Origin: Alphaproteobacteria bacterium | GTDB lineage: Bacteria; Pseudomonadota; Alphaproteobacteria; JABAAW01 | Length of the DNA: 64,000 bases | Assembly: GCA_965216605.1 (NCBI GenBank) | Contig: CBDCGG010000002.1 | Location: 239,645-303,644, forward strand | Reading direction: 5' to 3' | Shown: positions 1 through 64,000 of the stretch, piece by piece | Layout of the letters: the number at the start of each line of letters is the position of its first letter | How positions within the stretch are numbered: the first letter of the stretch is position 1 | The notes under the pieces: model-generated | What the model was told of the DNA's origin: nothing | Databases searched by the model: none | What the model saw: only the letters and a program-made list of their open reading frames with translations | Position numbers and translations under genes: made by a program

Positions 1-1393
1 CCTGCTGCAAAGAAGGGGGCAAGGGCAAAACTACATCAGGATTAAGCACGCCCGCTGTCGTCAATGCAGCCTCAATATTCGGAGCCTGTAAGGCAGGAGG
101 AAAGCTACGCTGATCTAACTGCAACGCCGACAAAATGTTGCGCGTAGGCTCCGCCGATACCAACGCTTCCCGAAGTTCCAAGTTAAAAGTGTCTGTGCCT
201 ATCGTAACGCTGTCGGCAACGCCGTTAATCACATCGGGAGAAAACTCGATGGTAAAACGAAACAAATTTCTTGCCGAAACTCCGTTCGCAATAAACAAAT
301 CACGCCGCGCCAAGCCGTCCAACGCTGCTTGAAGAACTAGGGGGGGCTGTGCCGCGCCCTCGTTTCTTAGCTGCTCGACACGCGCCAAGTGAAAGGCATC
401 GTTCAACGAGTTCGTCTGAGCGTCCGCATCTGTCGGCGCAGTGCTACCCGCGACGAAAACACGCGCCAAACTCTCCAACTGGTCTTCGTATTTTGCGATC
501 AATGCGACATCCTCATCGGTGCTGAGCCGACTTGTCGCGCTCTCGCGCACCAAGTCAAACAGAGCCGTCAAGCTGCCTGGCCCCAATCTGTTCACCGCGT
601 CGTCGGCGACGACATCGGTATCAACATTCAATGTAAACTCCTTGTTGGCTCGGTCGTAACGCAACTCGTTGGTGATGCCGCCTAACAACAAAGCCCTACC
701 ATTTTGCAAGTACACATTTTTCACGCCCTTGTCGTCCTCCAACACTTGCACCGAGATTCGCTCAGCGAGCTGGCGTAAAATCTCGTCGCGCTGGTTCAAC
801 GCGCCCGCGCCTTGCCCTGTGTTGCGCGAGCGTGCCACGCGCCCGTTCGCCTCGCGCAACTGCCCGACCAACCTGTTGACCTCGGCGGTCTGCTGCTCGA
901 TCTGCTCGTCTAGGCGAAAGCGCAGGCGTTGCAAATCCTCCGCTGAGGAGTTGATCTGCAAGGCGAAATCTCGACCGCTTGCGACGAACTCGTTGTATGC
1001 GCTGCCGCTTTCGGGCGATGCTTGCAAGTCGCGCAACGCGCTCTCGAACCTGCGCAGCGCGAGATCTAACGCGGGAGATTCCAAGTCGCCCGATCCTGAA
1101 GCTACACCGCCCAATCCCGCCGCGCTCTTTAGTTCAGTGGTATAACGCTGCAGGGTGGAGCGATAGGAAGCCTCGGAAATCTGTTGGGTGTAGCGTCGCT
1201 CTAATCCCTCTGATGTGACGCGGCGCACGCGCGCGATGCGCACCAGATTTAAATCTGTCGTTGAGAAATCAATCTCGTGTCGATGATAGTTCGGATTTTC
1301 GGCGTTCGCGATATTCTGCGAGCTCAAGCGCACGGCATCGCTCAAGGTGAGGCTGGATAGAGCCGCGCTCCGCAGGGTTGCAAACAACGCCAT
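1..1393 (-). CDS. flgK: flagellar hook-associated protein 1 FlgK (3' part of gene runs off window start)
   Basis: Minus-strand frame is open from the ATG at 1393-1391 to position 1 with no stop in my hand translation of roughly the first 250 codons (no ORF-track entry, consistent with no stop inside the window). N-terminus MALFATLRSAALSSLTLSDAVRLSSQNIANAENPNYHRHEIDF carries the flagellar rod/hook N-terminal motif (NIANA..NP.Y.R). Later segment LNQRDEILRQLAERISVQVLEDDKGVKNVYLQNGRALLLG parallels the E. coli FlgK segment LDQRDQLVSELNQIVGVEV. Lies downstream of flgI/flgJ. Confidence 0.7.
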   Translation of the reverse strand, partial: MALFATLRSAALSSLTLSDAVRLSSQNIANAENPNYHRHEIDFSTTDLNLVRIARVRRVTSEGLERRYTQQISEASYRSTLQRYTTELKSAAGLGGVASGSGDLESPALDLALRRFESALRDLQASPESGSAYNEFVASGRDFALQINSSAEDLQRLRFRLDEQIEQQTAEVNRLVGQLREANGRVARSRNTGQGAGALNQRDEILRQLAERISVQVLEDDKGVKNVYLQNGRALLLGGITNELRYDRANKEFTLNVDTDVVADDAVNRLGPGSLTALFDLVRESATSRLSTDEDVALIAKYEDQLESLARVFVAGSTAPTDADAQTNSLNDAFHLARVEQLRNEGAAQPPLVLQAALDGLARRDLFIANGVSARNLFRFTIEFSPDVINGVADSVTIGTDTFNLELREALVSAEPTRNILSALQLDQRSFPPALQAPNIEAALTTAGVLNPDVVLPLPPSLQQ

Positions 1394-1404
1394 TGTATCT
1401 GCTG

Positions 1405-1923
1405 CTAGACCTCGCTCTCTTTATCTACCGAGCGCGAAAAGGATACCGATCCTGTCTCGCTCAAGCGTCCCTGCGGGGTGTATAGCTGGGGTCCCTTATT
1501 GCTTTCGGCTTGCGCCGCCTCTGATAGTGCAGCCAACAACATTTCTGACGATGCGACCGCCGCCTTCAAGCGCAATCCGTTTTGGCGCAACGCCTCCTCG
1601 AACTTAGCGTACAACGCCCGCAACCGCGCGCGTGCTGCCTGATCTAACTTTGAGACAAAACCCGACAAGTTGTCCCTGGCAGTTTTTGTATGCAACCCTT
1701 GTAGACGCAACACCTGAAGATCGTGTTGCGTCAGCAATGCCTCCTTCTGCTGCGCGATTGCGCGCAACGCGCTCAAGGGAGAACGACTGGCAACAAGCCT
1801 CGTCTCCTCGTCCACAACGATGGTCGCCTGCGATACAACGCGCGCCAAAGGAGCCAGCTCGCCAAACAGACTCAACGAGGCAATTTTCGTAGAAGCAATC
1901 TTCGTGGAAGAATCGGACGACAA
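1405..1923 (-). CDS. hypothetical protein between flgJ-like and flgK; possibly FlgN-like export chaperone
   Basis: 172-aa ORF, helical composition, C-terminal ...KGPQLYTPQGRLSETG resembles FlgN C-termini (..PTLYGADGQ..). Position between rod-binding protein and flgK matches the usual flgN location. Weak. Confidence 0.35.
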   Translation of the reverse strand: MSSDSSTKIASTKIASLSLFGELAPLARVVSQATIVVDEETRLVASRSPLSALRAIAQQKEALLTQHDLQVLRLQGLHTKTARDNLSGFVSKLDQAARARLRALYAKFEEALRQNGLRLKAAVASSEMLLAALSEAAQAESNKGPQLYTPQGRLSETGSVSFSRSVDKESEV

Positions 1924-2023
1924 AACGAGCGATTCCTCGATGGATCGCCAGACTGCTCGCCAGATTGCTTGGCAACTGGAGGAAAAACCTCTTGTTCCGC
2001 TTGTTGTTCTGGGTTGGGGTCGC

Positions 2024-2401
2024 TCATCGTGATTGCTCCTCAGGGGTGGGAAGTTGTTGGCTCGGTCTTGCTTGCGGCGTTGCTGTTGCTTCTTGCAGCG
2101 TCAGGAGCTGCTGATAGACGAGGTCGGCGATGCCGATGCCGCCGCGTTTCGCCAAGATTTCTGCGTATTGCTCGTGGAGTTGGGATGTCCAAATTTTTTC
2201 GGCATTACCGCCGCCGCCGAAGGCGTTTTCTTTGGGAGCGGGGATCATATCTTCTAGGACGGTGCGCAAGAAGAAAGCCTCGAACTTTTCTGCGGCGATT
2301 CTGGCTTGCTCCTTGTTGCTGCTCGCCTTAGGCAAATCGAGCGCAGGCGACTTTTGGGGCGTGAGCAAAGGGAGCAGATCGGGGCGAGTTGCGATATCCA
2401 T
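2024..2401 (-). CDS. flgJ: flagellar rod-binding protein (FlgJ N-terminal domain-like / CheL-like)
   Basis: 125 aa; AAEKFEAFFLRTVLEDM...ENAFGGGGNAEKIWTSQLHEQYAEILAKRGGIGIADLVYQQL matches the Rod-binding (FlgJ N-terminal) family. Immediately downstream of flgI. Confidence 0.6.
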   Translation of the reverse strand: MDIATRPDLLPLLTPQKSPALDLPKASSNKEQARIAAEKFEAFFLRTVLEDMIPAPKENAFGGGGNAEKIWTSQLHEQYAEILAKRGGIGIADLVYQQLLTLQEATATPQARPSQQLPTPEEQSR

Positions 2402-2413
2402 TTTTTTATCTCG

Positions 2414-3529
2414 CTACAGCACGACTAGGTCTGCTTTCAACGCGCCTGCGGCTTTGATTGTTTGCAAGATTTCGATGAGGTCGCGCGGTGTTGTTCCTAG
2501 TCGGTTGAGTCCCTCGACGAGTTTTCGCAAGGGAACGCTGCGCGGCAAGAGAGCGACGGTGTTTCCGTCTGCGGTTTGTTGAATGATTGCGCCTGCGTCC
2601 GCGGCACCTAAGGGGTTTTCCTCTGCTTCTGCGCTGACGCGTATGGTCAGATTTCCGTGCGCGATGGCAACCTCTTCGATGGCGACATCCGCGCCCATGA
2701 CGATGACGCCCGAATGCTCGTCGATAACGACCTTGGCGGGTTGGTCGGTGTTGACGCGCAATTGTTCGATATCGGCGATCAGCGAAACCGCGCCGCCGCG
2801 TTCCTGCGATAGAATGAACAAATCTACCGTTCCTGGATCGATGGCACGTGCGATCTCGTCGCCGACGAAACCGTTGATGGCGGCGGCGATTCTGCTGGCG
2901 GTTGTGAAATCGGGTTGTCGCAACGCCAGTTTCAAGTTTTGGCGTGCGTTCAGGTCGAAGGCGACCTCCCGCTCGATGATACCTCCATCGGCGATGCGCC
3001 CACTGGTAGAAACGCCGCGCTGGTTGCGACCTTGTCTGAGTGCGTCCTGTCGGCTGACCGCTCCGATGCCGACCCTTCCTTGAGCGACGGCATATACCTC
3101 TCCGTCTGCGCCGATGAGGGGAGTTACGAGCAGGGTTCCTCCTTGCAACGAGGTTGCATCGCCCAAGGCAGATACGGTCACATCAACGCGCGAGCCTTGT
3201 CTTGCGAAGGGAGAAATAGTTGCCGTTACCATGACGGCGGCGACATTGTCGGTGCGCAGATTGGTATCGCGTGCGTTAACGCCCAGTCTTTCGAGCATGC
3301 CGAGCAGGCTCTCGCGTGTAAAGACGGAGTCTTGCAAGGTGTCGCCCGTGCCGTTGAGTCCGGCGGCGATGCCGTATCCGACGAGCAGGTTGTCGCGCAC
3401 GCCCTCGAAATCGGTGATGTCTTTGATGCGCGATGTGCCGAAGGCTTTCTGCACCAAGACGACGCAAACGAGCGCGATCAGTGCGAGGCGGAAGATCCAA
3501 CCGAAGAAGAAGCGCAGAAGAAAAAACAT
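2414..3529 (-). CDS. flgI: flagellar P-ring protein FlgI
   Basis: Signal peptide MFFLLRFFFGWIFRLALIALVCVVLVQKAFG, then the strongly conserved FlgI core (RIKDITDFEGVRDNLLVGYGIAAGLNGTGD...GGTLLVTPL.GADGEVYAVAQG...IADGGIIEREV). Start placed at the internal Met (3529) preceding the signal peptide rather than the ORF-track start at 3607. Confidence 0.9.
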   Translation of the reverse strand: MFFLLRFFFGWIFRLALIALVCVVLVQKAFGTSRIKDITDFEGVRDNLLVGYGIAAGLNGTGDTLQDSVFTRESLLGMLERLGVNARDTNLRTDNVAAVMVTATISPFARQGSRVDVTVSALGDATSLQGGTLLVTPLIGADGEVYAVAQGRVGIGAVSRQDALRQGRNQRGVSTSGRIADGGIIEREVAFDLNARQNLKLALRQPDFTTASRIAAAINGFVGDEIARAIDPGTVDLFILSQERGGAVSLIADIEQLRVNTDQPAKVVIDEHSGVIVMGADVAIEEVAIAHGNLTIRVSAEAEENPLGAADAGAIIQQTADGNTVALLPRSVPLRKLVEGLNRLGTTPRDLIEILQTIKAAGALKADLVVL

Positions 3530-3708
3530 GAAAGACCCATCGAAGCAAAAGGAAGTATCTGCAGAGAGGGATGCAAAATATATGCCAGAGTCTGGTAAGA
3601 TAGGCAAAGGGCAGAAAAATCTTTGACAAGCGCATAAAAATCTTTAGCCTTGCGCGTAAAAAGGCAGTTCTATTTTTCCTTCTATTTTTCTTTGGCTGTT
3701 CTCTTGTT

Positions 3709-3744
3709 TTTAAGCTTAAATTTTCCCTTGCTTTTAAGCTTAAA
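3709..3744. promoter_or_regulatory. two copies of the perfect 12-bp palindrome TTTAAGCTTAAA (3709-3720 and 3733-3744) upstream of hicB; candidate operator pair
   Basis: Seen directly in sequence, 24 bp centre-to-centre, about 70-100 bp upstream of the hicB ATG. Type II antitoxins commonly autoregulate through palindromic operators. Confidence 0.4.
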
Positions 3745-3810
3745 ATCGACCACCATGCGCACGAGCCTTGTGTTTGTGGCTTTTATGCACTTCTCGTTTG
3801 GGATTTCACC

Positions 3811-4245
3811 ATGAAAATCAAAAGTTTTCCCTCCTCGTTGCCCCTCGGCGTAAGTTTGGATTCGGTTGAGATTTGGAAGAAGGGCGAGCAGTTTGTCGTC
3901 GTGATGTCTCCTCCGAAAGGAAAAAGAAGCAAAAAGCAAGCGACTCCTTTAGTTGTCTTCGATCTGAAAATGAGGGTCTACAAAGACGATAAAGACATTA
4001 TCGGAGAATGCCCTGCGTTGGATATCGTCAGCTGCGGCGACTTTGAGCAGGAAGCGCACAAAAACATTCAGGAAGCCGTCACGCTTTTCTTGGAAGATTG
4101 TGCCGAGCGTTCGACGCTCGATGCTGTTTTGGAAGATTGCGGCTTTCGAGAAATGCACAAGCCTTCTGAAGAATCTACCTCCCAATACAAGACGATGCAA
4201 GGATTGACAACGCAAAGCTTTCTAGGCTCGGTCGTTGCCGCCTAA
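3811..4245 (+). CDS. hicB: HicB-family antitoxin (RNase H-like fold)
   Basis: ...PLVVFDLKMRVYKDDKDIIGECPALDIVSCGDFEQEAHKNIQEAVTLFLED fits the HicB/UPF0150 N-terminal pattern (..Y.A.FE.DEDGGY....P..PGC.S.GDT.EEA..N..EA...HLE). 11-nt overlap with the downstream HicA ORF. Confidence 0.6.
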   Translation: MKIKSFPSSLPLGVSLDSVEIWKKGEQFVVVMSPPKGKRSKKQATPLVVFDLKMRVYKDDKDIIGECPALDIVSCGDFEQEAHKNIQEAVTLFLEDCAERSTLDAVLEDCGFREMHKPSEESTSQYKTMQGLTTQSFLGSVVAA

Positions 4246-4528
4246 GCAGCGAAAAACCTCTTCGTCAACAGACGGCAGCAAGGCATATAGTAAGTCAGGC
4301 ACTGTTCATTCGCGCGACCTCATTAGGTTCTTTGAACAGCACGGCTTCAAACAAACAAGAACAAAAGGCAGTCACGCGATACTGTCAAAACTTGGCATGC
4401 CGCGTTCCCTCCCTGTGCCTCACCCTAGGGAGCATAGAATCACAGGAAGGATCGTCAAAAACAACTTGAAAACCGCAGGCTTGACCGAAGAAGACTTGTT
4501 GCGCTTCTTGCAAAAAAAGAGCAAGTAA
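4235..4528 (+). CDS. hicA: HicA-family mRNA interferase toxin (YcfA-like); true start uncertain
   Basis: Core SRDLIRFFEQHGFKQTRTKGSHAILSKLGMPRSLPVPHPREHRITGRIVKNNLKTAGLTEEDL matches HicA (..L...GF...R..GSH........PHP.K.L..G....IL.QAGL). The first about 25 residues (K/S-rich) may be an artefact of the long ORF. Confidence 0.7.
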   Translation: MPPKQRKTSSSTDGSKAYSKSGTVHSRDLIRFFEQHGFKQTRTKGSHAILSKLGMPRSLPVPHPREHRITGRIVKNNLKTAGLTEEDLLRFLQKKSK

Positions 4529-4538
4529 CAAAAAAACA

Positions 4539-4563
4539 AGACTCGCGGAGTCTCCTTTTTTTG
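4539..4563 (+). terminator. putative rho-independent terminator after hicA
   Basis: AGACTCGCGGAGTCT hairpin followed by CCTTTTTTTG. Confidence 0.5.
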
Positions 4564-4576
4564 TAGCGGTGAAGCC

Positions 4577-5749
4577 ATGCTCTTAGATCTTCTTGAAAAC
4601 GAAAGCGCGCTTGAGGTTTTGGCGCAAGCGGTCGCGTTGCAACGCCAAGGTCGCCCTATCATCAACCTCGGTGTGGGACAGCCCGATGCTCCGACTCCCG
4701 CGCATATTTGCGATGCTGCCATCGAGGCTATCCGCCAGGGCAAGCATGGCTACACGCCTCCGCTGGGGATTCCTGAGCTGCGGGCGAGCGTCGCCGCTTA
4801 TGTAAAGACGCACTTCGGCGTGGAGGTAGAAGCCGAGCGCGTTGTCATCACCCCCGGCGGCAAGATGGCGATCTGTTGGGCGTTGCTGATCTGCGGCGGC
4901 GATGGAGCGGAGGTTCTCTACCCCGACCCCTCGTTTCCGATCTACGCCTCGATGGCGCGGGCGAGCGGTGCGAGGGGTGTTCCTGTTCCTCTGAAGGCTT
5001 CGAACGATTTCGCCATGCGCGCGAGCGACCTCCGTCCCTTGCTGAACGAGCGCAGTCGGTTGTTGATTACCAACTCGCCGCACAATCCGACGGGCAGCGT
5101 GATGCGCGCGCAGCATTGGCAGGAGATCGAGGAGCTGTTGCAAGATTTTCCTCGCCTCACATTGCTATCGGACGAGATCTACAGCGACTTCCTGTTTGAC
5201 GATGCTGAGCCTCACGCCTCTGCGTTGCACTGCGAGAGTTTGAGGGAGCGCACGATTCTTGTGCATGGTTGGTCGAAGAGTTTCGCCATGACGGGCTGGC
5301 GATTGGGATGGTCTGTGTGGCCGCGGTCGTTTGTGCCGAAGGTGTTTTCGCTTGCGGTCAATAGTTACTCGTGCCCTGCGACGCCTTTGCAAGATGCGGG
5401 CATCGCGGCGTTGGAGGGCTCGAAGGAGCCTGTCGTACGCATGCGCAAGAGTTTTGCTGAACGAGCGCGCAAGATTACGGAGGCGATGAATGCTATCGAT
5501 GGCGTTGTGTGCGTGCCGCCGCGCGGTGCTTTCTATGTCTATCCTTCGCTTGCGGGCAGAGGGCTTACGGGCAGCGTTGTGCAGAAACGATGGCTAGACG
5601 AGATCGACGTTGCCGTCGTTGCGGGCATCGGGTTCGGGCAAACGGGAGAGCATCACATTCGTCTTTCCTGCGCCGCCTCGGATGAGCAGATCGACGAAGC
5701 CTTGCGCCGTATCGGCGCGTGGTTTGCCAAAAATCCCAAGAATCTGTAG
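4577..5749 (+). CDS. PLP-dependent class I/II aminotransferase (aspartate/aromatic aminotransferase-like)
   Basis: 390 aa; N-terminal INLGVGQPD, conserved NSPHNPTG region, and PLP-lysine region HGWSKSFAMTGWRLGW. Confidence 0.85.
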   Translation: MLLDLLENESALEVLAQAVALQRQGRPIINLGVGQPDAPTPAHICDAAIEAIRQGKHGYTPPLGIPELRASVAAYVKTHFGVEVEAERVVITPGGKMAICWALLICGGDGAEVLYPDPSFPIYASMARASGARGVPVPLKASNDFAMRASDLRPLLNERSRLLITNSPHNPTGSVMRAQHWQEIEELLQDFPRLTLLSDEIYSDFLFDDAEPHASALHCESLRERTILVHGWSKSFAMTGWRLGWSVWPRSFVPKVFSLAVNSYSCPATPLQDAGIAALEGSKEPVVRMRKSFAERARKITEAMNAIDGVVCVPPRGAFYVYPSLAGRGLTGSVVQKRWLDEIDVAVVAGIGFGQTGEHHIRLSCAASDEQIDEALRRIGAWFAKNPKNL

Positions 5750-6018
5750 CCGAGAAGCCTTTTGCCCACCCCCCTAACGACGACAACTGAACGAGCCGTC
5801 CTGCTTGCCTGCCTAGAATGGCAGCTAGAGGCGGGATGCGACAGCTGGCTTGCCCGCGATAGCGCACAGGCACGAGAAGAGAGACAAGGATGGCAACAAG
5901 CGGACAGCCTTGTTCGCAACCTGCTGGATTCGCTCTCTGGGCAAACTTCCTCGACCGAAAGCTCCTCTGCGAAAAAACTCGCAACAAAGCGCGCGACGAG
6001 GTCTGAGGGCGTTGTGTT

Positions 6019-6705
6019 GTGTCGCAAGGTGTGTCAAATGTTTTTCCCGCAGCAGAGCAACGGAGGTCGCCATCGCTATCGCCATCACCGATTCTCGCTC
6101 CTGCCGAGGCTGTGGTGGAGGCACGCAAGGTTGCCGAGGGGTGTCGGACGCTCGAAGAGCTCGAGCTTGCGGTGCGAGCCTTCGCTCTCTGTTCGTTGAA
6201 AGAGGGCGCGCGCAACACGGTCTTCGCCGAGGGCAATCCCAACGCCGAGCTAGTCGTCGTCGGCGAAGCGCCGGGGCGCGAGGAAGACGAACAGGGAAAA
6301 CCCTTCGTAGGCGAGAGCGGACAACTGCTTTCGCGCATGCTCCATGCGATCGGCATCGCTAGCCGCGAGCAATACCGCGTTACCAATTTGGTCTATTGGC
6401 GCCCACCGGGCAATCGTCAGCCGAGCTTGGACGAGATCGCCGTCTGCTACCCCTTCTTTCTGCGTCACATGGCGCTTGTGAAACCGCGTTGGCTTTTGTT
6501 GCTGGGCAATGTTGCGATGCAAAATGTTCTCTCTGAGCGAAGGGGGATCACGAAGCTACGCGGACAATTATTTCCGATCACGCTGGGGGCAACGCCTGTT
6601 GTGGCATTGCCCTCCTTTCATCCCTCCTACCTGCTGCGCACGCCCGTAAAGAAGGCGGCGGCGTGGCACGATCTACTAATGTTGCGACGCGCTATGAATA
6701 AATGA
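6019..6705 (+). CDS. uracil-DNA glycosylase family 4 catalytic core (likely the 3' part of a frameshifted longer gene starting about 5762)
   Basis: RNTVFAEGNPNAELVVVGEAPGREEDEQGKPFVGESGQLLSRML...VYWRPPGNRQP...LPSFHPSYLLR are the family-4 UDG signature blocks. The ORF 5762-6199 in another frame encodes an LL.W..EAG.D-type N-terminal segment typical of alphaproteobacterial family-4 UDGs, so a frameshift is inferred near 5950-6020. Confidence 0.75.
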   Translation: MSQGVSNVFPAAEQRRSPSLSPSPILAPAEAVVEARKVAEGCRTLEELELAVRAFALCSLKEGARNTVFAEGNPNAELVVVGEAPGREEDEQGKPFVGESGQLLSRMLHAIGIASREQYRVTNLVYWRPPGNRQPSLDEIAVCYPFFLRHMALVKPRWLLLLGNVAMQNVLSERRGITKLRGQLFPITLGATPVVALPSFHPSYLLRTPVKKAAAWHDLLMLRRAMNK

Positions 6706-6773
6706 TTTTGGAATAAGTGATTTTGGAATAAATGATTTTGGAATAAGTTATTTTGGAATAAGTGATTTTGGCA
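6701..6773. repeat. AT-rich 15-bp tandem repeat (aaNtgattttggaata), about 4.8 copies, between udg stop and thrC start
   Basis: Seen directly: aatgattttggaata / agtgattttggaata / aatgattttggaata / agttattttggaata / agtgattttgg. Confidence 0.9.
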
Positions 6774-6898
6774 GGTTGCATCGCACCCTAGAAAAGAGTA
6801 GAATGGTGCGAAGAAATAATATAAGCATGATACCTGATGGGGGGATTTATCCCCGACATGATCCACGACAAACACAACAACACGAGCGAGTTTGCAGC

Positions 6899-9322
6899 AT
6901 GAACTACATGCACTACAAATCCACGCGCGGGGGCGAGAAAAAAACCTTCGCGGATATTCTCAGTAGCGGTCTTGCTGCGGACGGCGGTCTGTACGAGCCT
7001 ACGAGTTGGCCGCACCACCGACGGCTACGAAGTTTCTTAGCGAGCGGCCCCACCTTCCCTGAGGTCGTGGGAGCGGTTGTGGGCGTTTTCGCCGGACGGC
7101 GCAGTTTGACGCATCTTGATTTTACGGCGATTGCTCGCAAGGCCTTTGAACCTTTTCACAGCCGCGCTGTCGTGCCTCTGCGCGAGGTGGAGCATAATCT
7201 TTGGCTGCTCGAACTTTTTCACGGACCGACGCTCTCGTTCAAGGATATTCCGTTGCAATTCTACGGACAGCTTCTGGAAGCCCTTGCGTCCGAGAGGAAA
7301 CGGCTGCTGATTATGATCGGCGCAACATCGGGCGACACGGGCTCTGCCGCCATCGAGGCGATGAAACCCGTTCGCGGCGTGCGATTGTTCATGCTGCATC
7401 CGAAGGATCGTATCTCTGCGTTGCAGCGCAAGCAAATGACAAGCGTCCAATCCCCGAACATCTGCAACATCGCCGTCGAGGGCAGCTACGACGATTGCCT
7501 CCGTCTGGTCAAGGCGGCGGCGCAATCGGAGGCGATCAACGCGCGCGGACAGGTCTCGGCGGTCAACTCTTTCAATTGGATTCGCATTGCCGTGCAAAGC
7601 GCTATCTACCTCTACGCAGCCCAACAGATTCCGCGACGCGCCAAGTCGGTGCGCTTTGCGCTCGCCAGCGGCAACTTCGGCAACGCTTACGCCGGCTATG
7701 TTGCCAAAAAGCTGGGTGCGAACATCGAGGGTCTTACGCTCGCGGTCAGTCACAACGACTTCCTGCATAACCTTTTTCAACAAGGCTCTGCTGCAAGCGG
7801 CGAGGTCGTCCCCAGCCTTGCGCCCAGCATCGACATCATGACGCCGAACAACGTCGAGCGATTGCTCTTCCGCAGCCTTGGCGACAGCGCGCGCCAATGG
7901 AGCAAGGTGCGCGAACAAGCGGAAGAAAGCGGGACGCTCCGCGTGCCGAAAGGCGCGTTGCGTTCGGAGATCTTTCGCTTTTTCCGCACGCAACGTTTCG
8001 ACGACGAGCAAATTCTCGAAGCAATGAGCCAAGCCTACGACAGCGTCGGAGAACCCCTTGACCCCCATTCTGCCATTGCGCTCAAGGCGGCAAAGGATGC
8101 GAGCTTCGAGAAGGAAAAGCAGGCGAAAAAGAAAAAGGCGCACGATATGTGCACCATCGCCCTTGCCACTGCTTCTGCGGCGAAGTTTCCTGAGACGGTG
8201 GAGCGCGCGATCGGGGCAAGACCGCACATGCCCTTGAGGCTTGCCGAGCTCGAGACGAGGGCGGAGGAGTACGAGACAATCGCTGCCGACTTCGAGGCGC
8301 TAGAAAGCATTATTGTTGCGCGATTGCAAAAACCTCTCGATTCGGACGCAAGTGTTCAGGATGCAAGTGTTCAGGATGCAAGCGTTCAGGCGGCAAGCGT
8401 TCAGGCCGCAAGCGTTCAGGAACCTGCAAGCGTTCAGGATGCAAGCGTTCAACCTGCGGAGGGACTTGCCGCAACCGCTGCGGGCTCGGCGACAATTGCC
8501 GAGGACGCTGTGGCAAGCGAAACAGCGTTAGAGGTAGCGCAAGAGGACGAGGAGAAGCGCGAGGAGGGAGAGGACGAAAATTTGGCAGGAATGCCCGAAA
8601 AGATGTCCGAGGCGAATCTTGCCATGGGTACTGCATCCGCCCTCTTCTCTTCGGTACAGCCTCCAGAGATGCCTGCTGTAGCTGCGTTGACGGATGAGGA
8701 AGATTCGTTAGAGAAGAAGATCGCCAAACTGAAAGAACAGACGGCGCAACTCGACGAGAGTCTCGACGATCCTATGACTGCTGCTTCCTCGTCTTTGACG
8801 AGCGATCCTTTCGCCGCTCCTTCCGCCGCAGATTTCTCAGCCACCTCTAGCTTGGAGGACACGCCGAGGGAGAGCGATCCTTTTGCGACACCCCTCCCCT
8901 CTCAGCAAGAAGACGAAACGCAAGAAGACGAGCAGACAGATTTCTCTGCAGAAATAGGAACGACAGAAACAGAAACGACGATGGAAACGATGGGAAGCGA
9001 CGGCGGCGATGATGGCATGGTTTCGTTGGCTGACGCGGCGGAGCAGGGGCAGGCATCGTTGCAAGAGAAGATCGCCAAGTTGAAAGAGCAGAGCGAGAAG
9101 CTTGATGAGGTAGCGGAGACGCCATACTCGCCTTTCGAGGAAGCAAAGGAGGAGACGAGCGAGATCGTTGGGGCAGAGAATTTCTTCTCTCAACCTGCGC
9201 CTCCATCTCAAAATGAGGCTGTCGAATCGAGCGAAACATCTTCTACGGCATCTTCTACGACACCCTCTACGACACCTTCTTGGGAAACACCTCTGGCGGA
9301 AGATCAGGAAGAAAAAACTTAA
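6899..9322 (+). CDS. thrC: threonine synthase (ThrC) fused in-frame to about 330 aa of acidic, repeat-rich low-complexity C-terminal tail
   Basis: MNYMHYKSTRGGEKKTFADILSSGLAADGGLYEP... is the ThrC N-terminal signature. The PLP fold continues to about residue 470 (..SAAKFPETV..). The frame then stays open through (DASVQ)x7, a duplicated KIAKLKEQ(T/S)xxLDE block and a long D/E/S/T-rich region to the stop at 9322. Confidence 0.8.
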   Translation: MNYMHYKSTRGGEKKTFADILSSGLAADGGLYEPTSWPHHRRLRSFLASGPTFPEVVGAVVGVFAGRRSLTHLDFTAIARKAFEPFHSRAVVPLREVEHNLWLLELFHGPTLSFKDIPLQFYGQLLEALASERKRLLIMIGATSGDTGSAAIEAMKPVRGVRLFMLHPKDRISALQRKQMTSVQSPNICNIAVEGSYDDCLRLVKAAAQSEAINARGQVSAVNSFNWIRIAVQSAIYLYAAQQIPRRAKSVRFALASGNFGNAYAGYVAKKLGANIEGLTLAVSHNDFLHNLFQQGSAASGEVVPSLAPSIDIMTPNNVERLLFRSLGDSARQWSKVREQAEESGTLRVPKGALRSEIFRFFRTQRFDDEQILEAMSQAYDSVGEPLDPHSAIALKAAKDASFEKEKQAKKKKAHDMCTIALATASAAKFPETVERAIGARPHMPLRLAELETRAEEYETIAADFEALESIIVARLQKPLDSDASVQDASVQDASVQAASVQAASVQEPASVQDASVQPAEGLAATAAGSATIAEDAVASETALEVAQEDEEKREEGEDENLAGMPEKMSEANLAMGTASALFSSVQPPEMPAVAALTDEEDSLEKKIAKLKEQTAQLDESLDDPMTAASSSLTSDPFAAPSAADFSATSSLEDTPRESDPFATPLPSQQEDETQEDEQTDFSAEIGTTETETTMETMGSDGGDDGMVSLADAAEQGQASLQEKIAKLKEQSEKLDEVAETPYSPFEEAKEETSEIVGAENFFSQPAPPSQNEAVESSETSSTASSTTPSTTPSWETPLAEDQEEKT
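8345..8452 (+). repeat. 15-bp in-frame tandem repeat x7 (gaYgcaagYgttcag, encoding DASVQ) inside the thrC tail
   Basis: Seen directly in sequence. Confidence 0.9.
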
Positions 9323-9350
9323 GCCCTTTGATTGACGAATGCAAAACATC

Positions 9351-9404
9351 GCGTGCGTAGCGCGCGTTCGTTTACTCGTCAAAACGCGAGTCCCGTTTTT
9401 TTGG
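9351..9404 (+). repeat. partial copy (3' end) of the dispersed hairpin-rich element (see 42612-42858), directly after the thrC stop; ends in CCCGTTTTTTT
   Basis: gcgtgcgtagcgcgcgttcgtttactcgtcaaaacgcgagtcccgtttttttgg aligns to the 3' end of copy A (gcgcgcaagcgcgcgttcgtttacgcgtcaatgcgcgagtcccgttttttgg). Confidence 0.7.
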
Positions 9405-9457
9405 ACACTGCCGCTATCTGTTACAAAGTTAAAAAGCGATCAAAGCGATCAAAGCAA

Positions 9458-12391
9458 TCAAGCCGCCCAGTTCTCCCCAATCCGATAGTCCACCTCCAAA
9501 ACAACCGACAACATCTGTTGCGGCTCAGCGGCGCGTTGCATAATCTCCTGAACAGCCCGCGCACTCGCCTCCGCTGTCCCCCGCGGTGCCTCCAAAACAA
9601 TCTCGTCATGAACCTGCAAAAGCATGCGCGTGCCATACAAAGCATGCGTCTTCTGCCCCAAAGCGCGGTGAATGCGAATCATCGCCTGCTTGACAATGTC
9701 CGCCGCCGTTCCCTGTATCGGCGCGTTGATCGCCTGCCGCTCAGCATGCAAACGCATGTTCTGCTTGCGATCAGCAATCAAAGGTAGGTGAATCTTCCTG
9801 CCAAACAATGTTTCGACATAACCCCGCTTACGACAAAGCTCGACGGTTTTCGCACGATAGTCTCTGAGCTGAGGGTAACGAGCAAAGTAGAGGGCAATCA
9901 AATCCTGCGCCTCCGCCTCGCCTATACCCAACTGCTTCGACAAGCCAAAGCGCGAGATGCCATAAAGCAATCCGAAGTTCACCGCCTTGGCAGCCCGACG
10001 CTGCTCCTTAGATATTTCTTGAGAAACTTTTTTTCCTTTTGCGCCAAACATTTCCTCTGCGGTTGCCTGATGGATATCGCGTCCTTCTGCGAAGCTTTCC
10101 AACATACCCTCGACGGAGGCGATGGCGGCGACGAGGCGCAGTTCTATCTGCGAATAATCCAACGACACTAAAGCGAATCCCTTCTCTGCGATGAATGCAC
10201 TGCGGATGCCGCGCCCTTCCTCGTTGCGCACGGGAATGTTTTGCAAGTTCGGCTCGGAGGAAGCGAGCCGTCCCGTCTGCGCGCCGCTCAAAGAAAATGA
10301 GGTGTGGATGCGTCCCGTCGCCACTTGCACCTCGCGCGGTAGTGCCTCGGTATAGGTCGAGCGCAACTTCGAGATATGCCGCCATTGCAAGACCTGTTCT
10401 GCGATCTCGTGTCCCTGCTCTGCCAAACCCTCCAAAACACGGCTGTCGGTCGCATACTGCCCGCTCGGTGTCTTCTTAGCTCCCTTCAGCTTGAGACGCT
10501 CGAACAGCACTTCTCCCAACTGCTTCGGCGACGAGAGCAAAAAATCTCCTCCTGCCAAGGCGACGATCTGTTTTTCTAACGCGCTTGTCTGCTTTTCAAA
10601 GCGCGCGCTCAAAGCTTGCAAGACATCCACATCGATCAGCACTCCGCAGCGTTCCATAGCGACGATCACCGGAATCAGAGGACGCTCCAAAGTCTCGTAG
10701 ACCTGCTTACCGCCCTCGTGCAGCAGACGCGGAGAAAAAATTTCGTGCAAGCGTAGCGTAGCCCAAGCGTCCTCTGCGGCGTAAGCGCTCGCCGCCTCGA
10801 TCGAAACGCGATCGAAGCAGACCGCCTTGCGCCCTGTGCCGACGATCTCCTTGTAGCGCGTCAAGCGATGCTGCGCATGCTTATCTACGAGCAGGTCCAA
10901 GCCGTGTCCATGCTTACCGCCGTCAAGCACCGCCGACATCAGCAGCGTATCGTCGCAAGGTGTTATTTCTAGTGCGTATTTTTGCAAGATCGCTGCGTCG
11001 AATTTCAAATTATGTCCGACCTTGAGCGTCGCGCGATCTTCCAACAGAGGCTTCAAGACAGCCAAAGCTTCGTCGAGCGCGATCTGCTGCTCTAATAAAT
11101 TTCCGTCAGCATCGCGATGCGCCAACGGCAGATAGGCAGCGCGCTTGCTTACAGAAGAGTCCGCAGAATAGTCCGCAGAATATTCTATGCACATTGCAAC
11201 GCCGACTAGTTCTGCCGCGATGATATTCAACCCCGTCGTCTCGACATCGATCGCTAGGCAACCTTGCTCTCGTGCTTTGTTGCAAAAATCTTCTAAGGCT
11301 TTTTTATCGCGCAAGGTCTCGATACTGTGGGGAGGGCTTTGTGCCTCGCCCTCCTTGCCCTGCTCACCCTGCTCGCCCTGCTCGCCCTGCTCACCCTGCT
11401 GTGCGTGGAGCAGGCTGTTCAAGCCCTGCTTATATTGCGCTTGGTGCGAATCCAAGTCGCGTACTAATGAGCGAAACTCCTGTTGTTGGAAGAAGGCGCG
11501 CAGCTTCTCGCGTTCGGGACGCGGAGCTTCTAGTGTCTCCAAGGAGAGCGGACAGGGCGCGTCGTCGGCAAGGGATACCAAGTTATAACTTAGGCGCGCT
11601 TGCTCTGCGTGTTGTTGCAACGCCTCGCGCCGTTTAGGCTGAGTGATCTCTGCTGTCCTTGCCAATAAGGACTCCAGGTCTCCGAAGCGCTGGATGAGCT
11701 CGGCTGCGGTTTTGACCCCGATGCCCGGCACGCCCGGCACATTGTCGCTGCTGTCGCCTGCGAGTGCCATTACATCGCGTACTTTGTTCGGCGGCACGCC
11801 GAATCGTTGCTGTACGGAAGCCTCGTCGATGACGACTCCCTTGACGGGGTCGCGCAAGAACAGCTGTCCGTCTTCGACGAGCTGCATCATGTCTTTGTCG
11901 GAAGAGCACACCTCGACGCGCCAGCCCTTGTCGCGCGCCAAGCGAGCGTAGAGGGCGATGAGGTCGTCCGCCTCGAAGCCTTGCTGCTCTACATTAGGCA
12001 TGGAGAAGGCTTCGGCTGCCGCGCGCACGAGGGGAAATTGCGCCTTGAGTTCAGGCGGTGTCTCGCTGCGGTTCGCCTTGTAGGCGGGGTAGAGCGTGTT
12101 GCGAAAGCTCTTGCCCTTGGCATCGAAGACGACGAGGAAACGTTGCTGCGGACGCTCCCGCAACAGCTGCGCGAGCATGCGCGTAAATCCGTAGAGCGCG
12201 CCTACGGGCGTACCGTCCGCGCGCGCCATCGGCGGCAGGGCGAAGAAGGCGCGAAAGACATAGCCGTAGGCATCGATCAGCGTCAAATCCGATGCGGGTT
12301 GCGTCGGCGGAGTTTGTGGCTGCGAGGATTGTGGCTGCGAAGTTTGCGTCTGCGAGTTGTCGCCGCGTGGGCTTGGCTGTTCTGCCACCAA
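9458..12391 (-). CDS. polA: DNA polymerase I (PolA)
   Basis: 977 aa with 5'-3' exonuclease N-terminus (LIDAYGYVFRAFFALP), 3'-5' exonuclease and Klenow polymerase motifs (RRAAKAVNFGLLYGIS, LLQVHDEIVLE). Contains an in-frame (GEQ)x4 repeat insertion and a Q/P/S/T-rich N-terminal extension. Confidence 0.9.
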   Translation of the reverse strand: MVAEQPSPRGDNSQTQTSQPQSSQPQTPPTQPASDLTLIDAYGYVFRAFFALPPMARADGTPVGALYGFTRMLAQLLRERPQQRFLVVFDAKGKSFRNTLYPAYKANRSETPPELKAQFPLVRAAAEAFSMPNVEQQGFEADDLIALYARLARDKGWRVEVCSSDKDMMQLVEDGQLFLRDPVKGVVIDEASVQQRFGVPPNKVRDVMALAGDSSDNVPGVPGIGVKTAAELIQRFGDLESLLARTAEITQPKRREALQQHAEQARLSYNLVSLADDAPCPLSLETLEAPRPEREKLRAFFQQQEFRSLVRDLDSHQAQYKQGLNSLLHAQQGEQGEQGEQGEQGKEGEAQSPPHSIETLRDKKALEDFCNKAREQGCLAIDVETTGLNIIAAELVGVAMCIEYSADYSADSSVSKRAAYLPLAHRDADGNLLEQQIALDEALAVLKPLLEDRATLKVGHNLKFDAAILQKYALEITPCDDTLLMSAVLDGGKHGHGLDLLVDKHAQHRLTRYKEIVGTGRKAVCFDRVSIEAASAYAAEDAWATLRLHEIFSPRLLHEGGKQVYETLERPLIPVIVAMERCGVLIDVDVLQALSARFEKQTSALEKQIVALAGGDFLLSSPKQLGEVLFERLKLKGAKKTPSGQYATDSRVLEGLAEQGHEIAEQVLQWRHISKLRSTYTEALPREVQVATGRIHTSFSLSGAQTGRLASSEPNLQNIPVRNEEGRGIRSAFIAEKGFALVSLDYSQIELRLVAAIASVEGMLESFAEGRDIHQATAEEMFGAKGKKVSQEISKEQRRAAKAVNFGLLYGISRFGLSKQLGIGEAEAQDLIALYFARYPQLRDYRAKTVELCRKRGYVETLFGRKIHLPLIADRKQNMRLHAERQAINAPIQGTAADIVKQAMIRIHRALGQKTHALYGTRMLLQVHDEIVLEAPRGTAEASARAVQEIMQRAAEPQQMLSVVLEVDYRIGENWAA

Positions 12392-12395
12392 AGTT

Positions 12396-13811
12396 CTAGC
12401 GCGAGGGTAGGGTTATGATGTCGTCGATTCGCCCTGCTTGCAAATGCTCGAAGGAGGATTGCAACAACGATCCTAGCGGACGGACGCGCGGTCCTGTGGG
12501 TTCCATCAAGACATAGGTTTTTCCCTGATGGGTGTAGGATGCCTCTCCCTCAAGCGGCTGCATCTCGACACCCAAGAAGGCGTGTTTGGGAACAAGAAAG
12601 ATCGCAACGGAGCGGTCTTCCGCCAGCAGACCAAGGAGTCCCATCATGGCAGTCGATTTAGAATCGCAGTCGCCCTTGTTTTGGGCAAGCATCTCCAACG
12701 GCGGCGAAAAGCCGATGAAGCCACGCACCTTGCCTTGCGTCAGATCGTTATAAGGAATGTTCTGAAAGAAGTGCAAAACCTCGGCAACCCGCTCGCGCTC
12801 GCTTTTGCCCTTGAAGGTCGCGCGAAAGGCGCGCGCGACAGGACGCAGACGCTCCTGCGCTTGGATTGCGATGCGTGCGTAATCGATCAGCGTTCGATCC
12901 GCTTGCTTCTTCGACGGGAGAAGATAGTGCAGGGCGTAGAACTGGGATTTTTTGATCTTCATGTCGGCGATGACTTCCTTGCGCGCCAAGGATAGGCGTT
13001 CAGAAGTCTGTGCGAGCAAGGCACGAGCGCGCTCCTGGCTACCCTCGTTAAACTTTTTCACTTCCACCATGTCGCTTTTGTGACGCGCGAGACGCGAGCG
13101 CAAACGCGCGTTCGTCTCGCTGATAGTTTGGGAGGCACGCGCGCGTGTGCCTGTGTCGTAGGTGCGCTTCTCGTTTTTCAAAGGAAACTTGATGCCGCCC
13201 GCTTCCCTGACCACTCTGAACCGCAAGCCTTCGGGCAAGGTGGCGTTTGCTTGAGCGACGATCGTCTCTAGGTCGGCGTAGAACTTTTTCAATATGTCGT
13301 CCGTGTTGCGAGCAAAGCTCATTCCGGGCAGCAGCGACGAGATTCGGATATCCAACAGATTCTCTCCTGCCAGTTGCAGTTTCAAATCCAGCGTCGAGGG
13401 CTCTTTGAGCGTCATGGAAACAACCCTTGAGCCGAGCCTGCCGTTGAAGGTTGCGATCGATGTTTGCAGAGAGGCTATTCCCGCATCGAATCCCGCTTGC
13501 AAGGCAACGAGGTATTTTGCTGCCGTCTCCTGCCCTGCGAGCAGGATGAAGTCGCTAGCCGCACGATCGAGCGCGGCGTTGTCTAGCAACAAGGCTTGCG
13601 ATTCTTCGATCGTTTTGCGCGGCAAGGCAAAGTCTATCTCCTCGCTGCGCTTTACGCTGTCTTGATAGATGTAGCTAAAGACGATCTTTTGGTCCTTCTC
13701 CTCCTTGTCAAAGTGCAACTGCTTCGCCGCTGAAGATGCAGGGGCAAGCGCACCGCTTGCAAGCAACAGCGACAACAACATCCCGCGCATCGTTTTCTTG
13801 TTCATCGGCAT
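12396..13811 (-). CDS. secreted hypothetical protein with C-terminal transglutaminase-like Cys-His-Asp/Glu core
   Basis: Signal peptide (MRGMLLSLLLASGALAPASSA). C-terminus NKGDCDSKSTAMMGLLGLLAEDRSVAIFLVPKHAFLGVEM...YVLMEPTGP fits G.C....LL..LGI.aR.V....HA...V......DPT of transglutaminase-like cysteine peptidases. Start chosen at an internal Met; 13790 is equally possible. Confidence 0.45.
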   Translation of the reverse strand: MPMNKKTMRGMLLSLLLASGALAPASSAAKQLHFDKEEKDQKIVFSYIYQDSVKRSEEIDFALPRKTIEESQALLLDNAALDRAASDFILLAGQETAAKYLVALQAGFDAGIASLQTSIATFNGRLGSRVVSMTLKEPSTLDLKLQLAGENLLDIRISSLLPGMSFARNTDDILKKFYADLETIVAQANATLPEGLRFRVVREAGGIKFPLKNEKRTYDTGTRARASQTISETNARLRSRLARHKSDMVEVKKFNEGSQERARALLAQTSERLSLARKEVIADMKIKKSQFYALHYLLPSKKQADRTLIDYARIAIQAQERLRPVARAFRATFKGKSERERVAEVLHFFQNIPYNDLTQGKVRGFIGFSPPLEMLAQNKGDCDSKSTAMMGLLGLLAEDRSVAIFLVPKHAFLGVEMQPLEGEASYTHQGKTYVLMEPTGPRVRPLGSLLQSSFEHLQAGRIDDIITLPSR

Positions 13812-13965
13812 CGTTTTTTTGTCCGTTCCATTGCTTGCGAAGTATAGCAAAGGACGACCGCCGTGCATCCGTTTTTTGAGAGCTGTTTGTCTGATCCTCG
13901 AAGCTTGTGCTAGGGTGAGAGCTACAACCTAGGCGACCGACAATAGCAACACGAGTTCTCCCGCC

Positions 13966-15333
13966 ATGAAGATCGGTGTCCGCCGCTCGCAATACTTTCT
14001 GCCGACGCTGCGCGAAGAGCCTGCGGAAGCCTCGATAGTTTCGCACCGCTTGATGCTGCGCGCGGGAATGATTCGCCAAGCGAGCGCGGGGCTGTACAAC
14101 TGGTTGCCGCTGGGCTTTCGCGTCATGAAGAAGATCGAATCGCTCGTGCGCTTGGAGCAAGACCGTATCGGCGCGCACGAGTGCCTTATGCCGACGATTC
14201 AATCGGCAGAGCTGTGGAAGAAGTCGGGACGCTACGACGACTACGGCAAAGAGATGCTGCGCATCACCGATCGCCACGATGCTCCCCTGCTGTACGGGCC
14301 GACGAACGAAGAGGCGATCACGCAACTCTTCGCCGAGACGGTTAAAAGCTACAAGGATCTACCGTGCCGTCTGTATCATATCCAGTGGAAGTTCCGCGAC
14401 GAGATTCGTCCTCGCTTTGGGGTGATGCGCGCGCGCGAGTTTTACATGAAGGACGCCTATTCCTTCGATGCGGACGAGGAGCAGGGGATGGCTTCGTATC
14501 GGGCGATGGCGGTCTCGTACCTGCGCCTCTTCGAACGCATGGGGATGACAGCCGTGCCGATGCGCGCCGAGACAGGTCCGATCGGCGGCGACAACAGCCA
14601 CGAGTTCGTCGTCTTGGCAGAGACGGGCGAGAGTGCCGTCTATTGCGACCAAACCCTTTTGGAACAAAGATGGCAGGACGCTTCAGGCAATGATGCCAAG
14701 ACGCACAAAGAGATGTTTGCTCGCGCCACCTCCTGCTACGCCGCGACCGACGAGGAACACGATGCCGAGCGATTCGCCAAGGATGTTCCCGCCGCGCGCA
14801 GGGTTGAAACCCGCGGCATCGAGGTGGGACATGTCTTCTTCTTCGCCGACAAATACTCGCGTCCGCTGGAGGCTAAGGTGGCAACCCAACAAGGCACAAA
14901 CATTCCTGTTGCCATGGGCTCGTACGGGGTGGGCATTTCGCGGCTGGTCGCCGCCGCCATCGAAGCCTCGCACGATGCGAACGGCATCGTGTGGCACGAT
15001 TCGATCGCCCCATTCGCGGTAGGCTTGGTCTCGCTTGCGTTGGACGAGAAAGATCAAGATGAGGCAGAAAAACTCTACAAAAAACTTTGCCTTGAGGGTA
15101 TCGAGACGCTCTACGACGACCGCCTTGACGCACGCGCGGGCGTGAAACTCAAGGACATGGACTTGATCGGGTTGCCGTGGCAGATCGTCGTCGGCGGCAA
15201 GAATGCCCAAAACAGCGTCGAGCTGAAACGACGCGATGGCAACAAAAAACAAATCCTACCGCTGGACGAGGCACTCGTAAAGATACGAGAAAGCCTAAAA
15301 CAAACTAGGTGTCATGATTCCGTCTTCGACTGA
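13966..15333 (+). CDS. proS: prolyl-tRNA synthetase (short alphaproteobacterial type)
   Basis: 455 aa; class II aaRS motifs; N-terminus MKIGVRRSQYFLPTLREEPAEASIVSHRLMLRAGMIRQ typical of ProRS. Confidence 0.9.
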   Translation: MKIGVRRSQYFLPTLREEPAEASIVSHRLMLRAGMIRQASAGLYNWLPLGFRVMKKIESLVRLEQDRIGAHECLMPTIQSAELWKKSGRYDDYGKEMLRITDRHDAPLLYGPTNEEAITQLFAETVKSYKDLPCRLYHIQWKFRDEIRPRFGVMRAREFYMKDAYSFDADEEQGMASYRAMAVSYLRLFERMGMTAVPMRAETGPIGGDNSHEFVVLAETGESAVYCDQTLLEQRWQDASGNDAKTHKEMFARATSCYAATDEEHDAERFAKDVPAARRVETRGIEVGHVFFFADKYSRPLEAKVATQQGTNIPVAMGSYGVGISRLVAAAIEASHDANGIVWHDSIAPFAVGLVSLALDEKDQDEAEKLYKKLCLEGIETLYDDRLDARAGVKLKDMDLIGLPWQIVVGGKNAQNSVELKRRDGNKKQILPLDEALVKIRESLKQTRCHDSVFD

Positions 15334-16561
15334 GCGCTTTGTCGCGTGGCGTTATCTGCGTGCGCCGCGCAACGAGGGTGTCATCACGCTGACGAGCGTC
15401 TTTGCCTTGGTGGGGATTGCGCTGGGTGTTGCGACCTTGATCGTCGTCACCTCGGTGATGAACGGTTTCCGCGAAGAGCTGTTCGAGCGCATGCTGGGCT
15501 TTACCGCCGAAGCCTCGATCACAGCCCCTGGCGACAAGATAGACGATCCTGAGCAATGGAGCGCGCGGGCGCGGGAAGACAAACAAGTGCGCTCTGCCAC
15601 CTCGCTGGTAGAGGGGCAGGCTTTGTTGAGCGTGCGCGGCTATTCGACGGGCGTGTTGTTGCGTGGGCTTGCTGCTAGTAGCTTGCCGCACAAGCCGCGC
15701 TTGTTCGGCTCGCTCACTGCTGCGGAGCGCGCCGCCTTTGCCGAAGAGGGGGGTGCGCTGATCGGCGAACAGCTGGCGTTGCGACTGGGACTTGAGTTGG
15801 CAGACAACCTTGTCATCCTTGTACCGCAAGGCGTGCCTACCGCCTTCGGCAGCCTGCCGAACGAGGCGACGCTGCCGCTAGTGGGTATCTTCAAAACTGA
15901 AATTTACGAATACGACAACGGCTTTGTGCTGCTGCCGCTTGCGCGTGCGCAAAACCTTCTCGGCTACGGAGAGAGCGTAGATGCGATCGAGCTCAGGCTG
16001 GAGCGTCCCGAACAAGCCGCCGCCGTGCAGGGACGCTTGCAAGAACTGCTGCCCGAAAGGTTGGTCGTGCGCACTTGGCAGGAGCAACACTCCAGCTTGC
16101 ACGAGGCACTCATCGTCGAGCGTAATGTCATGTTTCTCATTCTGACGCTCATCGTGCTGATCGCCGCCTTCAACATCGTCTCAGGGCAGGTCATGTTGGT
16201 GCAAGACAAGCGACAGGGGATCGCCGTGTTGCGCTCGCTGGGCATGAGTCCGAACGGTGTTTTGCGCATTTTCCTTGCGATTGGTTGCTCGATTGGCATC
16301 ACGGGCACTTTCTGCGGTGCGCTGTTGGGGCTGACTTTTGCGAGAAACATCGACTCTATCGAGAGGCTTATCGAGCGTCTTTTCGGCGTCAAGCTCTTCC
16401 CCTTCGATGTCTATTCCTTGCCTTCGCTCCCTTCGCGCATCGAGCCTACCCAAGTCGCGGTGATTATTTCGCTTGCTGTCGCCGTCAGTTTTGCGAGCGC
16501 GCTCTACCCGGCTAGACGAGCTGCTACGCTGTCGCCGATCGACATTCTCCGCAGCTCGTGA
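15314..16561 (+). CDS. lolC: lipoprotein-releasing system permease LolC/LolE (FtsX-like)
   Basis: 415 aa; N-terminal TM segment, periplasmic domain, C-terminal FtsX 3-TM domain. Translationally coupled (GTG overlapping the stop) to the LolD-like ATPase. Confidence 0.8.
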   Translation: MIPSSTERFVAWRYLRAPRNEGVITLTSVFALVGIALGVATLIVVTSVMNGFREELFERMLGFTAEASITAPGDKIDDPEQWSARAREDKQVRSATSLVEGQALLSVRGYSTGVLLRGLAASSLPHKPRLFGSLTAAERAAFAEEGGALIGEQLALRLGLELADNLVILVPQGVPTAFGSLPNEATLPLVGIFKTEIYEYDNGFVLLPLARAQNLLGYGESVDAIELRLERPEQAAAVQGRLQELLPERLVVRTWQEQHSSLHEALIVERNVMFLILTLIVLIAAFNIVSGQVMLVQDKRQGIAVLRSLGMSPNGVLRIFLAIGCSIGITGTFCGALLGLTFARNIDSIERLIERLFGVKLFPFDVYSLPSLPSRIEPTQVAVIISLAVAVSFASALYPARRAATLSPIDILRSS

Positions 16562-17310
16562 GTTCAAAGTCTCAGGTTTCTTCGTTTAAGGCTTCGTCTG
16601 TGTCGCGCAAGGATTCATCTAACCCTTCTGCTGTGCTTGTACTCGACAAGGTTTCGCAGAGTTTCGACACGGATGCCGAGGTGGGTCTGCAAGTTTTGCA
16701 CGAGGCTTCTCTGACCTTACAAGCGGGCGAGAAGGTTGCGCTCAGCGCACCGTCGGGCAGTGGAAAATCGACGGTGCTGCATATAGCGGCGTTGCTTGCC
16801 AAGCCTAGCGCGGGGACGGTCACGCTTGCGGGCGAGAGTCCTGATCCGCGCAGGAAGGGGTTTCAGGAACGAGCGAGCAACTTACGCGCGCGTCATGTTG
16901 GGTTTGTCTATCAGTTTCATCACTTGCTGGATGAGTTCTCGGCGTTGGACAATGTTGCTTTGGCGGCGAGGATTCTCGGCGCGAGTGTTGAGGCGGCGGA
17001 AGCGAGTGCGAAGGAGATATTGTATCGCGTTGAATTGCGCGATCGTTTGCACCATCGTCCGAATCAGCTTTCGGGGGGGGAGAGGCAGCGTGTTGCGATT
17101 GCTAGGGCTCTTGTCAACGATCCTGTATTGTTATTGGCGGACGAGCCTACGGGAAATTTGGATGCGAAGTTGCGTCTTTCTGTTTTTGCGTTGATGATGG
17201 ATATGTCTAAGGATAGGGCTGTGTTAGTTGCGACGCACGATGAGAAACTTGTGGGGGGGGTAGGAAGACGCATTACGCTGCGGGAGAAGAAGATCGTGCC
17301 TGCGCGGTAG
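16558..17310 (+). CDS. lolD: lipoprotein-releasing system ATP-binding protein LolD
   Basis: Walker A GSGKST, signature LSGGERQRVAIARAL, Walker B LLLADEPTGNLD; directly downstream of lolC/E. Confidence 0.85.
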   Translation: MSSKSQVSSFKASSVSRKDSSNPSAVLVLDKVSQSFDTDAEVGLQVLHEASLTLQAGEKVALSAPSGSGKSTVLHIAALLAKPSAGTVTLAGESPDPRRKGFQERASNLRARHVGFVYQFHHLLDEFSALDNVALAARILGASVEAAEASAKEILYRVELRDRLHHRPNQLSGGERQRVAIARALVNDPVLLLADEPTGNLDAKLRLSVFALMMDMSKDRAVLVATHDEKLVGGVGRRITLREKKIVPAR

Positions 17311-17374
17311 GGGGTTTTTACAAGATTTTTAGGAACAAAAAGGCGTGTCTGCTTCTTCTTGGCTTGCGTTTTTT

Positions 17375-17412
17375 GTCTGTCTGTTGCCTTCGCGCAACAG
17401 ACAGGCTTTTTA
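17375..17412 (+). terminator. rho-independent terminator after lolD
   Basis: GTCTGTCTGTTGC-cttcgc-GCAACAGACAGGC stem-loop followed by TTTTTAT. Confidence 0.6.
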
Positions 17413-17502
17413 TAATGAAGGAAAAACGCAAGACGAGCGAGCCTTAAGATTAGTCTTGGACGAAGTGAGTTTTGCGTTCTGTTTTTTGTCAAACAAAGCT
17501 CG

Positions 17503-17553
17503 AAAAAAAAGACCGGCTCCCCCGTTATTATGTTTTTATCGGGGGAGCCGGCC
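17503..17553 (-). terminator. strong minus-strand rho-independent terminator
   Basis: 13-bp perfect stem ACCGGCTCCCCCG / CGGGGGAGCCGGT with a 15-nt loop. An A8 run on the plus side gives U8 after the hairpin on the minus strand. Confidence 0.6.
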
Positions 17554-17658
17554 AACTGTCGCACGCATGGAAAGGGCAAGAGAGAAGAAGGATCCACACG
17601 CGCGAACTTCATCAACAAAACATAGCTTCTTCTTCTATGCCTCGCTGTCCTATAAGCA

Positions 17659-17886
17659 TCACCTTCGATGCAAACTCTGCCCCCTGCCCAACTCCGCCAA
17701 CCGCTCAACTAAACACGCCAAGCTCGGTGCCACAGACGCGCCATTCACATCTTCGTCTTGGGAAGACATATCAACATCAATCGGAGGAAATCCCTCGTGT
17801 GCCAACACTTCCAAATCCTGCAACGCTCCCTCGAAATCTGCGCTATGCACAGACCCCGAAGATAAACCCGTATCTTCTGACATACT
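17659..17886 (-). CDS. possible small acidic hypothetical protein (about 75 aa) between the ABC importer and the terminator
   Basis: MSEDTGLSSGSVHSADFEGALQDLEVLAHEGFPPIDVDMSSQDEDVNG...; no recognisable family. The terminator 110 nt downstream on the same strand suggests a transcribed unit. Low confidence. Confidence 0.2.
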   Translation of the reverse strand, partial: SMSEDTGLSSGSVHSADFEGALQDLEVLAHEGFPPIDVDMSSQDEDVNGASVAPSLACLVERLAELGRGQSLHRR

Positions 17887-18043
17887 CACTACCTCTGCTC
17901 TTCCCCCCTGTTCTTCTCTTGAACCCCTCAAAGCCCATGTAGGACTTCGCCTTTGTCTTATTCTCTATATCGCAAGACTTGTGCCAACAGAATTTATTCA
18001 ACAATATCAATGGCTTGAGTATCAATTGCTTGCATCCACAACC

Positions 18044-18763
18044 TCAAGAAGATTTTTTCACTCGAACGCGCGCCAAACTCTCCATCGTCAAAAGTCTGCC
18101 GCCCGCCGCGCGCGCATCAGCAGGATCGTGGGTCACAAGAAGCGTCGGCACGCATAACGACGCAATCTGCGCAAAAACAAACCGACGAAAACTACGACGC
18201 AAAGGTAAATCCAATTTGGAAAAAGGCTCGTCCAACAACAACGCACGCGGACGCGCCAACAGGCAGCGCATCAACGAAACACGAGCCTTCTGACCGCCCG
18301 AAAGACTATGCGGATCGCGCGTTGCAAACCCCGACAAACCCGCCTGCTCCAACGCCTCTTCAACACGAGCGCGAATTTGCCCGCGAGAAACTTCCACCGC
18401 CCGCGCTGCAAACGCCAAGTTCTCGCCCACCGACATGTGAGGAAAAAGCAAGTCCTCCTGAAACAACAAGCCGACACGACGCAGATGGATGGGCGTCTCG
18501 GTGATCTCCTCTCCGTCCAAAAAGACGCGCCCGCGCGCCCGAAAGGCAGGCGAGAGCCCGCCGCACAAATACGAAAGCAAAGACGATTTTCCCGAACCGC
18601 TCGCCCCCATGCAAACGACGATCTCGCCGCGCCCAACCCGCAAGTCGAGCCCGCGCACAAAGCACTGCTCTTCCAAAAACAGCGATACGCCCTCTAAGCG
18701 CAATCCCCCCTCGCGCTCTATCGTTTGCTCGCTCGTCATTTTTGTTTTCACTTTCATTTTCAC
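18044..18763 (-). CDS. ABC transporter ATP-binding protein (YnjD/ThiQ-like importer ATPase)
   Basis: Walker A GASGSGKSS, LSGGQKARV signature, LLLDEPFSKLD Walker B; short (239 aa) single-domain ATPase. Confidence 0.85.
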   Translation of the reverse strand: MKMKVKTKMTSEQTIEREGGLRLEGVSLFLEEQCFVRGLDLRVGRGEIVVCMGASGSGKSSLLSYLCGGLSPAFRARGRVFLDGEEITETPIHLRRVGLLFQEDLLFPHMSVGENLAFAARAVEVSRGQIRARVEEALEQAGLSGFATRDPHSLSGGQKARVSLMRCLLARPRALLLDEPFSKLDLPLRRSFRRFVFAQIASLCVPTLLVTHDPADARAAGGRLLTMESLARVRVKKSS

Positions 18764-18775
18764 CCTCTCCTCACC

Positions 18776-20569
18776 CTATCCGTAGAGTCCCTTCATGGAT
18801 ACGCGCTTGCGCCAAACGAGCAGCGGCACAAGCAGAGCCGCCCCGAAGAAGAAAAAAGGCACAGCTGCTTGCAGCAGAGCAAACGCACCGACGATTCTCC
18901 GATCGCCCCCCGAAGAAAGAGCGACCGCCTCGCTCGTCAGGGTTGCATAGCGTCCCGCGCCGATCAAGACCGTCGGCGCGTACAGCGCGATCGAAACGGC
19001 AACGCCCAAGGCGAACGCGGTCAGCAGAGGCTTCAACAACAACGGCAGCGTCACGCGCACAAGGCGGCGAGTGGGCGAGCAACCCAAACTCTCGGCGGTG
19101 AGCGCGAATCGCCTGTCCAAACCCCGCATCGATCCGCTCAACGAGAGGAACACATAAGGCAACACGAACAGCATGTGCGACCAAACAAGGATTAGCCAAC
19201 TCGCCCGCACAGAAAGAGAAAACAACAATATCTGAATCCCAAACAAAAACGAGGTGTGCGGCAACAGCAACGGCAAGTAGAGGGCGACCATCGCTCTATT
19301 TTGAACGCTATTGCCAACGCGAACTTTGCCCCCAACGCGAACTTGGTCGCGCGGCTCGTTTTGTATTTTTTTCTCAAGGCGCGTTTTACGCCGCGACTCC
19401 TGCTCTAGGCACAGCACGCACAGCAGCAGCGCGAAGCCTGCCGCGGCGATGGCAAGGGAGAGCGAAAGCCACAGGGGCTCGGCAAGACGCTCGAACTTGT
19501 CGCGCCACAAATCTAGCGTCCATGCGTCAGGCAAGGCGGCAGGAAAACGCCATGCTTTCGTTTCCGCAAAAGACCACAGAGGTAGCAAGGTGATCGCCAA
19601 CAGGCCAAGCAGCCAAACGAGCAATCCACTACTCCCGGCAAGCAAGTCGTAGAAACGGCTTATGAGCCTTGTCTTCCACACTTGAATCTTACTCACCTTA
19701 ATCTTGCGTCCTTGCAACCTTGCGCGCCAAGCTGTCTCGACCAGTTTCTCTCCGCCCCGCCACACGATGATCGCAACCACCACCATGATCACCTGAAACA
19801 AGGCGGCGGCGGCGGCTATGGGTTGCTCCAACAAATCGGGAGCGTTCGCCAAAGCCAACAACCGCTCGGCAAACAGCCCCGGGCGCGAGGGAGCAAGCGT
19901 GAGGGCGACCTCCAAGTTTGTCAGCGAAAACGCCAAGACCGCATAGACGGACAAGCGCACGCGGCGATAGAGCATCGGTAAGATGCTGTGACAAAAGGCT
20001 GCTCGGCGTGCGTAGCCCAAGCCCTGCGCGACTTCGAGAGTGCGCGGCGCGTTGTCGGCGTTCTCGGCAGAGAGCGTCATCAGAAAGAGAAACGGCACTT
20101 CCTTCACGACGAGGGCTACGACATACAGGATGCCGTACGGATCGGGGTTTGTCAGCCACAAGGGCGGCTCGTCGAAGCCCGTCAGCCACGGCGAGAGCAG
20201 ACGCAGAAACCAGCCGCTAGGCGCGAAAAGAAATCCCACCCCCAAGGCTACCGCGGCGTGCGGAACAGATAGCAATGGAGCAAGGCTGCGACGCAAAAAA
20301 CGCATCACGACACCCTCGCCAAACGAGGCGAACAGCGCAAAAACAACAAGACACGAGACCAGCGTCGCCAAAAAGCCGCAGCGCAGCGTGAGCAGAACAG
20401 AGGCGAGCAGGTGCGGAACCTCGAAGAAGGCTACAAACGGCGCGAGCGAAAAGGCGCGCAAGCCCAGCGCGGGAAAGTAGCCGAAGGCGGGCAACACGAC
20501 AGCAAGCAACCCGCACAAGACGGGTGCCAAGAACAGCAACAGGGTTACGGGAGGAGCAAAACGCATCAT
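18776..20569 (-). CDS. ABC transporter permease, fused double-domain (YnjC/ThiP/FbpB-like)
   Basis: 597 aa, two repeated 6-TM BPD_transp_1-like halves. Confidence 0.8.
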   Translation of the reverse strand: MMRFAPPVTLLLFLAPVLCGLLAVVLPAFGYFPALGLRAFSLAPFVAFFEVPHLLASVLLTLRCGFLATLVSCLVVFALFASFGEGVVMRFLRRSLAPLLSVPHAAVALGVGFLFAPSGWFLRLLSPWLTGFDEPPLWLTNPDPYGILYVVALVVKEVPFLFLMTLSAENADNAPRTLEVAQGLGYARRAAFCHSILPMLYRRVRLSVYAVLAFSLTNLEVALTLAPSRPGLFAERLLALANAPDLLEQPIAAAAALFQVIMVVVAIIVWRGGEKLVETAWRARLQGRKIKVSKIQVWKTRLISRFYDLLAGSSGLLVWLLGLLAITLLPLWSFAETKAWRFPAALPDAWTLDLWRDKFERLAEPLWLSLSLAIAAAGFALLLCVLCLEQESRRKTRLEKKIQNEPRDQVRVGGKVRVGNSVQNRAMVALYLPLLLPHTSFLFGIQILLFSLSVRASWLILVWSHMLFVLPYVFLSLSGSMRGLDRRFALTAESLGCSPTRRLVRVTLPLLLKPLLTAFALGVAVSIALYAPTVLIGAGRYATLTSEAVALSSGGDRRIVGAFALLQAAVPFFFFGAALLVPLLVWRKRVSMKGLYG

Positions 20570-20665
20570 TCACTCCCTCTTCCCCTTTCCCCGCCCCTCC
20601 CTCACGCGACTACTTCCTTGTGAGAGTTGCTACGCAGCCCTCCAGCCACTTAGCTCTCTCCCCCC

Positions 20666-21910
20666 TCAGCCGCCATAGCGTTTTTGCCATGCTTTTTTGA
20701 GAAGATCGCTCCAGCTCGGATGAGGCTCAGGCAAGCTGCGTCCCAGCTCTTTTGCGCTCATCGCGCCCAAAGCCGCCTTCGCTTCGATTTGTTTGAAAAT
20801 CTCGCGCTCGGCTTTCGGCAGCTTGGAAACCGCCAAGACACTCGGATCGCCCCACAGGCTCAAGTCCGCCTTGCGCGCTTGCGCCTCGGCAGAAAGCAGA
20901 AAGTTTGCGACCACCTGCGCTCCCTCCTTAGCTCGTGCGTTGTAGGGGATGGCGACAAAGTGAGCGTTGCCGATCGTACCTTTCTTAAAGACAAAGCCGC
21001 GCGAGGTGTCAGGCAGCGTGCCGCCTTTAATCGAGGAGGCGACATCGCCGGGGTTGAAGGTGAGCGAGAAATAGATCTCGCCGTCCGACAGCAGACGATT
21101 TTGATGCGGCCAGTTCTTCGGAAAGCTACGCCCGCCCTGCCACAGCGATGGATGCAGCGCGTCCAAGAAATCCCACAGAGGTTTTGTCGTCTGCTCGAAG
21201 TTTGCAGCCGTGGCAGGCTGCGCGAGCACTGCTCTGTCCGCGCCCAAATCGTATAGGGCTTGTTTCAGAAATGTCACGCCCACGAAATCGGGCGGTGCAG
21301 GATAGGTGAGTCGACCTTGATTCTTCTTCGCATAGGCAGCCAACTGCTTGAGCGAACGCGGTGCGTTTGCCACCCGCGCCGTATCCCTGATCAGCACCAG
21401 TTGCGCCATTCCCCATGGCGATTCGTAACCCTCGGTCGGGATCGTGAAGTCCATCGTGGTCGCGGGTTTGTTCTTAGTATCGACATATTTCCAGTTCGGA
21501 AGACGTGTCGCAAAGGGACCGAACAACAGCTTCTGCTCTTTCATTGTGCGGAAGTTCTCGCCGTTGATCCAAATCAGATCGATGCCTCCACCGGTGTTTT
21601 TGCCCGCGCTCTTTTCTGCCAGCACGCGCTTGACGGCATCGGCGGTGTTGTCCAACTTGAAATGCTTGAGCGTGATGCCATAACGCGCTTGCACCTGCTC
21701 GGCAGTCCAGCGCAGGTAGGCGTTGATTTTCTCCGAGCCTGCCCATGCTGCGAACCACACCGTTTGCCCTCGCGCTTTGTCTTCTGTCTTGTGAAACGCA
21801 CCGTGGTCGGCGTGCGCCAACGACAGAGGCAACAATAGCAACATAACCGCCGCGCCCAGCGACAAGGTCAGGCGAGACAAGGCTCGCGTCAATAAGGGGG
21901 AGGAGGTCAT
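20666..21910 (-). CDS. periplasmic solute-binding protein, family 1 (YnjB/ThiB-like)
   Basis: Signal peptide MTSSPLLTRALSRLTLSLGAAVMLLLLPLSLAHA; GGIDLIWINGENF block; first gene of the SBP-permease-ATPase importer operon on the minus strand. Confidence 0.75.
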   Translation of the reverse strand: MTSSPLLTRALSRLTLSLGAAVMLLLLPLSLAHADHGAFHKTEDKARGQTVWFAAWAGSEKINAYLRWTAEQVQARYGITLKHFKLDNTADAVKRVLAEKSAGKNTGGGIDLIWINGENFRTMKEQKLLFGPFATRLPNWKYVDTKNKPATTMDFTIPTEGYESPWGMAQLVLIRDTARVANAPRSLKQLAAYAKKNQGRLTYPAPPDFVGVTFLKQALYDLGADRAVLAQPATAANFEQTTKPLWDFLDALHPSLWQGGRSFPKNWPHQNRLLSDGEIYFSLTFNPGDVASSIKGGTLPDTSRGFVFKKGTIGNAHFVAIPYNARAKEGAQVVANFLLSAEAQARKADLSLWGDPSVLAVSKLPKAEREIFKQIEAKAALGAMSAKELGRSLPEPHPSWSDLLKKAWQKRYGG

Positions 21911-21992
21911 AGAAAAAAGTCCTTACGGTAAGAGAGAAATTACAGATTCGATGCGTAAAGCTAGCAAAAGAATTCTTAAACAAGAATCCTTA

Positions 21993-22760
21993 TTAAGGTT
22001 TCAAGCTTTTTAGCATAGCACGCAGCTCTTTTACAACCGCGCTGAGTCTGAGTGGATCGGTATCCGAGACGACGATAGCATTTTTCCATGTCGTCGTCAG
22101 CATGGTCGCTCCGCTGGGCAGTTCGCCTTTCAAGCGCGGATAGCTTCCGATCTCGCTTTCGGGATTGCGTTCTTGCACGCCTTGCAGGGCTTCGGCGAAC
22201 TGGCTCTCGAAGAGGTCTGTACGCAGGGTTTCGCTGAGGCTAGCATTTCCGCCTACGATCTTGCAGGCGAGCGTTTGCAGCATGGCATCGAAGACCTGCG
22301 GCACGCCCGCCAAGACATAGACATTTTGGATACGAAAGCCCGGCGCGATCGAAAGAGGATTGGCAATAGGCTCTGCGCCGCGCGGCAGACGCACCATTTT
22401 CAAGCGCGGTGCGGTCATCGATTCGCCGCGCTGTTTGAAGTAGGCGTTCATCTCCTCGAAGTGCTTTTCCGAGATTTCCAGCGGACATCCGAACTCGGCG
22501 GCTATGGCTGCCGTTGTGATGTCGTCGTGCGTAGGACCGATGCCGCCTGAGGTAAACAGCATATCGGCACGGCGCGCGAGGGCTCTTGCCGCGCTACGAA
22601 TCTCGCGCGTCTGGTCCGAGATCATACGCACTTCGACGATTCGAATACCGCGCGGATTCAGAAACTTCGTCAAGACTTGCAAATTCTTTTCTTGCGTCCG
22701 TCCGACCAAGAGTTCGTTTCCGATCGCCAAGTAGGCGGCTGTTGCGGCGTTTGCCACCAT
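21993..22760 (-). CDS. CinA-like / molybdopterin-binding (MoCF_biosynth) domain protein
   Basis: MVANAATAAYLAIGNELLVGRTQEKNLQVLTKFL...MLFTSGGIGPTHDDIT matches the CinA N-terminal MoaB/MogA-like domain. Confidence 0.7.
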   Translation of the reverse strand: MVANAATAAYLAIGNELLVGRTQEKNLQVLTKFLNPRGIRIVEVRMISDQTREIRSAARALARRADMLFTSGGIGPTHDDITTAAIAAEFGCPLEISEKHFEEMNAYFKQRGESMTAPRLKMVRLPRGAEPIANPLSIAPGFRIQNVYVLAGVPQVFDAMLQTLACKIVGGNASLSETLRTDLFESQFAEALQGVQERNPESEIGSYPRLKGELPSGATMLTTTWKNAIVVSDTDPLRLSAVVKELRAMLKSLKP

Positions 22761-22844
22761 TGCCTTTTTTCTCTGTGCTTTGTGAGTATTGCGAGATTTT
22801 CAAAACTATAGCAAAAGAAACGCCCCGTGCGTGCGGAGATGCTC

Positions 22845-22950
22845 TATGGTGTTTGCGGGGAACGGGTGCGGGCGAAGCGTTCTGCCAACCCGGTCAGGTT
22901 CGAAAGAGCGCAGCCGTAACAGAGTGCTTCGGGTCGCGCCCGTCCCTACT
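22845..22950 (+). ncRNA. ffs: signal recognition particle RNA (4.5S RNA, ffs)
   Basis: CCGGTCAGGTTCGAAAGAGCGCAGCC matches the conserved SRP RNA domain IV motif (GGUCAGGUCCGGAAGGAAGCAGCC). Flanking arms (GGGAACGGGTGCGGGCGAAGCG ... GCTTCGGGTCGCGCCCGTCCC) are largely complementary. Sits directly upstream of dnaX, the usual ffs-dnaX arrangement. Boundaries are approximate. Confidence 0.65.
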
Positions 22951-23020
22951 CAGGGATAAATTCCCCTGCAGTAAGGCAAACTCTTAAGAAAATCCTTGAA
23001 GCAAGACACCGCAAGATACC

Positions 23021-24424
23021 ATGGGCGATATCACGAACGACACCAGCGATAGCACGGGCGAGACGACACAGAAAATCGATCCGCCCACCCCTCTGCCTAA
23101 AGAAGACGCGCCGAAAATCTTGCCTGCGAAGGGGGAGCGACTTGTGCTTGCGCGCGCCTATCGTCCGAGGCGATTCGAGGATTTGATCGGGCAAGAGCAG
23201 GCACGCAGAATTGTCGAGAATGCTTTGCGTAGCGATCGGTTGCATCACGCGATTCTGCTGTCAGGACCGCGCGGCACGGGCAAGACGACGATGGCGCGTT
23301 TGATAGCGCGCGCGGTGAATTGCGGCGGCAGGAAGGATGGGGTTGATCCTTGCGGGACATGTTCCGCTTGCGAGGCGATGGCGAGGGGGGAGGTGATCGA
23401 TGTGGTCGAGATCGACGCTGCCTCGCACACGGGGGTCGATGGGGTGCGTGAGATTGTCGATGGGGCGGGATATCGCCCTGTGATGATGGCGTGTCGTGTT
23501 TATATTATTGACGAGGTTCACATGCTATCGCGCGCGGCGTTCAACGCGCTACTGAAGACTTTGGAGGAGCCTCCGCCGCACTTGCGCTTTCTGTTTGCGA
23601 CGACGGAGGTTGAGAAGGTTCCTCTGACTGTGTTGTCTCGTTGTTTGCGGCTAGAGTTGAAGCGATTGGACAGCGAGACTTTGGCAAAGCACTATACTTT
23701 TGTCAGCGAGCAGGAGGGATGGCAGATCGAGCGAGAGGCGGCGGTGGCGATCGCGCGTGCGGCGGAGGGATCGGTGCGTGATGGGTTATCGTTGTTGGAT
23801 TGCGCGATGGTAGAGAGCGAGGGAAAGAGCATTGTGTTAGAGCGGGTTCGAGAAATGCTGTTTCTTTCCGACGGGCATGCTTTGTACGATTTGTTGGAGG
23901 CGATTGTGGATGGAAAATTGTCGGTGGCGTTGGAGCATTTGGATACTTTGATGTTGAAGGGTGCTCAGGCGGAGCGATTGTTGCGCGAGATGATGGAGCG
24001 ATTGCATCGTTTGTCGAGGATGAAGGTTGGGGAGAGCAACAAGGCGACGCAAGACAGGAATGATGCCTTGATATTAGAGCCTAGCGATCGGGAGCGTGGG
24101 GGGAAATTAGCTGAGGGGTTATCTTTGGCGTCGTTGTCGAGGTTGTGGCAGATTGCTTTACGGGGTTATGAGGAGTTGCGATTGGCGCCGCATCCTCGTT
24201 CGGCGTTGGATATGGTTGTTGTGCGATTGGTGGGAGCGGCGGGCATGCCTTTGCCGCAGGAGGTTTTAGCGAGATTGGCGCGGGGGGAGGAAGAAGCGAA
24301 GGGGGGAGAGACGGAGGCGAAAGAGGCGAAAGAAGAGAAAAAAGAAGAAAAGAAGGGGGGGGGATATGAGGAGAAGTTGCGGGAGACTTTTCCGGGGGCG
24401 ACCATTGAGGAGCGTGCCGTGTAG
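23021..24424 (+). CDS. dnaX: DNA polymerase III subunit gamma/tau (DnaX), short form with K/E-rich low-complexity tail
   Basis: RAYRPRRFEDLIGQEQ...LLSGPRGTGKTT (Walker A), Zn-finger Cys cluster CGGRKDGVDPCGTCSAC, SRC motif (LSRCL). Only 467 aa, ending in EEAKGGETEAKEAKEEKKEEKKGGG. Confidence 0.9.
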   Translation: MGDITNDTSDSTGETTQKIDPPTPLPKEDAPKILPAKGERLVLARAYRPRRFEDLIGQEQARRIVENALRSDRLHHAILLSGPRGTGKTTMARLIARAVNCGGRKDGVDPCGTCSACEAMARGEVIDVVEIDAASHTGVDGVREIVDGAGYRPVMMACRVYIIDEVHMLSRAAFNALLKTLEEPPPHLRFLFATTEVEKVPLTVLSRCLRLELKRLDSETLAKHYTFVSEQEGWQIEREAAVAIARAAEGSVRDGLSLLDCAMVESEGKSIVLERVREMLFLSDGHALYDLLEAIVDGKLSVALEHLDTLMLKGAQAERLLREMMERLHRLSRMKVGESNKATQDRNDALILEPSDRERGGKLAEGLSLASLSRLWQIALRGYEELRLAPHPRSALDMVVVRLVGAAGMPLPQEVLARLARGEEEAKGGETEAKEAKEEKKEEKKGGGYEEKLRETFPGATIEERAV

Positions 24425-24446
24425 GGTGTGCTTGTGCTTTTTAGGG

Positions 24447-24530
24447 AGCACGCGCTCACAAAACGGAACTTGCGTTTTGACGCGTAAACATCGTGCGCGT
24501 AGCGCACGGGGGGGTGTGGGGGGCAGTCCC
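24447..24530 (-). repeat. partial reverse-orientation copy of the dispersed hairpin-rich element, directly after the dnaX stop
   Basis: caaaacggaacttgcgttttgacgcgtaaacatcgtgcgcgtagcgcacgggggggtgtgggggg aligns to the reverse complement of the 3' end of copy A. Confidence 0.6.
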
Positions 24531-24582
24531 GTTCCCCCCTACTCCCAGAATCTTACACTAAACAACCCGCAAATCAACTCCA

Positions 24583-25065
24583 TCACACCGCGGTCATGCC
24601 CTCCCCCATCTCCGCAACCCCATGCACAACAATAATCACATGCGTCAACCCACCCTCATCACTCGTACTCATCTCCAAACAAGCCACACAACCCAATCCA
24701 CCCGCACGAGCCAAAATAATCCTCCGCGCACCCCCGCTCAATCGCACACAGGGCTTCCCGCTCGCAAAACGAACGCTCTCAATATCACGCCAATAAACCG
24801 CCGCATTGCCAACCCCAACACCCAGCCGCCTCACCCCCGTCCCTAATGCCTTCCCAATACACTCCTTCGCAGCAAAACAACTCGCTAAATAACTTACCCC
24901 TCGAACCCCCATACCACCTCCCATACCACGCCCCATGCCCCGACGACGCGCCTCCGCAACCTCGCCCTCCGCAAAAACACGCGATAAAAAACGATCGCCA
25001 TAACGCTCAACTAACCTAGCAATACGAGCATGCTCACACAAATCCGTGCCAATCCCCAAAATCAC
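24583..25065 (-). CDS. acpS: holo-[acyl-carrier-protein] synthase (AcpS) with in-frame Gly/Met repeat insertion
   Basis: MILGIGTDLCEHARIARLVERYGDRFLSRVFAEGE is the AcpS signature. Insertion RRGMGRGMGGGMGVRG from a short tandem repeat. Confidence 0.85.
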   Translation of the reverse strand: MILGIGTDLCEHARIARLVERYGDRFLSRVFAEGEVAEARRRGMGRGMGGGMGVRGVSYLASCFAAKECIGKALGTGVRRLGVGVGNAAVYWRDIESVRFASGKPCVRLSGGARRIILARAGGLGCVACLEMSTSDEGGLTHVIIVVHGVAEMGEGMTAV

Positions 25066-25835
25066 AACACAACTCCTTCTTTAATTCTTTCCCCTCTTCC
25101 CCCTCTTGCCTCGCGCATCAACCCCTTCATCTTTGCCACAACCCCGCCCAACGAATCGAACAACGCCTGACACACAAGAAAATAACCGATGTTCAACTCC
25201 TCGATCTGCTCGATTCGCGCCACCACCGCAACATTGTCAAAATCCAAACCATGCCCCGCATGGCACACCAACCCCACCCCCTCCGCAATCCCTGCCGCCT
25301 CGCGCAACCTCGCCACCTGCCCCGCGTCGTCTGGACGCAACGCATAACTGCCCGTATGCAACTCAACTGCCTTCGCCCCCGTCTGCCGCGCCGCTTTGAT
25401 CTGATCTCCATCAGGCTCGACAAACAACGAAACCTCACTCCCTACCGCACTCATCCTCTCAACAAAAGAGCGCAACTCCTTATTGCTACTTCCTTGCTTG
25501 CTGCCGCCGACAACATCTAATCCCCCCTCCGTTGTCTGCTCCTCGCGCCGCTCCGGCACGAAACACACGGCAGCAGGACGAAGAAGCTCGGCAATCGCCA
25601 CCATCTCCTCGCACGCCGCCATCTCCAAGTTGAGCCGCACCCCCGCCGCTAGCAACGCCTCGACATCGCCATCTCGAATATGTCGTCGATCCTCGCGCAG
25701 ATGAACCGTGATACTGTCCGCTCCATGCGCGCACGCAACCCCCGCCGCCTCAACAATGTCAGGATGATCGCCAAAGCGCGCGTTGCGTAAAGTCGCAACA
25801 TGATCGATGTTAACCCCCAAACGAAGAGGACGCAT
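25062..25835 (-). CDS. pdxJ: pyridoxine 5'-phosphate synthase (PdxJ)
   Basis: MRPLRLGVNIDHVATLRNARFGDHPDIVEAAGVACAHGADSITVHLREDRRHI is the PdxJ signature. Confidence 0.9.
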   Translation of the reverse strand: MRPLRLGVNIDHVATLRNARFGDHPDIVEAAGVACAHGADSITVHLREDRRHIRDGDVEALLAAGVRLNLEMAACEEMVAIAELLRPAAVCFVPERREEQTTEGGLDVVGGSKQGSSNKELRSFVERMSAVGSEVSLFVEPDGDQIKAARQTGAKAVELHTGSYALRPDDAGQVARLREAAGIAEGVGLVCHAGHGLDFDNVAVVARIEQIEELNIGYFLVCQALFDSLGGVVAKMKGLMREARGGRGERIKEGVVL

Positions 25836-25892
25836 TAAAAGCCCTCCCCAACAACCGCAAGAACAACTGCAAGAACACCCGCAGAAATAACC

Positions 25893-26405
25893 TCAGCTGC
25901 TCTCCTTGTCCGCAACCTCAACATCTCCACCATCGGAGCCACCATCGGCATCGCTCGCAGAAACAGCCTCGCCGCCAGCCTCGTTGGTAGCCTCGTCGGT
26001 AGTCGCTGTCGCTTCCTCCGCCTCCGCTCCGAAGATAGCCTCTGCATGGATTTCAGGCAGAACCTCTGTAGCATGTCCCTCGAAAGAAACTACACCTTCA
26101 GCAGCAAGGCTCTCACTCACCCCTACTCCCCCCTCCTCGCCCTCTTCGGCTGCCGCCTCGATCGGAGAGAATCGCCGATGGTTTCTCACGATCGAATCTT
26201 CCAAAGCCTCGATATCCAAATTGCCCTGCATGATCTCGCGCAAGGCAATCACGGCGTTTTTCTCATGCTTTATCACACGATCACGCTCGACCGTGGGCTC
26301 GACCCCGCTCGCCAACTCGCGCCCGCGCTGTGCGCCGCACATCACCAAGCGAAAACGATTCGCTATTAAATCAACACTGTCTTCTATCGACACACGCGCC
26401 ATCAC
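25893..26405 (-). CDS. rpoZ: DNA-directed RNA polymerase subunit omega (RpoZ) with long acidic C-terminal tail
   Basis: MARVSIEDSVDLIANRFRLVMCGAQRGRELASG matches the RpoZ N-terminus; the D/E/A/G-rich extension is typical of alphaproteobacterial omega. Confidence 0.8.
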   Translation of the reverse strand: MMARVSIEDSVDLIANRFRLVMCGAQRGRELASGVEPTVERDRVIKHEKNAVIALREIMQGNLDIEALEDSIVRNHRRFSPIEAAAEEGEEGGVGVSESLAAEGVVSFEGHATEVLPEIHAEAIFGAEAEEATATTDEATNEAGGEAVSASDADGGSDGGDVEVADKESS

Positions 26406-26411
26406 AACACC

Positions 26412-27971
26412 TCAAGTTTTAGTTTTAAAAGGGATACCAATGTATCGGTCGCGCTTGCCTTGCAAGTCGGAAACCCTCAACAACACAACTTTACGCCCCG
26501 CCTTCTTCGCCTTCGTCAAGATTCGTCCTGCCGCCTCGACGGATGCAACCTTTACACCATTGATCTCTCGAATGACATTCCCGCGCTGCAAACCCTTCTC
26601 GGCAGCCTCGATGCCCGCCTTCACAATGACGAGCCCCTCAAGCGAGCGCGGAACCTTGTTGTGCGAGCGCACCGCCGCGGTCAATTCTATGACATCGACC
26701 TCGATCAAAGACAAGGATGCCGCCTTCACCTGCTTATCCGTAACAATGCCGTTGCGAGAATCTTCTGTCTTTCCTCCCCCCCCTTTACTTCCTCCGCGCG
26801 TACTGGCAAGCCGCTGCTCGCTCTGTCGCGCCACTTTCAGCGACAAGACAAGTCGCTTGCCTGCGCGCAAAACCTCGACGGGCACTGTCTTGCCGATCGG
26901 CGTTTGGGCTACCATCCACGGCAGGCGATCGTTGCGCGTCACCTTTTTGCGATTGTAAGAAACGATCACATCTCCGTTTTGCAAGCCTGCGCGCGCTGCG
27001 GGACTTTTGGGAGCAATACCTGAAACGATTACTCCCGCTGGCTTTCTAGAGCCCTTCCATCCCAAGCCTGCTGCGATATCTTCTGTGACGGGCTGGAAGG
27101 CGATTCCCATCCATGCGCGTTGCGCTTCTCCGTACTGACCTAGTTGCTCTACGATTGTGCGCGCGACAAGCGATGGAATTGCGAAGCCGATTCCGATCGA
27201 TCCTCCGCTGGGCGAGACGATCGCTGTGTTGATGCCGATCACGCGCCCGGAGAGGTCAAACAGGGGACCTCCTGAGTTGCCGCGATTGATCGGCGCGTCT
27301 GTCTGAATAAAGTCGTCGTAGGGACCTGCGCGAATATCGCGTCCGCGTGCGGAGACGATTCCTGCGGTCACGCTGCCACCGAATCCCAGCGGGTTGCCGA
27401 TCGCCATGACCCAATCTCCGACGCGCGTCCTGTCCGAATCGCCCCACGACACGGCGGGCAGACTTTTGTTGTGCTTTACGCGCAACAGCGCCAGATCGGT
27501 TTGCACATCTTTACCGACCACTTCTGCCGCCAGTTTTGTTCCGTCTTGTAGTACGACGACGATGCTCTCTGCCTTGTCGATCACATGGTTGTTGGTGACG
27601 ATCAGCCCTTTGGCATCGATCACGAAGCCCGACCCTTGCGAACGAGTGCGTCTTCGTTGTTGCGAGCCACCTTTTTCTTTTTGTCCTTGTTGCTCGCGGA
27701 ATTGTCGAAAGAGTTCTTCCAGTTGCGACCCTGGCGGAGCGCGAAACTCGAACTTCAAACCGCTACGCCGCTTGCTTTCGCTGACGGGGTGGCGCGCCTG
27801 AATATTGACGACGGACGGCGAGAGCTTTTCGGCGAGGTCGGCGAAGGAGTTCGGGCTAGAGCGCGCGTCCGCCGTTGCGACAACGCCGCACGAAAGCAGG
27901 AGCAGAGAGAAAATCGCAACCGCAGGCACATTTGCCGACAGCACACGCGAGAGGGATGACATACTAAACAA
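26412..27971 (-). CDS. degP: periplasmic serine endoprotease DegP/HtrA family (Do protease, two PDZ domains)
   Basis: Signal peptide; catalytic blocks GSGFVIDAKGLIVTNNHV, GNSGGPLFDLSGRVIGINTAI; two PDZ-like regions. Confidence 0.9.
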   Translation of the reverse strand: MFSMSSLSRVLSANVPAVAIFSLLLLSCGVVATADARSSPNSFADLAEKLSPSVVNIQARHPVSESKRRSGLKFEFRAPPGSQLEELFRQFREQQGQKEKGGSQQRRRTRSQGSGFVIDAKGLIVTNNHVIDKAESIVVVLQDGTKLAAEVVGKDVQTDLALLRVKHNKSLPAVSWGDSDRTRVGDWVMAIGNPLGFGGSVTAGIVSARGRDIRAGPYDDFIQTDAPINRGNSGGPLFDLSGRVIGINTAIVSPSGGSIGIGFAIPSLVARTIVEQLGQYGEAQRAWMGIAFQPVTEDIAAGLGWKGSRKPAGVIVSGIAPKSPAARAGLQNGDVIVSYNRKKVTRNDRLPWMVAQTPIGKTVPVEVLRAGKRLVLSLKVARQSEQRLASTRGGSKGGGGKTEDSRNGIVTDKQVKAASLSLIEVDVIELTAAVRSHNKVPRSLEGLVIVKAGIEAAEKGLQRGNVIREINGVKVASVEAAGRILTKAKKAGRKVVLLRVSDLQGKRDRYIGIPFKTKT

Positions 27972-28046
27972 GGAAGAGACGAGGAAAAATAAAGTGAGCG
28001 TTGAATTAGATACTGTCTACAATATGGTATTTTTCTTTCTTAAAGC

Positions 28047-28094
28047 AAGGTTTTTCGCAAAATTTTTCACAAGGTTTTTCACAAGATTTTTTTG
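28047..28094. repeat. AT-rich 12-bp tandem repeat x4 (aaggtttttcac-like) upstream of the mttB-family gene
   Basis: aaggtttttcgc / aaaatttttcac / aaggtttttcac / aagatttttttg, seen directly. Confidence 0.85.
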
Positions 28095-28183
28095 TGTGAA
28101 AAAATAAATTGCGATAGAGGCAAAAAAAGATAAGAATACCACGCAAGAACGACATAACAAAATGACATAGCAGGGAGGTTGTT

Positions 28184-29764
28184 GTGATGGCGCAAGAAAC
28201 AGCAAATATTTCTACGGATATTTCTTCGGAACGTCGTCGTGGCGGCGGTCGCGAGGGTCGTCGCGCGCTCCGTGCGCAAGCGGCGGTTGATCGTCGCGAT
28301 ACGGCGGCGGCGTATATCAAGCGCGGCATGCCTGTCTACAACTACTTCAGCGAGGAGCAGCTCGATCGTATTTGCCAAAACGGCGCGAAGATTCTGAAGG
28401 ACATCGGCTTGGAGTTTCGTGAGGATGAGGAATCGCTCGCCCTGTGGAGGCAAGCGGGAGCAAAGGTGGAGGGCGAGCGCGTGCGTTGCGACGAATCCAC
28501 GCTGTTGGATATCGTCAAGAGCGTTCCTTCTCAATTCACGCTACATGCGCGCAATCCGAAACGCTCGGTACAGATCGGCGGGGATGCGACGGTGTTTTTG
28601 CCTACTTATGGACCTCCGTTTGTGCGCTCGCTGAAGGAGGGACGACGCTATGGGACGATCGAGGACTTCCGTAATTTTTCCAAGTTGACCTACTTGTCGC
28701 CCGCGCTGCACCACAACGGCGGCACGCTGTGCGAGCCGACCGATCTTCCCGTCAACAAGCGACACTTGGAGATGCTATACAGCCACGCGCGCTACTCGGA
28801 CAAGGGCTTTCTCGGCTCGGTGACCGCGCCTGAACGAGCGCAAGATTCCGTCGATTTTGCCAAAATCATCTTCGGCGAGGAGTTCACAGACAACAACGCC
28901 GTCATCAGCGCGATCATCAATGTCAACTCGCCGCTCGTCTTCGACAACACGATGACGGGCGCGCTGAAGGTCTATGCGCGGGCTAACCAGCCTTGCATCG
29001 TCTCTCCCTTCATCTTGTCGGGAGCAATGGGCCCCGTCACTGTGGCAGGCACGCTTTCGCAAATCTACGCCGAGAGCCTGCTAGGCGCAGCCCTTGTACA
29101 GCTCTACCGCAAGGGAGCACCACACATCATGGGAACATTTGCAACTTCGCTTTCGATGCTTTCAGGCGCGCCTTGTTTTGGAACTGCCGAATCCAGCATG
29201 GTGCAACTCGGCTGTGGGCAGCTCGCGCGCAGGTTGGGCTTTCCGTTGCGCTCTAGCGGAGCTTTGTGTGGCTCTAAGATCATGGACGCGCAGGCAGCTT
29301 ACGAATCGGCGATCTCTATGCAAACGAATCTGTTTGCGGGCAACAATGTTGTCATGCATACGGCGGGATGGCTGGAGGGAGGCTTAGTGATGGACTACGA
29401 GAAATTTGTATTGGACGCAGATCAGGCTATGGCTTTTGTCAGGTTGGCGACGCCGCCTGAAACGGACGAGAACCAACTGGCTTTCGATGCGCTGCAGGAG
29501 GTCGGACCGGGCGGACACTACTTGGGCTGCGCGCACACGCAAGCCAACTTCGAGACTGCCTTCCACAACTCGCCTTTTGTCGACAACGAGTCCTTCGAGC
29601 GATGGAAAGCTGAGGGAGAAAAAGACATGGTGGCGCGCGCTGCAGAAAAGGTCGAGAAGATGTTGAACGAGTACGAAGCACCGCCTATCGACGAGGCGCT
29701 TGATGAAAACCTGCTCGACTTCATAAAGCGGCGTAAGGAGTCCATGCCCGATGCGTGGATCTAG
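28184..29764 (+). CDS. MttB-superfamily (trimethylamine/glycine-betaine:corrinoid) methyltransferase, non-pyrrolysine type
   Basis: 526 aa. N-terminal region (YNYFSEEQLDRICQNGAKILKDIGLEF.EDEESLALWRQAGAKVEG.RVR) is characteristic of COG5598 MttB-family proteins. No in-frame amber codon. Confidence 0.7.
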   Translation: MMAQETANISTDISSERRRGGGREGRRALRAQAAVDRRDTAAAYIKRGMPVYNYFSEEQLDRICQNGAKILKDIGLEFREDEESLALWRQAGAKVEGERVRCDESTLLDIVKSVPSQFTLHARNPKRSVQIGGDATVFLPTYGPPFVRSLKEGRRYGTIEDFRNFSKLTYLSPALHHNGGTLCEPTDLPVNKRHLEMLYSHARYSDKGFLGSVTAPERAQDSVDFAKIIFGEEFTDNNAVISAIINVNSPLVFDNTMTGALKVYARANQPCIVSPFILSGAMGPVTVAGTLSQIYAESLLGAALVQLYRKGAPHIMGTFATSLSMLSGAPCFGTAESSMVQLGCGQLARRLGFPLRSSGALCGSKIMDAQAAYESAISMQTNLFAGNNVVMHTAGWLEGGLVMDYEKFVLDADQAMAFVRLATPPETDENQLAFDALQEVGPGGHYLGCAHTQANFETAFHNSPFVDNESFERWKAEGEKDMVARAAEKVEKMLNEYEAPPIDEALDENLLDFIKRRKESMPDAWI

Positions 29765-29770
29765 TCAAAA

Positions 29771-30277
29771 TTGCCTGCTGCGTTCTTGAGCCTTTTTGCT
29801 TTTTGCGCGCGGATTATTTTAACGACGATGGCGGATATTTCTTCTGACAAGAACTTGTGGCGACGCTTGTGCGTTTCGTTGCGCGCGTGGGTTATCGATC
29901 ATTGGCGCGGAGATTTATCGCTTGTCGAGTCTTTTTGGATCAACTGTTTTTTCGTAAACTTGGGAGCGGGCATTGTATTGCGTCGCCTTGCGCCTTCGCC
30001 AGCGGGCGTGATGGTGTTCGGCGTGTTGTCGGTGGGGATTTCTGTGTGGCAGTTGGTGGGCTTGTGGCGATCGGCGCACAAGAACAGCAAGAAGCAGCCG
30101 TTTTGGTCGGCGATTGTGAAGGGAGTGTGCGTGATGAATGTTGTCGTTTTTGTGATGGTGATGCTGGCGGTGTTGTTCGGCGACTTCGGAGGGGGGGGAA
30201 TCAATTTGCCTGCCGATTTGCCTGCCGATTTGCCTGCCGATTTACCTGGGCAGAGCATACCGAGCGGCTTTCTTTAA
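29771..30277 (+). CDS. hypothetical small integral membrane protein with C-terminal (LPAD)x4 repeat
   Basis: Three predicted hydrophobic segments. C-terminus NLPADLPADLPADLPG encoded by a 12-bp tandem repeat x4. Real start may be the internal Met at 29828. Confidence 0.45.
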   Translation: MPAAFLSLFAFCARIILTTMADISSDKNLWRRLCVSLRAWVIDHWRGDLSLVESFWINCFFVNLGAGIVLRRLAPSPAGVMVFGVLSVGISVWQLVGLWRSAHKNSKKQPFWSAIVKGVCVMNVVVFVMVMLAVLFGDFGGGGINLPADLPADLPADLPGQSIPSGFL

Positions 30278-30377
30278 ACTTGAGCCAAAATTTACTCAAG
30301 ATTTGACGAAGATTTTTTTACACCAAGCCTTGACGAGGGGAAACAGAGGTGCTAGAAAGCCCTCTTGTCGTGCTGTA

Positions 30378-30490
30378 GGGCTGAAGTTGGGGGGCTGAAG
30401 TTGGGGGGCTGAGCTTGGGGGAGCTGAAGTTGGGGGCTAGAGAGGGCATAGGGGGATGCAGGGGGAAAATGGGGGATACAAATGGGGGAA
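30378..30490 (+). repeat. G-tract-rich tandem array (gggctgaagttgggg x about 4, then GGGGG every 10-12 bp) upstream of the OMP-like gene
   Basis: Seen directly; at least 9 runs of G4-G6 on the plus strand within about 110 bp. Confidence 0.85.
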
Positions 30491-30542
30491 CAATCGTTTT
30501 TTACAAACAACAACATCAACATCACACAAGGAGTTTCTTCTG

Positions 30543-31289
30543 ATGAGAAAAGGAATTATTGTTGCCCTCGCCACGCTGGCGATGGGTTTGACGGGCTTGT
30601 TTGCGTCTCCTGCGAAGGGGCTGCAGTTTGGCTTTAATGCGGGTTATAGCTCGGTGGGCTTTCAGTTGCATGGCATGGGCGGAGAGCTTCTGTTCGGCTT
30701 TCAGGGCAAGGACGAGCATCGTCCTGAAGGCTCGGTGCTACGCATCGGCTTGGCGGGTGCTTCAGGAGAGGGCGAGACCGACCTCACAAAAGCAAAATGG
30801 GGCGGGGTGAGCTTCAATAATTTCATCATCGGAACAGCCGCTCAAGCTTTGGGAGGACTGGCGGGATTTGCTCAGTTGCCTGCTGCGCAACAACAAGGAG
30901 CAATCGCAGGAGCGCTAGCGGGCATCGAGGGAGGTCTTACACAAGCCGGCATCAGCGATCTTACAAAAGCCAAGGGTGTTGGCAATGCCTTCCTTCTCTC
31001 GGCGGCGTATGAGTATGTGTTGCCGCAAGGTGTGCCGGGGCTGGGCTTCATCGTCGGCGGCGAGCTGTATGTTTCGCAAGGGAGCCTCGTAGGTGAATCG
31101 ACCGATGGAGGCATCGGGGGAGGCGGTGTTGTTGGCATCAGCTACTACACGAAGAACGGCTTGAACTTCACTTTCAAGACCGGACTCGGTGTCGTCGATC
31201 CCGGAGAAGTGACTGTGACTAACGTGAAGGTCGAGCCTGAGGCGAAGTTCTACGCCAGCCCGAGTTTCTCGATCGGCTTCATTCACTAG
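30543..31289 (+). CDS. secreted Gly-rich hypothetical protein, possibly outer-membrane beta-barrel
   Basis: AAGGAG RBS 10 nt upstream. Signal peptide MRKGIIVALATLAMGLTGLFASPA. Gly/Ala-rich with alternating aromatic/hydrophobic stretches, internal DLTKAK duplicate, aromatic C-terminus ...FSIGFIH. Confidence 0.5.
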   Translation: MRKGIIVALATLAMGLTGLFASPAKGLQFGFNAGYSSVGFQLHGMGGELLFGFQGKDEHRPEGSVLRIGLAGASGEGETDLTKAKWGGVSFNNFIIGTAAQALGGLAGFAQLPAAQQQGAIAGALAGIEGGLTQAGISDLTKAKGVGNAFLLSAAYEYVLPQGVPGLGFIVGGELYVSQGSLVGESTDGGIGGGGVVGISYYTKNGLNFTFKTGLGVVDPGEVTVTNVKVEPEAKFYASPSFSIGFIH

Positions 31290-31307
31290 TTCCCTTTAAC
31301 AAAATTG

Positions 31308-31347
31308 AGGACGCGGGCTTTCATTGCTCGCGTCCTCTTTTTTTTGC
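31308..31347 (+). terminator. rho-independent terminator
   Basis: GAGGACGCG-ggctttcattgct-CGCGTCCTC followed by TTTTTTTT. Confidence 0.65.
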
Positions 31348-31386
31348 TTGCGGATTGGCGCAGATTAAGTTTAGGATTAGCGTGTT

Positions 31387-31665
31387 ATGCGTTCTTTGAT
31401 CGAGTTAGTGTTGTTGCTGTTGCGTTTGTACGGCTGGTGTCTGATTGCGGTTGCGATCATGAGTTGGATGTTGGCGTTTGGCGTTATCAACGCTTACTCG
31501 CCTGTGGTGCGCTCGCTTTTGGAGATTTTGTATCGATTGACCGAGCCACTCTTGCGTCCGATAAGGCGTATTATTCCGTCGGTTGCGGGGGTTGATTTCT
31601 CGCCGGTGATTGCTCTGCTGGGCTTGTGGTTTGTCGGGCAGTTGATTAGGGAATATCTGCTTTAG
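31387..31665 (+). CDS. yggT: YggT-family membrane protein
   Basis: 92 aa; LLLLRLYGWCLIAVAIMSW...EPLLRPIRRIIPSVAGVDFSPVIALLGL matches YggT/Ycf19. Confidence 0.8.
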   Translation: MRSLIELVLLLLRLYGWCLIAVAIMSWMLAFGVINAYSPVVRSLLEILYRLTEPLLRPIRRIIPSVAGVDFSPVIALLGLWFVGQLIREYLL

Positions 31666-31703
31666 AGAGGGGGAGTGTGTTCGGGGGGTATCTTTAAACG
31701 ACG

Positions 31704-32739
31704 ATGAGCGAAAAGAAGCAGAGGATCGATCCTATTCGGCGGGTACGCGGGATGCAGGATTTTCTGCCTGAGCGCGCGGCGGGGATGCGCAGGATTGCGC
31801 GGATTGCGGAGGATGTTGCGAGGCTGTACGGATTCGAGCGCATAGAGATTCCTATATTAGAGAGGGCAAGTTTGTATCGGAGGTCGTTGGGTTTAGGGAG
31901 CGATGTTGTGATGAAGGAGATGTATGCCTTTGAGGATAAAAAAGACAAGAATGACAATAGCGAGGAGTTATGTTTGCGTCCTGAGGGGACGGCGGGGGTG
32001 ATGCGGATGTTGATCGAGAACGGATTGACGCAGACGCTACCGCAGCGATGGTTTTACGAAGGGGCGATGTTTCGTAGGGAGCGTCCGCAGAAAGGACGAT
32101 TTCGCCAATTTCACCAGTGCGGCGTGGAGTTTTTGACTACTCACTACGATTTCATAACAGTCGACTTAGAGGTATTGAAATGCGCTTGGCATTTTTTGAA
32201 AGAATTAGGATTAGCAAAACAAGGATACTTAAATTCAATTGGCTTGGAACAATTGAGGAAAGAGCGCAATACAACATATTGCTTACGCAACACTTTCAAG
32301 AATATAGAACGATGCTCTTTGCTAGAGAGTGTTGAACGCTTCAACGAGGTCAACGCCTTGCGCATTTTTGATTCTAAAGACCCAAGACCAAGAGGCGATT
32401 GAAAACGCACCAGACTTTGAATTAAACGAAACATCAAAAGAAAATATTAAAACAATAAAAAGCTGGTTAACAGAACATTTAAACATACCTTATGAATCGA
32501 TTCTAGCTTGTGCGCGGATTGGATTATTACAGCAACCTTGTTACGAATTTGTTGAAAAAGGATCGACACGCGAACAAGCAACGCTGTTAGCGGGGGGGCG
32601 GTACAATGGCTTGTGCGAACAAATTAGCGGACGCGCTGACAACCCCCCTTTGACGGGCGTGGGCTGGGCAGCAGGATTGGAACGTTTGCTTAATTTATCT
32701 TCATTGTCGAGTAATTTTAATTCAGAGATAAAAATATAA
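31704..32739 (+). pseudogene. hisS: histidyl-tRNA synthetase (hisS), compositionally chimeric, frameshifted and 3'-degraded
   Basis: First frame (31704-32402): HisRS motif 1 and motif 2 (FRRERPQKGRFRQFHQCGVEFL). GC drops from about 60% to about 35% near 32150 inside the gene. Second frame (32329-32739) continues HisRS (..GGRYNGLCEQISG..PLTGVGWAAGLERL) after a frameshift. The anticodon-binding domain is not intact; only stop-interrupted remnants lie in the AT-rich DNA that follows. Confidence 0.6.
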
Positions 32740-33355
32740 AAATTTGTCTTTCTGATTCTATTGTTCCGATATTTGCAAATAAAATTCCTCTGTAAGCAAA
32801 AGAGTTTATGATTGAAAATTTTAGAAACAAATTACATTTTAAAATTCTTAAAAATAATAAAAATATTGTTCTTGTTCTTCTTAAAATGTCAAATATCATT
32901 ACGCTCAAAATGATTACAGAAAAAATAGAAGAAAATTCAAATTTTCTTATTGTTAGATCTATAAGTAGCGATAAGGAAAAATGATGACTTTACATTGTAT
33001 AATATTAAAAAAAGAGATCAAAGCATTATGTTGAGCGTTTGCAGACTTAATTTTATTGATCAATTAAACAAAGAACTAAAAGATTTCATTCAAGAAGAAA
33101 ATCTATAACCCCCTGATGGAAAAACAATTCTATCGGCATGGTGGGCGTTCGTGTGATGCATGCATCCAAGTCATGACACTTGGCGGATTAAAACATGCGT
33201 ATAGGCACGACGATAAGCAGTATGATCTGCCAAGTCGGGAATAAATTCCCCCGCCATGCCGAATCTACATGCATCCTATAAGCATCTCCCGCGTCGGTAA
33301 GAAAAAGGTTGGTTATTAATTTATTTGCTTTTTTGTTAAATTAAGTTATTGTATT
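32150..33355. other. AT-rich (about 30-38% GC) island in an otherwise about 60% GC region, containing the degraded hisS 3' end
   Basis: Compositional discontinuity seen directly. Short stop-interrupted reading frames with HisRS anticodon-domain-like residues (e.g. 32808-32981 MIENFRNKLHFKILKNNKNIVLVLL...). No intact ORF. Confidence 0.6.
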
Positions 33356-33359
33356 AACT

Positions 33360-34520
33360 ATGAGTACACAAGACGAGTTCTGGCGCGAGCGATTCGCAAC
33401 CTCCCTCCGTCAAGAGGAAACAACCCAACTCGCCCTAAACAATCCCACAATCCCTAATGCCGAGCGCGTAACCCTCGCAAAAACACTCGCATCCCTAACC
33501 CCCCTTTGTAACGAAATCCGCTCCTACAATAATCTAACCCAACAAAAAACCTCCGCCCAAAACCTCCTCGCCGAAGAACCAGATTTGGATAAAGCGCTCA
33601 AATCCCTCGCCTCAGAAGAAATTATAACCCTAGAAAAACAACGCACCGCCATCCTAGACAATATTCAAACCCTCATGCTCGACTCATCGGAGGAAGAAAT
33701 AAATACCGCCATCCTAGAAATTAGACCCGGTACAGGCGGCGAGGAAGCCGCCCTCTTCGCAGCCGACCTCCTATCTATGTACCAACGATACTCCGCAAAT
33801 AATTCCTACAAGTTCGAGGCTATCTCCATACAACAAACCCAACAAGGCGGTATCAAAGAAGCCATCGCTACCATCGAAGGACCCCGCGCCTTCACAAGAC
33901 TCTCGGTAGAATCAGGCGTGCATCGCGTCCAACGAATCCCCGAAACCGAAACACAAGGCAGGATCCATACCTCCGCCGCAACCGTCGCCATCCTACCGCA
34001 AACCTCAGAAGTACAACACCCCCTCCTAGAACAAGACCTCCGAACAGAAACCTTCCGCGCACAAGGCGCAGGAGGACAGCATGTCAATACAACCGACTCC
34101 GCCGTGCGTATAACCCATATACCCTCAGGACAAGTCGTACAATGCCAAGACGAAAAATCTCAACACCGAAACCGCGAAAAAGCACTCAAAGTTCTCACCG
34201 CACGAGTGCAACAACATATCCAAGATTCACAAAATGCCGAACGCTCCGCAACACGCAATTCACAAATAGGTAGTGGTGATCGCTCAGAGCGAATCCGTAC
34301 TTATAACTTTCCGCAAAACCGAATCACCGACCACCGCATCTCCCTCACCCTCTATAAACTCGATCGCATCATGCAAGGCGACGGGTTGGAGCTACTACTC
34401 AATCCCCTCGAAGCCGCCCGAAAATCCGAGCGCATAACCCAACTCCAAGAACAAAGCCCCCTGCCAAAAACCTCCCCCTCTCCCAACAAGCAAGCAAACA
34501 AAAAAAATGCCTCGCCTTGA
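33360..34520 (+). CDS. prfA: peptide chain release factor 1 (PrfA)
   Basis: GGQ motif (FRAQGAGGQHVNTTDSAVRITHIPSG), PxT-type decoding region, RF-1 length. Coding strand is strongly C+A-rich. Confidence 0.9.
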   Translation: MSTQDEFWRERFATSLRQEETTQLALNNPTIPNAERVTLAKTLASLTPLCNEIRSYNNLTQQKTSAQNLLAEEPDLDKALKSLASEEIITLEKQRTAILDNIQTLMLDSSEEEINTAILEIRPGTGGEEAALFAADLLSMYQRYSANNSYKFEAISIQQTQQGGIKEAIATIEGPRAFTRLSVESGVHRVQRIPETETQGRIHTSAATVAILPQTSEVQHPLLEQDLRTETFRAQGAGGQHVNTTDSAVRITHIPSGQVVQCQDEKSQHRNREKALKVLTARVQQHIQDSQNAERSATRNSQIGSGDRSERIRTYNFPQNRITDHRISLTLYKLDRIMQGDGLELLLNPLEAARKSERITQLQEQSPLPKTSPSPNKQANKKNASP

Positions 34521-35482
34521 GCTCAACAAACTCCGCGAACCTCATAAACTCCGCGACCTCCGCGACCTTCATAAAAATTGGCTACTTCGTCTGAAAGATG
34601 CCCACCTAGAAGATCCCCAAGCAGAACTCAACGCGCTGTGGCGAACAATAACAAACGATCCGCTACCCCTGCTCGCTTGCTCTGAAATCACCCCGCGCCT
34701 CGCACAACGCCTGACGCATCTAGTCGAACGCCGAGCCGCGCGCGAACCCCTTGCCCGAATCACCAAGCAGCGCGAGTTCGCCTCCCTGCCCTTCCATCTC
34801 AACAAAGCCTGCCTCATACCCAGAGCCGACAGCGAAACGCTACTAGAAGCTGTCCTTCATCTCACCGCCTCCCCGCACCCCGTTCGCACCATCCGAGAAC
34901 TGGGTTGCGGCAGCGGATGCATCGTCCTCGCCCTCGCTGCAAACCTCTGCGACAAACCTCAACGCCCCGCCCTGCAAGCCTGCGACATCTCCGCCCAAGC
35001 CCTCGTCGCCGCCCGCCTTAACGCACAAAGCCTACAAAAAAAACTTCCCGTCCAATTCTTTCGACAAAACTGGAGCGATAAAAAACATCGCGCAAAAAAT
35101 AACGCAAAAGAGATAACGGAAGAGCAACGGAAGAGATAACGGAAGAGATAACAGAAGATATCGAAGAAACCAACTCGACCTGCTCTTCGCCAATCCCCCC
35201 TACATTCGCCGCTTTGAGCGCATCATGCTCTCGCGCGAAGTTTCCCGCTTCGATCCACCGCTCGCGCTGGACGGCGGCTTCGATGGCATGCGCTCCTTTC
35301 GACACATCCTTCGCTACGCGCAACAAACTTTGCGCTGCGGAGGCTTTCTGCTGCTCGAACACGCCCCCGACCAAACGCGCATGCTCAAACCCCTCGCGCA
35401 ACGAAAACAATTCCGATACCTCCGAACGCTCAAAGATCTGGCAGGCAGGGACAGAGTCTCCGTTTTCAGAAAGCACTCCTAA
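34507..35482 (+). pseudogene. prmC: release factor glutamine methyltransferase PrmC/HemK, split by a frameshift inside a 12-bp tandem repeat
   Basis: Frame 1 (34507-35139) has the SAM-binding region (ELGCGSGCIVLALA). Frame 2 (about 35177-35482) has DLLFANPPYI...LDGG.DG. The shift falls inside cggaagagataa x about 5 at 35101-35160. Either a pseudogene or an assembly error in the repeat. Confidence 0.6.
35101..35160 (+). repeat. 12-bp tandem repeat (cggaagagataa-like) x about 5 inside prmC
   Basis: Seen directly; introduces TAA stops in one frame. Confidence 0.85.
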
Positions 35483-35590
35483 CAAAAAATCCTAACAAAA
35501 AGTCCTTGGCAAAAAATCCTTGCTTGATGCTCCCGCCTCGCCTATCCTAGTTTTAATAATTCCTCCCTTTGCACGAGCCCCTAAATATCC

Positions 35591-36262
35591 ATGTATACCC
35601 AACGAAGGCCCTCCTCCCGCCCGCCCCGTAGCGGCGGCTACTCCCAACGCGGACGCAGTCCCTCCTCTTCAGGACGCAATTTTGAATCGAACGGTCCTGC
35701 GAATTTTCGCGTGCGCGGCAAGCCGATCCAAATTCACGACAAGTATGTGCAGCTTGCGCGCGACTCGGCTGCCAACGGAGACAAGATTCTAACGGAAGGG
35801 CTGCTTCAGCACGCAGAGCATTACTTGCGCATGCAAACCCTCGATCGAGACAGGAGCGCGCCCGATCGCTCCGCAGAACGAGGTGGCGATTCTTCCGACG
35901 AAGGCGATGGCGGCTATCGCCGTTTTGCACCACGCACAAGCGGCGCGCGCCGTCGCTGGGCTGTTTCGCCTGAGGGACCTGCGCGCCAAGAATCACAACA
36001 AGAATCGCAACAAGAATCGCAAAACCCAGAATCGCAAAACCCGGAATCACGAAATGAGGGCTACGCCTCTTCTGAGTCGACCAGCTCTGCTAGCCACGAA
36101 GGCGGCGGCGAAGGCGGTGACCAACCCTCGGAGGCTAACGAGGAGCAGGCGCAAGTAGAGCAAAGACGTCCTCTCTCTGAGGGAGGACTTGCCACCAACG
36201 ATGCGCCCGACAATGCAAGCGGAGACGAAAGAAACTACGGGTCGGAGGCATCCTACGATTGA
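35591..36262 (+). CDS. DUF4167 domain-containing protein (conserved alphaproteobacterial) with acidic low-complexity tail
   Basis: NFRVRGKPIQIHDKYVQLARDSAANGDKILTEGLLQHAEHYLRMQ matches the DUF4167 core. Tail contains (ESQQ/ESQNP) repeats from a short tandem repeat. Confidence 0.65.
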   Translation: MYTQRRPSSRPPRSGGYSQRGRSPSSSGRNFESNGPANFRVRGKPIQIHDKYVQLARDSAANGDKILTEGLLQHAEHYLRMQTLDRDRSAPDRSAERGGDSSDEGDGGYRRFAPRTSGARRRWAVSPEGPARQESQQESQQESQNPESQNPESRNEGYASSESTSSASHEGGGEGGDQPSEANEEQAQVEQRRPLSEGGLATNDAPDNASGDERNYGSEASYD

Positions 36263-36305
36263 AGGACAAGGGCAAAGGATTAACCTATCTCGCCTGCTCT
36301 TGCTG

Positions 36306-37583
36306 TTATCGTTGTTGCGCCTGCTCGGCAAGACGATCGAGCCAATACTGCTGTCCTTCCAAATCGTTGTGCGCCTCCTTAGCCAAGCGGGCGCGCAGGA
36401 CGTTGTAAGAAAGCCTCTCCGCCTGCGTAGCAGCGTTGTCCGCGAGGGAGCTGTCCGTAGCGGATCTGTCGTTTTCTTCCATCTCCATCTCTAACGCCAA
36501 GTCATCGAGCATCTGTGTTGCGCGTGCCCAGACCTTAGCGTCCAACAGCATTTCGCACAAAAGGAGTCGAGATTTCAACGAAGGTTTCTTTGTGCATAAG
36601 CTCTCTAGCAGTCGCGCGCGCTCGATGGGTTCGGTAGCGTTGTGCAGACGGAAAAAGGCTTCGGCGAGAGCGCGCCCTTCGAACTCTGCCCAATGGGTGC
36701 GAACGAGTTTTCGTCCCTGCGCCCTTAAAGCTGCTCCGCCATCGGCGAGTCGTTGGGCGTAGGCGACGATGCCGCGTTGTTTTGATGCGATGAAAGCCAG
36801 ATGCGCTTGTCGCACGGCATCCTTTTCGTCTCCCGCCTCCAAGGCTTTTCGCATGGCGTCGATTCGCAACCCCGCTTCCAGCAGCTGAAATGTCGAGGGC
36901 AGGGTTGTGCCGCGCCGTCGTATTTTATCCAAGAGAGCGAGAGCAGCTTCGGGCGAATCGCCTTGTCGAGCGATCTCGATTTGCTCGACCCACAGCTGCA
37001 ACGACGATGGACGCAACGCCTCCGCCTCGCGCGCATAGATCTGAGCCCGCCCGTAGTCGCCGTTGTGGCGTGCAAGCCGTGCGAGCGATAGCAGTGCTAC
37101 GAAGCGCGTATCGGGATATTGTTGCAAGTTTTCGTAGAGCGTCTGCGCCTGCTCGATGTTGGAGGAAGATTCGGCGACCTGAGCGGCGATCAAAGTCGAG
37201 AGGTTGTCTTTATCCAACAGCTTGCGTGCTTCCAAAGCTTTTTCCAAACGTGCGTTAGTTCCTGCGTTAGCACTCTGGGTATTTTCCATTCCCATCTCCG
37301 CTCTGCCTCCGCTCAAGGCTTGTAGTAGTGCGCGATAGCCGGCATCGCGTCTCCTTGTGCGTCGCCACAAACCGACATGGCGCGGCAAGAGCCAGAGTTC
37401 TCGCAAGATTCGCCCGCCCCACAACACGAGAAACAACGCTAACAGCAACAAGACGAGCAGCGCCCCTGGTCTTGCTGTGAGCTGCCATTCTCCCCACGCG
37501 ATGTCGAGTTGTCCGCGTGCGGTCGCCATCCACGCCGCTATGATGGTCAGCAACGCGAGTTTGACGGTTGTCCAAAACATCAA
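36306..37583 (-). CDS. hemY: HemY-like heme biosynthesis-associated TPR membrane protein (HemY_N domain)
   Basis: N-terminal two TM segments (MMFWTTVKLALLTIIAAWMA...ALLVLLLLALFLVLWGGRIL), then TPR-like repeats. Sits at the end of the hemC-hemD-X-Y cluster. Confidence 0.7.
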   Translation of the reverse strand: MMFWTTVKLALLTIIAAWMATARGQLDIAWGEWQLTARPGALLVLLLLALFLVLWGGRILRELWLLPRHVGLWRRTRRRDAGYRALLQALSGGRAEMGMENTQSANAGTNARLEKALEARKLLDKDNLSTLIAAQVAESSSNIEQAQTLYENLQQYPDTRFVALLSLARLARHNGDYGRAQIYAREAEALRPSSLQLWVEQIEIARQGDSPEAALALLDKIRRRGTTLPSTFQLLEAGLRIDAMRKALEAGDEKDAVRQAHLAFIASKQRGIVAYAQRLADGGAALRAQGRKLVRTHWAEFEGRALAEAFFRLHNATEPIERARLLESLCTKKPSLKSRLLLCEMLLDAKVWARATQMLDDLALEMEMEENDRSATDSSLADNAATQAERLSYNVLRARLAKEAHNDLEGQQYWLDRLAEQAQQR

Positions 37584-37586
37584 AGA

Positions 37587-39212
37587 TCAGGAGGATGGTC
37601 GGCGAGGTATCGTGTCGCCTGTCTCGCTGCTACTCAGGAGGGTGCGAATTTCGTGCAACGCTGCGAAGACGCCGTTGCGTGAGGATAGGGCAGCACGAAA
37701 AGCCTGCAGTCGTGCGGAGACATCTTCGCCCAGCTGCTCGCGCGTCTGTTCGTTGGAGGCGGAGAGGGATGGGAAGGTTTGGAGACGCTCTTCTGCCTGT
37801 TGGAATCGTCCGTCTTCGAGCATGCGTTCGATGGTGAACAGCGCGGATTCGTCTCCCTCTCCATCTCCGCCTCCATCTCTTGTGCCGTAGCGTCGTCGCA
37901 AGGAGAAGATTCCGAACAGCTGCGCGCGCAGTTTTTGAGCAAAGCGTGCTTTGAGCCCTCGCTCTTCCGCACCTTTCTCTGCCCTGTCCGCAGCCTGCCA
38001 TACGAGCAAGTCAGGAAGCAAACGGCGGTAATCGGCGAGCAGTCGCTGTGGAGAGGAGAGATTGTTCGCTTGCAGCAAGAGTGCCAAGGCGTCTTCTAGT
38101 TGCTCGCGTTCTTGGAGATTCAAGGAGGACTCTAGCGGCTCCAGCGAGAAGCTGCTGCGTTGCGCGATTGCATAGGCGATGTTCTCCAGCTGGAACAGAG
38201 CGTTCAAACGCCGTGACAGGCGTTCGGTTGCGCGATTCTGCTCTAGGCGTTCGACTTTTGAACGCAACCGCGACAGAGCCTCGGCGCGCCGCTGCAACAA
38301 CTCGGCGAGCGAATCCAAGCGTGCCGACTGGTTGTCGAAGGCAGCTGCCAGCGCGTCGCTCTCGCTTTTCAGACGACGCAGCTCCGCGGCTGCGGGCGCC
38401 GCCTGCTGCGCGCTCACCCCTGCCATGTCGCGCTCCAATCCTTCTAGGCGCACAAGCAAGTCGCGCGGCAAGGCAGAAAGATTGGCGGAAGAAGAAGCGG
38501 CAGAAGAACCCGTAGAGCCTTCGTCCGTCTTGTTCGAGACAGCGTGCGAGGTATCGTCTTTGTCTTTGTCTTCATTCGTGTGCGACTCTGACGATGCTGC
38601 GCCGTGACCGCCGTCGGCGAAAGTGCCCATCAGTTTTGTATCGATAGGTCCCGCCCAAAGAGGGCGCGTGAGAACGCCGACAAGGGCAATCAGCGAGAGC
38701 AGCATCGCCCACTGACCGCTCGTGCTACGCGGCAGAGCGGCGTGTTCCCATACCTCGCTGGAAATATCCAAATTCTCCTCGTCGCCGCTTGCAAAATCTT
38801 CGCCGCTGGTAAAGGCGCTGACGATCCCCTCCTCCATGGCGACCTCCTCCTTCGCGGAGGAGGCTTCTTTGGGCGCATCCTTTTTCTTCTTTTGTTCTTG
38901 TTCTTTTCCTTCTCCCTTTTGCGCCATAATATTTTCTTGTGCTTGTTCTTGTGCGCTCGAAGTGCTTGCCTCCTCCATGGGAGTGCTGAAGGAGGTGCTT
39001 GCGGGGGTGCTGCTCAAGGGAGAGTTGCTCAGCAGTGCGCGTATTTTCTGTTGGTGGGCGGGAGGGATCGAGCCTCGTTTTTTCCATCCTTGAACCGTGC
39101 CGACGGCAATCCCGAGCTTTGCTGCGCAAGGACGCAAGCCTCCTAAACGAGCTACGAGTGCCTCGACGCCTGAGCGTTTGTCGAAGTTTATGTTTATGTC
39201 GGAGTCCGTCAT
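37587..39212 (-). CDS. HemX-position protein, likely alphaproteobacterial Mic60/mitofilin-like (COG4223) with an extra N-terminal helix-turn-helix-like segment
   Basis: One TM segment (WAMLLSLIALVGVLTRPLWAG), long coiled-coil region (LRRLKSESDALAAAFDNQSARLDSLAELLQRRAEALSRLRSKVERLEQN), conserved C-terminal block. Located between hemD and hemY, where alphaMIC60 is typically found. N-terminal KLGIAVGTVQGWKKRGSIP looks HTH-like. Confidence 0.5.
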   Translation of the reverse strand: MTDSDININFDKRSGVEALVARLGGLRPCAAKLGIAVGTVQGWKKRGSIPPAHQQKIRALLSNSPLSSTPASTSFSTPMEEASTSSAQEQAQENIMAQKGEGKEQEQKKKKDAPKEASSAKEEVAMEEGIVSAFTSGEDFASGDEENLDISSEVWEHAALPRSTSGQWAMLLSLIALVGVLTRPLWAGPIDTKLMGTFADGGHGAASSESHTNEDKDKDDTSHAVSNKTDEGSTGSSAASSSANLSALPRDLLVRLEGLERDMAGVSAQQAAPAAAELRRLKSESDALAAAFDNQSARLDSLAELLQRRAEALSRLRSKVERLEQNRATERLSRRLNALFQLENIAYAIAQRSSFSLEPLESSLNLQEREQLEDALALLLQANNLSSPQRLLADYRRLLPDLLVWQAADRAEKGAEERGLKARFAQKLRAQLFGIFSLRRRYGTRDGGGDGEGDESALFTIERMLEDGRFQQAEERLQTFPSLSASNEQTREQLGEDVSARLQAFRAALSSRNGVFAALHEIRTLLSSSETGDTIPRRPSS

Positions 39213-40003
39213 GGGAGAGCCTCGTCAAGAGCTTGGAGCAAACTCGTCTCCGAAGGCATCGTAGCGCACACGATGCGGGCGCACGGGAAGCTTTGTCGCA
39301 AGCGTACGCCTATGCTAGGCGCAAGGCAGAAGAAGCGCAGGCGTACAGCTCGCATGGCAGGTTCGCCGAAGGCTTGCGCGTACAGTCTTGCAAAAATATC
39401 TGCCGTGCGGGGCGAGTAGAACATAGAAGCGTACAGGGGAGGTTGTGAAGGAGGTTTCGAGGAAAATTTAATGGAGGCGTTCAAGAGTCTGTAAGCAGAA
39501 GAAGGCAATTTTTGTACCGAGACCGCCTCGTACAAGACAATTCTTTCAGCAGAATAGCCCATTTTACGCAAAGATTCCACAAGATTTCCTCGCCGATGCC
39601 TACCACAAAGATGCAGCACGGGCGTGCTTTGGGGGTGGTGTTGGCGGATCTCTTCGATCAAGCTTACAAGCGTTCCTTGCGCGGCGCGTACGCTTGCAAA
39701 ACCTAGGCGTTTTGCCAAGGCTGCGCTTTCCTCTCCCACCGCCAGTAGCGACAAGGCGCGCGTAGCGGAGTTGTGCGAGGGCGAGCAGTCACGCGTACGC
39801 GCGAGCATACGCAAGGCACTTTTCGAGGTTACGAGCAGCGTGGGTTTTTTTTCCAGCTTTTCGGCAAGCTCATAAGCAGGCAAGGCTTCGAGGGAGAGCA
39901 GGGGTGCGCGAAAGACAGACCAACCACGACGGCGGAGCGTCAAGGCACTCGCGTGCGATTCTTCGCGCAAGCGCGTGAGCAGCAAGGCGCCTAAGTTATG
40001 CAC
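39209..40003 (-). CDS. hemD: uroporphyrinogen-III synthase (HemD)
   Basis: 264 aa, HemD-like fold signature, immediately downstream of hemC with a 4-nt overlap into the next gene. Confidence 0.7.
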   Translation of the reverse strand: MHNLGALLLTRLREESHASALTLRRRGWSVFRAPLLSLEALPAYELAEKLEKKPTLLVTSKSALRMLARTRDCSPSHNSATRALSLLAVGEESAALAKRLGFASVRAAQGTLVSLIEEIRQHHPQSTPVLHLCGRHRRGNLVESLRKMGYSAERIVLYEAVSVQKLPSSAYRLLNASIKFSSKPPSQPPLYASMFYSPRTADIFARLYAQAFGEPAMRAVRLRFFCLAPSIGVRLRQSFPCARIVCATMPSETSLLQALDEALP

Positions 40004-40028
40004 TTAGTATATGCACCTAGATCTCTTG

Positions 40029-41036
40029 TTAGAATCTCTCGACCGCCTCCTCTGATCGAGGGGGCTGCGGCGAGGTGTGCGGCGGAGTCTGCTGCGGAGT
40101 TTGGGACGATGCTGCCAAGCGTTGAGCGAGCGCGCGTCCTAGTGTTTCTGCGTCCTTCTGCTTGCCTGCGATGGTGTCTTGCTTTTTCTGCCCTGCTTCG
40201 ATTACGAACGCGGTCAGGGTGAGCGTGTCCTCGCGCAAATGGGCGGATGCGCCCAACGGCGTGTAGCAGCTGCCTGATACAGCGTGGAGGAATGCGCGTT
40301 CGGCGGAAACCTCTGCGTGGCTTGTTCTATCGGATATTTCGCCCAAGAGCGCGAGCATCTCGGCATCGTCGCTACGCGCGACCAAGGCGATCGCGCCTTG
40401 TCCTGCTGCGGGGAGGAATTTTTTTTCGTCCAGCATACACAAAGGCACAGTGATGTCGAGTCTTTGCAAGGCGCAACGAGCCATGACGATTGCGTCGTTT
40501 TTTCCTTCGTCGAGGCTACGGAGTCTTCGCTCGATGTTTCCGCGCAAGGTTTGAATGTTGAGATCGGGTCGTATCGTCTTGACGAGCGCTTCGCGACGCG
40601 GCGACGAGGTGCCGAGGGTGGCGGCGCGCGCCAAGCTGGCAAGCCCACCTCCGTCGGGGTTGCGCATCACGAGACAATCGCGCCGTTCGCCACGCGGCAG
40701 GTATGCTGCGATCGCCGTTCCCGTTGCGAGCGTTGATTCCATGTCCTTTGCCGAGTGCACTGCCAAATCGATCGTGCCGTCGAGCAGCGCACGATCGAGC
40801 TCTTTGGTAAAGAGCCCCTTGCCACCTATCTCGGCGAGCGGGCGATCGAGAACACGGTCGCCGCTTGCAAGGAAGTGCTGCAGGCTCAGCGAGGGCATCT
40901 CGGTGCTTCCTCTCAAAGCAAGGACGCGAGGAAGGGAGGCGCGTAAAAAATTCTGGGCGAGCGCAGCCTGCGCGCGCGAAAGGGGCGAGCGGCGCGTGCC
41001 AAGACGCCAAGCGGCAGAAGGCGCGGCAGAGGTCAT
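40029..41036 (-). CDS. hemC: porphobilinogen deaminase (hydroxymethylbilane synthase, HemC)
   Basis: IGTRRSPLSRAQA...; cofactor-binding Cys region GSCYTPLGA; Q/P-rich C-terminal extension. Confidence 0.9.
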   Translation of the reverse strand: MTSAAPSAAWRLGTRRSPLSRAQAALAQNFLRASLPRVLALRGSTEMPSLSLQHFLASGDRVLDRPLAEIGGKGLFTKELDRALLDGTIDLAVHSAKDMESTLATGTAIAAYLPRGERRDCLVMRNPDGGGLASLARAATLGTSSPRREALVKTIRPDLNIQTLRGNIERRLRSLDEGKNDAIVMARCALQRLDITVPLCMLDEKKFLPAAGQGAIALVARSDDAEMLALLGEISDRTSHAEVSAERAFLHAVSGSCYTPLGASAHLREDTLTLTAFVIEAGQKKQDTIAGKQKDAETLGRALAQRLAASSQTPQQTPPHTSPQPPRSEEAVERF

Positions 41037-41140
41037 AGAAACAACAATCCTAGTATAATCTTTTGAGCGGGATAAAAATAAAAGTCAAAAACAAAGGTGT
41101 GGAAAACACTCTCCACAACGATAGAGCAAGCGAGGCAATG

Positions 41141-41188
41141 TGTCTATATTGCGCGCTGTCTATATTGCGCGCTGTCTATATTGCGCGT
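41141..41188. repeat. 16-bp tandem repeat x3 (tgtctatattgcgcgc) between thiolase stop and hemC start
   Basis: Seen directly. Confidence 0.9.
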
Positions 41189-41199
41189 TTGCTCCAATT

Positions 41200-42417
41200 T
41201 TAATTTTCCCCGACCTCGATGGCGAGCGCGAGGGCTTCTCCGCCACCGATACAGATTGCTGCCATGCCTCGTTTCAGGTTTCTTGCGCGCAGGGCGGAGA
41301 GGAGGGTGATGAGAATGCGTGCACCCGATGCGCCGATAGGGTGTCCGAGCGCGCAAGCACCGCCATTCACATTGACGCGCTCGACGGGCAGGTGCAGGGC
41401 TTGCATCGCTGCCAGGGTGACTATGGCGAAGGCTTCGTTGATTTCAAACAGATCTACATCCTCGAAGTTCCAGCCGCAGGCTTGTTCGAGTTTTTGCAAC
41501 GCTTGGATAGGGGCGAGCGTGAATCGCTGGGGTTCGCGTGCGTGCGCGGCGGCGGCTTTGATCTCAGCGAGGATGCGCCAGCCTTGTTTTTCGGCAAACG
41601 CCCTCCGAGCTAAGACGAGCATGGCAGCCCCGTCGGAGATGGAGGAGGAGTTGGCGGCGGTAACGCTGCCGTCCTTCACAAATGCTCCTTTCAGATGCGG
41701 AATCTTGGAAATATCCGATTTGAAGGGTTGTTCGTCTTGCAGCACGAGCGTCTCTTTTTTGCGCGAGGAGATCGCTACGGGAACGAGTTCCTCCTTGAAA
41801 CTGCCGTCCTCATTAGCACGGCGCGCTTCGGTGAGCGAGCGGATGGCGAAGTCGTCCATCTGCTTACGCGAGATCTGCAACTCTTGCGCGGTTTCTTCGG
41901 CGAAGATTCCCATACTTTTGTTTTGCCCATATGCGTCTTCCAAGCCGTCGCACAGCATGTGGTCGACGAGGCGCGCGTGTCCCATACGCAAGCCGCCGCG
42001 CGCGTGGGGTAGCAGATAGGGAGCGTTGCTCATGCTTTCCATGCCACCTGCGAGGATGGCGGTATGGGCGTTGTGGTGGAGTGCATCGCATGCCATCATC
42101 ACTGTCTTCAACCCTGAGCCGCACATTTTGTTGATTGTCGTTGCGCCCACGCTATCTGGTAGTTTTGCGGCTCGTGTAGCTTGACGCGCGGGGGCTTGTC
42201 CGATTCCTGCGGAGAGCACGCAGCCGATGAGGCTTTCGGAGAAGATGTTTTCGATTGGGGAGTTGTTGTAGTTGATGTCTGCTAGGCAGGCTTGGATGCA
42301 GCTGGAGGCGAGGTAGGGGGCGGAGGCGGGTGCGAGGCAACCTTGGAAGCTACCGATGGGGGTACGACGAGCGGCGACGATGACGACGGGGTCTTTTGAA
42401 TCTGGGGTTTGCGACAT
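41200..42417 (-). CDS. acetyl-CoA C-acetyltransferase (thiolase II)
   Basis: VVIVAARRTPIGSFQG, active-site Cys region NKMCGSGLK, C-terminal NVNGGACALGHPIGASGARIL. Start moved to an internal Met to avoid overlapping tRNA-Val. Confidence 0.9.
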   Translation of the reverse strand: MSQTPDSKDPVVIVAARRTPIGSFQGCLAPASAPYLASSCIQACLADINYNNSPIENIFSESLIGCVLSAGIGQAPARQATRAAKLPDSVGATTINKMCGSGLKTVMMACDALHHNAHTAILAGGMESMSNAPYLLPHARGGLRMGHARLVDHMLCDGLEDAYGQNKSMGIFAEETAQELQISRKQMDDFAIRSLTEARRANEDGSFKEELVPVAISSRKKETLVLQDEQPFKSDISKIPHLKGAFVKDGSVTAANSSSISDGAAMLVLARRAFAEKQGWRILAEIKAAAAHAREPQRFTLAPIQALQKLEQACGWNFEDVDLFEINEAFAIVTLAAMQALHLPVERVNVNGGACALGHPIGASGARILITLLSALRARNLKRGMAAICIGGGEALALAIEVGEN

Positions 42418-42450
42418 GGGAATTAGTAAGGGGACAAGGAGGGGGAGGCG

Positions 42451-42522
42451 TGGGTACGGTTGGGATTGAACCAACGACTTCTGCCGTGTGAAGGCAACGC
42501 TCTACCGCTGAGCTACGCACCC
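42451..42522 (-). tRNA. tRNA-Val (anticodon CAC)
   Basis: Reverse complement GGGTGCGTAGCTCAGCGGTAGAGCGTTGCCTTCACACGGCAGAAGTCGTTGGTTCAATCCCAACCGTACCCA folds as a cloverleaf; anticodon loop TTCACAC. Confidence 0.8.
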
Positions 42523-42611
42523 TTATCAGGATTTTTTCGGGGGAGGTCGCTACCTTAACCTAGCCGATGGCGCGCGAAAGGTCAATTTGCGAAACGCGCG
42601 TAGAACTGCGT

Positions 42612-42858
42612 GCTTTTTTACGGGGGACGCGGAAAACAGAATCGCCCTGCCGTGTTAAAGGTCAGCTTGCGCACGACAAGTCGTGCGCTTTTGAATAAGA
42701 GGCTACACACTTTGCGCTTCGCGCAAAGTGTGTAGAAGGCGCTTACGCGCCCGCTGACGCGGGGTCTTTTGCGGGGGGGCAAAGCCCCCCCACACCCCCA
42801 CGCGCGCAAGCGCGCGTTCGTTTACGCGTCAATGCGCGAGTCCCGTTTTTTGGGTCTA
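42612..42858 (+). repeat. dispersed hairpin-rich intergenic element, full copy A (REP/MITE-like or structured ncRNA)
   Basis: About 85% identical to 51863-52066. Chain of GC-rich hairpins (gcgcacgac-aag-tcgtgcgc; ctacacactttgcgc-ttcg-cgcaaagtgtgtag; gggggggc-aaa-gccccccc; cgcgcgcaagcgcgcg). Fragments at 9351-9404 and 24447-24530. Confidence 0.8.
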
Positions 42859-42947
42859 CACCGCTCCCTCTTAAAATTCATAAACAAAGCGTAAGCGCTT
42901 TCCATGCCTTCGCAAGCCTTCGGCTTGCGAAGGCATGGCTTCTTGAA

Positions 42948-43454
42948 CTACTCCAGCGCACCCCCCCTCTCAATCCGTCCCCCCGCACCCCCCAGCCGCA
43001 CCACCAACTCCCCCACCGAACACCCCAACGCCGGATCACAAAAATTCGACGCAATCTCCTCAAGCGGCAGCAAAACAAAAGCTCGCTCAGCTCTACAAGG
43101 ATGAGGAACAACTAATCCCCGCTCAACAATAATCCGCTGCTCGTAATACAATAAATCCAAATCAATCACACGCGGACCATAACGACGCTTCGATACAACC
43201 CTCCCTAACCCCCTCTCCAAATCCTTCAAACGCACAAGCAACGCCTCAGGCGATAAACTCGTCCGACAACAACAAACCGCGTTGAGAAAATCAGGCTGGT
43301 CAGAGTCATACATCGCACAACTCCGATACAACGACGAAAAACGCTCGACAATAATATCCCCCCTCGCACCCAAAGCCTCGCGCGCCGCCAACAAATGAAC
43401 CCTCTTATCACCAAGATTGCTGCCCAAAGCAACAAAAACCGGAGAATGCCACAT
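42948..43454 (-). CDS. folK: 2-amino-4-hydroxy-6-hydroxymethyldihydropteridine pyrophosphokinase (FolK/HPPK)
   Basis: MWHSPVFVALGSNLGDKRVHLLAAREAL...GPRVIDLDLLYY is the HPPK signature. The longer ORF-track start lies in the tandem repeat and is rejected. Confidence 0.85.
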   Translation of the reverse strand: MWHSPVFVALGSNLGDKRVHLLAAREALGARGDIIVERFSSLYRSCAMYDSDQPDFLNAVCCCRTSLSPEALLVRLKDLERGLGRVVSKRRYGPRVIDLDLLYYEQRIIVERGLVVPHPCRAERAFVLLPLEEIASNFCDPALGCSVGELVVRLGGAGGRIERGGALE

Positions 43455-43480
43455 CCTTCCCTCGAAAATATGTCGCCAAA

Positions 43481-43522
43481 GTATGCCGCAAGAGTATGCC
43501 GCAAGAGTATGCCGCAAGAGTA
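43481..43522. repeat. 13-bp tandem repeat x3 (gtatgccgcaaga) abutting and resembling the 3' end of tRNA-Thr
   Basis: gtatgccgcaaga x3, followed by gtatgccgaag, which is the tRNA 3' acceptor arm. Confidence 0.85.
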
Positions 43523-43594
43523 TGCCGAAGGGGAGATTCGAACTCCCGGCCTACTGATTACGAATCAGTTGCTCTACCCCTGAGCTACTTCGGC
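43523..43594 (-). tRNA. tRNA-Thr (anticodon CGT)
   Basis: Reverse complement GCCGAAGTAGCTCAGGGGTAGAGCAACTGATTCGTAATCAGTAGGCCGGGAGTTCGAATCTCCCCTTCGGCA; anticodon loop TTCGTAA. Confidence 0.8.
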
Positions 43595-43740
43595 TCTTAT
43601 CGAACAAGCACGGACAACATGCTAGCAAACTTTTTCCCCATCTCTCACAGAATATATTGCACACAGACAACTCTGGTGCTTTATACACGAGCCGTTTTGC
43701 ACTATCATGCGCCTTGTCTCCCTTTGTTTTCACAGGCTGC

Positions 43741-44964
43741 ATGCGCGTTCTTGATCGCCATATTTTTTCTTCCCTGACGGCTGTTTTTTTGCTCGCGCTA
43801 GTGAGCCTCTTGCTGCTGTTCTTATCGGTGCTGATTCTGCGCTACAGCAGTCTGATCTCGGAACACCACCAGGTTCTCTCTGCGGTTGTCGCAACCTGCG
43901 TTGCTGGTCTTCCGATGCATGTTAGTTTTTTTATTCCCCCCGCCTCAGGGATCGCGACATTCTTATGCATGCGCAACTGGCAGCGCGAGGGCGCATGGCT
44001 AGGTAGCGTATCTGCCGGCTACGATATTCGCCGATGGCGTATTCCCTTCCTGCTGTTCGCTCTTTTTTGCTCGGTGATGGGTTGGGTGTTCACGCTTTGG
44101 ATCGGTCCCTACGGAGCGAGAGTTTATTTCGCTCGCGTAGACAATCTCTACGCAGATCGCTTCTTCCTCTCGACAGAGCCGAAACGTTTTGTCGATCTGA
44201 CCCACGGGGTGAGGCTGTGGGTAGAATCGAAACCTTCACAAGACGAGCTGCGCAACCTAGTGCTGACGATCAAAAAGAAAGAACACCACACCCTCTTGGC
44301 AGCGCAATCAGGACGGCTGTTGCGAAGCGAGAACGGAATGATGCTAGAAGCGCACAACGGCACTGTGTCAGTTTTTGAGAAAAACGTTTCTCAAACGATC
44401 CACTTCAAAAGGTTTCGCTACGGCTTGGAGAACCTTCTCAACTCACCGCTAAACTGGCAGACGCGCTGGAAAGAGTGGACACGCCTTGAAATTCCAACCC
44501 CCTTGCTCGTAAAACGAATAGCACTCGCTCAACAGGCGCATGCCGACAACAGCGCAACGCAAGACAACGAGAGAGAATACAGCGAGATACAAGATGGCGA
44601 GAGAGAATACAGGGCAAGACAAGACAAGGCAAGGCAGGACAAGGCAAGGCAAGGCAACAAGACGCTGGTTAAAGGAGAGCGAGCAAGACGCGAATTTGTG
44701 TTGCGCCTCGCCTATCCGTTGCTTTCTACTGTGTATGTATTGGCGATCTTTGCCCTCGCTGCTCCGACGAGGGCGCGCGGAGAGAATCGCTGGAGCGGAC
44801 TTGCCGCCTTCTCGTTTTTGCTGGTCTATAGCACGGCTCATATCTACGCGATCACGCTTTCAGAACGAGGAATCTGGGCGACGGGTGCCGTGTTCGCTCT
44901 CAGCGCTGCGGTTTGTTCGGGCGCCTACGCGCTGACCGAGCGCAAAGCCGATGTGCAAGCATGA
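43741..44964 (+). CDS. lptF: LPS export ABC permease LptF (YjgP/YjgQ family)
   Basis: MRVLDRHIFSSLTAVFLLALVSLLLLF... N-terminus typical of the LptF/LptG family. Contains an (QDKAR/EREY) repeat insertion. Followed by lptG and lptD. Confidence 0.75.
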   Translation: MRVLDRHIFSSLTAVFLLALVSLLLLFLSVLILRYSSLISEHHQVLSAVVATCVAGLPMHVSFFIPPASGIATFLCMRNWQREGAWLGSVSAGYDIRRWRIPFLLFALFCSVMGWVFTLWIGPYGARVYFARVDNLYADRFFLSTEPKRFVDLTHGVRLWVESKPSQDELRNLVLTIKKKEHHTLLAAQSGRLLRSENGMMLEAHNGTVSVFEKNVSQTIHFKRFRYGLENLLNSPLNWQTRWKEWTRLEIPTPLLVKRIALAQQAHADNSATQDNEREYSEIQDGEREYRARQDKARQDKARQGNKTLVKGERARREFVLRLAYPLLSTVYVLAIFALAAPTRARGENRWSGLAAFSFLLVYSTAHIYAITLSERGIWATGAVFALSAAVCSGAYALTERKADVQA

Positions 44965-46025
44965 GCCTTTTGGGAAGATTCCTTTTGAAGCACCTCGTGC
45001 TGCACTTGGGCGGCGTGTGGGCAGTGCTAACGCTGAGTATCTTCGTCTTGGGGGTCGTCGAGTTCTCGATGAACCGACTCATCGACGCCGTCGGACGAGG
45101 AACAAGCTCTGTCTTCGTAGAGATCCTGCGCGACCGCATCGACCATCTGCCCGAATACGCCTCCGAAACGATGGCTTACGCCGTCTTGGCAGGTTTCCTC
45201 TTGGGTTTTTGGACGCTATGGCGACGCAGAGAATTCCTGCAATACCAACTGCTCGGAGCCCGAGGCATCCTGTGGCGGTGCGCAGCCCTTGCTGGATTGC
45301 TCTTCGGAACGCTGCACATGACGCTCGTTGAGGACTGGAAATACCGACAGGACACAAGCACCAACATAGTCGTTCGCCACAATCTGAAGATCATACGCGA
45401 CGCGCAACAAGGAGAGAAAATCATGCTGTTTGCCGATCGTTATCGTCCGCACAACGGCACGTTGGAAAACGCGCATGTCATCAAAGTAGACAAAACATTT
45501 CAAGTGCAAAGCGTCTTCTTAGCGCAAAAAGGATACATCAAACCCACCGCCTGGGTGCTCCGCAAGGGAGCGCGCTTGGACGCCACGGGAGAAAAAACTT
45601 CCTTCCGCAAAAAGCAATTCTCCATCGACACCGATTTGGCAGCTCTCGCGCACGCGTTGCAACCCAACCCGCAAGCCTTGTCGCTCTGGAAGCTGCCGCA
45701 AGCCTTCCACGCCGCACGAGCGAATGCGCGCAACGCCAAGCCCTTCGTCGACCGCGCGCTGTTCCTACTGAGCCTGCCGCTCTTCTACGCTAGTTTCGGC
45801 GTGCTCGCCTACGCCCTGTGTCTCACGCTACCGCATCGCACTACGGGAGCGCGCATGGCATTGTTAATCGTGCTATTGCCTAGCAGCATCGAGTTCCTGC
45901 GACATATTGCCTGGTCGCGCGTCTATGCCGACAGCCTGCATGTAAGCGTTCCCGCTCTCGGCATTCCGATCGCCTTCGCTTGCGCGGCAGCTTTCCTTGT
46001 GCGCAACGAACGCCTGTTCTCGTAA
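44961..46025 (+). CDS. lptG: LPS export ABC permease LptG
   Basis: MSLLGRFLLKHLVLHLGGVWAVLTLSIFVLGVVEF... YjgP/YjgQ family; 4-nt overlap with lptF. Confidence 0.75.
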   Translation: MSLLGRFLLKHLVLHLGGVWAVLTLSIFVLGVVEFSMNRLIDAVGRGTSSVFVEILRDRIDHLPEYASETMAYAVLAGFLLGFWTLWRRREFLQYQLLGARGILWRCAALAGLLFGTLHMTLVEDWKYRQDTSTNIVVRHNLKIIRDAQQGEKIMLFADRYRPHNGTLENAHVIKVDKTFQVQSVFLAQKGYIKPTAWVLRKGARLDATGEKTSFRKKQFSIDTDLAALAHALQPNPQALSLWKLPQAFHAARANARNAKPFVDRALFLLSLPLFYASFGVLAYALCLTLPHRTTGARMALLIVLLPSSIEFLRHIAWSRVYADSLHVSVPALGIPIAFACAAAFLVRNERLFS

Positions 46026-46034
46026 AAAATTGCC

Positions 46035-48461
46035 ATGCAACAGCCACGAACCCTACGCGCGCCAACCCTTCGCAACACACATCTCGTCGCGCTCGTCCTC
46101 TGCGCCGCGCTGACAGCCACGAAATGCTCGAAGCCCGCACAAGCTCAGCAGCAAGACGAAGAAAGCGACGATCGCCTGTGGGCAGACGAAATCCTCTACG
46201 AAAGCACGCCGAGATATTTCCGCGCACAAGGAGACGTGCGACTGCGCATACACAGCGACGATGGGCGAACTCTTATTATAACAGACCGACTAGATTACGA
46301 CTGGACAACAGGAACCGTTCGCGCGCAAGGAGGAACCTTCGGCAAAGGACGCAACAGCAGGACGCAAGGTGCATTGCGCCTCGCCGCTGGCGATGTAATC
46401 TTTTTTCAACGCTTGGAAACAGACGACAACCTGCAACCCCTGAAAGGCGAGGGGTTGGGATGGCGCGAAGCAGAAAAGCACGGCGGACTCAGTGCCGCAA
46501 CCTTTCACCGAAGCAAGCGCAAAAAAGACACGAAGCAAGGTGCGAGCAGACACAAGCAAGACGACTGGATCTTTCGTGACGTACGCTACACCCGTTGTCC
46601 TATTTGCGCGGATGCGTTGGCAAAACAAGCTGAAAAGGGCGATGGCAAAAAGGCAACGACAGAAACGCAACGAACTTTACCTCCGCTGTGGAGAATAGAT
46701 GCCACGCGCATGCGTTGGGAGCGTTTCGAGAGCAAGACGCAAGGATGGTTTGCCGATGTGCCGCGCATTCACCTGCGTCATCCGCGCTTGAACCTCTACG
46801 GCGTACCTGTCTTCTACACGCCCTATTTGTCCTTTCCGCGCGATGGCGTGCGTGCGTCCGGGTTGCTGTCGCCACGCTACGGGCAGAACAGCCAACGAGG
46901 ATGGTATACAGCCTTACCGCTCTACTGGGCACCGCACCGCAGCTGGGATATGACCTATGTTCCTATCTTCACGACAGACGACAAGGACGCCAGTCGTTTT
47001 GAGACTCGCGCCGCTTGGAGCGTCGGAGGAGAAGATAGGGCAAGAGGCGAGCGCAAAAAATCTACCGAGCAAAGCAAGAATGCAAAAAAACAAGCAGCAC
47101 ACCTGTTCGACATAACGGCAGCGTGGAGCTTGCCGCACAAAACTATCGGGAGGGGCTTGGACGCACAATTCTTTGCATACGGCAAGGCGAGCTGGCAAGC
47201 GCCTTGGGGATTGCGCGCCGATGGCGTCTATCACGGATTGGGAGATCGACGCTATCTCCATAACTACGGGCAAGGCGTGAGTCTCTTTTCGACGAGCGCA
47301 CCAGAAAAACTGATCGACCACGCGCGCGTCGAACATTTTTCCAGAAACGGATACGCACGCCTGACGCTGGCAGAACAGCACGAACTGCTGGCAGAACCGC
47401 TTGCTGACGCAAGGTTGCTACCGGAGCTTGTCTACAACAACGGCGGCGTTTTCGCACGTTCGCTACGAGGCGGCGGCTCGTGGAATGTCGAGGGCTTGTG
47501 GAGAAGGGCAGAGCAGGACGCGCAACAAGCCATAGGTACAAATGCAGACACAAAAATTGAAGCGCAAAAACCCTTGCAACAAGAAACGCTGAGCGCGGCA
47601 GTCTCGCTTGGTTGGCGGCAGAACCTGCCCTTGAGTTTCGTCAGTCAATCGACGCTCAAACTTGCAACAACATACCGCCACGATACGCAAGAAGGAGATG
47701 TCGTCGTTCCCTTGCCCGAATTTCAGCAGAGCCTCGAAGGACTTTTTGCCCAAAGCTTCCGAAAGGGCAAACGCACCCTGTACTTGCGTCCTTTGCTCGA
47801 GCTTTACGCGACGCTCGACGAGAACGACAACACGAAATTTAACGCGAAATTTAGAGGCAAGTTTGGCGACAAAGCAACCTTCTACGAAACGGGAGCAAGG
47901 CTGGGCGATCGTTTGGCTTTCGACAGCGCACTCGAAAGCGGACAGAGGTTGCTCGTCGCGGCAGAACTCGGGGTCAGGGGGACGCAAGAAAGCTCAGTGG
48001 CTCTGTTCGTCGCACCCACGCTCTTGCGACAGAAGTTTGAACCTCTGGCTGGGCGGCTATGGACAGGTGCACGCGCCAGCTGGAAAAATCGACTCTTGTT
48101 TGCTTACGATTCGACTTGGCTGCTGCCGCAAACGCGCCAGATCAGCCAGCGCGTAGAAGCAGGAACGAAGGGAGAGGCTTTTGCCTTGTCGCTCGCTTAC
48201 AAAGAATTTCGCAACCCCGACGACCCCCCTTCGCTCTACGAGCAAGACATCACCGTCAAGGGCAACCTGCGCCTGAAACAGCGATGGAACTTGGATATGT
48301 CCGCAGGATACGGTTTCTTAGGACACAACGTACCGATAGGCTTTTCCTTGACCTATGGGGGTAGCTGTGTCACTCTAAAATTCTCCTATGATCGCACTAT
48401 CTACAGCGACGGCGAAGACAACGAAAGCTTCAACGCTTCTCTACGCTTCGAGTTCTCCTGA
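46035..48461 (+). CDS. lptD: LPS-assembly protein LptD (OstA)
   Basis: 808 aa, signal peptide, N-terminal OstA-like domain, large beta-barrel; conserved position upstream of surA-pdxA-rsmA. Confidence 0.85.
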   Translation: MQQPRTLRAPTLRNTHLVALVLCAALTATKCSKPAQAQQQDEESDDRLWADEILYESTPRYFRAQGDVRLRIHSDDGRTLIITDRLDYDWTTGTVRAQGGTFGKGRNSRTQGALRLAAGDVIFFQRLETDDNLQPLKGEGLGWREAEKHGGLSAATFHRSKRKKDTKQGASRHKQDDWIFRDVRYTRCPICADALAKQAEKGDGKKATTETQRTLPPLWRIDATRMRWERFESKTQGWFADVPRIHLRHPRLNLYGVPVFYTPYLSFPRDGVRASGLLSPRYGQNSQRGWYTALPLYWAPHRSWDMTYVPIFTTDDKDASRFETRAAWSVGGEDRARGERKKSTEQSKNAKKQAAHLFDITAAWSLPHKTIGRGLDAQFFAYGKASWQAPWGLRADGVYHGLGDRRYLHNYGQGVSLFSTSAPEKLIDHARVEHFSRNGYARLTLAEQHELLAEPLADARLLPELVYNNGGVFARSLRGGGSWNVEGLWRRAEQDAQQAIGTNADTKIEAQKPLQQETLSAAVSLGWRQNLPLSFVSQSTLKLATTYRHDTQEGDVVVPLPEFQQSLEGLFAQSFRKGKRTLYLRPLLELYATLDENDNTKFNAKFRGKFGDKATFYETGARLGDRLAFDSALESGQRLLVAAELGVRGTQESSVALFVAPTLLRQKFEPLAGRLWTGARASWKNRLLFAYDSTWLLPQTRQISQRVEAGTKGEAFALSLAYKEFRNPDDPPSLYEQDITVKGNLRLKQRWNLDMSAGYGFLGHNVPIGFSLTYGGSCVTLKFSYDRTIYSDGEDNESFNASLRFEFS

Positions 48462-48513
48462 GCTTTCTCTTAAGCGAGCTGGCAAAGGCCTGCTTGCAAG
48501 AATCTATCGACGA

Positions 48514-49758
48514 GTGAGAATTCTTTTGTTGCCCAATTCGTTTTTCTGTGTGTTTTTCCTATTGTTTTTCGGGCTGCAAGCCTGCTTAGGAAGCACGAAA
48601 GCTATGGCGGCGGAGATCGTAGCGCGTATCGACGGCGCGATCATCACCGAACGCGATGTCTCAAAGCGTAGCGCCGTGTGGCGAAAAAGGCTTGAGCAGC
48701 TGCTACCAGGCTTGCGTATCGAGAGAAAAGACCTCCAAGCCCTTGCGCTCGACCTGTTGTTACAAGAGGCATTGCAGCAACGACATTTGATCACAGAGCG
48801 CGCCCTCCCCGTAACAGAGGCGGCGGTGAAGAAGAGGTTGTCGCTTTTAAAAACAAAATTTAACGGCAAAACAGAACAGCTATTTTGGGAAGCGTTTGCG
48901 CGACAAGAACTCACTTGGGAGGGCTATGTCGGGCGCGTAGCAGAGTTCAACTCTCCCGTCTCCCCCGAAGACACGCTCGACGAGCGCGCTCGTTTGCGCG
49001 TCAGTGCTGCCGAGCCGCGCTATCGTCTGGAAGAGATATTTCTGCCGCGCTTGGAAGCAGAAGAAAAAACACGCAAGGTCGCCGACGCGCTTTATCGCTC
49101 TTTGCGAAGAGGAGGCTCTTTCGCGCGCGTCGCCAACGTCTTACCCGCCCCTTATGCGCGCGAAGGGCTGGCAAGGCGGGTGCTGTACAGAAGTCATTTG
49201 CCGCCCGCCGTGCTCGACGCCCTTGAGCGAGGTAAGGTCGGGGCAAGAGGAATCGTTCCGCCGATAACCTCACCGTACGGCGTGCATCTCTACCGCATCA
49301 CAAGACAAGGCTCTAACAAAACGATCACGCGCTACAGCTTTGTGCAAACCTTCTTTTTGCAAAGCGGGTTCGGAGCAAGGCAAGCTAACATTCTCGCCAA
49401 TCCCGAATTCTGCAACGCGCCGCAAGAAGCCTCGTTGTCTTTACAAGCCTACGACTTGCAAACCTTCGACGACATTCCCGAAGCTGACCTCAACGCCGAT
49501 TTAAAGCAGAGCCTGTCTGCAATGTCGATCCTTGAGACGGCGGGACCTTTTCCCTTCACGCAAGGCTTGCTCGTGCTGATAACCCTGTGCGACAAGCAGA
49601 AAGCCGTCGAGCGCGGCGATTCGTTCGCAGAACTGACGAGCGAGCTACGGCGGAGACGCGCACGAGCCCTTTCGTTACGGCTTGTTGAAAGCCTGCGCAA
49701 GCAAGCCAGCATCGACAAGCAGGGGGACGAAGCCTTGTCTGCCTTGCCTGCCCGATAA
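48514..49758 (+). CDS. surA: periplasmic chaperone / peptidyl-prolyl isomerase SurA
   Basis: Signal-peptide-like VRILLLPNSFFCVFFLLFFGLQA (GTG start inferred to avoid overlap with lptD). SurA N-terminal domain and one parvulin-like domain (GGSFARVANVLPAPYAREG...ITSPYGVHLYRI). Confidence 0.7.
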   Translation: MRILLLPNSFFCVFFLLFFGLQACLGSTKAMAAEIVARIDGAIITERDVSKRSAVWRKRLEQLLPGLRIERKDLQALALDLLLQEALQQRHLITERALPVTEAAVKKRLSLLKTKFNGKTEQLFWEAFARQELTWEGYVGRVAEFNSPVSPEDTLDERARLRVSAAEPRYRLEEIFLPRLEAEEKTRKVADALYRSLRRGGSFARVANVLPAPYAREGLARRVLYRSHLPPAVLDALERGKVGARGIVPPITSPYGVHLYRITRQGSNKTITRYSFVQTFFLQSGFGARQANILANPEFCNAPQEASLSLQAYDLQTFDDIPEADLNADLKQSLSAMSILETAGPFPFTQGLLVLITLCDKQKAVERGDSFAELTSELRRRRARALSLRLVESLRKQASIDKQGDEALSALPAR

Positions 49759-49781
49759 CGCCTGACAAAGAGGGCACTACC

Positions 49782-50858
49782 ATGCCTCAACCTCCGTTGG
49801 TCGTCACCGCGGGCAGCCGAGAGAGCATCGGTGCGGAAATTCTTGCCAAGGCATGGAAGATTTGGGCGCAGCGGCATCAAGACAAGCAAGGCACGAATCA
49901 AGACAAGCGCGGAGAAGAATCGCCGTGCTTCCTTTCGCTCGGCGGCTGCAAGAAAGACTTCGAGGCTTTCGCTGTGCCTTGTAGTAACATCTCGACTATC
50001 GAGGAGACGAGTGCCATCTTTCCGCTCGCCTTACCCCTGTTGGACGAGGGGCTGGAGGCACGCGATTCGATCGATGCAGCCCTAAAGTTATGCACTGAGG
50101 GCAAGGCTTGTGGAATCGTCACGCTTCCTGTCGAAAAGAAAGTGTTTGCCGATAATCCTCTCCAACGAAACTCGACGACAGCAGATAAAAAAAAATTGTC
50201 TGGCGACCCTGTCCTTTGGGGACATACGGAATATATCGCCGCCTCGCTAGGGATCGAGGAGTACGGCATGCTGCTCGCTTGGCACGGGCTGCGCACGCTA
50301 CCGATCTCACGCCATGTGGCACTGCGCGACGCGGTGGCGATGTTAGACGAGGCAGGCATCGTCGCGGCGGCGCGGCTTGCTCACAAAGCCTTGAGGCAGG
50401 ATTTCGCCATCAAAAAGCCTCGTATAGCGATTGCGGGCTTGAACCCTCACGCGGGAGAGGGAGGGCTGTGCGGGCATGAGGAACAAACAATTCTACAGCC
50501 CGCCATCGATCGTTTGTGCGAGGAAGGAATCGTAGCGACAGGACCACATCCGCCGGACAGTCTTTTTCTTCCCCCAATGCGCAAAACTTTCGATTGCGCC
50601 TTGACGCTCTATCACGACCAGGGATTAATTCCTTTGAAGCTTTTGTCCAACCAACTAGCGGTCAACATCACGCTGGGCTTACCTATCGTGCGCTGCTCGC
50701 CCGACCATGGCACGGCGCGCGACCTTGTAGGGCGAGGTGTCGCCGATGCGGGTAGCCTTGTCGCCGCCTTGGAGACGGCGTGGCAGATGGCGAAACAGAG
50801 GCAGAAGCAGGGAGGAGATAAAAAGGGGCAAACTGGCAATCACAAGCATGCAGCGTGA
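49782..50858 (+). CDS. pdxA: 4-hydroxythreonine-4-phosphate dehydrogenase (PdxA)
   Basis: PLVVTAGSRESIGAEI, HTEYIA, GLNPHAGEGG, LYHDQGLIPLK signatures. Confidence 0.9.
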   Translation: MPQPPLVVTAGSRESIGAEILAKAWKIWAQRHQDKQGTNQDKRGEESPCFLSLGGCKKDFEAFAVPCSNISTIEETSAIFPLALPLLDEGLEARDSIDAALKLCTEGKACGIVTLPVEKKVFADNPLQRNSTTADKKKLSGDPVLWGHTEYIAASLGIEEYGMLLAWHGLRTLPISRHVALRDAVAMLDEAGIVAAARLAHKALRQDFAIKKPRIAIAGLNPHAGEGGLCGHEEQTILQPAIDRLCEEGIVATGPHPPDSLFLPPMRKTFDCALTLYHDQGLIPLKLLSNQLAVNITLGLPIVRCSPDHGTARDLVGRGVADAGSLVAALETAWQMAKQRQKQGGDKKGQTGNHKHAA

Positions 50859-51792
50859 GGCAAAAAACTTGGCAAAACTAAGCTTAAGACTAGACGGAGA
50901 ACTAGACGAGAACGAGGACATTGTTGCTCGGTTGCGCGAGGCGGGTTTGTTGCGCACGAGTGCTTTGCAAAAAAGTCGCGGGCAGAACTTTTTGAGGGAT
51001 ACGAATTGCGCGCGGCGGATTGCTAGGTGTTGTGATGTTGGGGGGGGGCTGGCTACCTCGACGATTGTGGAGATTGGCGCGGGTGCAGGGGCTTTGACGC
51101 GCGCCTTGTTTCACGAGGGAGCGCGGCGCGTTGTTGCTATCGAGTCGGATGTGCGACTAGCAAATTTCTTAAGGCGGACGAGCGAGGGATTGGGCGAGGA
51201 AAAAACCTTGCAGGTCATCGAGGCGGATGCGAGGACTTTGGATTACGCTGAGCTTATCGATAGGGAGCTTACTGAAGAAGATACGATCATTGTTGGCAAC
51301 TTGCCTTACAGCGTTGGGACGGTGATTTTGCGAAAAATTTTGGAGGATGGAGCGAGGTATAGGACGATGGTATTGATGTTTCAGCGCGAGGTTGCGGAGC
51401 GTATTGTGGCGGATGTTAGTTCTTCTGCGTATGGGAGATTATCGGTTATGGTGGGGTTGCGATGTTGTGTCGAGCGATGTTTTGATGTTGAGCCGAGTGT
51501 TTTTGTTCCTGTTCCGAGGGTTGTTTCTTGTGTGTTGCGTTTTTCTGCTCGCGGGGCAGATGAGGAATTAGGCGATATTGTTACGGACGAGGAGTATGGG
51601 GTTGTGGGGGAGATGACGGGGTTATTATTTTCGTATCGTCGGAAGCGGATGTCGACGATTTTGCGGATGGCGGGGCGGGAGAATTGGGGAGGGATTGGGG
51701 AGGGGATTGGCATCGATTGTTCTAGACGCGCGGGGGAGATGGGGATTGGGGAGTGGTTGCGCTGGGCGAGAGCTGTGATGGAGACGCGGTGA
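50848..51792 (+). CDS. rsmA: 16S rRNA (adenine1518/1519-N6)-dimethyltransferase RsmA/KsgA
   Basis: GQNFLRD..., SAM motif IVEIGAGAGALTRAL, NLPYSVGT. The start ATG overlaps the pdxA stop. Gly-rich C-terminal extension. Confidence 0.85.
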   Translation: MQREAKNLAKLSLRLDGELDENEDIVARLREAGLLRTSALQKSRGQNFLRDTNCARRIARCCDVGGGLATSTIVEIGAGAGALTRALFHEGARRVVAIESDVRLANFLRRTSEGLGEEKTLQVIEADARTLDYAELIDRELTEEDTIIVGNLPYSVGTVILRKILEDGARYRTMVLMFQREVAERIVADVSSSAYGRLSVMVGLRCCVERCFDVEPSVFVPVPRVVSCVLRFSARGADEELGDIVTDEEYGVVGEMTGLLFSYRRKRMSTILRMAGRENWGGIGEGIGIDCSRRAGEMGIGEWLRWARAVMETR

Positions 51793-51862
51793 GGCTGGGC
51801 AGACACGGGCTTTGTTGATTAGGTAACATACGCAAGACGAGCGAGCCGCAAGGCGAAGTGAG

Positions 51863-52066
51863 TTTTGCGGGAAGATAGAGACAAAACAGAATCGCCGTAC
51901 CATGTTACAAGTCAGCTTGCGCGAGGCAAAGCCTCGCGCTTTTGAATAAGAGGCTACGCGCTACGCGCGTAGATAAAGCGCACTGCGTGCGCTCCGCTGA
52001 CGCGGGGTCTTTTGCGGGGGGGCAGAGCCCCCCCACACCCCCACGCGCGCAAGCGCGCGTTCGTTT
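51863..52066 (+). repeat. dispersed hairpin-rich intergenic element, full copy B
   Basis: Aligns to 42612-42823 of copy A. Hairpins differ in sequence but keep pairing (gcgcgaggc-aaa-gcctcgcgc versus gcgcacgac-aag-tcgtgcgc). Confidence 0.8.
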
Positions 52067-52144
52067 TGCATCCGTCAAACAAAAAGCCCATCAAGACAAA
52101 AAGTCCATCGTACATCCCTAGTTCTGCTACAATCCCCCCAGCCC

Positions 52145-53587
52145 ATGACCATCCGCGTACGATTTCCCCCCAGCCCCACAGGAAGCCTGCACCTCGGTGG
52201 CGCACGCACCGCCCTCTACAACTTCCTCTACGCTAAAAAACACAATGGACACTTCCTCATCCGTATCGAAGATACCGACAAAAATAACCCCAACGCCATC
52301 ACCAATACAAAAAGCATCCTCAACGATTTACAATGGCTCGGTATCAAGCCCGATAGCAAATATACCCTCCAATCACAAAACCTTGTCCGCCACAAAGAAG
52401 TAGCCTCCCTCCTCCTGAAAGCAGGTAAAGCCTTTCGATGCTACGACAGCGTCAAACACAACAACAAAAACGCAGCCCACACAGAAGCACGCTCCCGTAG
52501 CGATGTCTTCAGAAGTCCCTGGCGCGATAAATCACTCACCGACGCTCCCAAAGATACCGCCTCCGTCGTTCGCCTCAAAGTACCGCTCGAAGGAACCCTG
52601 ACCATCGACGATAGCGTCAAAGGAAAAATCACCTCCCAAAATACACAAATCGACGACTTCGTCCTGCTCCGCTCCGACGACTCCCCCACCTACATGCTCT
52701 CAGTAGTCGTCGACGACTACGATTCCCAAATCACCCACATCATCCGCGGCGACGACCACCTCACCAATACCTTCCGCCAACAAGCCCTCTACGATGCTTG
52801 CGTCAGCGCAAAAATTTTCTCCAACCAACAAGCCAAACCCCTCTACGCACACATCCCCATGGTGCTGGACGAAGAAGGAAACCGCCTCTCTAAACGCAAA
52901 GGCTCGCGCAGCATCAACGACTTTCAAAACGATGGCGTCCTACCCGAAGCATTGGTGAACTTCCTGCTCCGCCTCGGCTGGGGACACAAAGACATGGAAA
53001 TCTTCTCGCTACAACAAGCCATCGACCTGTTCGACCTCAAAGGCTTGAGTGCTGCGCCCGCACGCATCTCCTACGCACGCCTAGAAAACCTGAACGCACA
53101 CTACCTACGCACGATGCCGCTCAGCGAGTTGCAATCTCGCTTACAACCCTTCCTGCCCGCCGACACCGATGAGAAATCTCGCAAGCGATTCTTCCAAGGG
53201 CTCGAAGGCTTGCGACAACGCGCGACAACCCTACGCAACCTTGTCGCACGCGGCGAGTTTTACTTCCAACCCCCTCGCCTCCCATTGCCCGATGCCAAGG
53301 CGCAAAAAGTTTGGGACGAAGCACGCCTCAACCTTCCTCCCCAAGCTTTGTCACAACTCAGTGAAAATTTGGCAGCAACCCCCGACGCAGACTGGCAAGC
53401 CGATGCCCTCGCACAAACGATGCGCGAGTCAGCACAAAACCTTTCGCTCGGCTTCGGCGACCTCGCCAAACCCCTGCGCGCCGTCTGCACAGGACGCATG
53501 GATTCGCCCGACCTCAGCGAAGTGCTTGCCGTGCTAGGAAAACAACAAACCCTAGAACGACTGCAACAAGCACTCGCGCAACGCTAG
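52145..53587 (+). CDS. gltX: glutamyl-tRNA synthetase (GltX)
   Basis: RFPPSPTGSLHLGGARTALYNFLYAK (HIGH region), KLSKRKGS (KMSKS-like). Coding strand strongly C+A-rich. Confidence 0.9.
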   Translation: MTIRVRFPPSPTGSLHLGGARTALYNFLYAKKHNGHFLIRIEDTDKNNPNAITNTKSILNDLQWLGIKPDSKYTLQSQNLVRHKEVASLLLKAGKAFRCYDSVKHNNKNAAHTEARSRSDVFRSPWRDKSLTDAPKDTASVVRLKVPLEGTLTIDDSVKGKITSQNTQIDDFVLLRSDDSPTYMLSVVVDDYDSQITHIIRGDDHLTNTFRQQALYDACVSAKIFSNQQAKPLYAHIPMVLDEEGNRLSKRKGSRSINDFQNDGVLPEALVNFLLRLGWGHKDMEIFSLQQAIDLFDLKGLSAAPARISYARLENLNAHYLRTMPLSELQSRLQPFLPADTDEKSRKRFFQGLEGLRQRATTLRNLVARGEFYFQPPRLPLPDAKAQKVWDEARLNLPPQALSQLSENLAATPDADWQADALAQTMRESAQNLSLGFGDLAKPLRAVCTGRMDSPDLSEVLAVLGKQQTLERLQQALAQR

Positions 53588-53596
53588 CTCGAAGTG

Positions 53597-54499
53597 CTAC
53601 GAGCGCGTAGCTGTCCATCCGTGCAACACAAGCGCGTGGAACTCTGCGAAAAGACGCCCATCTTTACGAGGATACAAGCTGTCCGCAAGCTCGATCACCT
53701 CTCTCGATAAAGGTGTCGTCTCGGCGATCGCCCCCGATTCGCCCATCGTCTGCACATCGCGTAACAAATCCCACAGGTTCTCGTAGTCCGCCTCGACATA
53801 AAAGCTCTCGGCAAAGGGTTGGCGCAAAAAAGGCAGATCGCGCATGGCGTTGCCAACACGCTCCAAAGAAGGAAAAGGAGGAACGCGCAAACAAACACGA
53901 CTTCGCAACCGCGCTTCAGCTTGCAACAAGGTTTGCGCCAAAACACTCAGCGTCCCCTCGCCAAAAGTGACGGCGTAAAAAGGCGCGTCCGTCCTCAACA
54001 AAGCCGCTAGTCCCGTCAAGGCACGCGACAAGTCCTGCTCCCAATGCAGCGAAAAAAACGACAGAGCCGCGTCGAACGGCTCCATCTCCTCCGCAAGCGA
54101 AGCCTTGATGCGTACCTTCGCACGCAACTCCGCGCATAACTTTTGCTCCTCAAGCCGAGAGACGTTTTGCTCCAGCAACATCGTCAAACACCGAGAAGGC
54201 TCGCACAAAGTCAGCTCGCCCATGCGCTGCAAAGCTCCTCCGTCCGCCAAAGCCTGCAACAAAGCCCCGTCGCGCGGCGTGAGCGCAACAACACGCCGCA
54301 AAGGCTTTTTCAAATCAAGCCACTTGTCCGCCAATACCTCGCCCGCATGGCGAAAAAGAAACTCGGCATCCCTCCCCCGTAGTGCACGCCTTGCGACAAT
54401 GCGCTCGCGCAACGCCAAACGCCTGCTCAACGAAACGCCAAACGCTGCCTCCTCCTTTCTCCGCCCCTCGTTCCCCTCGCAACCAGCTCCACCGCTCAC
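53597..54499 (-). CDS. class I SAM-dependent methyltransferase-like protein (NDUFAF5/BioC-like) with degenerate motif I
   Basis: FDAALSFFSLHWEQDLSRALTGLAALLRTDAPFYAVTFG resembles the post-I motifs of NDUFAF5-like methyltransferases. The expected glycine-rich motif I is replaced by VVALTPRDGALLQAL. Confidence 0.4.
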   Translation of the reverse strand: MSGGAGCEGNEGRRKEEAAFGVSLSRRLALRERIVARRALRGRDAEFLFRHAGEVLADKWLDLKKPLRRVVALTPRDGALLQALADGGALQRMGELTLCEPSRCLTMLLEQNVSRLEEQKLCAELRAKVRIKASLAEEMEPFDAALSFFSLHWEQDLSRALTGLAALLRTDAPFYAVTFGEGTLSVLAQTLLQAEARLRSRVCLRVPPFPSLERVGNAMRDLPFLRQPFAESFYVEADYENLWDLLRDVQTMGESGAIAETTPLSREVIELADSLYPRKDGRLFAEFHALVLHGWTATRS

Positions 54500-54505
54500 C
54501 TGACG

Positions 54506-56254
54506 CTACTCAGTCAAAGGCGGCACAACAACCCACCCCACCAGCGGCGCAGGAATGCCGCGCACTCGACTTACCTCCACCCCAAAAATTTTCAACCACG
54601 GCACAGCTAAAGGCGTTTGCAACGCGTAAGGTCTGTCGCGTAAAACTTGACGATACCTAGGCGGCAACCCCTCGTCCGCGCTGCGCGCAAACCACAGCAG
54701 AACGCCTCCCTTCTCGCGCCACTCCTCGCGACGATCGGCAACCCACGCCGTCCTCTCGTCAAACAGCGTGACAACATTCGGGCGCGAAGGCGCAAAAAAC
54801 GCAACATTGCCCGCAAGCCATTTGCCGCCAACAATCGACAAGGGCGGATAACCCTCTCGCCTCCAGCCGTCTGCAACCTTCCTCGCCAAAAACTTGCCGT
54901 CAAAAAAAGGACGCAAACTAGGAGGCATGCCAACCCGCAACAACGTGCGCAACAACTCCTCCTCATTATTTTTCTCTATATTTTGCCCTCTACCTTGCCG
55001 CTCGCTACGACCAAGCAAGCTGTCTACAGCCGAACGCGTCGAAGTCTCAGGCTTCGTCGTCACCTGATAGGGACCGTCGAACAACCACGCCTTTCGCGGC
55101 GACACGACAAAAGGCAAGGACAACACCCCTGCCGTCGTCAACAAGACAAGTCCCCCCCACACAGCAAAGAAAACAGGCAACCTTCGACGGATCGTGTTCT
55201 GACTGATCACTTTCCTGCAAAAATAAAAGAGCGCAATTCCCGTCAAGTTCCAATAGAACAAACCCCACAGGCTGTGAATGTAACGCTGCCCGAACATCGA
55301 CAAGGCAATCGAGACGGCAAAGGGCAACAGTCCCATAGTCAGCAAAAAAGCTTTTTTGTCGCGCGCAGAACAAGCCTGCTCATGGCAGGGGGGGTGAGGA
55401 AAGGGTTGCGGTTTTTCGCGCCACGGCAGAAATACAGCGAAGCACAAAAGAACGGGAAGCATATTGGCGATCTGCCCGTAAGTGAAGCGCAAGGGAAAGT
55501 ACAACATGGGGAAGAACGGCGCAGTGAATTTTTGCGATATCTGCGCCGTTGCGTAAGCGAAGGTTGCGTAGTCGTTGTGTGCGACCCACCACCAGTGCGG
55601 CAGAGTAAGAATCCCGAATAGTGCCATCGCCGCGTACGGCTTGTAGGTCTTGAGATATGCCCTCCAACGAGGACGCGTCAGTAATGTCGTAGCAGCCGCA
55701 AGAAGCAACAGAGCCGCCGCGTATTTTGTCAGCATCGCGAGCGTTGCCACCACCGCGAGCACCATCCACCATCGAGCGCGTCCATCGTCGAGAGCTTTCC
55801 ACAGAAAAAAGTTGAAGGCAGCCCAAAAAAACAACAGGACAGAGTTGCTGGCGTAGGTGAGACTGTAAAAGCTGTAGAAGAGCCCGCAGGCAAGAACCAC
55901 GCTCGCAAGCAGAGCAGACAAGGGCGCGAGAAACTCTTGAGCCAACCGCCAAACAAAAAAATAGGTCGCGAGTAGCGTGATTTGCCCAACAAGATAATAC
56001 GAAGAAAGTGTGTCGGGCAAAAAGAACAAGAAAACCTTAAGAATCCACGCCGGCATGGCAGGATGTTTCTTCCCGCTCCACTGCAACTCGCGCGACCATT
56101 GGAGAACCTCTGCCGCGTCCGTTTGCAAGCCCGGATGCAGCAAGGTAAAAACAGCGACAAGGACAACCGCTTTTAGCGTTAGGAGAATTAAAAGAAAAGT
56201 GCCGAGGTTTTCCTTCTTAAAAAAATTAGAGGTGGTGGGATGTTTTGATTCCAC
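54506..56254 (-). CDS. GT-C fold glycosyltransferase, family 39/83-like (ArnT/PMT-like) with C-terminal periplasmic domain
   Basis: 582 aa, about 11-12 predicted TM segments, N-terminal region (KKHPAMPAWILKVFLFF...YYLVGQ) resembling ArnT/PMT family. Confidence 0.55.
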   Translation of the reverse strand: MESKHPTTSNFFKKENLGTFLLILLTLKAVVLVAVFTLLHPGLQTDAAEVLQWSRELQWSGKKHPAMPAWILKVFLFFLPDTLSSYYLVGQITLLATYFFVWRLAQEFLAPLSALLASVVLACGLFYSFYSLTYASNSVLLFFWAAFNFFLWKALDDGRARWWMVLAVVATLAMLTKYAAALLLLAAATTLLTRPRWRAYLKTYKPYAAMALFGILTLPHWWWVAHNDYATFAYATAQISQKFTAPFFPMLYFPLRFTYGQIANMLPVLLCFAVFLPWREKPQPFPHPPCHEQACSARDKKAFLLTMGLLPFAVSIALSMFGQRYIHSLWGLFYWNLTGIALFYFCRKVISQNTIRRRLPVFFAVWGGLVLLTTAGVLSLPFVVSPRKAWLFDGPYQVTTKPETSTRSAVDSLLGRSERQGRGQNIEKNNEEELLRTLLRVGMPPSLRPFFDGKFLARKVADGWRREGYPPLSIVGGKWLAGNVAFFAPSRPNVVTLFDERTAWVADRREEWREKGGVLLWFARSADEGLPPRYRQVLRDRPYALQTPLAVPWLKIFGVEVSRVRGIPAPLVGWVVVPPLTE

Positions 56255-56305
56255 GGCAGGTTTTTATTGGCTGTTGGTCTTGTCATTTTTTCCGTGCAGA
56301 GAAGG

Positions 56306-56425
56306 GACGGCAACGCCCTACTCTTCCACGCCACGAGGACGCAGTACCATCGGCGCAGGAGGCTTTCACGTTCGAGTTCGGAAAGGGATCGGGTGTTGAG
56401 CCCTCCGCTATGATCGCCGCCCCGT
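56306..56425 (-). rRNA. rrf: 5S ribosomal RNA
   Basis: Reverse complement ...GGCGGCGATCATAGCGGAGGGCTCAACACCCGATCCCTTTCCGAACTCGAACGTGAAAGCCTCCTGCGCCGATGGTACTGCGTCCTCGTGGCGTGGAAGAGTAGGGCGTTGCCGTC matches the 5S consensus (CCGAACTC.GAAGTGAAAC, GCGCCGATGGTA, GAGAGTAGG). Confidence 0.85.
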
Positions 56426-56563
56426 CACTGCACGGAGATAAAGTATAAATTTTTTGCGACAAATTTGTCGTTTTTTGTTTTGAGAACGCTTTTCAATTTG
56501 AATTTCTGTCACAGCACTATCTATGGGCTGAGGCGCTGCTTGCGTTTTGTCGATGCAAAGAGC

Positions 56564-59410
<2,847 letters not shown>

Positions 59411-59760
59411 GCTCTTTGCTGACAATTCGCAAGCAGCGCCTCAACTCATAGAGGGCTGCTGTTGACAGAAATTGTGCGTTCTTTCCGATTTCACAAAACT
59501 CCGTGCGCAACACGCCGACAGAGCCAGAAAATCGAATTCTTACAAACGATGGACTTGTTCAATAGTTCCCCCCCGAAACGCCTCTCGTATTGCAAATACA
59601 AGCAGCGCGAAGCCCATAATAGCCGAGCCAGTACTAGAGCGCAAGATAAAAAGCACAAAAAACGCCTCAACGATAAAAAAACATGCAAGCGAAAATTTTC
59701 CCATCCTCCCCTCTTTTGCTCCCCTCTTTGTGCGCCTTGCCTCAAAGCAACTTGCGTAGA

Positions 59761-59841
59761 AAACGACGCTCTCATGTCGCATTCTCACTTCCGATAACGC
59801 TTCTCAGGCTTACGGAACGCTCCGCTAGCGATGCAACAGAA
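59761..59841 (-). repeat. partial, internally deleted duplicate of a 23S segment (the region flanking the helix-45 IVS) in the rRNA leader
   Basis: ctcatgtcgcattctcacttccgata...aggcttacggaacgctccgctagcgatgcaacagaatctgtccgtcg matches 58052-58154 except for a 28-nt internal gap, same orientation as the rRNA. Confidence 0.8.
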
Positions 59842-59864
59842 TCTGTCCGTCGGCAATCATTTCA

Positions 59865-60122
59865 TCATTTAAATGGTGCTTCAACGCTTTTAGGACTCAA
59901 AGTCCACCCAGCAAAAGCATCCTTCTTTGCTTTTATACGAGCCGTGTAAACCTCTCCTGTGTCGGGGTGTGTTATCTCTACACGGTAATTGCCACTACCA
60001 TTAAGAACCGCCGCATCAGGTGTCAGACCCTTGGCCACCACAACACCTGTTTCCTCATTGAACACAGAATACTTCGCTCTGACCTCTCCCGCAGAACAGA
60101 ACATTTTGCGCTCTGCTTCCAC
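59865..60122 (-). CDS. small hypothetical protein; upstream out-of-frame lipoprotein signal (SLALLGGC) suggests a frameshifted small lipoprotein gene
   Basis: 85-aa ORF (GTG start) ...NGSGNYRVEITHPDTGEVYTARIKAKK.... A lipobox-containing signal peptide lies directly upstream in another frame. Lower GC than surroundings. Confidence 0.35.
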   Translation of the reverse strand: MEAERKMFCSAGEVRAKYSVFNEETGVVVAKGLTPDAAVLNGSGNYRVEITHPDTGEVYTARIKAKKDAFAGWTLSPKSVEAPFK

Positions 60123-60155
60123 TCAACACACCCCCCTAACAAAGCAAGCGAAACG

Positions 60156-60455
60156 CTAACAGAAAAAGCAACAAAGGCGACTCGCGCCATTCATCATCGA
60201 CCCTCGGAAGCAAAACATTCCTCCGCTTCGTTTTTGGAGCAATCGATAACAATAGGAGGTTGGTTTTTCCAGAAGTAAATGACTCTCGTTATTCACGCCC
60301 AAAACGCTCCCACTACCCTGAAACCACTGAGTTTGCTCGAAAAGTGTATTGCGAGAGACCGCGAATTTGTTGTCGCCCAACGGCGCAACTCCTGATGAAG
60401 TCGTAGCTATTTCTTTCGTGGTGCAACCGCCGCTAATGCCAGCCGCTCCAACCAC
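60156..60455 (-). CDS. small putative lipoprotein (signal peptide + lipobox ISGGC), no canonical start codon found
   Basis: Extended frame KIFSFLAVVGAAGISGGCTTKEIATTSSGV...; mature part is homologous to the frameshifted paralog at 60480-60722. Confidence 0.35.
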   Translation of the reverse strand: MVGAAGISGGCTTKEIATTSSGVAPLGDNKFAVSRNTLFEQTQWFQGSGSVLGVNNESHLLLEKPTSYCYRLLQKRSGGMFCFRGSMMNGASRLCCFFC

Positions 60456-60479
60456 CGCAAGAAAAGAAAAAATCTTGCA

Positions 60480-60722
60480 AAATTCTTCTTGAAAACTTCC
60501 TCACTATTTACCAAGTTCTACGCAGACATTACCCTTGGAGCAATCGTAAACTATGGGAGTCTTGTTTCCACTCTTTCCCTTGACATTGGTATACTTTTGA
60601 AACCACAACCCTGCCTTGCCAAAGAAGTGATTCCAGAAGAGTAGTAGTATCAGTCAAAAGAACACCCCCCAAGTGTAACTACACCGACAAGAGCTGCAGC
60701 TGCGATAATAGATTTTTTCATA
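60480..60722 (-). pseudogene. frameshifted paralog of the small lipoprotein gene
   Basis: MKKSIIAAAALVGVVTLGGCSFD-stop; the +1 frame continues LLTDTTTLLESLLWQGRVVVSKV...SHSLRLLQG, alignable with 60156-60455 (LFEQTQWFQGSGSVLGV...SYCYRLLQKRSGG). The shift lies in a T-run just after the lipobox. Confidence 0.4.
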
Positions 60723-60973
60723 TCATCCTCCTTCAAGGATTTTGAGGAAACTGCCTTTCGCGCTCGTGGCTAAGGCACTGCCTTATAGCATTCCATCAGA
60801 GGCATACTCTCTCGGCAGATAGGGCGACAATAGCACTAAAAAAGGTTTTGTCAACCTTTTTTTTGCTTTTTTTCCGCGTCTCCTTTTTCCTTGTTTGTGC
60901 GCGCGTTGGAGTTGGGAACAGACAACTCGACGTGCGCCTTGCCTCTCGGCACGCCTTGCGCCATAGTGGAGGG

Positions 60974-61642
60974 ATGGTCGCGTTCGCTCCCTCGCTCTTG
61001 TCGGCTTCTTTTGCAACGCTCGGCGAGACGGTCACCGACTTCGAGGCTGCCGCGCCTGCCTCGCGCCCCGACCTGCTGCACTTCGACCTGATGGACGGAC
61101 ACTTTGTCCCCAACCTCACCTTCGGCACGCAGGTCATGAGAGATCTGCGAGGCTTGACCGCTATTCCCTTCGACGCGCATCTCATGGTCGAGAACCCCGA
61201 ACGCTACATCGAGGCTTGCGCGCAAGCCAAGGTCGAGCGCGTCACCATCCACGCCGAGGCGACGCATCACTTGCCGCGCCACCTTGCGCAGATAAGGGAG
61301 CAAGGCATGCTCGCAGGGGTTGCGCTCAACCCCGCGACATCGCTAGAGAGCTTACGGTGGGTCAAGCAGGACTTACAATTTTTGCTCGTCATGGGGGTCA
61401 ATCCTGGCTTCAGCGGACAAGCCTTCCTGCCGCAAACGATCGAGAAGGTCGCAGCCGCACGGGAGATGCTACCCGCAACTTGCGTCATCGGTGTCGATGG
61501 CGGCGTAGCTGCTGGCAACGCGGCGCAACTCGTGCGCGCAGGAGCCGCTATGCTGGTCGCAGGCAGTAGCCTGTTTGGAGAGGGCAAACCTTTGGAGGCG
61601 TTGCAAGCCCTGCGCAAAGTCGTCGCAGCGACGGAGCATTAA
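60974..61642 (+). CDS. rpe: ribulose-phosphate 3-epimerase (Rpe)
   Basis: MVAFAPSLLSASFATLGE...HFDLMDGHFVPNLTFG...DAHLMVENP...GVNPGFSGQ signatures. Start moved to an internal Met matching the family N-terminus. Confidence 0.9.
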   Translation: MVAFAPSLLSASFATLGETVTDFEAAAPASRPDLLHFDLMDGHFVPNLTFGTQVMRDLRGLTAIPFDAHLMVENPERYIEACAQAKVERVTIHAEATHHLPRHLAQIREQGMLAGVALNPATSLESLRWVKQDLQFLLVMGVNPGFSGQAFLPQTIEKVAAAREMLPATCVIGVDGGVAAGNAAQLVRAGAAMLVAGSSLFGEGKPLEALQALRKVVAATEH

Positions 61643-63003
61643 TGATCGCACGATACGCCAAGCCTGAGATGGTCGCCCTTTGGTCGGAGCAACGACGACA
61701 AGAGCTGTGGTGCCGTGCTGAGGTTGCTCTCGCGCAGGCGCAGGGCGAGCAGGGAGTCATTCCGCAAAGTGCGGCGGCGGTGATTGCAAAGCATGCGTTT
61801 GCCGACGAGGCGCTCGTGCGGCGCAGCGCAGAGTTGGAAAAAGAGACCCGACACGATGTCACAGCCTTCCTCCGCGCGATCGAAGAAAGAATCGAACGAG
61901 AGGAGGAGAAGAAAAATAGCGATGCCGCGCGCTTCCTCCACTTCGGAGCAACCTCATCCGACATCCTCGACTCTGCCTTCGCCATGCAGCTGCTGCAAGC
62001 AACGCATGCTATAGGGCAAGATCTGACGGCGCTGCTGAAGGCACTGTGCGCGAAAGCCATCGAGCACAAGCACACGCTTTGTCTCGGACGCAGCCACGGC
62101 ATGGCGGCGGAGCCTACGACCTTCGGTCTCAAGTTGCTGGGCTTTTATGCCGAAGGCGCGCGGGCAGAGCAGCGTTTAGAGCGCGCGCGGCGCGAAATTG
62201 CGAGCGTCTCGTTTTCCGGCACGGTCGGACAGCACGCCTTCGTAAGCCCTGCGACCGAGCGACGCGCGGCAGAAATTCTGACCGAAAAACACGGCGCGGA
62301 GTGGGGCGGGATGGTGCTTGCTTGCGAGCCTTGTGCGACGCAGGTTATTCCTCGTGATCGCCATGCTATGCTTTTTGCAACCTTTGCTATCACGGCATCT
62401 TTCTTGGAGCGGCTCAGTACCGAGATACGCCACTTACAACGCAATGAAGTAGCCGAGCTGCGCGAAGCCTTTGGCGAAGGACAGACGGGTTCTTCCGCCA
62501 TGCCGCACAAGCAGAACCCCATCTTGAGCGAGAACATCACAGGATTGGCACGACTTCTGCGTATGCCTTTGCAAGCCGCCTTGGAAAACATCGCTCTGTG
62601 GCACGAACGCGACATTTCTCATTCCTCCGTCGAGCGCGTGATTGCTCCCGATAGTTGCATCACGCTCGATTTCGCCTTGCAGCGCATGACCTCTGTCATC
62701 GAGGGCTTGCAAGTCTTCCCGCAGCGCATGCGCCGCAACATGGAGGCAACGCACGGCACGATCTTCTCGCAAGGGTTGTTGATCGCGCTCGTGCAAAAAG
62801 GGCTTTCGCGCAAGAAAGCCTACGGCATCGTGCAACGCGCGAGCCTGCGGGCAACTTCGGACGCAACCCCTCTCTTCGAGGCTTTGAAAGACGACGCGCA
62901 AGCCAACACGCTGCTCGACGCGCACGATTTGAAACAACTCGAAGACCTCACACCCTATACGCGCCATGTCGATACTCTGTTTGAACGCGTGCTTGCACGA
63001 TAG
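61642..63003 (+). CDS. purB: adenylosuccinate lyase (PurB)
   Basis: MIARYAKPEMVALWSEQRRQELW..., fumarate-lyase signature GSSAMPHKQNP, about 450 aa. Confidence 0.9.
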   Translation: MIARYAKPEMVALWSEQRRQELWCRAEVALAQAQGEQGVIPQSAAAVIAKHAFADEALVRRSAELEKETRHDVTAFLRAIEERIEREEEKKNSDAARFLHFGATSSDILDSAFAMQLLQATHAIGQDLTALLKALCAKAIEHKHTLCLGRSHGMAAEPTTFGLKLLGFYAEGARAEQRLERARREIASVSFSGTVGQHAFVSPATERRAAEILTEKHGAEWGGMVLACEPCATQVIPRDRHAMLFATFAITASFLERLSTEIRHLQRNEVAELREAFGEGQTGSSAMPHKQNPILSENITGLARLLRMPLQAALENIALWHERDISHSSVERVIAPDSCITLDFALQRMTSVIEGLQVFPQRMRRNMEATHGTIFSQGLLIALVQKGLSRKKAYGIVQRASLRATSDATPLFEALKDDAQANTLLDAHDLKQLEDLTPYTRHVDTLFERVLAR

Positions 63004-63064
63004 AAATCACTCCATCTTTGCGTGGATTCGCGCGCGGTTTTTTACCGCTCTGTTGGGATTCGCA

Positions 63065-64000
63065 ATGTCGGGAGTTATTGGAGTCAATGGGTTTTGTGCG
63101 CGCAGCGCCGAAGCGCAACGGCTAGAGCCTGAGGTGGGGGGGCTTTCCCCCGAAGAGCTATTGCTTGCTCCCGACAGGCTGGAGGCTGGCGAAGGCGGCA
63201 TCGTCGAGCGGTGGCAAGCGATCAGATCCTTCATGGAGAAGGGCTTGCAAAACTTCGAGCGCGGTATCGCGCAGGTGTCGCTCACGCGCGCGCTGCTGCA
63301 AACGCAGGGCTGGCAGGCGGCGCAGGACTTTGCCTCCTCGATCGACGAGCCTGTTTGGCGTGCACGCGCGTTGATGACGGTCGCCGCAGCGCAGTTTGCC
63401 ACGCCCAACGGACAGCGATTCGGACGGCTCAATTTGGAATCGGCATTTTCCATCTTGCAAAGCATTCCTGAAAGGCGGCTGGGCGACGAGGGCGAGGAAG
63501 GATTTCGTCTTGCGGGAGAACTCTACGCGAGGCAGGGCTTTTTCCAACAAGTCTCGCAGTACCTGAAGGCAGAGCAGCAAGTTCGACCGCGAACACGCTT
63601 TTTGGAAGGCGCGTTGCCGTACCTCTCGGCGAGCGCGCTTGGCTTAGTGCAAGGCGATCACGACACCTTCATCAACGACCTGCTGTTGCAAGCCACCCGC
63701 CGTAGCCGTCTGGAAGACCTCTTGCGTCTATCCGACTATTCGCAGCAACAGGGCAGGACGCGCTCGGCGAACCGCTTGCTGTTCGAGGCTTATCGTCGCA
63801 CCCTGCTGCTGCCGCCCAGCGAGGAGCGCAATGGCGATCTCGTGCGCGTGGCGAGACACATGCTCGCTAGCAACGCATTTCGCGACGCGCTCAGAGCCAT
63901 TCGCCGTGTCGAAAATGCCTTTCTGCAAAGCGGACTGCTCGCCGAGACGGGAAGAAGGATGATTCAAAACAAGATGGAATACGCAGGACAGCCCCTCATG
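63065..64000 (+). CDS. hypothetical protein, probable signal peptide, helical repeat-like; runs off window end
   Basis: Frame open from 63008 to the window end with no stop (hand translation). ATG at 63065, preceded in-frame by the hydrophobic FFTALLGFA. No ORF-track entry because there is no stop in the window. Confidence 0.4.
   Translation, partial: MSGVIGVNGFCARSAEAQRLEPEVGGLSPEELLLAPDRLEAGEGGIVERWQAIRSFMEKGLQNFERGIAQVSLTRALLQTQGWQAAQDFASSIDEPVWRARALMTVAAAQFATPNGQRFGRLNLESAFSILQSIPERRLGDEGEEGFRLAGELYARQGFFQQVSQYLKAEQQVRPRTRFLEGALPYLSASALGLVQGDHDTFINDLLLQATRRSRLEDLLRLSDYSQQQGRTRSANRLLFEAYRRTLLLPPSEERNGDLVRVARHMLASNAFRDALRAIRRVENAFLQSGLLAETGRRMIQNKMEYAGQPLM

What the first reader, a model, noticed from the sequence alone, without database searches (positions are those of the whole stretch)
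8250..9322. Threonine synthase fused in-frame to a 330-aa acidic, tandem-repeat tail
The ThrC catalytic domain ends around codon 470 of the ORF, but the frame continues through (DASVQ)x7 from a 15-bp tandem repeat, two copies of KIAKLKEQ(T/S)AQLDE, and a long D/E/S/T-rich disordered region. An essential biosynthetic enzyme carrying a long acidic tail is unusual; it could be a real fusion (surface-exposed or scaffolding), a recent repeat-driven loss of the native stop, or an error.
Basis: seen in the sequence. Interest (0 to 1): 0.6.

Follow-up and report, generated by a model that had tools for sequence, protein, structure and literature searches.

The report
Threonine synthase with conserved acidic tail
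An ordinary, intact threonine-making enzyme in a group of sponge-associated bacteria carries a real, evolutionarily maintained 330-residue floppy acidic tail holding two conserved short helices, a tail found on no other protein in public data and whose job (probably docking or self-assembly) is still unknown.

Summary
Window 6899..9322 (+) encodes an 807-aa protein. Residues 1-477 are a complete, catalytically intact threonine synthase. Residues 478-807 form an acidic tail (net charge -60) predicted to be disordered, and it contains a 15-bp x7 in-frame repeat.

It is not an error or a recent stop loss. At least ten orthologues from independent assemblies of an unnamed, small-genome alphaproteobacterial lineage carry the same tail in the same gene order. 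A member of that lineage has been reported from sponges.

The tail has four short conserved islands:
- an LDSD junction;
- two paralogous heptad helices, SL-x-KIAKLKEQ(T/S)-xx-LD;
- a G(A/S)xxFF motif.

The islands are under purifying selection as strong as the enzyme core (dN/dS 0.07 against 0.085). The spacers between them evolve fast (about 0.45) by lineage-specific in-frame tandem repeats, yet always stay 300-450 aa long and strongly acidic.

An exhaustive profile search of 1.84 billion representative proteins found the tail only in this clade's ThrC.

The best reading is a sticker-and-spacer interaction or assembly module on an otherwise normal enzyme, possibly also balancing an unusually basic catalytic domain (pI 9.2-9.8). 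The function is inferred, not shown. I class it as a new variant of a known kind, of moderate interest.

The parts
6899..9322 (+). Whole gene: thrC with C-terminal extension, 807 aa plus a TAA stop at 9320-9322
   Evidence: ORF list. Identical to the public protein P0001. The start is conserved across orthologues.
6899..8329 (+). Threonine synthase catalytic part (aa 1-477), basic with pI 9.3 and net charge +9
   Evidence: TIGR00260 scores 218 bits; PF14821, PF00291 and PF24857 match. Best solved structure is 4f4f, E = 2e-79, over aa 4-470. AF2 pLDDT is 80-95. dN/dS is 0.085.
7241..7243 (+). Lys115 of the invariant F-K-D motif, which is the PLP Schiff-base lysine of ThrC by family knowledge
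   Evidence: Invariant F114 K115 D116 in alignment A1. Coordinates.
8099..8146 (+). Clade-specific lysine-rich loop inside the catalytic domain (ASFEKEKQAKKKKAHD), longer than in tail-less ThrC
   Evidence: Alignment A1 columns 448-466. pLDDT dips to 68-71 here. In L002, L007 and L008 the loop is itself a 15-bp repeat encoding DKKLKNKKARNKKA.
8330..8347 (+). Junction island K-P-L-D-S-D; D-S-D is invariant in all tails
   Evidence: Alignments A1 and A2.
8344..8451 (+). 15-bp in-frame tandem repeat, 7 copies, encoding (D/A/P)ASVQ; part of spacer 1
   Evidence: TRF score 140. Copy number is 7 here, 6 in L002, 10 in L008 and 14 in L007. It is absent from L005, L006, L001 and L004.
8452..8662 (+). 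Rest of spacer 1: acidic, A/T/E-rich, predicted disordered
   Evidence: pLDDT about 30. Spacer net charge is -18. Poorly alignable between subclades.
8663..8764 (+). Island 1: PEMPAVAALT followed by heptad helix 1 (EEDSLEKKIAKLKEQTAQLDESL, aa 600-622)
   Evidence: Invariant residues are L, K, I, L, K, E, T, L. AF2 predicts a helix at 600-622 with pLDDT 72-79. The a/d positions read L-I-L-T-L-L. Island dN/dS is 0.07.
8765..9016 (+). Spacer 2: acidic, S/T/P-rich, with DPF-type short motifs and small 12- and 15-bp repeats
   Evidence: pLDDT about 30. Net charge -21. TRF rows at 8806-8829 and 8949-8979.
9017..9118 (+). Island 2: short helix (SLADAAEQG) followed by heptad helix 2 (ASLQEKIAKLKEQSEKLDEVAE, aa 719-740); a paralogue of helix 1
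   Evidence: 18 invariant columns. AF2 predicts helices at 710-715 and 721-740, with pLDDT up to 75. hhalign of island 1 against island 2 gives probability 97%, E = 5.9e-11, 57% identity over 23 columns.
9167..9199 (+). Island 3: aromatic motif V-G-A-E-N-F-F-S-Q-P-A, which is G(A/S)xxFF across the clade
   Evidence: G281, A282, F285 and F286 are invariant in A2. Coordinates.
9200..9319 (+). C-terminal S/T/E-rich end, including a 12-bp repeat at 9236-9280; ends in acidic E-x-(E/D)-K-(T/S)
   Evidence: TRF. Alignment A1.

Best explanation
SHOWN:
- The gene encodes a complete, constrained threonine synthase whose C-terminus continues into a translated extension of about 330 aa that is predicted to be disordered and strongly acidic.
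- The extension is specific to one lineage and has been kept by selection across a whole clade of small-genome Alphaproteobacteria. A member of that clade has been reported from sponges.
- Its architecture is 'stickers and spacers'. Four short islands are conserved as tightly as the enzyme core: an LDSD junction, two paralogous three-heptad amphipathic helices each with a conserved polar T/S at a core position, and a G(A/S)xxFF motif.
- The intervening spacers turn over quickly by in-frame tandem-repeat slippage, but always remain long (300-450 aa in total) and net negative (-44 to -60).

INFERRED:
- The two helices are protein-protein contact elements. They may pair as a coiled coil with each other, in cis or between ThrC molecules, or they may dock onto an unidentified partner.
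- The acidic spacers act as flexible, self-repelling tethers. They may also shield or solubilise the unusually basic catalytic domain.
- The tail therefore controls where ThrC sits, what it is assembled with, or how active it is. It does not change the chemistry ThrC performs.
For: The tail is real and old:
- The ten best hits (807-924 aa) all carry it. The remaining 110 listed are 462-521 aa.
- The alignment shows the islands.
- Gene order is the same everywhere: aminotransferase, UDG, thrC, then polA on the opposite strand.

It is translated and selected (NG86 dN/dS):
- Window against L002: core 0.085, islands 0.070, spacers 0.47.
- Window against L005: core 0.167, islands 0.039, spacers 0.30.
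- L005 against L006: core 0.30, islands 0.10, spacers 0.87.

Structure:
- AF2 gives pLDDT below 50 throughout the tail except helices 600-622 (72-79) and 721-740 (up to 75).
- The charge-hydropathy plot puts all eight tails on the disordered side.
- Both helices follow the heptad pattern L-I-L-(T/S)-L-(L/A).
- The helices are paralogous, at 97% hhalign probability.

Spacers:
- Every lineage has its own repeats, with periods of 9 to 45 bp, nearly all multiples of 3. Almost all of them lie in the tail.
- Every spacer is net negative in all eight sequences.

Charge complementarity:
- The clade's catalytic domains carry +8 to +20 (pI 9.2-9.8). The median for 110 tail-less homologues is -2.5.
- Soluble neighbouring proteins in the window are not basic.

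Uniqueness:
- hmmsearch of the tail profile against 1.84 billion representatives found only 4 proteins, all from this clade.
Against: - No partner, oligomeric state or localisation is known.
- The helices are short, at about three heptads. Their amphipathic moment is only moderately unusual: 3-7% of shuffles reach it.
- The motif occurs on no other protein, so it is not a shared address tag.
- The tool does not report contacts from the AF2 model, so helix-helix or helix-core docking could not be examined.
- A basic ThrC core also occurs in about 15% of tail-less homologues. The ten tailed proteins are one lineage, so the charge correlation is effectively n=1.
- All evidence is comparative and in silico.
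Confidence: 0.5

Rival explanations
1. Assembly or sequencing error, or a very recent loss of the native stop codon driven by the 15-bp repeat. Under this reading the tail is untranslated or accidental read-through sequence.
For: - The repeat sits only 14 nt after the canonical ThrC end.
- The neighbouring UDG gene in this same assembly does carry a frameshift that seven relatives lack, so local errors or pseudogenes do exist here.
Against: - The same open frame is present in independent assemblies from different samples.
- The islands have dN/dS 0.04-0.10.
- The tail is present in orthologues that lack the SVQ repeat altogether: L005, L006, L001 and L004.
- In the gene-frame (codon-level) alignment the tail reads open to its own stop in all eight genes, so length differences keep the frame, and nearly all tail repeat periods are multiples of 3.
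Confidence: 0.01
2. A tolerated, functionless appendage. An ancient stop loss added junk sequence that persists because it is harmless in small symbiont populations under drift.
For: - Spacer dN/dS is relaxed, at 0.43-0.87.
- Spacer sequences are almost unalignable between subclades.
- These are small genomes of 1.5-1.9 Mb, consistent with a host-associated lifestyle.
- Slippage repeats also occur in polA, the UDG linker and intergenic DNA.
Against: - About 80 island codons are as constrained as the catalytic core. There are 18 invariant columns in island 2 across orthologues whose synonymous sites are saturated.
- Net charge and overall length are maintained in all lineages.
- A genome under reduction would be expected to delete 1 kb of useless coding DNA (inference).
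Confidence: 0.07
3. An intramolecular electrostatic regulator or solubiliser. The polyacidic tail folds back dynamically on the basic catalytic domain and its lysine-rich loop, in the manner of the acidic tails of Hfq or HMGB1. It would either gate activity or keep a destabilised, basic enzyme soluble. Under this reading the helices are the docking points on the core.
For: - The catalytic domain has pI 9.2-9.8 and net charge +8 to +20 in all ten tailed proteins. The median for tail-less homologues is -2.5.
- A clade-specific K-rich loop at aa 401-416 co-occurs with the tail, and in relatives it is expanding by its own 15-bp repeat.
- The tail carries -44 to -60.
Against: - Sixteen of 110 tail-less ThrC are equally basic.
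- The strongest constraint falls on hydrophobic heptad positions, not on the acidic residues.
- A 330-aa tail is far longer than charge neutralisation would need.
- This reading does not exclude the best explanation.
Confidence: 0.2
4. An exported or surface-displayed host-interaction module. The acidic repeat tail, with its DPF-like and FF motifs, would work like the acidic tandem-repeat effectors of Ehrlichia or the eukaryote-like proteins of sponge symbionts, making ThrC a moonlighting protein.
For: - A member of the lineage has been reported from sponges.
- The tail is acidic, Cys-free, S/T-rich and carries copy-number-variable repeats. From my own knowledge, these are compositional traits of type-I-secreted repeat proteins.
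- It contains several D-P-F, S-P-F and N-F-F motifs.
Against: - There is no signal peptide, because the N-terminus is the standard ThrC start.
- There is no GGxGxD repeat.
- No secretion genes lie within +/-10 kb. The neighbours are flgI, an aminotransferase, UDG, polA, proS and lolCDE-like genes.
- A 477-aa PLP enzyme that folds in the cytoplasm is a poor type-I substrate (inference).
- The DPF motifs are not conserved in the distant orthologues.
Confidence: 0.06
5. A cargo-targeting extension. The helices would work like the encapsulation peptides of bacterial microcompartments or the targeting peptides of encapsulins, delivering ThrC into a protein compartment or condensate.
For: [quoted passage not shown]
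- AF2 gives confident short helices within a disordered region.
Against: - No other protein carries the motif, whereas compartment cargo sets normally share theirs.
- The linkers here are 80-160 aa and polyacidic, which by my own recollection is much longer than typical encapsulation-peptide linkers.
- No shell gene was seen, but only 64 kb of a genome of about 1.6 Mb could be read.
- Threonine synthesis has no toxic or volatile intermediate that would call for a compartment (inference).
Confidence: 0.05

Closest known systems
Class II (E. coli / yeast / Brucella type) threonine synthase, for example PDB 4f4f (Brucella melitensis ThrC, 468 aa)
   Same: - Residues 4-470 align end to end with 4f4f at E = 2e-79.
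- TIGR00260 scores above its cut-off, and the domain set is Thr_synth_N + PALP + THR4_C.
- The invariant motifs are intact: FKD, GATSGDTGSAA, GNFGN and DPH.
   Different: - It carries 330 extra C-terminal residues, which no tail-less homologue has.
- The core is basic, at pI 9.3.
- It has an extra lysine-rich loop.
Plant threonine synthase with its N-terminal regulatory extension, which mediates S-adenosylmethionine activation (PDB 1e5x, 2c2b)
   Same: It is a ThrC that has gained a lineage-specific terminal extension with a non-catalytic role (my own knowledge). 1e5x is a distant hit at E = 9.5e-7.
   Different: - The plant extension is N-terminal, short, and becomes ordered on the dimer.
- This one is C-terminal, 330 aa, polyacidic and predicted to be disordered.
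- The two share no sequence relationship.
PopZ-type bacterial scaffold proteins: short conserved helices separated by an acidic, proline-rich disordered linker, forming condensates in Alphaproteobacteria
   Same: - The composition is acidic and rich in P, S, T and A.
- The layout is helical 'stickers' separated by fast-evolving disordered 'spacers'.
- The host is alphaproteobacterial.
This is an analogy drawn from my own knowledge. The literature context appears.
   Different: - There is no detectable sequence similarity. No Pfam family of any kind reached E < 0.03 on the tail.
- Here the module is fused to an enzyme rather than standing alone.
- Self-assembly has not been shown.
Encapsulation peptides of bacterial microcompartment cargo enzymes, and encapsulin cargo-loading peptides
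   Same: Short amphipathic helices are joined to an enzyme terminus through a poorly conserved disordered linker (abstract of PMC12339742).
   Different: - There are two helices on very long polyacidic linkers.
- The motif is shared with no other protein.
- No shell genes are known for this lineage; this was not testable here.
Auto-regulatory acidic C-terminal tails, such as those of Hfq, HMGB1 and SSB
   Same: A polyacidic disordered C-terminus is attached to a basic folded domain.
   Different: - By my own recollection those tails are about 10-40 aa long and sit on nucleic-acid-binding proteins.
- This one is 330 aa, sits on a metabolic enzyme, and has conserved hydrophobic heptad helices.
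Acidic tandem-repeat proteins of Ehrlichia and Anaplasma (TRP32, TRP47, TRP120)
   Same: - The host is an alphaproteobacterium from a host-associated lineage.
- The region is acidic, Ser/Thr-rich and has copy-number-variable tandem repeats.
This is my own knowledge.
   Different: - Those proteins are stand-alone secreted effectors whose repeats are the functional part.
- Here the repeats are the least conserved part, and the protein is a housekeeping enzyme with no sign of export.

Membership tests
Threonine synthase (ThrC, TIGR00260 equivalog) | Whole-protein score above the curated NCBIfam cut-off | tested here: met
   218.1 bits against a cut-off of 167.1, over aa 74-438.
Threonine synthase (ThrC, TIGR00260 equivalog) | Domain set Thr_synth_N + PALP + THR4_C | tested here: met
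   PF14821 scores 43.7 bits (cut-off 25). PF00291 scores 62 bits (cut-off 35). PF24857 scores 26.3 bits, just under its cut-off of 27, but it is listed in the precomputed domains of all orthologues.
Threonine synthase (ThrC, TIGR00260 equivalog) | PLP-binding lysine (F-K-D) and the cofactor and substrate phosphate loops (GATSGDTGSAA, GNFGN) | tested here: met
   F114 K115 D116, G141-A151 and G258-N262 are invariant across tailed and tail-less homologues. Assigning these motifs to PLP and phosphate binding rests on family knowledge.
Threonine synthase (ThrC, TIGR00260 equivalog) | End-to-end similarity to a solved ThrC structure | tested here: met
   4f4f, E = 2e-79, query residues 4-470 against chain residues 6-460 of 468. 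AF2 pLDDT is 80-95 over residues 1-477.
Threonine synthase (ThrC, TIGR00260 equivalog) | Conversion of O-phosphohomoserine to threonine | not testable with these tools
   This needs an enzyme assay or thrC complementation. Purifying selection on the core (dN/dS 0.085) is consistent with activity.
Any curated protein family for the tail (Pfam-A, NCBIfam) | A significant profile match to aa 478-807 | tested here: not met
   The best Pfam hit has E = 0.031, and the best NCBIfam hit has E = 0.0029 at 17 bits against a cut-off of 70. All are generic coiled-coil noise. There is no PopZ-family hit.
Coiled-coil / heptad helix | Hydrophobic residues at a/d positions over at least 3 heptads in a predicted helix | tested here: met
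   Helix 1 has L604, I608, L611, T615, L618 and L622. Helix 2 has L, I, L, S, L, A at the equivalent positions. AF2 predicts helices at 600-622 and 721-740.
Coiled-coil / heptad helix | Actual oligomerisation | not testable with these tools
   No multimer prediction or contact map is available. This needs CD, AUC or cross-linking.
Bacterial microcompartment encapsulation peptide / encapsulin targeting peptide | A short amphipathic helix on a disordered linker at an enzyme terminus | tested here: met
   The definition comes from the PMC12339742 abstract.
Bacterial microcompartment encapsulation peptide / encapsulin targeting peptide | The same peptide shared by several cargo proteins, and shell genes present in the genome | tested here: not met
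   The first half was tested and not met: the motif is found on no other protein in 1.84 billion representatives or elsewhere in the window. The second half, shell genes, could not be checked beyond the 64-kb window.
RTX / type-I-secreted acidic repeat proteins | GGxGxD nonapeptide repeats | tested here: not met
   A regex search of the 807-aa protein finds none.
RTX / type-I-secreted acidic repeat proteins | Adjacent ABC, MFP and TolC export genes | tested here: not met
   Neighbours within about 10 kb are flgI, an aminotransferase, UDG, polA, proS and LolC/LolD-like genes. The rest of the genome was not examined.

The most novel reading that the evidence does not exclude
The tail is a previously undescribed self-assembly or targeting device. 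Through its two paralogous heptad helices and polyacidic spacers, it would concentrate threonine synthase into a higher-order body inside the symbiont, such as a condensate, a filament or a polar or envelope-associated patch. Alternatively it would present the enzyme to the sponge host. Either way it would be the first case of a core amino-acid biosynthetic enzyme in bacteria organised spatially by its own long disordered extension.
Probability: 0.15. Interest if true: 0.7.

Novelty: new variant of a known kind. Interest (0 to 1): 0.45.

Why it matters
Long disordered regions (over 300 aa) that are kept by selection are rare on bacterial housekeeping enzymes. Most bacterial examples studied so far sit on scaffolds, RNA-processing proteins or division proteins.

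This case offers a clean natural experiment:
- The enzyme core is intact.
- The tail exists in one clade only.
- Constraint on the sticker islands can be measured separately from the spacers: dN/dS 0.07 against about 0.45.
- The spacers visibly evolve by repeat slippage while keeping their charge and length.

If the helices mediate assembly or docking, this would extend sticker-and-spacer organisation to primary metabolism in reduced-genome symbionts. It might also point to a symbiosis-specific control of threonine supply.

There is a practical lesson too. Automatic annotation records this protein as a plain ThrC and hides the extension. The finding also shows that a 'suspicious' repeat-bearing read-through can be settled by comparing orthologues alone.

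Tried and rejected
1. Word-indexed searches with the tail profile and with a 54-column island-2 profile. The first returned only two fragments of the same family, P0121 and P0122. The second returned nothing. Neither retrieved the known full-length members, so both are uninformative as negatives. The negative result I rely on is the exhaustive hmmsearch.

2. A scan of JGI metagenome contigs with tail patterns. It gave 600 pattern matches, none confirmed. The family is absent or very rare there.

3. A scan of genome contigs. Only three loci were found, all thrC tails in the same gene order. There was no stand-alone tail gene.

4. Pfam and NCBIfam searches on the tail alone gave only sub-threshold coiled-coil noise.

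5. A test of whether acidic tails are a genome-wide habit. No other ORF of at least 200 aa in the window exceeds net -15 per 60 aa, and the one that reaches -15 is a shadow ORF on the strand opposite the flgI frame. The motif occurs nowhere else. Rejected.

6. Opposite-strand ORFs in the tail (8449-8862, 8837-9382 and 8847-9239, minus strand). I treated these as shadow frames because substitutions in the plus frame are overwhelmingly synonymous in the islands, at 15 synonymous to 5 non-synonymous.

7. A separate product from an internal start. The candidate Met in PEMPAVAA is not conserved in L001 or L004. Rejected.

8. Literature searches for ThrC with a disordered or acidic tail. One generic review of PLP enzymes turned up, and nothing specific.

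9. An exact look-up of P0005 in the contig index, which is not on record, and a cluster-name look-up, which returned no names.
Full report
**1. What is in the sequence**

A single open frame runs from 6776 to 9322 on the + strand. The start shared with orthologues, and with the identical public protein P0001 (807 aa), is the ATG at 6899.

Residues 1-477 are a complete threonine synthase:
- TIGR00260 scores 218.1 bits against a cut-off of 167.1.
- PF14821, PF00291 and PF24857 all match.
- The sequence aligns end to end with the 468-aa Brucella ThrC structure 4f4f, query 4-470 at E = 2e-79.
- AlphaFold2 pLDDT is 80-95.
- The hallmark motifs are invariant: F-K115-D, GATSGDTGSAA, GNFGN and DPH.

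The frame then continues for 330 codons, from 8330 to 9319. Tandem Repeats Finder confirms a 15-bp x 7.0 repeat at 8344-8451, at 86% matches and score 140. It encodes (D/A/P)ASVQ. The two KIAKLKEQ motifs are at aa 608-615 and 725-732.

The tail has these properties:
- D+E 23%, K+R 5%, S+T 22%, net charge -60, no cysteine.
- It lies on the disordered side of the charge-hydropathy boundary.
- Its pLDDT is below 50 except in two helices, 600-622 and 721-740.

The only corrections are that the tail begins at 8330 rather than 8250, and that the second motif reads KIAKLKEQSEKLDE.

**2. Error, recent accident, or real?**

It is real and old.

In a search of 5.8 billion proteins, the ten best hits are ThrC proteins of 807-924 aa that match the query over 91-100% of its length, except P0008, whose best BLASTP segment covers 59% but which carries the full tail. 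The remaining 110 of the best 120 are 462-521 aa. Alignment shows the same tail in all ten.

I fetched or located seven full-length loci from separate assemblies and samples (L001, L002, L004-L008), plus the contig-end fragment L003. In each, the frame is continuous, and every locus that reaches upstream shows the same gene order: aminotransferase, family-4 UDG, thrC with tail, then polA converging from the other strand.

Three different members sit in one sample, ERZ25069837, at 9x, 38x and 117x coverage.

The organisms are unnamed Alphaproteobacteria with genomes of 1.5-1.9 Mb. One of them, JABAAW01, is described in the literature as coming from Vazella and Haliclona sponges (PMC13393909).

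The SVQ repeat exists only in the window's own subclade. It is absent from L005, L006, L001 and L004, which nevertheless have the tail. The repeat did not create the fusion.

**3. Selection**

I built a codon alignment of eight genes and computed Nei-Gojobori dN/dS.

| Pair | Catalytic core | Four conserved islands (80 codons) | Rest of tail |
|---|---|---|---|
| Window vs L002 | 0.085 | 0.070 | 0.47 |
| Window vs L005 | 0.167 | 0.039 | 0.30 |
| L005 vs L006 | 0.30 | 0.10 | 0.87 |

The tail is therefore translated in this frame. Its islands are as constrained as the enzyme, while the spacers are relaxed.

Every subclade has its own set of tandem repeats, with periods of 9, 12, 15, 18, 24, 30, 39 and 45 bp, nearly all of them in frame (a few short low-scoring 7-, 8- and 10-bp rows are the exceptions). 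Almost all of them lie in the tail. Window, L002, L008 and L007 carry 7, 6, 10 and 14 SVQ units respectively.

Despite this turnover, some properties hold across all orthologues:
- All tails are 303-453 aa long.
- Net charge is -44 to -60.
- Each individual spacer is net negative in all eight sequences.

**4. Anatomy of the tail**

There are four islands:
- (i) The junction (K/T)-P-L-D-S-D, at 8330-8347.
- (ii) PEMPAVAALT followed by helix 1, EEDSLEKKIAKLKEQTAQLDESL, at 8663-8764.
- (iii) SLADAAEQG followed by helix 2, ASLQEKIAKLKEQSEKLDEVAE, at 9017-9118. Eighteen columns are invariant.
- (iv) G(A/S)xxFF, at 9167-9199.

Both helices show the heptad pattern L-I-L-(T/S)-L-(L/A). The polar T or S at a core position is invariant.

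Profile-profile comparison shows that the two helices are paralogues: probability 97%, E = 5.9e-11, 57% identity over 23 columns. This is an internal duplication older than the clade.

AF2 gives these helices pLDDT 72-79 inside an otherwise unstructured region. From my own knowledge, that is typical of segments that fold on binding.

**5. Uniqueness**

An exhaustive hmmsearch of the tail profile against 1.84 billion cluster representatives found four proteins, all ThrC tails of this clade. A scan of genome contigs found only thrC-linked copies. A scan of JGI metagenomes found none.

The motif and the acidity are unique within the 64-kb window. No Pfam or NCBIfam family matches. I found no paper describing such a ThrC.

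**6. An additional correlation**

The catalytic domains of all ten tailed proteins are basic, at net +8 to +20 and pI 9.2-9.8. The 110 tail-less homologues have a median of -2.5, and 16 of the 110 reach +8 or more.

Soluble neighbouring proteins in the window are not basic: the aminotransferase, PolA and ProRS have pI 6.1-6.3.

The clade also has an extra lysine-rich loop at aa 401-416. In relatives that loop is itself a 15-bp repeat.

This suggests charge complementarity between core and tail. It is one lineage, however, so it counts as a single evolutionary observation.

**7. Mechanism**

Shown: an intact enzyme carrying a selected, disordered, polyacidic sticker-and-spacer extension.

Inferred, at roughly 50%: the paralogous heptad helices, and perhaps the FF motif, are contact sites. 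They could mediate self-association or docking onto a partner. The acidic spacers would serve as long flexible tethers that may also shield the basic core.

Rivals:
- Fold-back electrostatic auto-regulation or solubilisation, about 0.2. This is compatible with the main reading.
- A tolerated junk extension, about 0.07. Island constraint and maintained charge and length argue against it.
- An exported host-interaction module, about 0.06. There is no export signal, no RTX motif, no nearby export genes, and the DPF motifs are not conserved.
- A compartment-targeting peptide, about 0.05. The architecture resembles encapsulation peptides as described in the PMC12339742 abstract, but the motif is shared with no other protein.
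- Error or recent stop loss, about 0.01.

**8. Comparison with what is known**

The protein is a member of the ThrC family, and every sequence-level defining feature tested was met.

The tail belongs to no described family. In function it most resembles the helix-plus-acidic-linker design of scaffold proteins such as PopZ, of encapsulation peptides, and of auto-regulatory acidic tails. It fails or cannot be tested on their membership criteria.

I class it as a new variant of a known kind: an enzyme with a lineage-specific disordered extension. Interest is 0.45. It would be clearly unusual to someone who studies bacterial disordered regions or symbiont genomes, but it has no demonstrated function and does not bear directly on a long-standing open question.

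**9. Limits**

- Only 64 kb of the genome of about 1.6 Mb could be read. I therefore could not check for a second thrC, possible partners, shell genes or secretion genes.
- No multimer modelling or contact output was available.
- Two word-indexed searches were uninformative.

Noticed in passing
window 5762-6705 (+): The family-4 uracil-DNA glycosylase gene just upstream is split in the window. Its conserved N-terminal part (LLACLEWQ, ORF 5762-6199) and its UDG domain (ORF 6019-6705) are in different frames. In seven relatives (L001, L002, L004-L008) they form one ORF of 322-428 aa. The break lies in a linker that carries a copy-number-variable 12-bp repeat (GTGTGCCGCAAG). It is either a real pseudogene or truncation, or a local assembly error.
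   Followed up: partly
window 6696-6771: A 15-bp tandem repeat, GAATAAGTGATTTTG x5.1 at 91% matches, spans the UDG stop codon and the thrC upstream region. L002 has only about 3 degenerate copies at the same place. It could affect the spacing of the thrC promoter or leader.
   Followed up: partly
window 8099-8146 (aa 401-416 of ThrC): A clade-specific lysine-rich surface loop inside the catalytic domain. In L002, L007 and L008 it is a 15-bp x2.7 repeat encoding DKKLKNKKARNKKA. It co-occurs with the acidic tail and with a basic core of pI 9.2-9.8.
   Followed up: partly
window 56305-59411 (-): The 23S rRNA (56561-59411) and 5S rRNA (56305-56421) genes are present, but no 16S rRNA gene lies within the remaining 4.6 kb upstream. 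This suggests an unlinked rRNA operon, as seen in many reduced host-associated genomes.
   Followed up: no
window 31704-32739 (+), within the GC dip at 32001-34000: GC content drops to 41.6% against about 56% elsewhere. A histidyl-tRNA-synthetase-like gene appears split there into two overlapping ORFs in different frames, 31704-32402 and 32329-32739. This could be a frameshift, a pseudogene, or a foreign or decayed segment. The identification as HisRS is by eye from motifs only.
   Followed up: no
window 11357-11395 (-) and 9433-9461: PolA carries a GEQGEQGEQGEQG insertion from a 9-bp repeat. An AAAGCGATC x3.2 repeat lies in the thrC-polA intergenic region and runs into the 3' end of polA (its stop is at 9458-9460). 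Short in-frame and intergenic slippage repeats seem common in this genome.
   Followed up: no
L001, L005, L006 (sample ERZ25069837): Three distinct members of the clade, with ThrC 62-64% identical to the window protein, co-occur in one metagenome at 9x, 38x and 117x coverage on contigs of 0.74-1.94 Mb. This suggests several related symbiont species in one host sample.
   Followed up: no
window 12396-13925 (-): A 509-aa basic ORF (pI 9.6) next to polA has no Pfam match. A 473-aa ORF, also without a Pfam match, sits in the same position in L001.
   Followed up: no

Follow-up and report, generated by a model that had tools for sequence, protein, structure and literature searches.

In-frame tandem repeats of 9–17 bp in core genes of an uncultured alphaproteobacterial clade

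Why should a gene such as polA carry runs of short in-frame tandem repeats? To our knowledge, bacterial core proteins are usually almost devoid of repeat-encoded low-complexity inserts. The stretch of 64,000 nucleotides analysed here (the window) comes from a small-genome, uncultured alphaproteobacterium with 56% G+C, and a first-pass annotation had reported such inserts in many of its conserved genes, ascribing them to an active slippage or repeat-expansion process. Every repeat that it listed is present in or close to its place, as seen by Tandem Repeats Finder (TRF) and translation, which confirms that pervasive short tandem repeats in these core genes are real; its interpretation as a whole is supported. 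Beyond it, the trait is shared across the clade and the excess is limited to units of 12–17 bp. polA itself contains three arrays:

9458–12391, minus strand: polA, encoding DNA polymerase I (977 aa), with Pfam 5´-nuclease, 3´-5´ exonuclease and polymerase domains and PDB matches to Taq and Klenow
11345–11400, minus strand: polA (GEQ)4-GKEGE tract, aa 331–349, a 9-bp unit × ~5–6 inside a 27-bp × 2.1 copy (TRF and translation)
11152–11182, minus strand: polA YSADYSAD insert, aa 404–414, 12 bp × 2.6 (TRF), in a β-hairpin loop of the 3´-5´ exonuclease domain
12314–12356, minus strand: polA N-terminal tail repeat (SQTQTSQPQSSQPQT), 15 bp × 2.9 (TRF)

Read on the minus strand, 11345–11400 translates as QQGEQGEQGEQGEQGKEGE. 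In the PDB alignments the Taq 5´-nuclease match extends to aa 313 and the Klenow match begins only at aa 356, which places the GEQ tract in the linker between the 5´-nuclease and the 3´-5´ exonuclease; AlphaFold gives this region (aa 331–352) a pLDDT below 50. The tract is missing in relatives whose PolA is 77–84% identical and is degenerate in the 93% relative. The YSADYSAD tract faces an 11-residue gap in the Klenow alignment, and its residues 406–413, again with pLDDT below 50, are flanked by strands 395–404 and 415–422. The N-terminal tail repeat differs in every lineage compared, and at 12327 the window is longer by 15 bp (one unit) than L081, which with L084 is the locus of a closest relative. 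The protein thus has four hot spots, the N-terminal tail, the 5´-nuclease/exonuclease linker, the β-hairpin loop and a loop preceding the O-helix, and these coincide with the low-confidence segments (1–31, 331–352, 406–413 and 785–791) of an AlphaFold model that is good elsewhere. Among three assemblies of the same species (P0001), the only differences are point changes and, in the repeat tract, one gap of a single residue (3 bp).

The remaining arrays lie in other conserved genes and between genes:

6696–6771, unstranded: intergenic array between the UDG gene and thrC, 15 bp × 5.1 (TRF)
8344–8451, plus strand: thrC (DASVQ)×7, 15 bp × 7.0, opening a ~330-aa acidic C-terminal extension (TRF and translation)
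8806–8829, 8949–8979 and 9236–9280, plus strand: three more arrays in the thrC tail (TRF and translation)
24314–24355, plus strand: dnaX C-terminal EAK/EEKK repeat (EAKEAKEEKKEEKK), 9 bp, after domain III (which ends at aa 419)
24906–24936, minus strand: acpS GMGRGMGGGMG insert, 12 bp × 2.6 (TRF and translation)
25965–26002, minus strand: rpoZ C-terminal tail repeat, 12 bp × 3.2, after the Rpb6 domain (aa 13–65)
30204–30248, plus strand: (LPAD)×3.8 in the C-terminal tail of a membrane protein (168 aa) restricted to the clade, 12 bp (TRF and translation)
30378–30436, unstranded: intergenic array, 14 bp × 4.1 (TRF)
35987–36048, plus strand: ESQQ/ESQNP repeats in a DUF4167 protein, 12 and 15 bp (TRF and translation)
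40065–40100, minus strand: hemC C-terminal tail repeat (QTPQQTPPHTSPQPP), 12 bp × 3 (TRF and translation)
41141–41187, unstranded: intergenic exact array, 16 bp × 2.9 (TRF)
43469–43527, unstranded: array at the folK 5´ end, adjoining tRNA-Thr, 13 bp × 4.5 (TRF)
44549–44657, plus strand: lptF insert (...EREYSEIQDGEREYRARQDKARQDKARQ...; QDKARQDKAR) with nested 30-, 15- and 5-bp periods (TRF and translation)

The arrays of the polA N-terminal tail, polA YSADYSAD, the rpoZ and hemC tails and the intergenic periods 13, 14, 16 and 17 were absent from the first-pass list.

Most arrays outside PolA and AcpS fall beyond Pfam domain envelopes. The DASVQ array of ThrC lies past aa 513, the end of the THR4_C domain, and relatives have different repeats there; further along the same tail, a 78-bp window-specific insert at 9217 includes the 12-bp repeat. 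Solved AcpS chains show an 11-residue gap facing the GMGR insert, which is 8 aa shorter in another relative, L085. The dnaX repeat is 7 aa shorter in L085, and its RpoZ tail has (ET)n/(QR)n in place of the window repeat. The LPAD repeat is missing in 7 of 7 homologues of the 168-aa membrane protein. In lptF, the 30-aa insert is missing in an 86% identical relative. The variable segment that holds it, just before a conserved GE(R/Q)ARRE motif, has repeats of unrelated sequence (GEYEGEQ...) in other lineages, a few residues further downstream. The tolerance of inserts in loops and tails that had been proposed is borne out for PolA, by PDB alignments and AlphaFold, and for AcpS. The LptF insert is placed only roughly, between the β-strand region and the next transmembrane helix, because the PDB match is weak and the AlphaFold model has a mean pLDDT of 41: a phmmer search of LptF against the PDB gave no match, and a 9-sequence profile gave only a weak match to LptF (E = 0.0015).

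With a TRF score threshold of 50, the window contains 19 arrays (2.97 per 10 kb), and 18 of its 47 genes bear arrays. The controls were 67 loci, which are polA neighbourhoods of other genomes rather than whole genomes and were drawn from a scan that supplied 80 control loci; their density at the same threshold has a mean of 0.74 and a median of 0.44 per 10 kb (0.53 when GC-matched). About 4.8 arrays would thus be expected in the window at the control rate (naive Poisson 7e-7), and dinucleotide shuffles of the sequence give 0.05 per 10 kb, or ~0.3 in 64 kb. A density above what is typical, as first suggested, therefore holds at 4–5.6 times that of the control loci, and exact duplications of 12–17 bp are enriched as well. 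The syntenic loci of five relatives, whose PolA is 57–93% identical to that of the window and which lie on 1.5–1.9 Mb contigs, have 3.1, 10.5, 7.4, 4.8 and 11.7 arrays per 10 kb (TRF). Every clade locus is 4- to 16-fold above the control mean, and the repeat excess is a trait of the whole clade, sampled here over about 170 kb only, and not of the window alone. The window lies on a contig of 1,625,166 bp; complete genomes and HiFi reads are public, among them ENA ERZ25071281 ctg49611_89x_c (1.90 Mb, circular) and, in ERZ25069837, ctg28101_38x_l (1.94 Mb) and ctg28032_9x_l. A PolA scan of the genome collection found no close relative, the best match being 50% identical; the nearest PolA outside the clade (~50% identical) comes from Rhodospirillales-like bacteria. 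Each lineage has its own repeats at shared permissive spots.

The arrays change rapidly enough to differ between close relatives, as the idea of an active process had it. Over 37.9 kb aligned between the window and its closest relatives, L081 and L084 (90.1% identity), 13 of the 64 indels of at least 9 bp qualify as tandem events in the strict sense, with periods of 9–16 bp, mostly 12 and 15, and whole-unit tandem indels are seen in both genomes of the comparison, i.e. in both directions. The window is two units (30 bp) longer than L081 at 6733 in the array between the UDG gene and thrC, and relative to L084 it has an 18-bp window-specific tandem insert in the array at 41141–41187. The DUF4167 tract is 27 bp longer in the window than in L084, and L085 is without it; the L084 orthologue of the folK-end array has a 14-bp unit × 2.8. 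The GEQ, YSAD, LPAD, QDKAR, GMGR and ESQQ tracts are shorter or missing in relatives, and other repeats occupy those sites. With distant relatives as outgroups, gain and loss could be polarised for few events only, because the outgroup sites are too diverged.

Array density is about four times higher in non-coding DNA (18.7 per 10 kb) than in coding DNA (4.4 per 10 kb). The loci are about 88–90% coding, and by absolute number most arrays are inside genes. The period is a multiple of three in 53 of 60 arrays within coding sequence versus 17 of 35 outside (Fisher p = 6e-5), and the arrays pass through a selection filter on reading frame and position. One gene of the window shows what happens when an array is out of frame:

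34507–35497, plus strand: prmC, split over two frames (34507–35139 and about 35117–35497), with Pfam PrmC_N and methyltransferase domain in the first part
34549–34568, plus strand: 9-bp duplication (LRDLRD) in the prmC N-terminal part, within a 36-bp window-specific insert (TRF and comparison with relatives)
35108–35158, plus strand: 12-bp array in prmC (GGAAGAGATAAC-like, × 4.3), with one 14-bp and one 11-bp unit; the frame-break site

The N-terminal part of prmC is read in one frame up to the stop at 35137–35139, and the part containing NPPY is in the +1 frame; a stop at 35114–35116 closes that frame. The frame change therefore lies at 35117–35136, within the array. With the intact 307-aa PrmC of L084 as a tblastn query, the window gave two matches in different frames. 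prmC is uninterrupted in L084 and L085, and at the same place L084 has a shorter, in-frame repeat (KHRRRDNGKHRRRDS). This gene, broken in the window and continuous in two relatives, provides a case of the occasional inactivation that had been suspected. A hisS-like frame break is a further, putative case.

Unit size was examined by direct counts of exact two-copy duplications, which rule out that its lower bound is an artefact of the TRF threshold. In the window and the loci of four relatives, exact duplications of 12–17 bp are about 10- to 45-fold over the controls per unit length; those of 4–11 bp are at most ~3-fold over, mostly 1.0–1.6-fold, and there are none of 18–23 bp. Non-coding DNA has 21 exact duplications of 12–17 bp, 3 of 9–11 bp and none of 18–29 bp, and the ratio of the 12–17-bp to the 9–11-bp class differs between clade and controls with a Fisher p of 2e-10. 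Junctions were read in 33 arrays with at least two exact copies and a unit of at least 12 bp. In 23 of these the repeat runs at least 3 nt into a further copy, which by chance would happen in ~2%, and 7 of the 33 are blunt, with no microhomology; part of the apparent microhomology may be the remnant of a mutated extra copy. Among 106 arrays, 5 unit pairs are at least 80% identical (shuffles average 1.25): a 17-mer pair with 94% identity is the one close non-orthologous case, and the rest come down to an overlapping stretch, an orthologous site or a weak 87% match. Units at different loci are thus unrelated, so the arrays arise locally, and the spread of a small mobile or dispersed repeat element is ruled out. 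No connection was seen between the arrays and a ~250-bp hairpin-rich intergenic element.

The probable cause is a lineage-wide process of microhomology-primed slippage and duplication, filtered by selection, with the polA (GEQ)4 tract as one of its products. A nascent strand would slip, or switch template, between direct repeats of 3–5 nt spaced by about 1–1.5 helical turns, so that mostly 12–17-bp stretches would be duplicated head to tail. Once two copies are present, ordinary slipped-strand mispairing could alter the copy number, and the arrays would later gain and lose whole units; the head-to-tail excess, the whole-unit differences between relatives and the microhomology at junctions are those of VNTR-like slipped-strand loci. 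Such events would occur genome-wide, and selection would purge most of those in genes. The survivors there would be units divisible by three at termini, inter-domain linkers and surface loops, and the resulting inserts would be hydrophilic, of low complexity, quickly turned over and different between sister lineages; an occasional out-of-frame unit would kill the gene, as in prmC. Duplications of ~12–17 bases probably recur throughout the DNA of the clade, and therefore even DNA polymerase I has young repeat-encoded inserts. Altered replication or repair may have raised the rate in this lineage with its reduced genome, and weak selection may help the inserts to persist.

Two observations run against slippage: the size class is sharp, although simple slippage should fall off smoothly with distance, and the blunt arrays lack the expected microhomology. 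Both would be accommodated if a mechanism with a physical ruler made the first duplication and slippage only changed the copy number later. Staggered nicks 12–17 nt apart could be filled and joined, as happens in transposon target-site duplication and in excision footprints. Alternatively, a flap or repair patch of that length could escape processing and be ligated back, which would be the bacterial analogue of the yeast rad27 duplication mutator. UvrABC excision patches are 12–13 nt and bacterial primers about 10–12 nt, and duplications arise in yeast flap-processing mutants and, reportedly, in E. coli polA 5´-nuclease mutants too. We nevertheless regard a ruler as unlikely, given the microhomology of at least 3 nt at most junctions, the small counts and the lack of a transposase or nuclease candidate among the 47 window genes scanned with Pfam. 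Nor do the arrays look like target-site-duplication footprints: microhomology is common, the unit length varies over 12–17 bp and the 47 genes include no transposase domain. All acidic residues of the PolA 5´-nuclease (D40, D90, E140, D142, D143, D165, D167, D213 and D216) are kept in the alignments, which also speaks against a ruler; because these catalytic residues are conserved, a defective PolA 5´-nuclease was rejected as the cause. It is correspondingly improbable that the clade harbours an undescribed duplication mutator with a set length of 12–17 nt that continually seeds low-complexity inserts across the proteome. Its source would be either a staggered-cutting nuclease or a change, specific to the lineage, in how lagging-strand flaps or primers are processed or excision-repair patches are handled, and bacteria would then have a naturally occurring equivalent of the rad27 duplication phenotype of yeast.

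It is very unlikely that the repeats are selected features, either as contingency (phase-variation) loci or as functional low-complexity modules serving, for instance, host interaction or protein condensation. An array that precedes a gene, such as 6696–6771 before thrC, could modulate its expression, and the two helical motifs of the ThrC extension are conserved clade-wide, so some tails are functional. However, the arrays sit in cytoplasmic housekeeping enzymes, are denser still in non-coding DNA, have units unrelated between loci, and are unconserved in sequence between sister lineages; their units are of 9–17 bp and in frame, whereas contingency loci use frame-switching units of 1–8 bp. 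That the arrays are an assembly or sequencing artefact (assemblers can mis-size repeat arrays), or an ordinary repeat background that caught the eye (single control loci reach ~3 arrays per 10 kb), is hardly credible against the same array kind at the same hot spots in assemblies made independently for two samples (among them contigs with the labels 38x and 89x), the agreement among the three P0001 assemblies, the frame kept through 53 of 60 coding arrays, and the raised density in every clade locus.

With more than a third of the genes in 64 kb bearing such inserts, the lineage is a natural experiment on which sites of Pol I, AcpS, LptF and the clamp-loader subunit accept insertion and on how fast such inserts turn over, and it shows a mutational bias that both lengthens proteins and erodes genes during genome reduction. 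The 12–17-bp class, if genome-wide, would indicate a specific length-setting step in replication or repair. The arrays are also usable as strain-typing markers, and they call for caution when genes are predicted automatically or pseudogenes are called in these metagenome-assembled genomes.

A literature search on in-frame repeats within bacterial housekeeping genes in general returned nothing specific. Housekeeping proteins of Plasmodium falciparum, a eukaryote with an extremely AT-rich genome, contain Asn/Lys-rich low-complexity inserts that are thought to be born by slippage and tolerated. The likeness lies in hydrophilic, repeat-encoded inserts in loops of conserved enzymes that vary among close relatives; the present genome, in contrast, is bacterial with 56% G+C, and its inserts are rich in E, Q, S, G, K and D. 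Yeast rad27/FEN1 mutants and E. coli polA 5´-nuclease mutants acquire tandem duplications that range from a few to tens of bases and have short direct repeats at their flanks. The reference list of a FEN1 review (PMC3035468) includes a paper on FEN-1 'preventing duplication mutations'. The resemblance to these flap-processing mutators is in product only, as the PolA 5´-nuclease here keeps its catalytic acidic residues.

The host-restricted Candidatus Sodalis pierantonius has slippage-prone replication, with its indels classified against a close relative (Clayton et al., 2016; PMC4948707); slippage there is tied to short direct repeats, inactivates genes and has been attributed to lost recombination or repair components (PMC4948707). 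Both cases are a lineage-wide slippage phenotype that inactivates genes. In Sodalis, however, it is biased to deletion at G+C-rich repeats, whereas what is seen here is duplication together with the expansion of arrays. The contingency loci of Haemophilus and Neisseria have units typically below 10 bases, and frame shifts in them switch surface and host-interaction genes (PMC4948707). They share with our arrays the slipped-strand change in copy number of tandem repeats inside genes; here the units of 9–17 bp stand in frame in core cytoplasmic enzymes (polA, thrC, dnaX, acpS, rpoZ and hemC). In Ehrlichia ruminantium, as outlined in passages of PMC10710844 citing Collins et al. (2005) and Frutos et al. 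(2006), the coding ratio is very low (~64%), the intergenic regions are long and repeats are densest in non-coding DNA, as they are here. The two lineages are unrelated, the nearest PolA outside the clade being Rhodospirillales-like. In contrast to E. ruminantium, the window is roughly 85–90% coding, in-frame inserts pervade its housekeeping genes, and only units of 12–17 bp are in excess.

TRF returned 79 rows for the window, which merge into 69 arrays, 19 of them with a score of at least 50 and 13 with a score of at least 60. Of the 47 genes mapped in the window, 18 contain one or more arrays that score at least 40; the gene boundaries are our own ORF choices, and several gene-edge arrays may fall outside the true coding region. 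Every repeat that the first-pass annotation had named was recovered by TRF and translation, at or adjoining its position and with the translation described. The focal tract and the arrays found beyond that earlier list are as follows.

11345–11400, minus strand: (GEQ)4 tract of polA, reading QQGEQGEQGEQGEQGKEGE; its 9-bp unit lies within a 27-bp higher-order copy
12314–12356: array in the polA N-terminal tail
11152–11182: polA array encoding YSADYSAD
thrC tail: three more arrays
rpoZ tail and hemC tail: arrays
Intergenic DNA: arrays with periods of 13, 14, 16 and 17 bp

The window (G+C ~56%) encodes ordinary alphaproteobacterial housekeeping genes according to Pfam: flgK, flgI, an aminotransferase, a UDG-family glycosylase, thrC, polA, proS, lolCD, an ABC importer, dnaX, acpS, pdxJ, rpoZ, degP, mttB, prfA, prmC, a DUF4167 protein, hemY/D/C, a thiolase, folK, lptF/G, surA, pdxA, ksgA, gltX, rpe and purB. 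The RNA genes are two tRNAs, the SRP RNA and one 23S-5S pair (56305–59411, minus strand). The 4.6 kb upstream of this pair (59412–64000) contain no 16S rRNA, tRNA-Ile or tRNA-Ala, and rpe and purB come next. This arrangement suggests that the rRNA genes are unlinked, a condition found in many bacteria that are host-restricted or grow slowly. A 68-nt stretch of the 23S gene interior (58091–58158) recurs with 91% identity at 59788–59855, ~400 nt upstream of the gene. DnaX (23021–24424) has only 467 aa, and a short repeat-rich tail terminating in YEEKLRETFPGATIEE follows clamp-loader domain III, which ends at about residue 419. Since alphaproteobacterial tau subunits usually have ~600 aa, the usual C-terminal domains appear to be drastically shortened. 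Neither ybaB nor recR follows dnaX.

To measure density, arrays with a score of at least 50 and a period of at least 6 were counted per 10 kb. A scan of species-representative genomes, in which the best PolA match reached 50% identity and no close relative was found, provided the controls, 80 polA neighbourhoods of other bacteria (1.43 Mb in total). The window has 2.97 arrays per 10 kb, compared with a mean of 0.74 (median 0.44) for the 67 controls of at least 10 kb, 0.53 for the 32 controls of 50–63% G+C and 0.05 for dinucleotide shuffles of the window. The 19 observed arrays compare with 4.8 expected (naive Poisson, 7e-7). The density thus lies far above the typical value, as first proposed, at the scale of single neighbourhoods per genome.

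A PolA protein search revealed a tight group at 77–92% identity and a second group at ~57%, beyond which identity falls to ~50% (Kiloniellales, Inquilinus, Pelagibius and similar). These relatives come from ENA metagenome assemblies with contigs of 1.5–1.94 Mb, one labelled circular. Syntenic loci were taken from four related contigs, bringing the clade DNA examined to ~170 kb. Array density per 10 kb is 3.1 in L081, 10.5 and 11.7 in L082 and L085 (two stretches of one contig), 7.4 in L083 and 4.8 in L084, which puts the window towards the lower limit of the range in its clade; the trait is common to the whole clade. The longest array seen is in the UDG-family gene of the distant relative L083 (16811–17021), where a 12-bp unit repeated 17.6 times encodes (PINP)n in a protein of 413 aa, versus 228 aa in the window. 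L081, the closest relative, carries directly upstream of polA an extra 392-aa paralogue (8815–9993) of a 490-aa hypothetical protein that is single-copy in the window (12396–13868).

L082 and L083 both derive from ENA ERZ25069837, and L081 and L084 from ERZ25071281, so that each of the two samples holds two clade members. The first pair is distinct (PolAs 84% and 57% identical to the window PolA); the PolAs of the second cluster together at 90% identity or more. Such co-occurrence hints at a shared, possibly host-associated habitat.

The repeats turn over between lineages. All PolA length variation within the clade falls at four places, namely the N-terminal tail, the linker after the 5´-nuclease domain, one loop of the 3´-5´ exonuclease domain and one loop of the polymerase domain, and each lineage has its own repeats there: (GEQ)4 in the window only, and QAQKV, SGGS and SQK in the relatives' proteins P0004, P0010 and P0005, respectively. 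A 30-residue LptF insert of the window is missing in an 86% identical relative, and in another lineage this variable segment carries, a few positions downstream, a GEYEGEQ stretch of ~50 residues. The LPAD repeat of a 168-aa membrane protein was seen in the window alone, and DnaX, AcpS, RpoZ, the DUF4167 protein, HemC and the ThrC tail follow the same lineage-specific pattern. When 37.9 kb of the window was aligned to the two closest relatives (90.1% identity), 64 indels of at least 9 bp were found. Thirteen are strict tandem events (at least 75% identical to adjacent sequence at a fixed offset, null p ≤ 0.02), with the direction of gain or loss polarised for few, and several more are borderline. 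The 13 have periods of 9, 12, 13, 15 and 16 bp and occur in both genomes; the process has therefore been active since the divergence of these lineages.

The inserts were placed on protein structures. In PolA, the match to the Taq 5´-nuclease ends at residue 313 and the Klenow match begins at 356, which locates the GEQ tract (331–349) in the inter-domain linker. In the Klenow alignment, YSADYSAD lies opposite a gap of 11 residues; in the Taq alignment, the small insert KGKKVSQEI also lies opposite a gap, immediately ahead of the RRAAK...NFG helix. AlphaFold, given 14 sequences from the clade and outgroups, produced a model (mean pLDDT 77) whose segments with pLDDT below 50 include 1–31, 331–352, 406–413 (a turn between two strands) and 785–791, exactly the four hot spots. 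Solved AcpS chains show a gap of 11 residues opposite the AcpS repeat, and most other arrays are at termini, outside Pfam envelopes. The expectation that inserts sit in loops and tails was thus borne out for PolA and AcpS, whereas LptF gave only a weak placement.

Across the window and the four relatives' loci L081–L084, arrays number 4.4 per 10 kb in coding and 18.7 per 10 kb in non-coding DNA, and their period is divisible by three in 53/60 and 17/35 cases, respectively (Fisher p = 6e-5). This contrast is a sign that mutational input is genome-wide and is then filtered by selection. The unit sequence at one locus bears no relation to that at another, which indicates that the arrays arise in place and do not stem from the spread of an element.

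A 17-bp hairpin-forming unit (GGGGA-yAAAT-TCCCC) is tandem at two unrelated intergenic loci of one contig (L082 12944–13006 and L085 10641–10675; 94%), the one close case found of a unit shared by non-orthologous loci. A dispersed intergenic element of ~250 bp with several G+C-rich hairpins, such as GGGGGGGCAAAGCCCCCCC and CGCGCGCAAGCGCGCG, looks REP/BIME-like or MITE-like and is present across the clade in multiple copies per locus and in both orientations:

Window: 42633–42876 and 51805–52066; partial copies at 9359–9426 and 17401–17448
L081: 3374–3833
L084: 8910–9148 and 17965–19722
L082: 1496–1656

A 127-bp × 2.6 tandem array at L084 18138–18469 is related to it in sequence.

The first part of prmC is open until a stop at 35137–35139, and the NPPY-containing part is in the +1 frame, closed upstream by a stop at 35114–35116; the shift must therefore lie at 35117–35136, inside a 12-bp array that includes one 14-bp and one 11-bp unit. 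PrmC is intact (307 residues) in the close relative L084, where the repeat at this position is shorter and in frame, and gives one continuous match in L085. Subject to read confirmation, this supports the earlier suggestion that repeats occasionally inactivate genes. A hisS-like gene (31704–32685) is frameshifted near 32385, with residues 15–252 in one frame (66% identity), 254–350 in another (43%) and the last ~120 unrecognisable; the L085 orthologue (12085–13497) is an intact 470-aa protein, and the frameshift is either a second pseudogene or an assembly error. Threonine synthase (813–924 aa) bears an acidic, repeat-rich C-terminal extension of ~300–410 residues in 4/4 genomes (window 6776–9322, L081 13122–15563, L082 13124–15700, L083 13101–15875). 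Two short helical motifs, EEDSLEKKIAKLKEQTAQLD and SLADAAEQGQASLQEKIAKLKEQS, have been retained in every one of them, including the most distant, which suggests that the extension has its own function.

To avoid the TRF score threshold, exact duplications of two or more copies were counted directly. Enrichment over controls is 28-fold for 12-bp units, 46-fold for 14 bp, 22-fold for 15 bp and 9-fold for 17 bp; units of 13 and 16 bp are present in the clade and absent from controls. Units of 4–11 bp are enriched only 1.0- to 3.1-fold, mostly 1.0–1.6, and none of 18–23 bp was found in the clade. Non-coding DNA alone (17.6 kb) has 21 loci at 12–17 bp, 3 at 9–11 bp and none at 18–29 bp. Controls fall steadily (49, 8 and 3 loci at 9, 12 and 15 bp), versus 12, 24 and 7 in the clade (12–17 bp against 9–11 bp, Fisher p = 2e-10). 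Simple slippage should give a smooth fall-off with distance and not this peak. The junctions favour slippage, since 23 of the 33 arrays that contain two or more exact copies extend at least 3 nt into a further copy (chance, ~2%), although some overhangs may be decayed extra copies; seven junctions are blunt.

The best reading is a lineage-wide process in which microhomology would prime the first duplication, slipped-strand events would then expand the array, and selection would leave units that keep the frame and lie where inserts are tolerated. A rival, in which the first copy would be made by a mechanism with a physical ruler, keeps some weight given the discrete size class, but this class is its one positive support and the catalytic residues of the PolA 5´-nuclease are conserved. 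Adaptive repeats and artefacts are both unlikely explanations. The root cause of the process may lie in repair or replication functions that were lost or altered, in weak selection on a reduced genome, or in a combination of the two. The nearest precedents are Ehrlichia ruminantium, in which active expansion and contraction are described at non-coding tandem repeats (PMC10710844), and the slippage-prone genome of Candidatus Sodalis pierantonius (PMC4948707). The clade described here differs from them in that it is duplication-dominated, its repeats pervade core genes as in-frame inserts, and its excess is limited to one narrow size class.

Follow-up and report, generated by a model that had tools for sequence, protein, structure and literature searches.

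Why does a single hisS gene change its base composition in mid-sequence, and can the gene that results still encode HisRS? We addressed these questions in a 64,000-nt stretch of DNA (the window), in which hisS lies on the forward strand between yggT (31387–31665, +; Pfam YGGT, E = 5.3e-21) and the intact release factor 1 gene prfA (33360–34520, +; Pfam PCRF, E = 2.2e-55; RF-1, E = 8.4e-40). This gene order, yggT-hisS-prfA, was kept across all related loci examined. Directly 3' of class II motif 2, the GC content of hisS falls from 0.538 (31704–32123) to 0.334 (32124–33108), an abrupt drop that an earlier reading of the letters alone (the sequence-only reading) had correctly noticed. Among 75 control hisS genes from other bacteria, the GC content of the N-terminal part minus that of the rest was 0.003 ± 0.017 and at most 0.038, compared with 0.20 here. 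The mean GC content of the whole window is 0.555, with a standard deviation of 0.057 among its 200-nt windows; of the 64 one-kb windows, 32001–33000 has the lowest value (0.372), and 200-nt windows go down to 0.20 at 32700–32900. Other 200-nt windows below 0.40 GC occur as runs of 200–350 nt at ~3551–3800, 6651–6900, 27901–28250 and 60451–60650.

Both compositional parts of the gene are HisRS sequence. The ORF at 31704–32402 matched positions 1–145 of the 308-position Pfam tRNA-synt_His profile (E = 3.8e-21) and the frame-corrected 3' part matched positions 127–308 (E = 1.4e-5), which confirms that HisRS sequence continues within the AT-rich DNA. The front part (N-part, 31704–32123, +) contains class II motifs 1 and 2, ends with QFHQCG, has a GC3 of 0.64 and is free of lesions. 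Downstream of it, what we call the cassette consists of two sections. The first (part 1, 32124–32700, +; GC 0.412), the remainder of the catalytic domain, is frameshifted and holds the insertion domain, the histidine-binding motifs and motif 3, the motifs being recognisable at 32507–32530 (LVRGLDYY), 32593–32613 (GGRYNGL) and 32662–32688. The second (part 2, 32701–33108, +; GC 0.223) is the remnant of a highly diverged C-terminal domain with a predicted anticodon-binding-domain-like fold; its identity to normal anticodon-binding domains is 0.06–0.22, and Pfam HGTP_anticodon had no match in the window or in the intact proteins of the clade described below. The end of the gene had been taken for a noncoding AT-rich island, but the orthologues' C-terminal domain can be aligned across 32740–33108 as far as a common stop codon (TAA, 33106–33108) followed by CCCCC (stop and C run together, 33106–33113). 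From end to end, 31704–33108 is identical to the intact orthologue P0132 at 310 of 492 positions, and the stretch to 33108 is collinear over its full length with intact orthologues of 484–486 aa. An AlphaFold2 model of P0132 (pLDDT 86) aligned with 1adj, 4e51 and 1kmm over 460–470 columns and reached Foldseek E-values of ~1e-33 to 1adj and 4e51; the intact orthologue is thus predicted to fold as a full HisRS with an alpha/beta C-terminal domain. A mobile-element insertion was rejected, since collinearity with HisRS extends over all of the low-GC DNA. Antisense and alternative-frame ORFs at 32144–32437 (−), 32717–32908 (−), 31694–31957 (−) and 32117–32335 (+) have no Pfam match and were set aside as chance. 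The exact 232-aa product was found in one record only, from the same 1,625,166-bp contig.

The compositional break is shared by the relatives of this genome. The clade comprises related uncultured, sponge-associated Alphaproteobacteria, with nine other assemblies, from short and long reads, that carry an intact hisS. In seven intact orthologues (432–484 aa), the N-part had a GC content of 0.53–0.58 and a GC3 of 0.58–0.64, the rest had 0.32–0.39 and 0.26–0.37, and the switch came immediately after QFHQCG. The intact genes of L086, L167 and L168, compared by divergence and not by GC content, have the same highly divergent segment 3' of motif 2. These data bear on the earlier suspicion of an assembly chimera, according to which a misjoin near 32150, in this assembly only, put foreign low-GC DNA behind the 5' end of hisS. 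Such a misjoin could produce the sudden composition change at ~32125–32150, but the break recurs at the same codon 3' of motif 2 in the intact genes of the nine other assemblies, which differ in sample and assembler, the low-GC part stays collinear HisRS as far as the stop, and the spacer and prfA beyond the cassette match close relatives at 77–98%. These comparisons refute a chimera, which is extremely improbable. When JGI metagenome contigs were scanned with the corrected cassette and with the N-part, no member of the clade was found and the best identity was 54%. A search with the corrected cassette of the window likewise found no allele above 52% amino-acid identity, and therefore no nearly identical intact copy that could serve to date the lesions of the window.

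Foreign low-GC DNA had also been proposed as the source of the AT-rich part, with the two halves descending from different lineages. Separate searches gave Alphaproteobacteria as the best named matches outside the clade for both halves, e.g. Acetobacteraceae and Rhodospirillaceae. Both halves were also about equally far from the same named outgroups, with identities of 0.46–0.57 for the N-part (apart from Ignavibacteria) and 0.39–0.49 for the catalytic remainder, a drop similar to that between the same regions of ordinary HisRS proteins. No donor lineage was detectable for either half, and the proposal was not supported. An older event would be harder to recognise: a single acquisition of the 3' two-thirds of hisS from some low-GC donor at the base of the clade, with the low GC content as its relic, would leave the same present-day pattern as drift in situ. 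The break is indeed sharp and old, being common to a 56%-GC group and a 48%-GC group (L005 and L085), GC3 changes from ~0.6 to ~0.3, which is beyond what amino-acid constraint alone explains, and aaRS genes are often transferred laterally (PMC3191353). Nevertheless, we consider an ancient acquisition unlikely. Besides the outgroup identities and the alphaproteobacterial matches, which carry no donor signal, a composition left over from a donor would be expected to have ameliorated by a dS of >0.7 unless something kept the region AT-rich, and the GC content inside the cassette tracks constraint, rising to 0.5–0.57 at motif 3. The AT-richness would be best explained in situ, and a foreign origin of this copy is not required.

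The cassette turned out to be hypervariable between close relatives, with differences of 25–40% among strains that have 98–99% identical flanks. L003, L084 and L086 have flanks that are 98–100% identical and cassettes that are 53–82% identical, and within a single sample, L167, L168 and L083 show corresponding values of 92–97% and 51–86%. Among the 12 alleles compared, the amino-acid identity of the cassettes never exceeded 70%, vs 81–98% for the N-parts. The flanks behave differently: yggT on the left and the true hisS-prfA spacer on the right (33109–33359, +; GC 0.42) track the genome phylogeny, and identity to L003 and L084 is back to 0.77–0.92 directly 3' of the hisS stop. Neighbour-joining trees of the upstream DNA, the downstream DNA and the N-part all clustered L003, L084 and L086, with the window as their sister. 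The cassette tree conflicted with them, uniting the window, L086 and L083 as class A and L003, L084 and L004 as class B; the reference phylogeny for this incongruence was that of ~5 kb of flanking DNA, which is neither a ribosomal nor a genome tree. The two classes are separated by a Jukes-Cantor distance of 0.65–0.73, equal to that of either class to the outgroup, and both occur in two species-level groups. Deep classes that cut across the flank phylogeny point to replacement by homologous recombination. Synonymous divergence behaved in the same way: between L003 and L084, dS was 0.59 in the cassette vs 0.085 in prfA, and between L003 and L004 the cassette dS of 0.67 equalled the background (0.74), a pattern that fits allele import and not clock-like hypermutation.

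An in-place mutational hot spot, with AT-biased hypermutation and frequent indels and with no recombination between lineages, would also yield AT-richness, divergence between near-identical strains and frameshifting in two lineages through its high local rate. However, the distance between cassettes is not proportional to that between flanks (flank/cassette, L003-L084, 0.01/0.33; L003-L004, 0.23/0.31; L003-L086, 0.01/0.66; window-L086, 0.10/0.32), the two classes recur in both species-level groups, and the cassette dN/dS of 0.3–0.5 is not 1. A casual, unsystematic look near the locus noticed no reverse transcriptase or template repeat. We regard the hot spot as very unlikely. The comparisons instead point to the AT-rich part being a hypervariable intragenic cassette that is swapped between related strains by homologous recombination. 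Recombination had thus been rightly suspected, and the exchange takes place among alleles inside the clade.

The two parts also differ in the selection that acts on them. The dN/dS was 0.27–0.50 for the cassette, 0.03–0.15 for the N-part (0.03–0.07 for the window against L086 and L083) and about 0.15–0.2 for prfA. The intact alleles have uninterrupted ORFs, kept catalytic motifs and dN/dS below 1. The cassette is thus shown to be under relaxed but non-neutral purifying selection, where a mean dN/dS below 1 is compatible with or without diversifying selection.

We favor, with a probability of about 60%, a two-part hisS in which a constrained GC-rich front is joined to an exchanged AT-rich cassette that was recently broken in this window. 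The first 140 codons with motifs 1 and 2, GC-rich and strongly constrained, would be inherited with the flanks, and everything 3' of motif 2, from the insertion domain through the histidine-binding motifs and motif 3 to the diverged anticodon-binding-like domain, would be the AT-rich cassette. Homologous recombination would swap many deeply diverged cassette types among strains and species that are related and occur together, with crossovers once within the conserved N-part and once at the 3' terminus of hisS, which would make the cassette an intragenic aaRS homeoallele. AT-biased mutation may go unopposed where constraint is weak, and divergence between the alleles may be too great for them to undergo gene conversion. 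The window carries a class-A cassette with at least 7–10 frame-disrupting small deletions, and hisS as assembled is dead.

As assembled, the cassette is non-functional. A frameshift-aware alignment against P0132 contained seven frame changes and two stops, and one against P0242 contained ten frame changes. The sites lie at ~32214, 32306–32317, 32385, 32488–32506, 32540, 32725, 32784–32813 and 32973–32982. The sequence-only reading was right that the frame is broken and counted too few changes, since at least seven are needed against intact orthologues. Its conclusion that the assembled gene cannot encode HisRS stands with 7–10 frameshifts and motifs in different frames: at least four frame changes lie between the N-part and the histidine-binding motifs, the frame of LVRGLDYY differs from that of GGRYNGL, and the C-terminal domain is frameshifted as well. 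In the DNA alignment against L083, 14 of 14 gaps were deletions in the window, mostly not in homopolymers. They include a 39-nt in-frame deletion in part 2 of the cassette and three 1-nt deletions that throw LVRGLDYY, in a well-conserved region, out of frame. The cassette alignment contained no clear nonsense substitutions, as both of its stops adjoin deletions. Reassignment of UGA or another stop codon was rejected, because reading through the TGA at 32400 leads to more stops and the HisRS homology continues in another frame. Programmed frameshifting and transcriptional slippage were likewise dismissed, because there are too many sites and they do not coincide with slippery or homopolymer motifs.

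Are these lesions real? The frame-corrected cassette of the window has a dN/dS of 0.37, vs 0.34–0.50 for pairs of intact alleles, and its cassette branch is as long as that of L086 (0.16 each). The relaxation signature of a pseudogene, i.e. a raised dN/dS or a longer branch, was not found in the corrected cassette, which fits only a very recent inactivation. These values leave two readings: hisS became a pseudogene very recently, or the consensus is wrong at a locus that varies between strains. We lean towards the former: the resident hisS would have been inactivated very recently in a cell that obtains HisRS in another way, probably from a second hisS that the genome had gained at a different site, along the addition-then-loss route of homeoalleles; within the 64-kb window, four HisRS queries matched only the known locus.

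The competing explanation, to which we assign a substantial chance though short of an even one, is that hisS is intact in the organism and that the frameshifts are assembly or polishing errors, with a consensus that combines different alleles or rests on one or a few long reads that went uncorrected. The lesions begin and end exactly with the hypervariable segment, and neither the 420-nt N-part nor the neighbor genes have any, bar the one in a prmC tandem repeat. All are deletions, with no clear nonsense substitutions among them, and once frame-corrected, the cassette has the dN/dS and branch length of an intact allele. Related strains share one sample at 117x, 58x, 18x and 9x, and mixed or thinly covered strain variants would give the same lesion pattern. 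The other broken copy, that of L001, is on a 9x contig with further isolated frameshifts; this contig is ctg28032 of ERZ25069837, a sample with four related genomes. Finally, hisS is normally essential and single-copy, and the 64-kb neighborhood is without signs of general genome erosion. On the other side, intact AT-rich cassettes occur on other long-read contigs at 7x and 18x, the deletions are mostly outside homopolymers, three of them hit the best-conserved stretch, in which the alleles of the strains agree, and the other 63 kb have long uninterrupted ORFs. The absence of N-part lesions per se (0 vs ~5 expected per lineage at the cassette rate) was given no weight, because the AT-rich part probably has a much higher indel rate.

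Elsewhere in the window the ORFs are long and intact, which excludes a uniformly error-prone assembly, and a screen of candidate adjacent ORF pairs found no split gene except prmC. General genome erosion was not supported by the same screen. The prmC gene (34507–35494, +) has one frameshift at ~35116 in a frameshift-aware alignment to the PrmC of L084; the site adjoins 12-nt tandem repeats (GGAAGAGATAAC) at 35129–35152, and the catalytic NPPY part 3' of it is well conserved. In L001, the contig with the second broken hisS is a long-read contig, and its additional single frameshifts are in prfA and two other genes.

Homeoalleles of aaRS have been described for TyrRS in Bacteria and for ThrRS, SerRS and LeuRS in Archaea (Andam, Gogarten and co-workers; PMC3191353, PMC3436685), and homeoallele replacement via conserved flanks, or by addition then loss, has been documented for other aaRS genes (PMC3191353). 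The hisS locus resembles these systems as follows: deeply diverged forms (classes A and B, 0.65–0.73 apart) occupy one syntenic position, their distribution contradicts the reference phylogeny of the carriers (here that of the ~5-kb flanks), the forms, judged by their sequences, presumably share a function, and replacement would proceed via homologous recombination in conserved flanks. It differs in that only the segment 3' of motif 2 is exchanged while the 140-codon N-part goes with the flanks, the left crossover lying within the gene 3' of motif 2, and in that many alleles exist (12 sampled, none more than 70% identical) instead of two forms. Furthermore, the polymorphism is found between strains with 98–99% identical flanks and inside one sample, and the exchanged part is compositionally distinct, with its GC3 halved.

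Segmentally variable or mosaic genes, as well as O-antigen and capsule loci, carry low-GC variable segments between conserved anchors, in which recombination drives their turnover. The hisS cassette is likewise a sharp variable segment of lower GC content between anchors, with allele classes common across lineages. Those loci, however, serve surface or restriction-specificity functions under frequency-dependent selection, whereas hisS encodes a cytoplasmic, essential housekeeping enzyme. A comparable regime is conceivable here, in which selection within the sponge holobiont, balancing or negatively frequency-dependent, would maintain a trans-species polymorphism of the HisRS cassette, with exchange of the cassette among co-resident sister lineages; occasional members (this genome and L001) would have truly lost hisS and survive on a second copy or conceivably on co-resident relatives. 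We judge this quite unlikely. Under such selection, the agent might be an inhibitor, either a natural product or a toxin, with a binding site in the insertion or anticodon-binding domains, and the clustered deletions might have been left by a failed recombination of two diverged alleles and not by slow decay.

Pseudogene decay in host-associated bacteria has a deletional bias, and the many small deletions of the window, with no insertions, in AT-rich sequence resemble it. In contrast to such decay, the window lacks excess substitutions, a rise in dN/dS and nonsense substitutions, and its lesions end at the cassette boundary with intact neighbor genes. Ardell and Andersson (2006) and Wang et al. 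(2007) reportedly described lateral transfer of HisRS and its co-evolution with tRNA-His in some Alphaproteobacteria. That case shares with ours an unusual, divergent HisRS within this class, but it concerns a whole-gene history and the loss of the G-1 identity element. The 64-kb window contains no tRNA-His gene.

Exchange of diverged aaRS between relatives is known for whole genes over deep time; here the unit that moves is an intragenic segment of an essential gene, with its own base composition and with a polymorphism visible between strains whose surrounding DNA is 98–99% identical and even within one sample. The locus is a compact natural system for the interplay of composition, constraint and recombination, and it suits asking whether lost gene conversion lets AT-biased mutation prevail and whether sponge microbiomes hold anything that selects on HisRS. 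It also illustrates that an intragenic GC jump need not mean a chimera, and that strain-variable cassettes are where a metagenome consensus, and pseudogene calls made from it, are least trustworthy. If the inactivation is true and a second hisS is absent, this would be a 1.6-Mb bacterium without HisRS, which would be remarkable. At the right border of the cassette, the spacer before prfA contains two inverted repeats, 33133–33145/33250–33262 and, nested within it, 33178–33188/33225–33235.

The base composition of hisS changes abruptly within the gene. From the start at 31704 to the end of motif 2 (QFHQCG, 32106-32123) the GC content is 0.538, whereas from 32124 to the stop codon (33106-33108) it is 0.334; we refer to these parts as the N-part and the cassette. 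Within the cassette, the catalytic remainder has a GC of 0.41 and the C-terminal domain one of 0.22, with a local peak of 0.5-0.57 in the constrained region of motif 3. The window has a mean GC of 55.5% (SD among 200-nt windows, 5.7 points), and 32001-33000 has the lowest GC of all 64 one-kb windows. Sliding-window recomputation reproduced the mid-gene drop noticed in the sequence-only reading, with 200-nt windows in the hisS region down to 0.20; elsewhere, GC below 0.40 at this window size occurs only in short runs of 200-350 nt. When 75 hisS genes from other bacteria were divided at the same motif, GC of the N-part minus GC of the rest was 0.003 ± 0.017 (maximum 0.038), compared with 0.20 in the window.

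MAGs of uncultured Alphaproteobacteria are the nearest relatives (OZ244186.1, JABACB01, JABAAW01 and JABABG01), and JABAAW01 genomes have been attributed to Vazella and Haliclona sponges (PMC13393909). We compared loci from those MAGs and from ENA metagenome assemblies (L001-L006, L083-L086, L167 and L168), all of which have the order yggT-hisS-prfA, usually with prmC next. Seven intact hisS genes of this clade break at the same codon as the window, with GC 0.53-0.58 and GC3 0.58-0.64 in the N-part and GC 0.32-0.39 and GC3 0.26-0.37 in the rest. Since these genes were assembled from various samples, some from short reads (SPAdes-style NODE contigs) and others from long reads, the GC jump is an inherited property of hisS in the clade, and the assembly chimera suspected earlier can be set aside.

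By Pfam, the ORF 31704-32402 is HisRS (profile positions 1-145 of 308), as is the frame-corrected remainder (positions 127-308). Homology searches gave intact orthologues of 449-486 aa, against which we ran a custom-written, frameshift-aware protein-to-DNA alignment. Aligned to P0132, the intact 484-aa HisRS of locus L083, the stretch 31704-33108 is homologous from the first to the last residues (310 of 492 positions identical), down to a common stop followed by CCCCC. What had been taken for part of an AT-rich noncoding island, 32740-33108, is thus the coding-derived C-terminal domain of hisS, and the true hisS-prfA spacer is 33109-33359 (GC 0.42). The claim of a frameshifted gene holds in that the frame is broken, but there are more lesions than claimed: the alignment to P0132 requires seven frame changes and passes two stops, and that to P0242, another intact orthologue, requires ten frame changes. 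All 14 gaps in the DNA alignment to L083 are deletions in the window (1, 4, 1, 2, 1, 1, 1, 1, 4, 2, 39, 2, 6 and 3 nt), the majority of them outside homopolymers. Every lesion lies after 32200 and none in the N-part. The histidine-binding LVRGLDYY (32507-32530) is shifted out of frame by three 1-nt deletions clustered in 46 nt, and the two stops adjoin deletions and are by-products of frame changes, not separate nonsense substitutions. As assembled, this gene cannot yield HisRS.

Neither the N-part and cassette queries nor a 55-sequence alignment gave a sign of foreign origin of the low-GC part. Outside the clade, both queries match Alphaproteobacteria HisRS (Acidocella, Acetobacter, Acidisoma, Roseomonas, Rhodospirillaceae and Stellaceae), with no split in lineage between the two halves. 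In the alignment, identity of the clade proteins to the named outgroups is 0.46-0.57 for the N-part (Ignavibacteria apart) and 0.39-0.49 for the catalytic remainder, a drop resembling that between ordinary HisRS proteins; no outgroup is prominent as a donor for either half, which argues against the proposed recombination with foreign low-GC DNA. The C-terminal domain alone is extreme, with identity of 0.06-0.22 and no recognition by Pfam. The AlphaFold2 model of P0132 is confident (pLDDT 86, pTM 0.79) and aligns over 460-470 columns with the solved full-length HisRS structures 1adj, 4e51 and 1kmm; judging from this model, the intact relatives seem to encode HisRS that is unusual but functional. 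An ancient acquisition at the base of the clade would be a less likely alternative origin for the low-GC part, and in its favor GC3 halves across the break; therefore, amino-acid constraint alone is insufficient to account for the AT-richness. Our preferred reading is AT-biased mutation, with selection or biased gene conversion, whichever holds the genome at 56% GC, presumably ineffective in the weakly constrained cassette, whose alleles may be too diverged for heteroduplex formation.

The object of interest is a clade-wide, recombining, AT-rich intragenic cassette. Between loci L003 and L084, identity is 98-100% in 6 kb of flank to the left and right and in the first 400 nt of hisS, whereas from just past motif 2 to the stop codon it is 56-84% in most 60-nt windows; in the spacer it returns to 0.87-0.98. 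L086, which completes a first species-level group, is 98% identical to both in the flanks and only 53-72% in the cassette. In a second such group (L167, L168 and L083, all from sample ERZ25069837), flanks are 92-97% and cassettes 51-86% identical. In a set of 12 clade proteins, identity is 81-98% between N-parts and no more than 70% for any cassette pair. Neighbor-joining trees built from 2.6 kb upstream, from 2.4 kb downstream and from the N-part are congruent, joining L003, L084 and L086, with the window next, then L004 and L083, and L085 as the outgroup. The cassette tree instead separates class A (window, L086, L083) from class B (L003, L084, L004), at distances of 0.65-0.73, so that the classes are no closer to each other than to the outgroup, and each species-level group contains both of them. 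Flank distance is no guide to cassette distance: a flank distance of 0.01 accompanies 0.33 or 0.66 in the cassette, and one of 0.23 accompanies 0.31. Similarly, dS between L003 and L084 is 0.59 in the cassette and 0.085 in prfA, while between L003 and L004 the cassette value of 0.67 matches the background of 0.74-0.84. Because the cassette tree conflicts with the flanks and the distances are not clock-like, we attribute the pattern to allele replacement by recombination; the unscaled distances and the class incongruence rule against in-place hypermutation. The N-part is conserved and travels with the genome, and the bounded cassette, with its many old alleles, does not. The dN/dS of the cassette is 0.27-0.50, against 0.03-0.15 for the N-part and about 0.2 for prfA; thus, purifying selection on the cassette is relaxed but real.

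Replacement would proceed by homologous recombination, with one crossover in the conserved N-part (nucleotide identity across the clade, 81-95%) and the other probably at the 3' end of hisS. Donors are at hand, because at least four related clade genomes (L001, L083, L167 and L168), carrying differing cassette classes, co-occur in the ENA metagenome assembly ERZ25069837 at 117x, 58x, 18x and 9x, L001 being the 9x member. The closest concept is the aaRS homeoallele, in which diverged forms occupying one syntenic slot are exchanged among relatives via conserved flanks (PMC3191353). The hisS forms likewise occupy a single syntenic slot and disagree with the phylogeny of the flanks, and their equal function is putative. 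Unlike in homeoalleles, however, only a portion of the gene is exchanged, this portion has many alleles instead of two forms and a base composition of its own, and the polymorphism exists between near-identical strains, also inside one sample.

We put the probability that the inactivation of the window's hisS is real and very recent at roughly 0.55. The deletions are largely away from homopolymers, three of them strike the best-conserved stretch of the cassette, the other 63 kb of the window are clean, and intact cassettes are found on other long-read contigs at 7x and 18x. However, the frame-corrected cassette has a dN/dS of 0.37, like intact pairs, its branch length of 0.16 equals that of L086, and clear nonsense substitutions are absent. 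It is quite conceivable, then, that the frameshifts are an artefact: the lesions coincide from start to end with the strain-variable segment, and a consensus of mixed or thinly covered variants would give the same picture. The sole other broken copy, L001 (ten frameshifts and one stop, all past the N-part), is on a 9x contig in which prfA and two further genes each bear a single frameshift. Moreover, hisS is normally essential, and the 64-kb window contains neither a second copy nor any sign of general gene decay. A real inactivation would be explained most economically by addition followed by loss, as described for aaRS homeoalleles (PMC3191353), in which case another hisS is predicted at a different place in the 1.63-Mb genome.

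Several observations concern the neighboring sequences. Directly 3' of the hisS stop is a conserved motif (33103-33125), with counterparts at the equivalent site in L002, L003, L004, L083, L084 and L086; it reads TAA CCCCCTGAYAGAAAAA in the close relatives and is recognizable in the distant ones. It is kept although the preceding cassette is hypervariable, and may serve in regulation or as an anchor for recombination. The spacer contains several inverted repeats (33133-33275) with 13-nt arms at 33133-33145 and 33250-33262 and 11-nt arms at 33178-33188 and 33225-33235. The 36 nt between the inner arms are inverted in L086 (about 7520-7600) relative to the window, L003 and L084, which makes them either a small segment that inverts or the flipped loop of a hairpin. 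Base skew is strong in 29800-35000 and opposite between same-strand neighbor genes: GC skew is +0.2 to +0.5 (T > A) in the upstream membrane-protein gene, yggT and the hisS N-part but -0.2 to -0.5 (A > T) in prfA and prmC, and the sign flips at the hisS-prfA spacer. This pattern probably stems from amino-acid composition.

In the window, prmC (34507-35494) has a single frameshift at about 35116, in or beside a lysine/arginine-rich, lineage-variable insertion bearing 12-nt tandem repeats (GGAAGAGATAAC, 35129-35152). Because the catalytic part with NPPY, which lies downstream, is well conserved, the frameshift is a very recent event, one mediated by the repeats, or an error of assembly. The gene is kept in the window, L003, L084, L085, L086 and L167 and is missing 3' of prfA in L083 (about 8900-9700) and L168 (about 8600-9800), where small minus-strand ORFs without Pfam matches take its place. 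L001 has, besides its broken hisS, single frameshifts in prfA, an outer-membrane-like gene and a 503-aa ORF. The whole L002 contig (ENA ERZ26869290 ctg265852, 8586 bp) consists of a series of inverted copies of one locus (an outer-membrane-like gene, yggT and hisS), in which two hisS 5' ends are truncated or frameshifted and two copies are full; its arrangement suggests an artefact of fold-back or amplification, the alternative being a real palindromic amplification.

Farther away, the 23S and 5S rRNA genes lie on the minus strand at 56305-59411. No 16S rRNA, tRNA-Ile or tRNA-Ala gene was found in the 4.6 kb upstream of 23S (59412-64000), and therefore the rRNA operon appears unlinked. At the other end of the window, a low-GC stretch (3604-4528; GC 0.45-0.49, with 200-nt windows down to 0.37) holds a Pfam-less ORF followed by a HicA-toxin-like ORF (4226-4528, E = 3.4e-10), and may be a small acquired toxin-antitoxin island.
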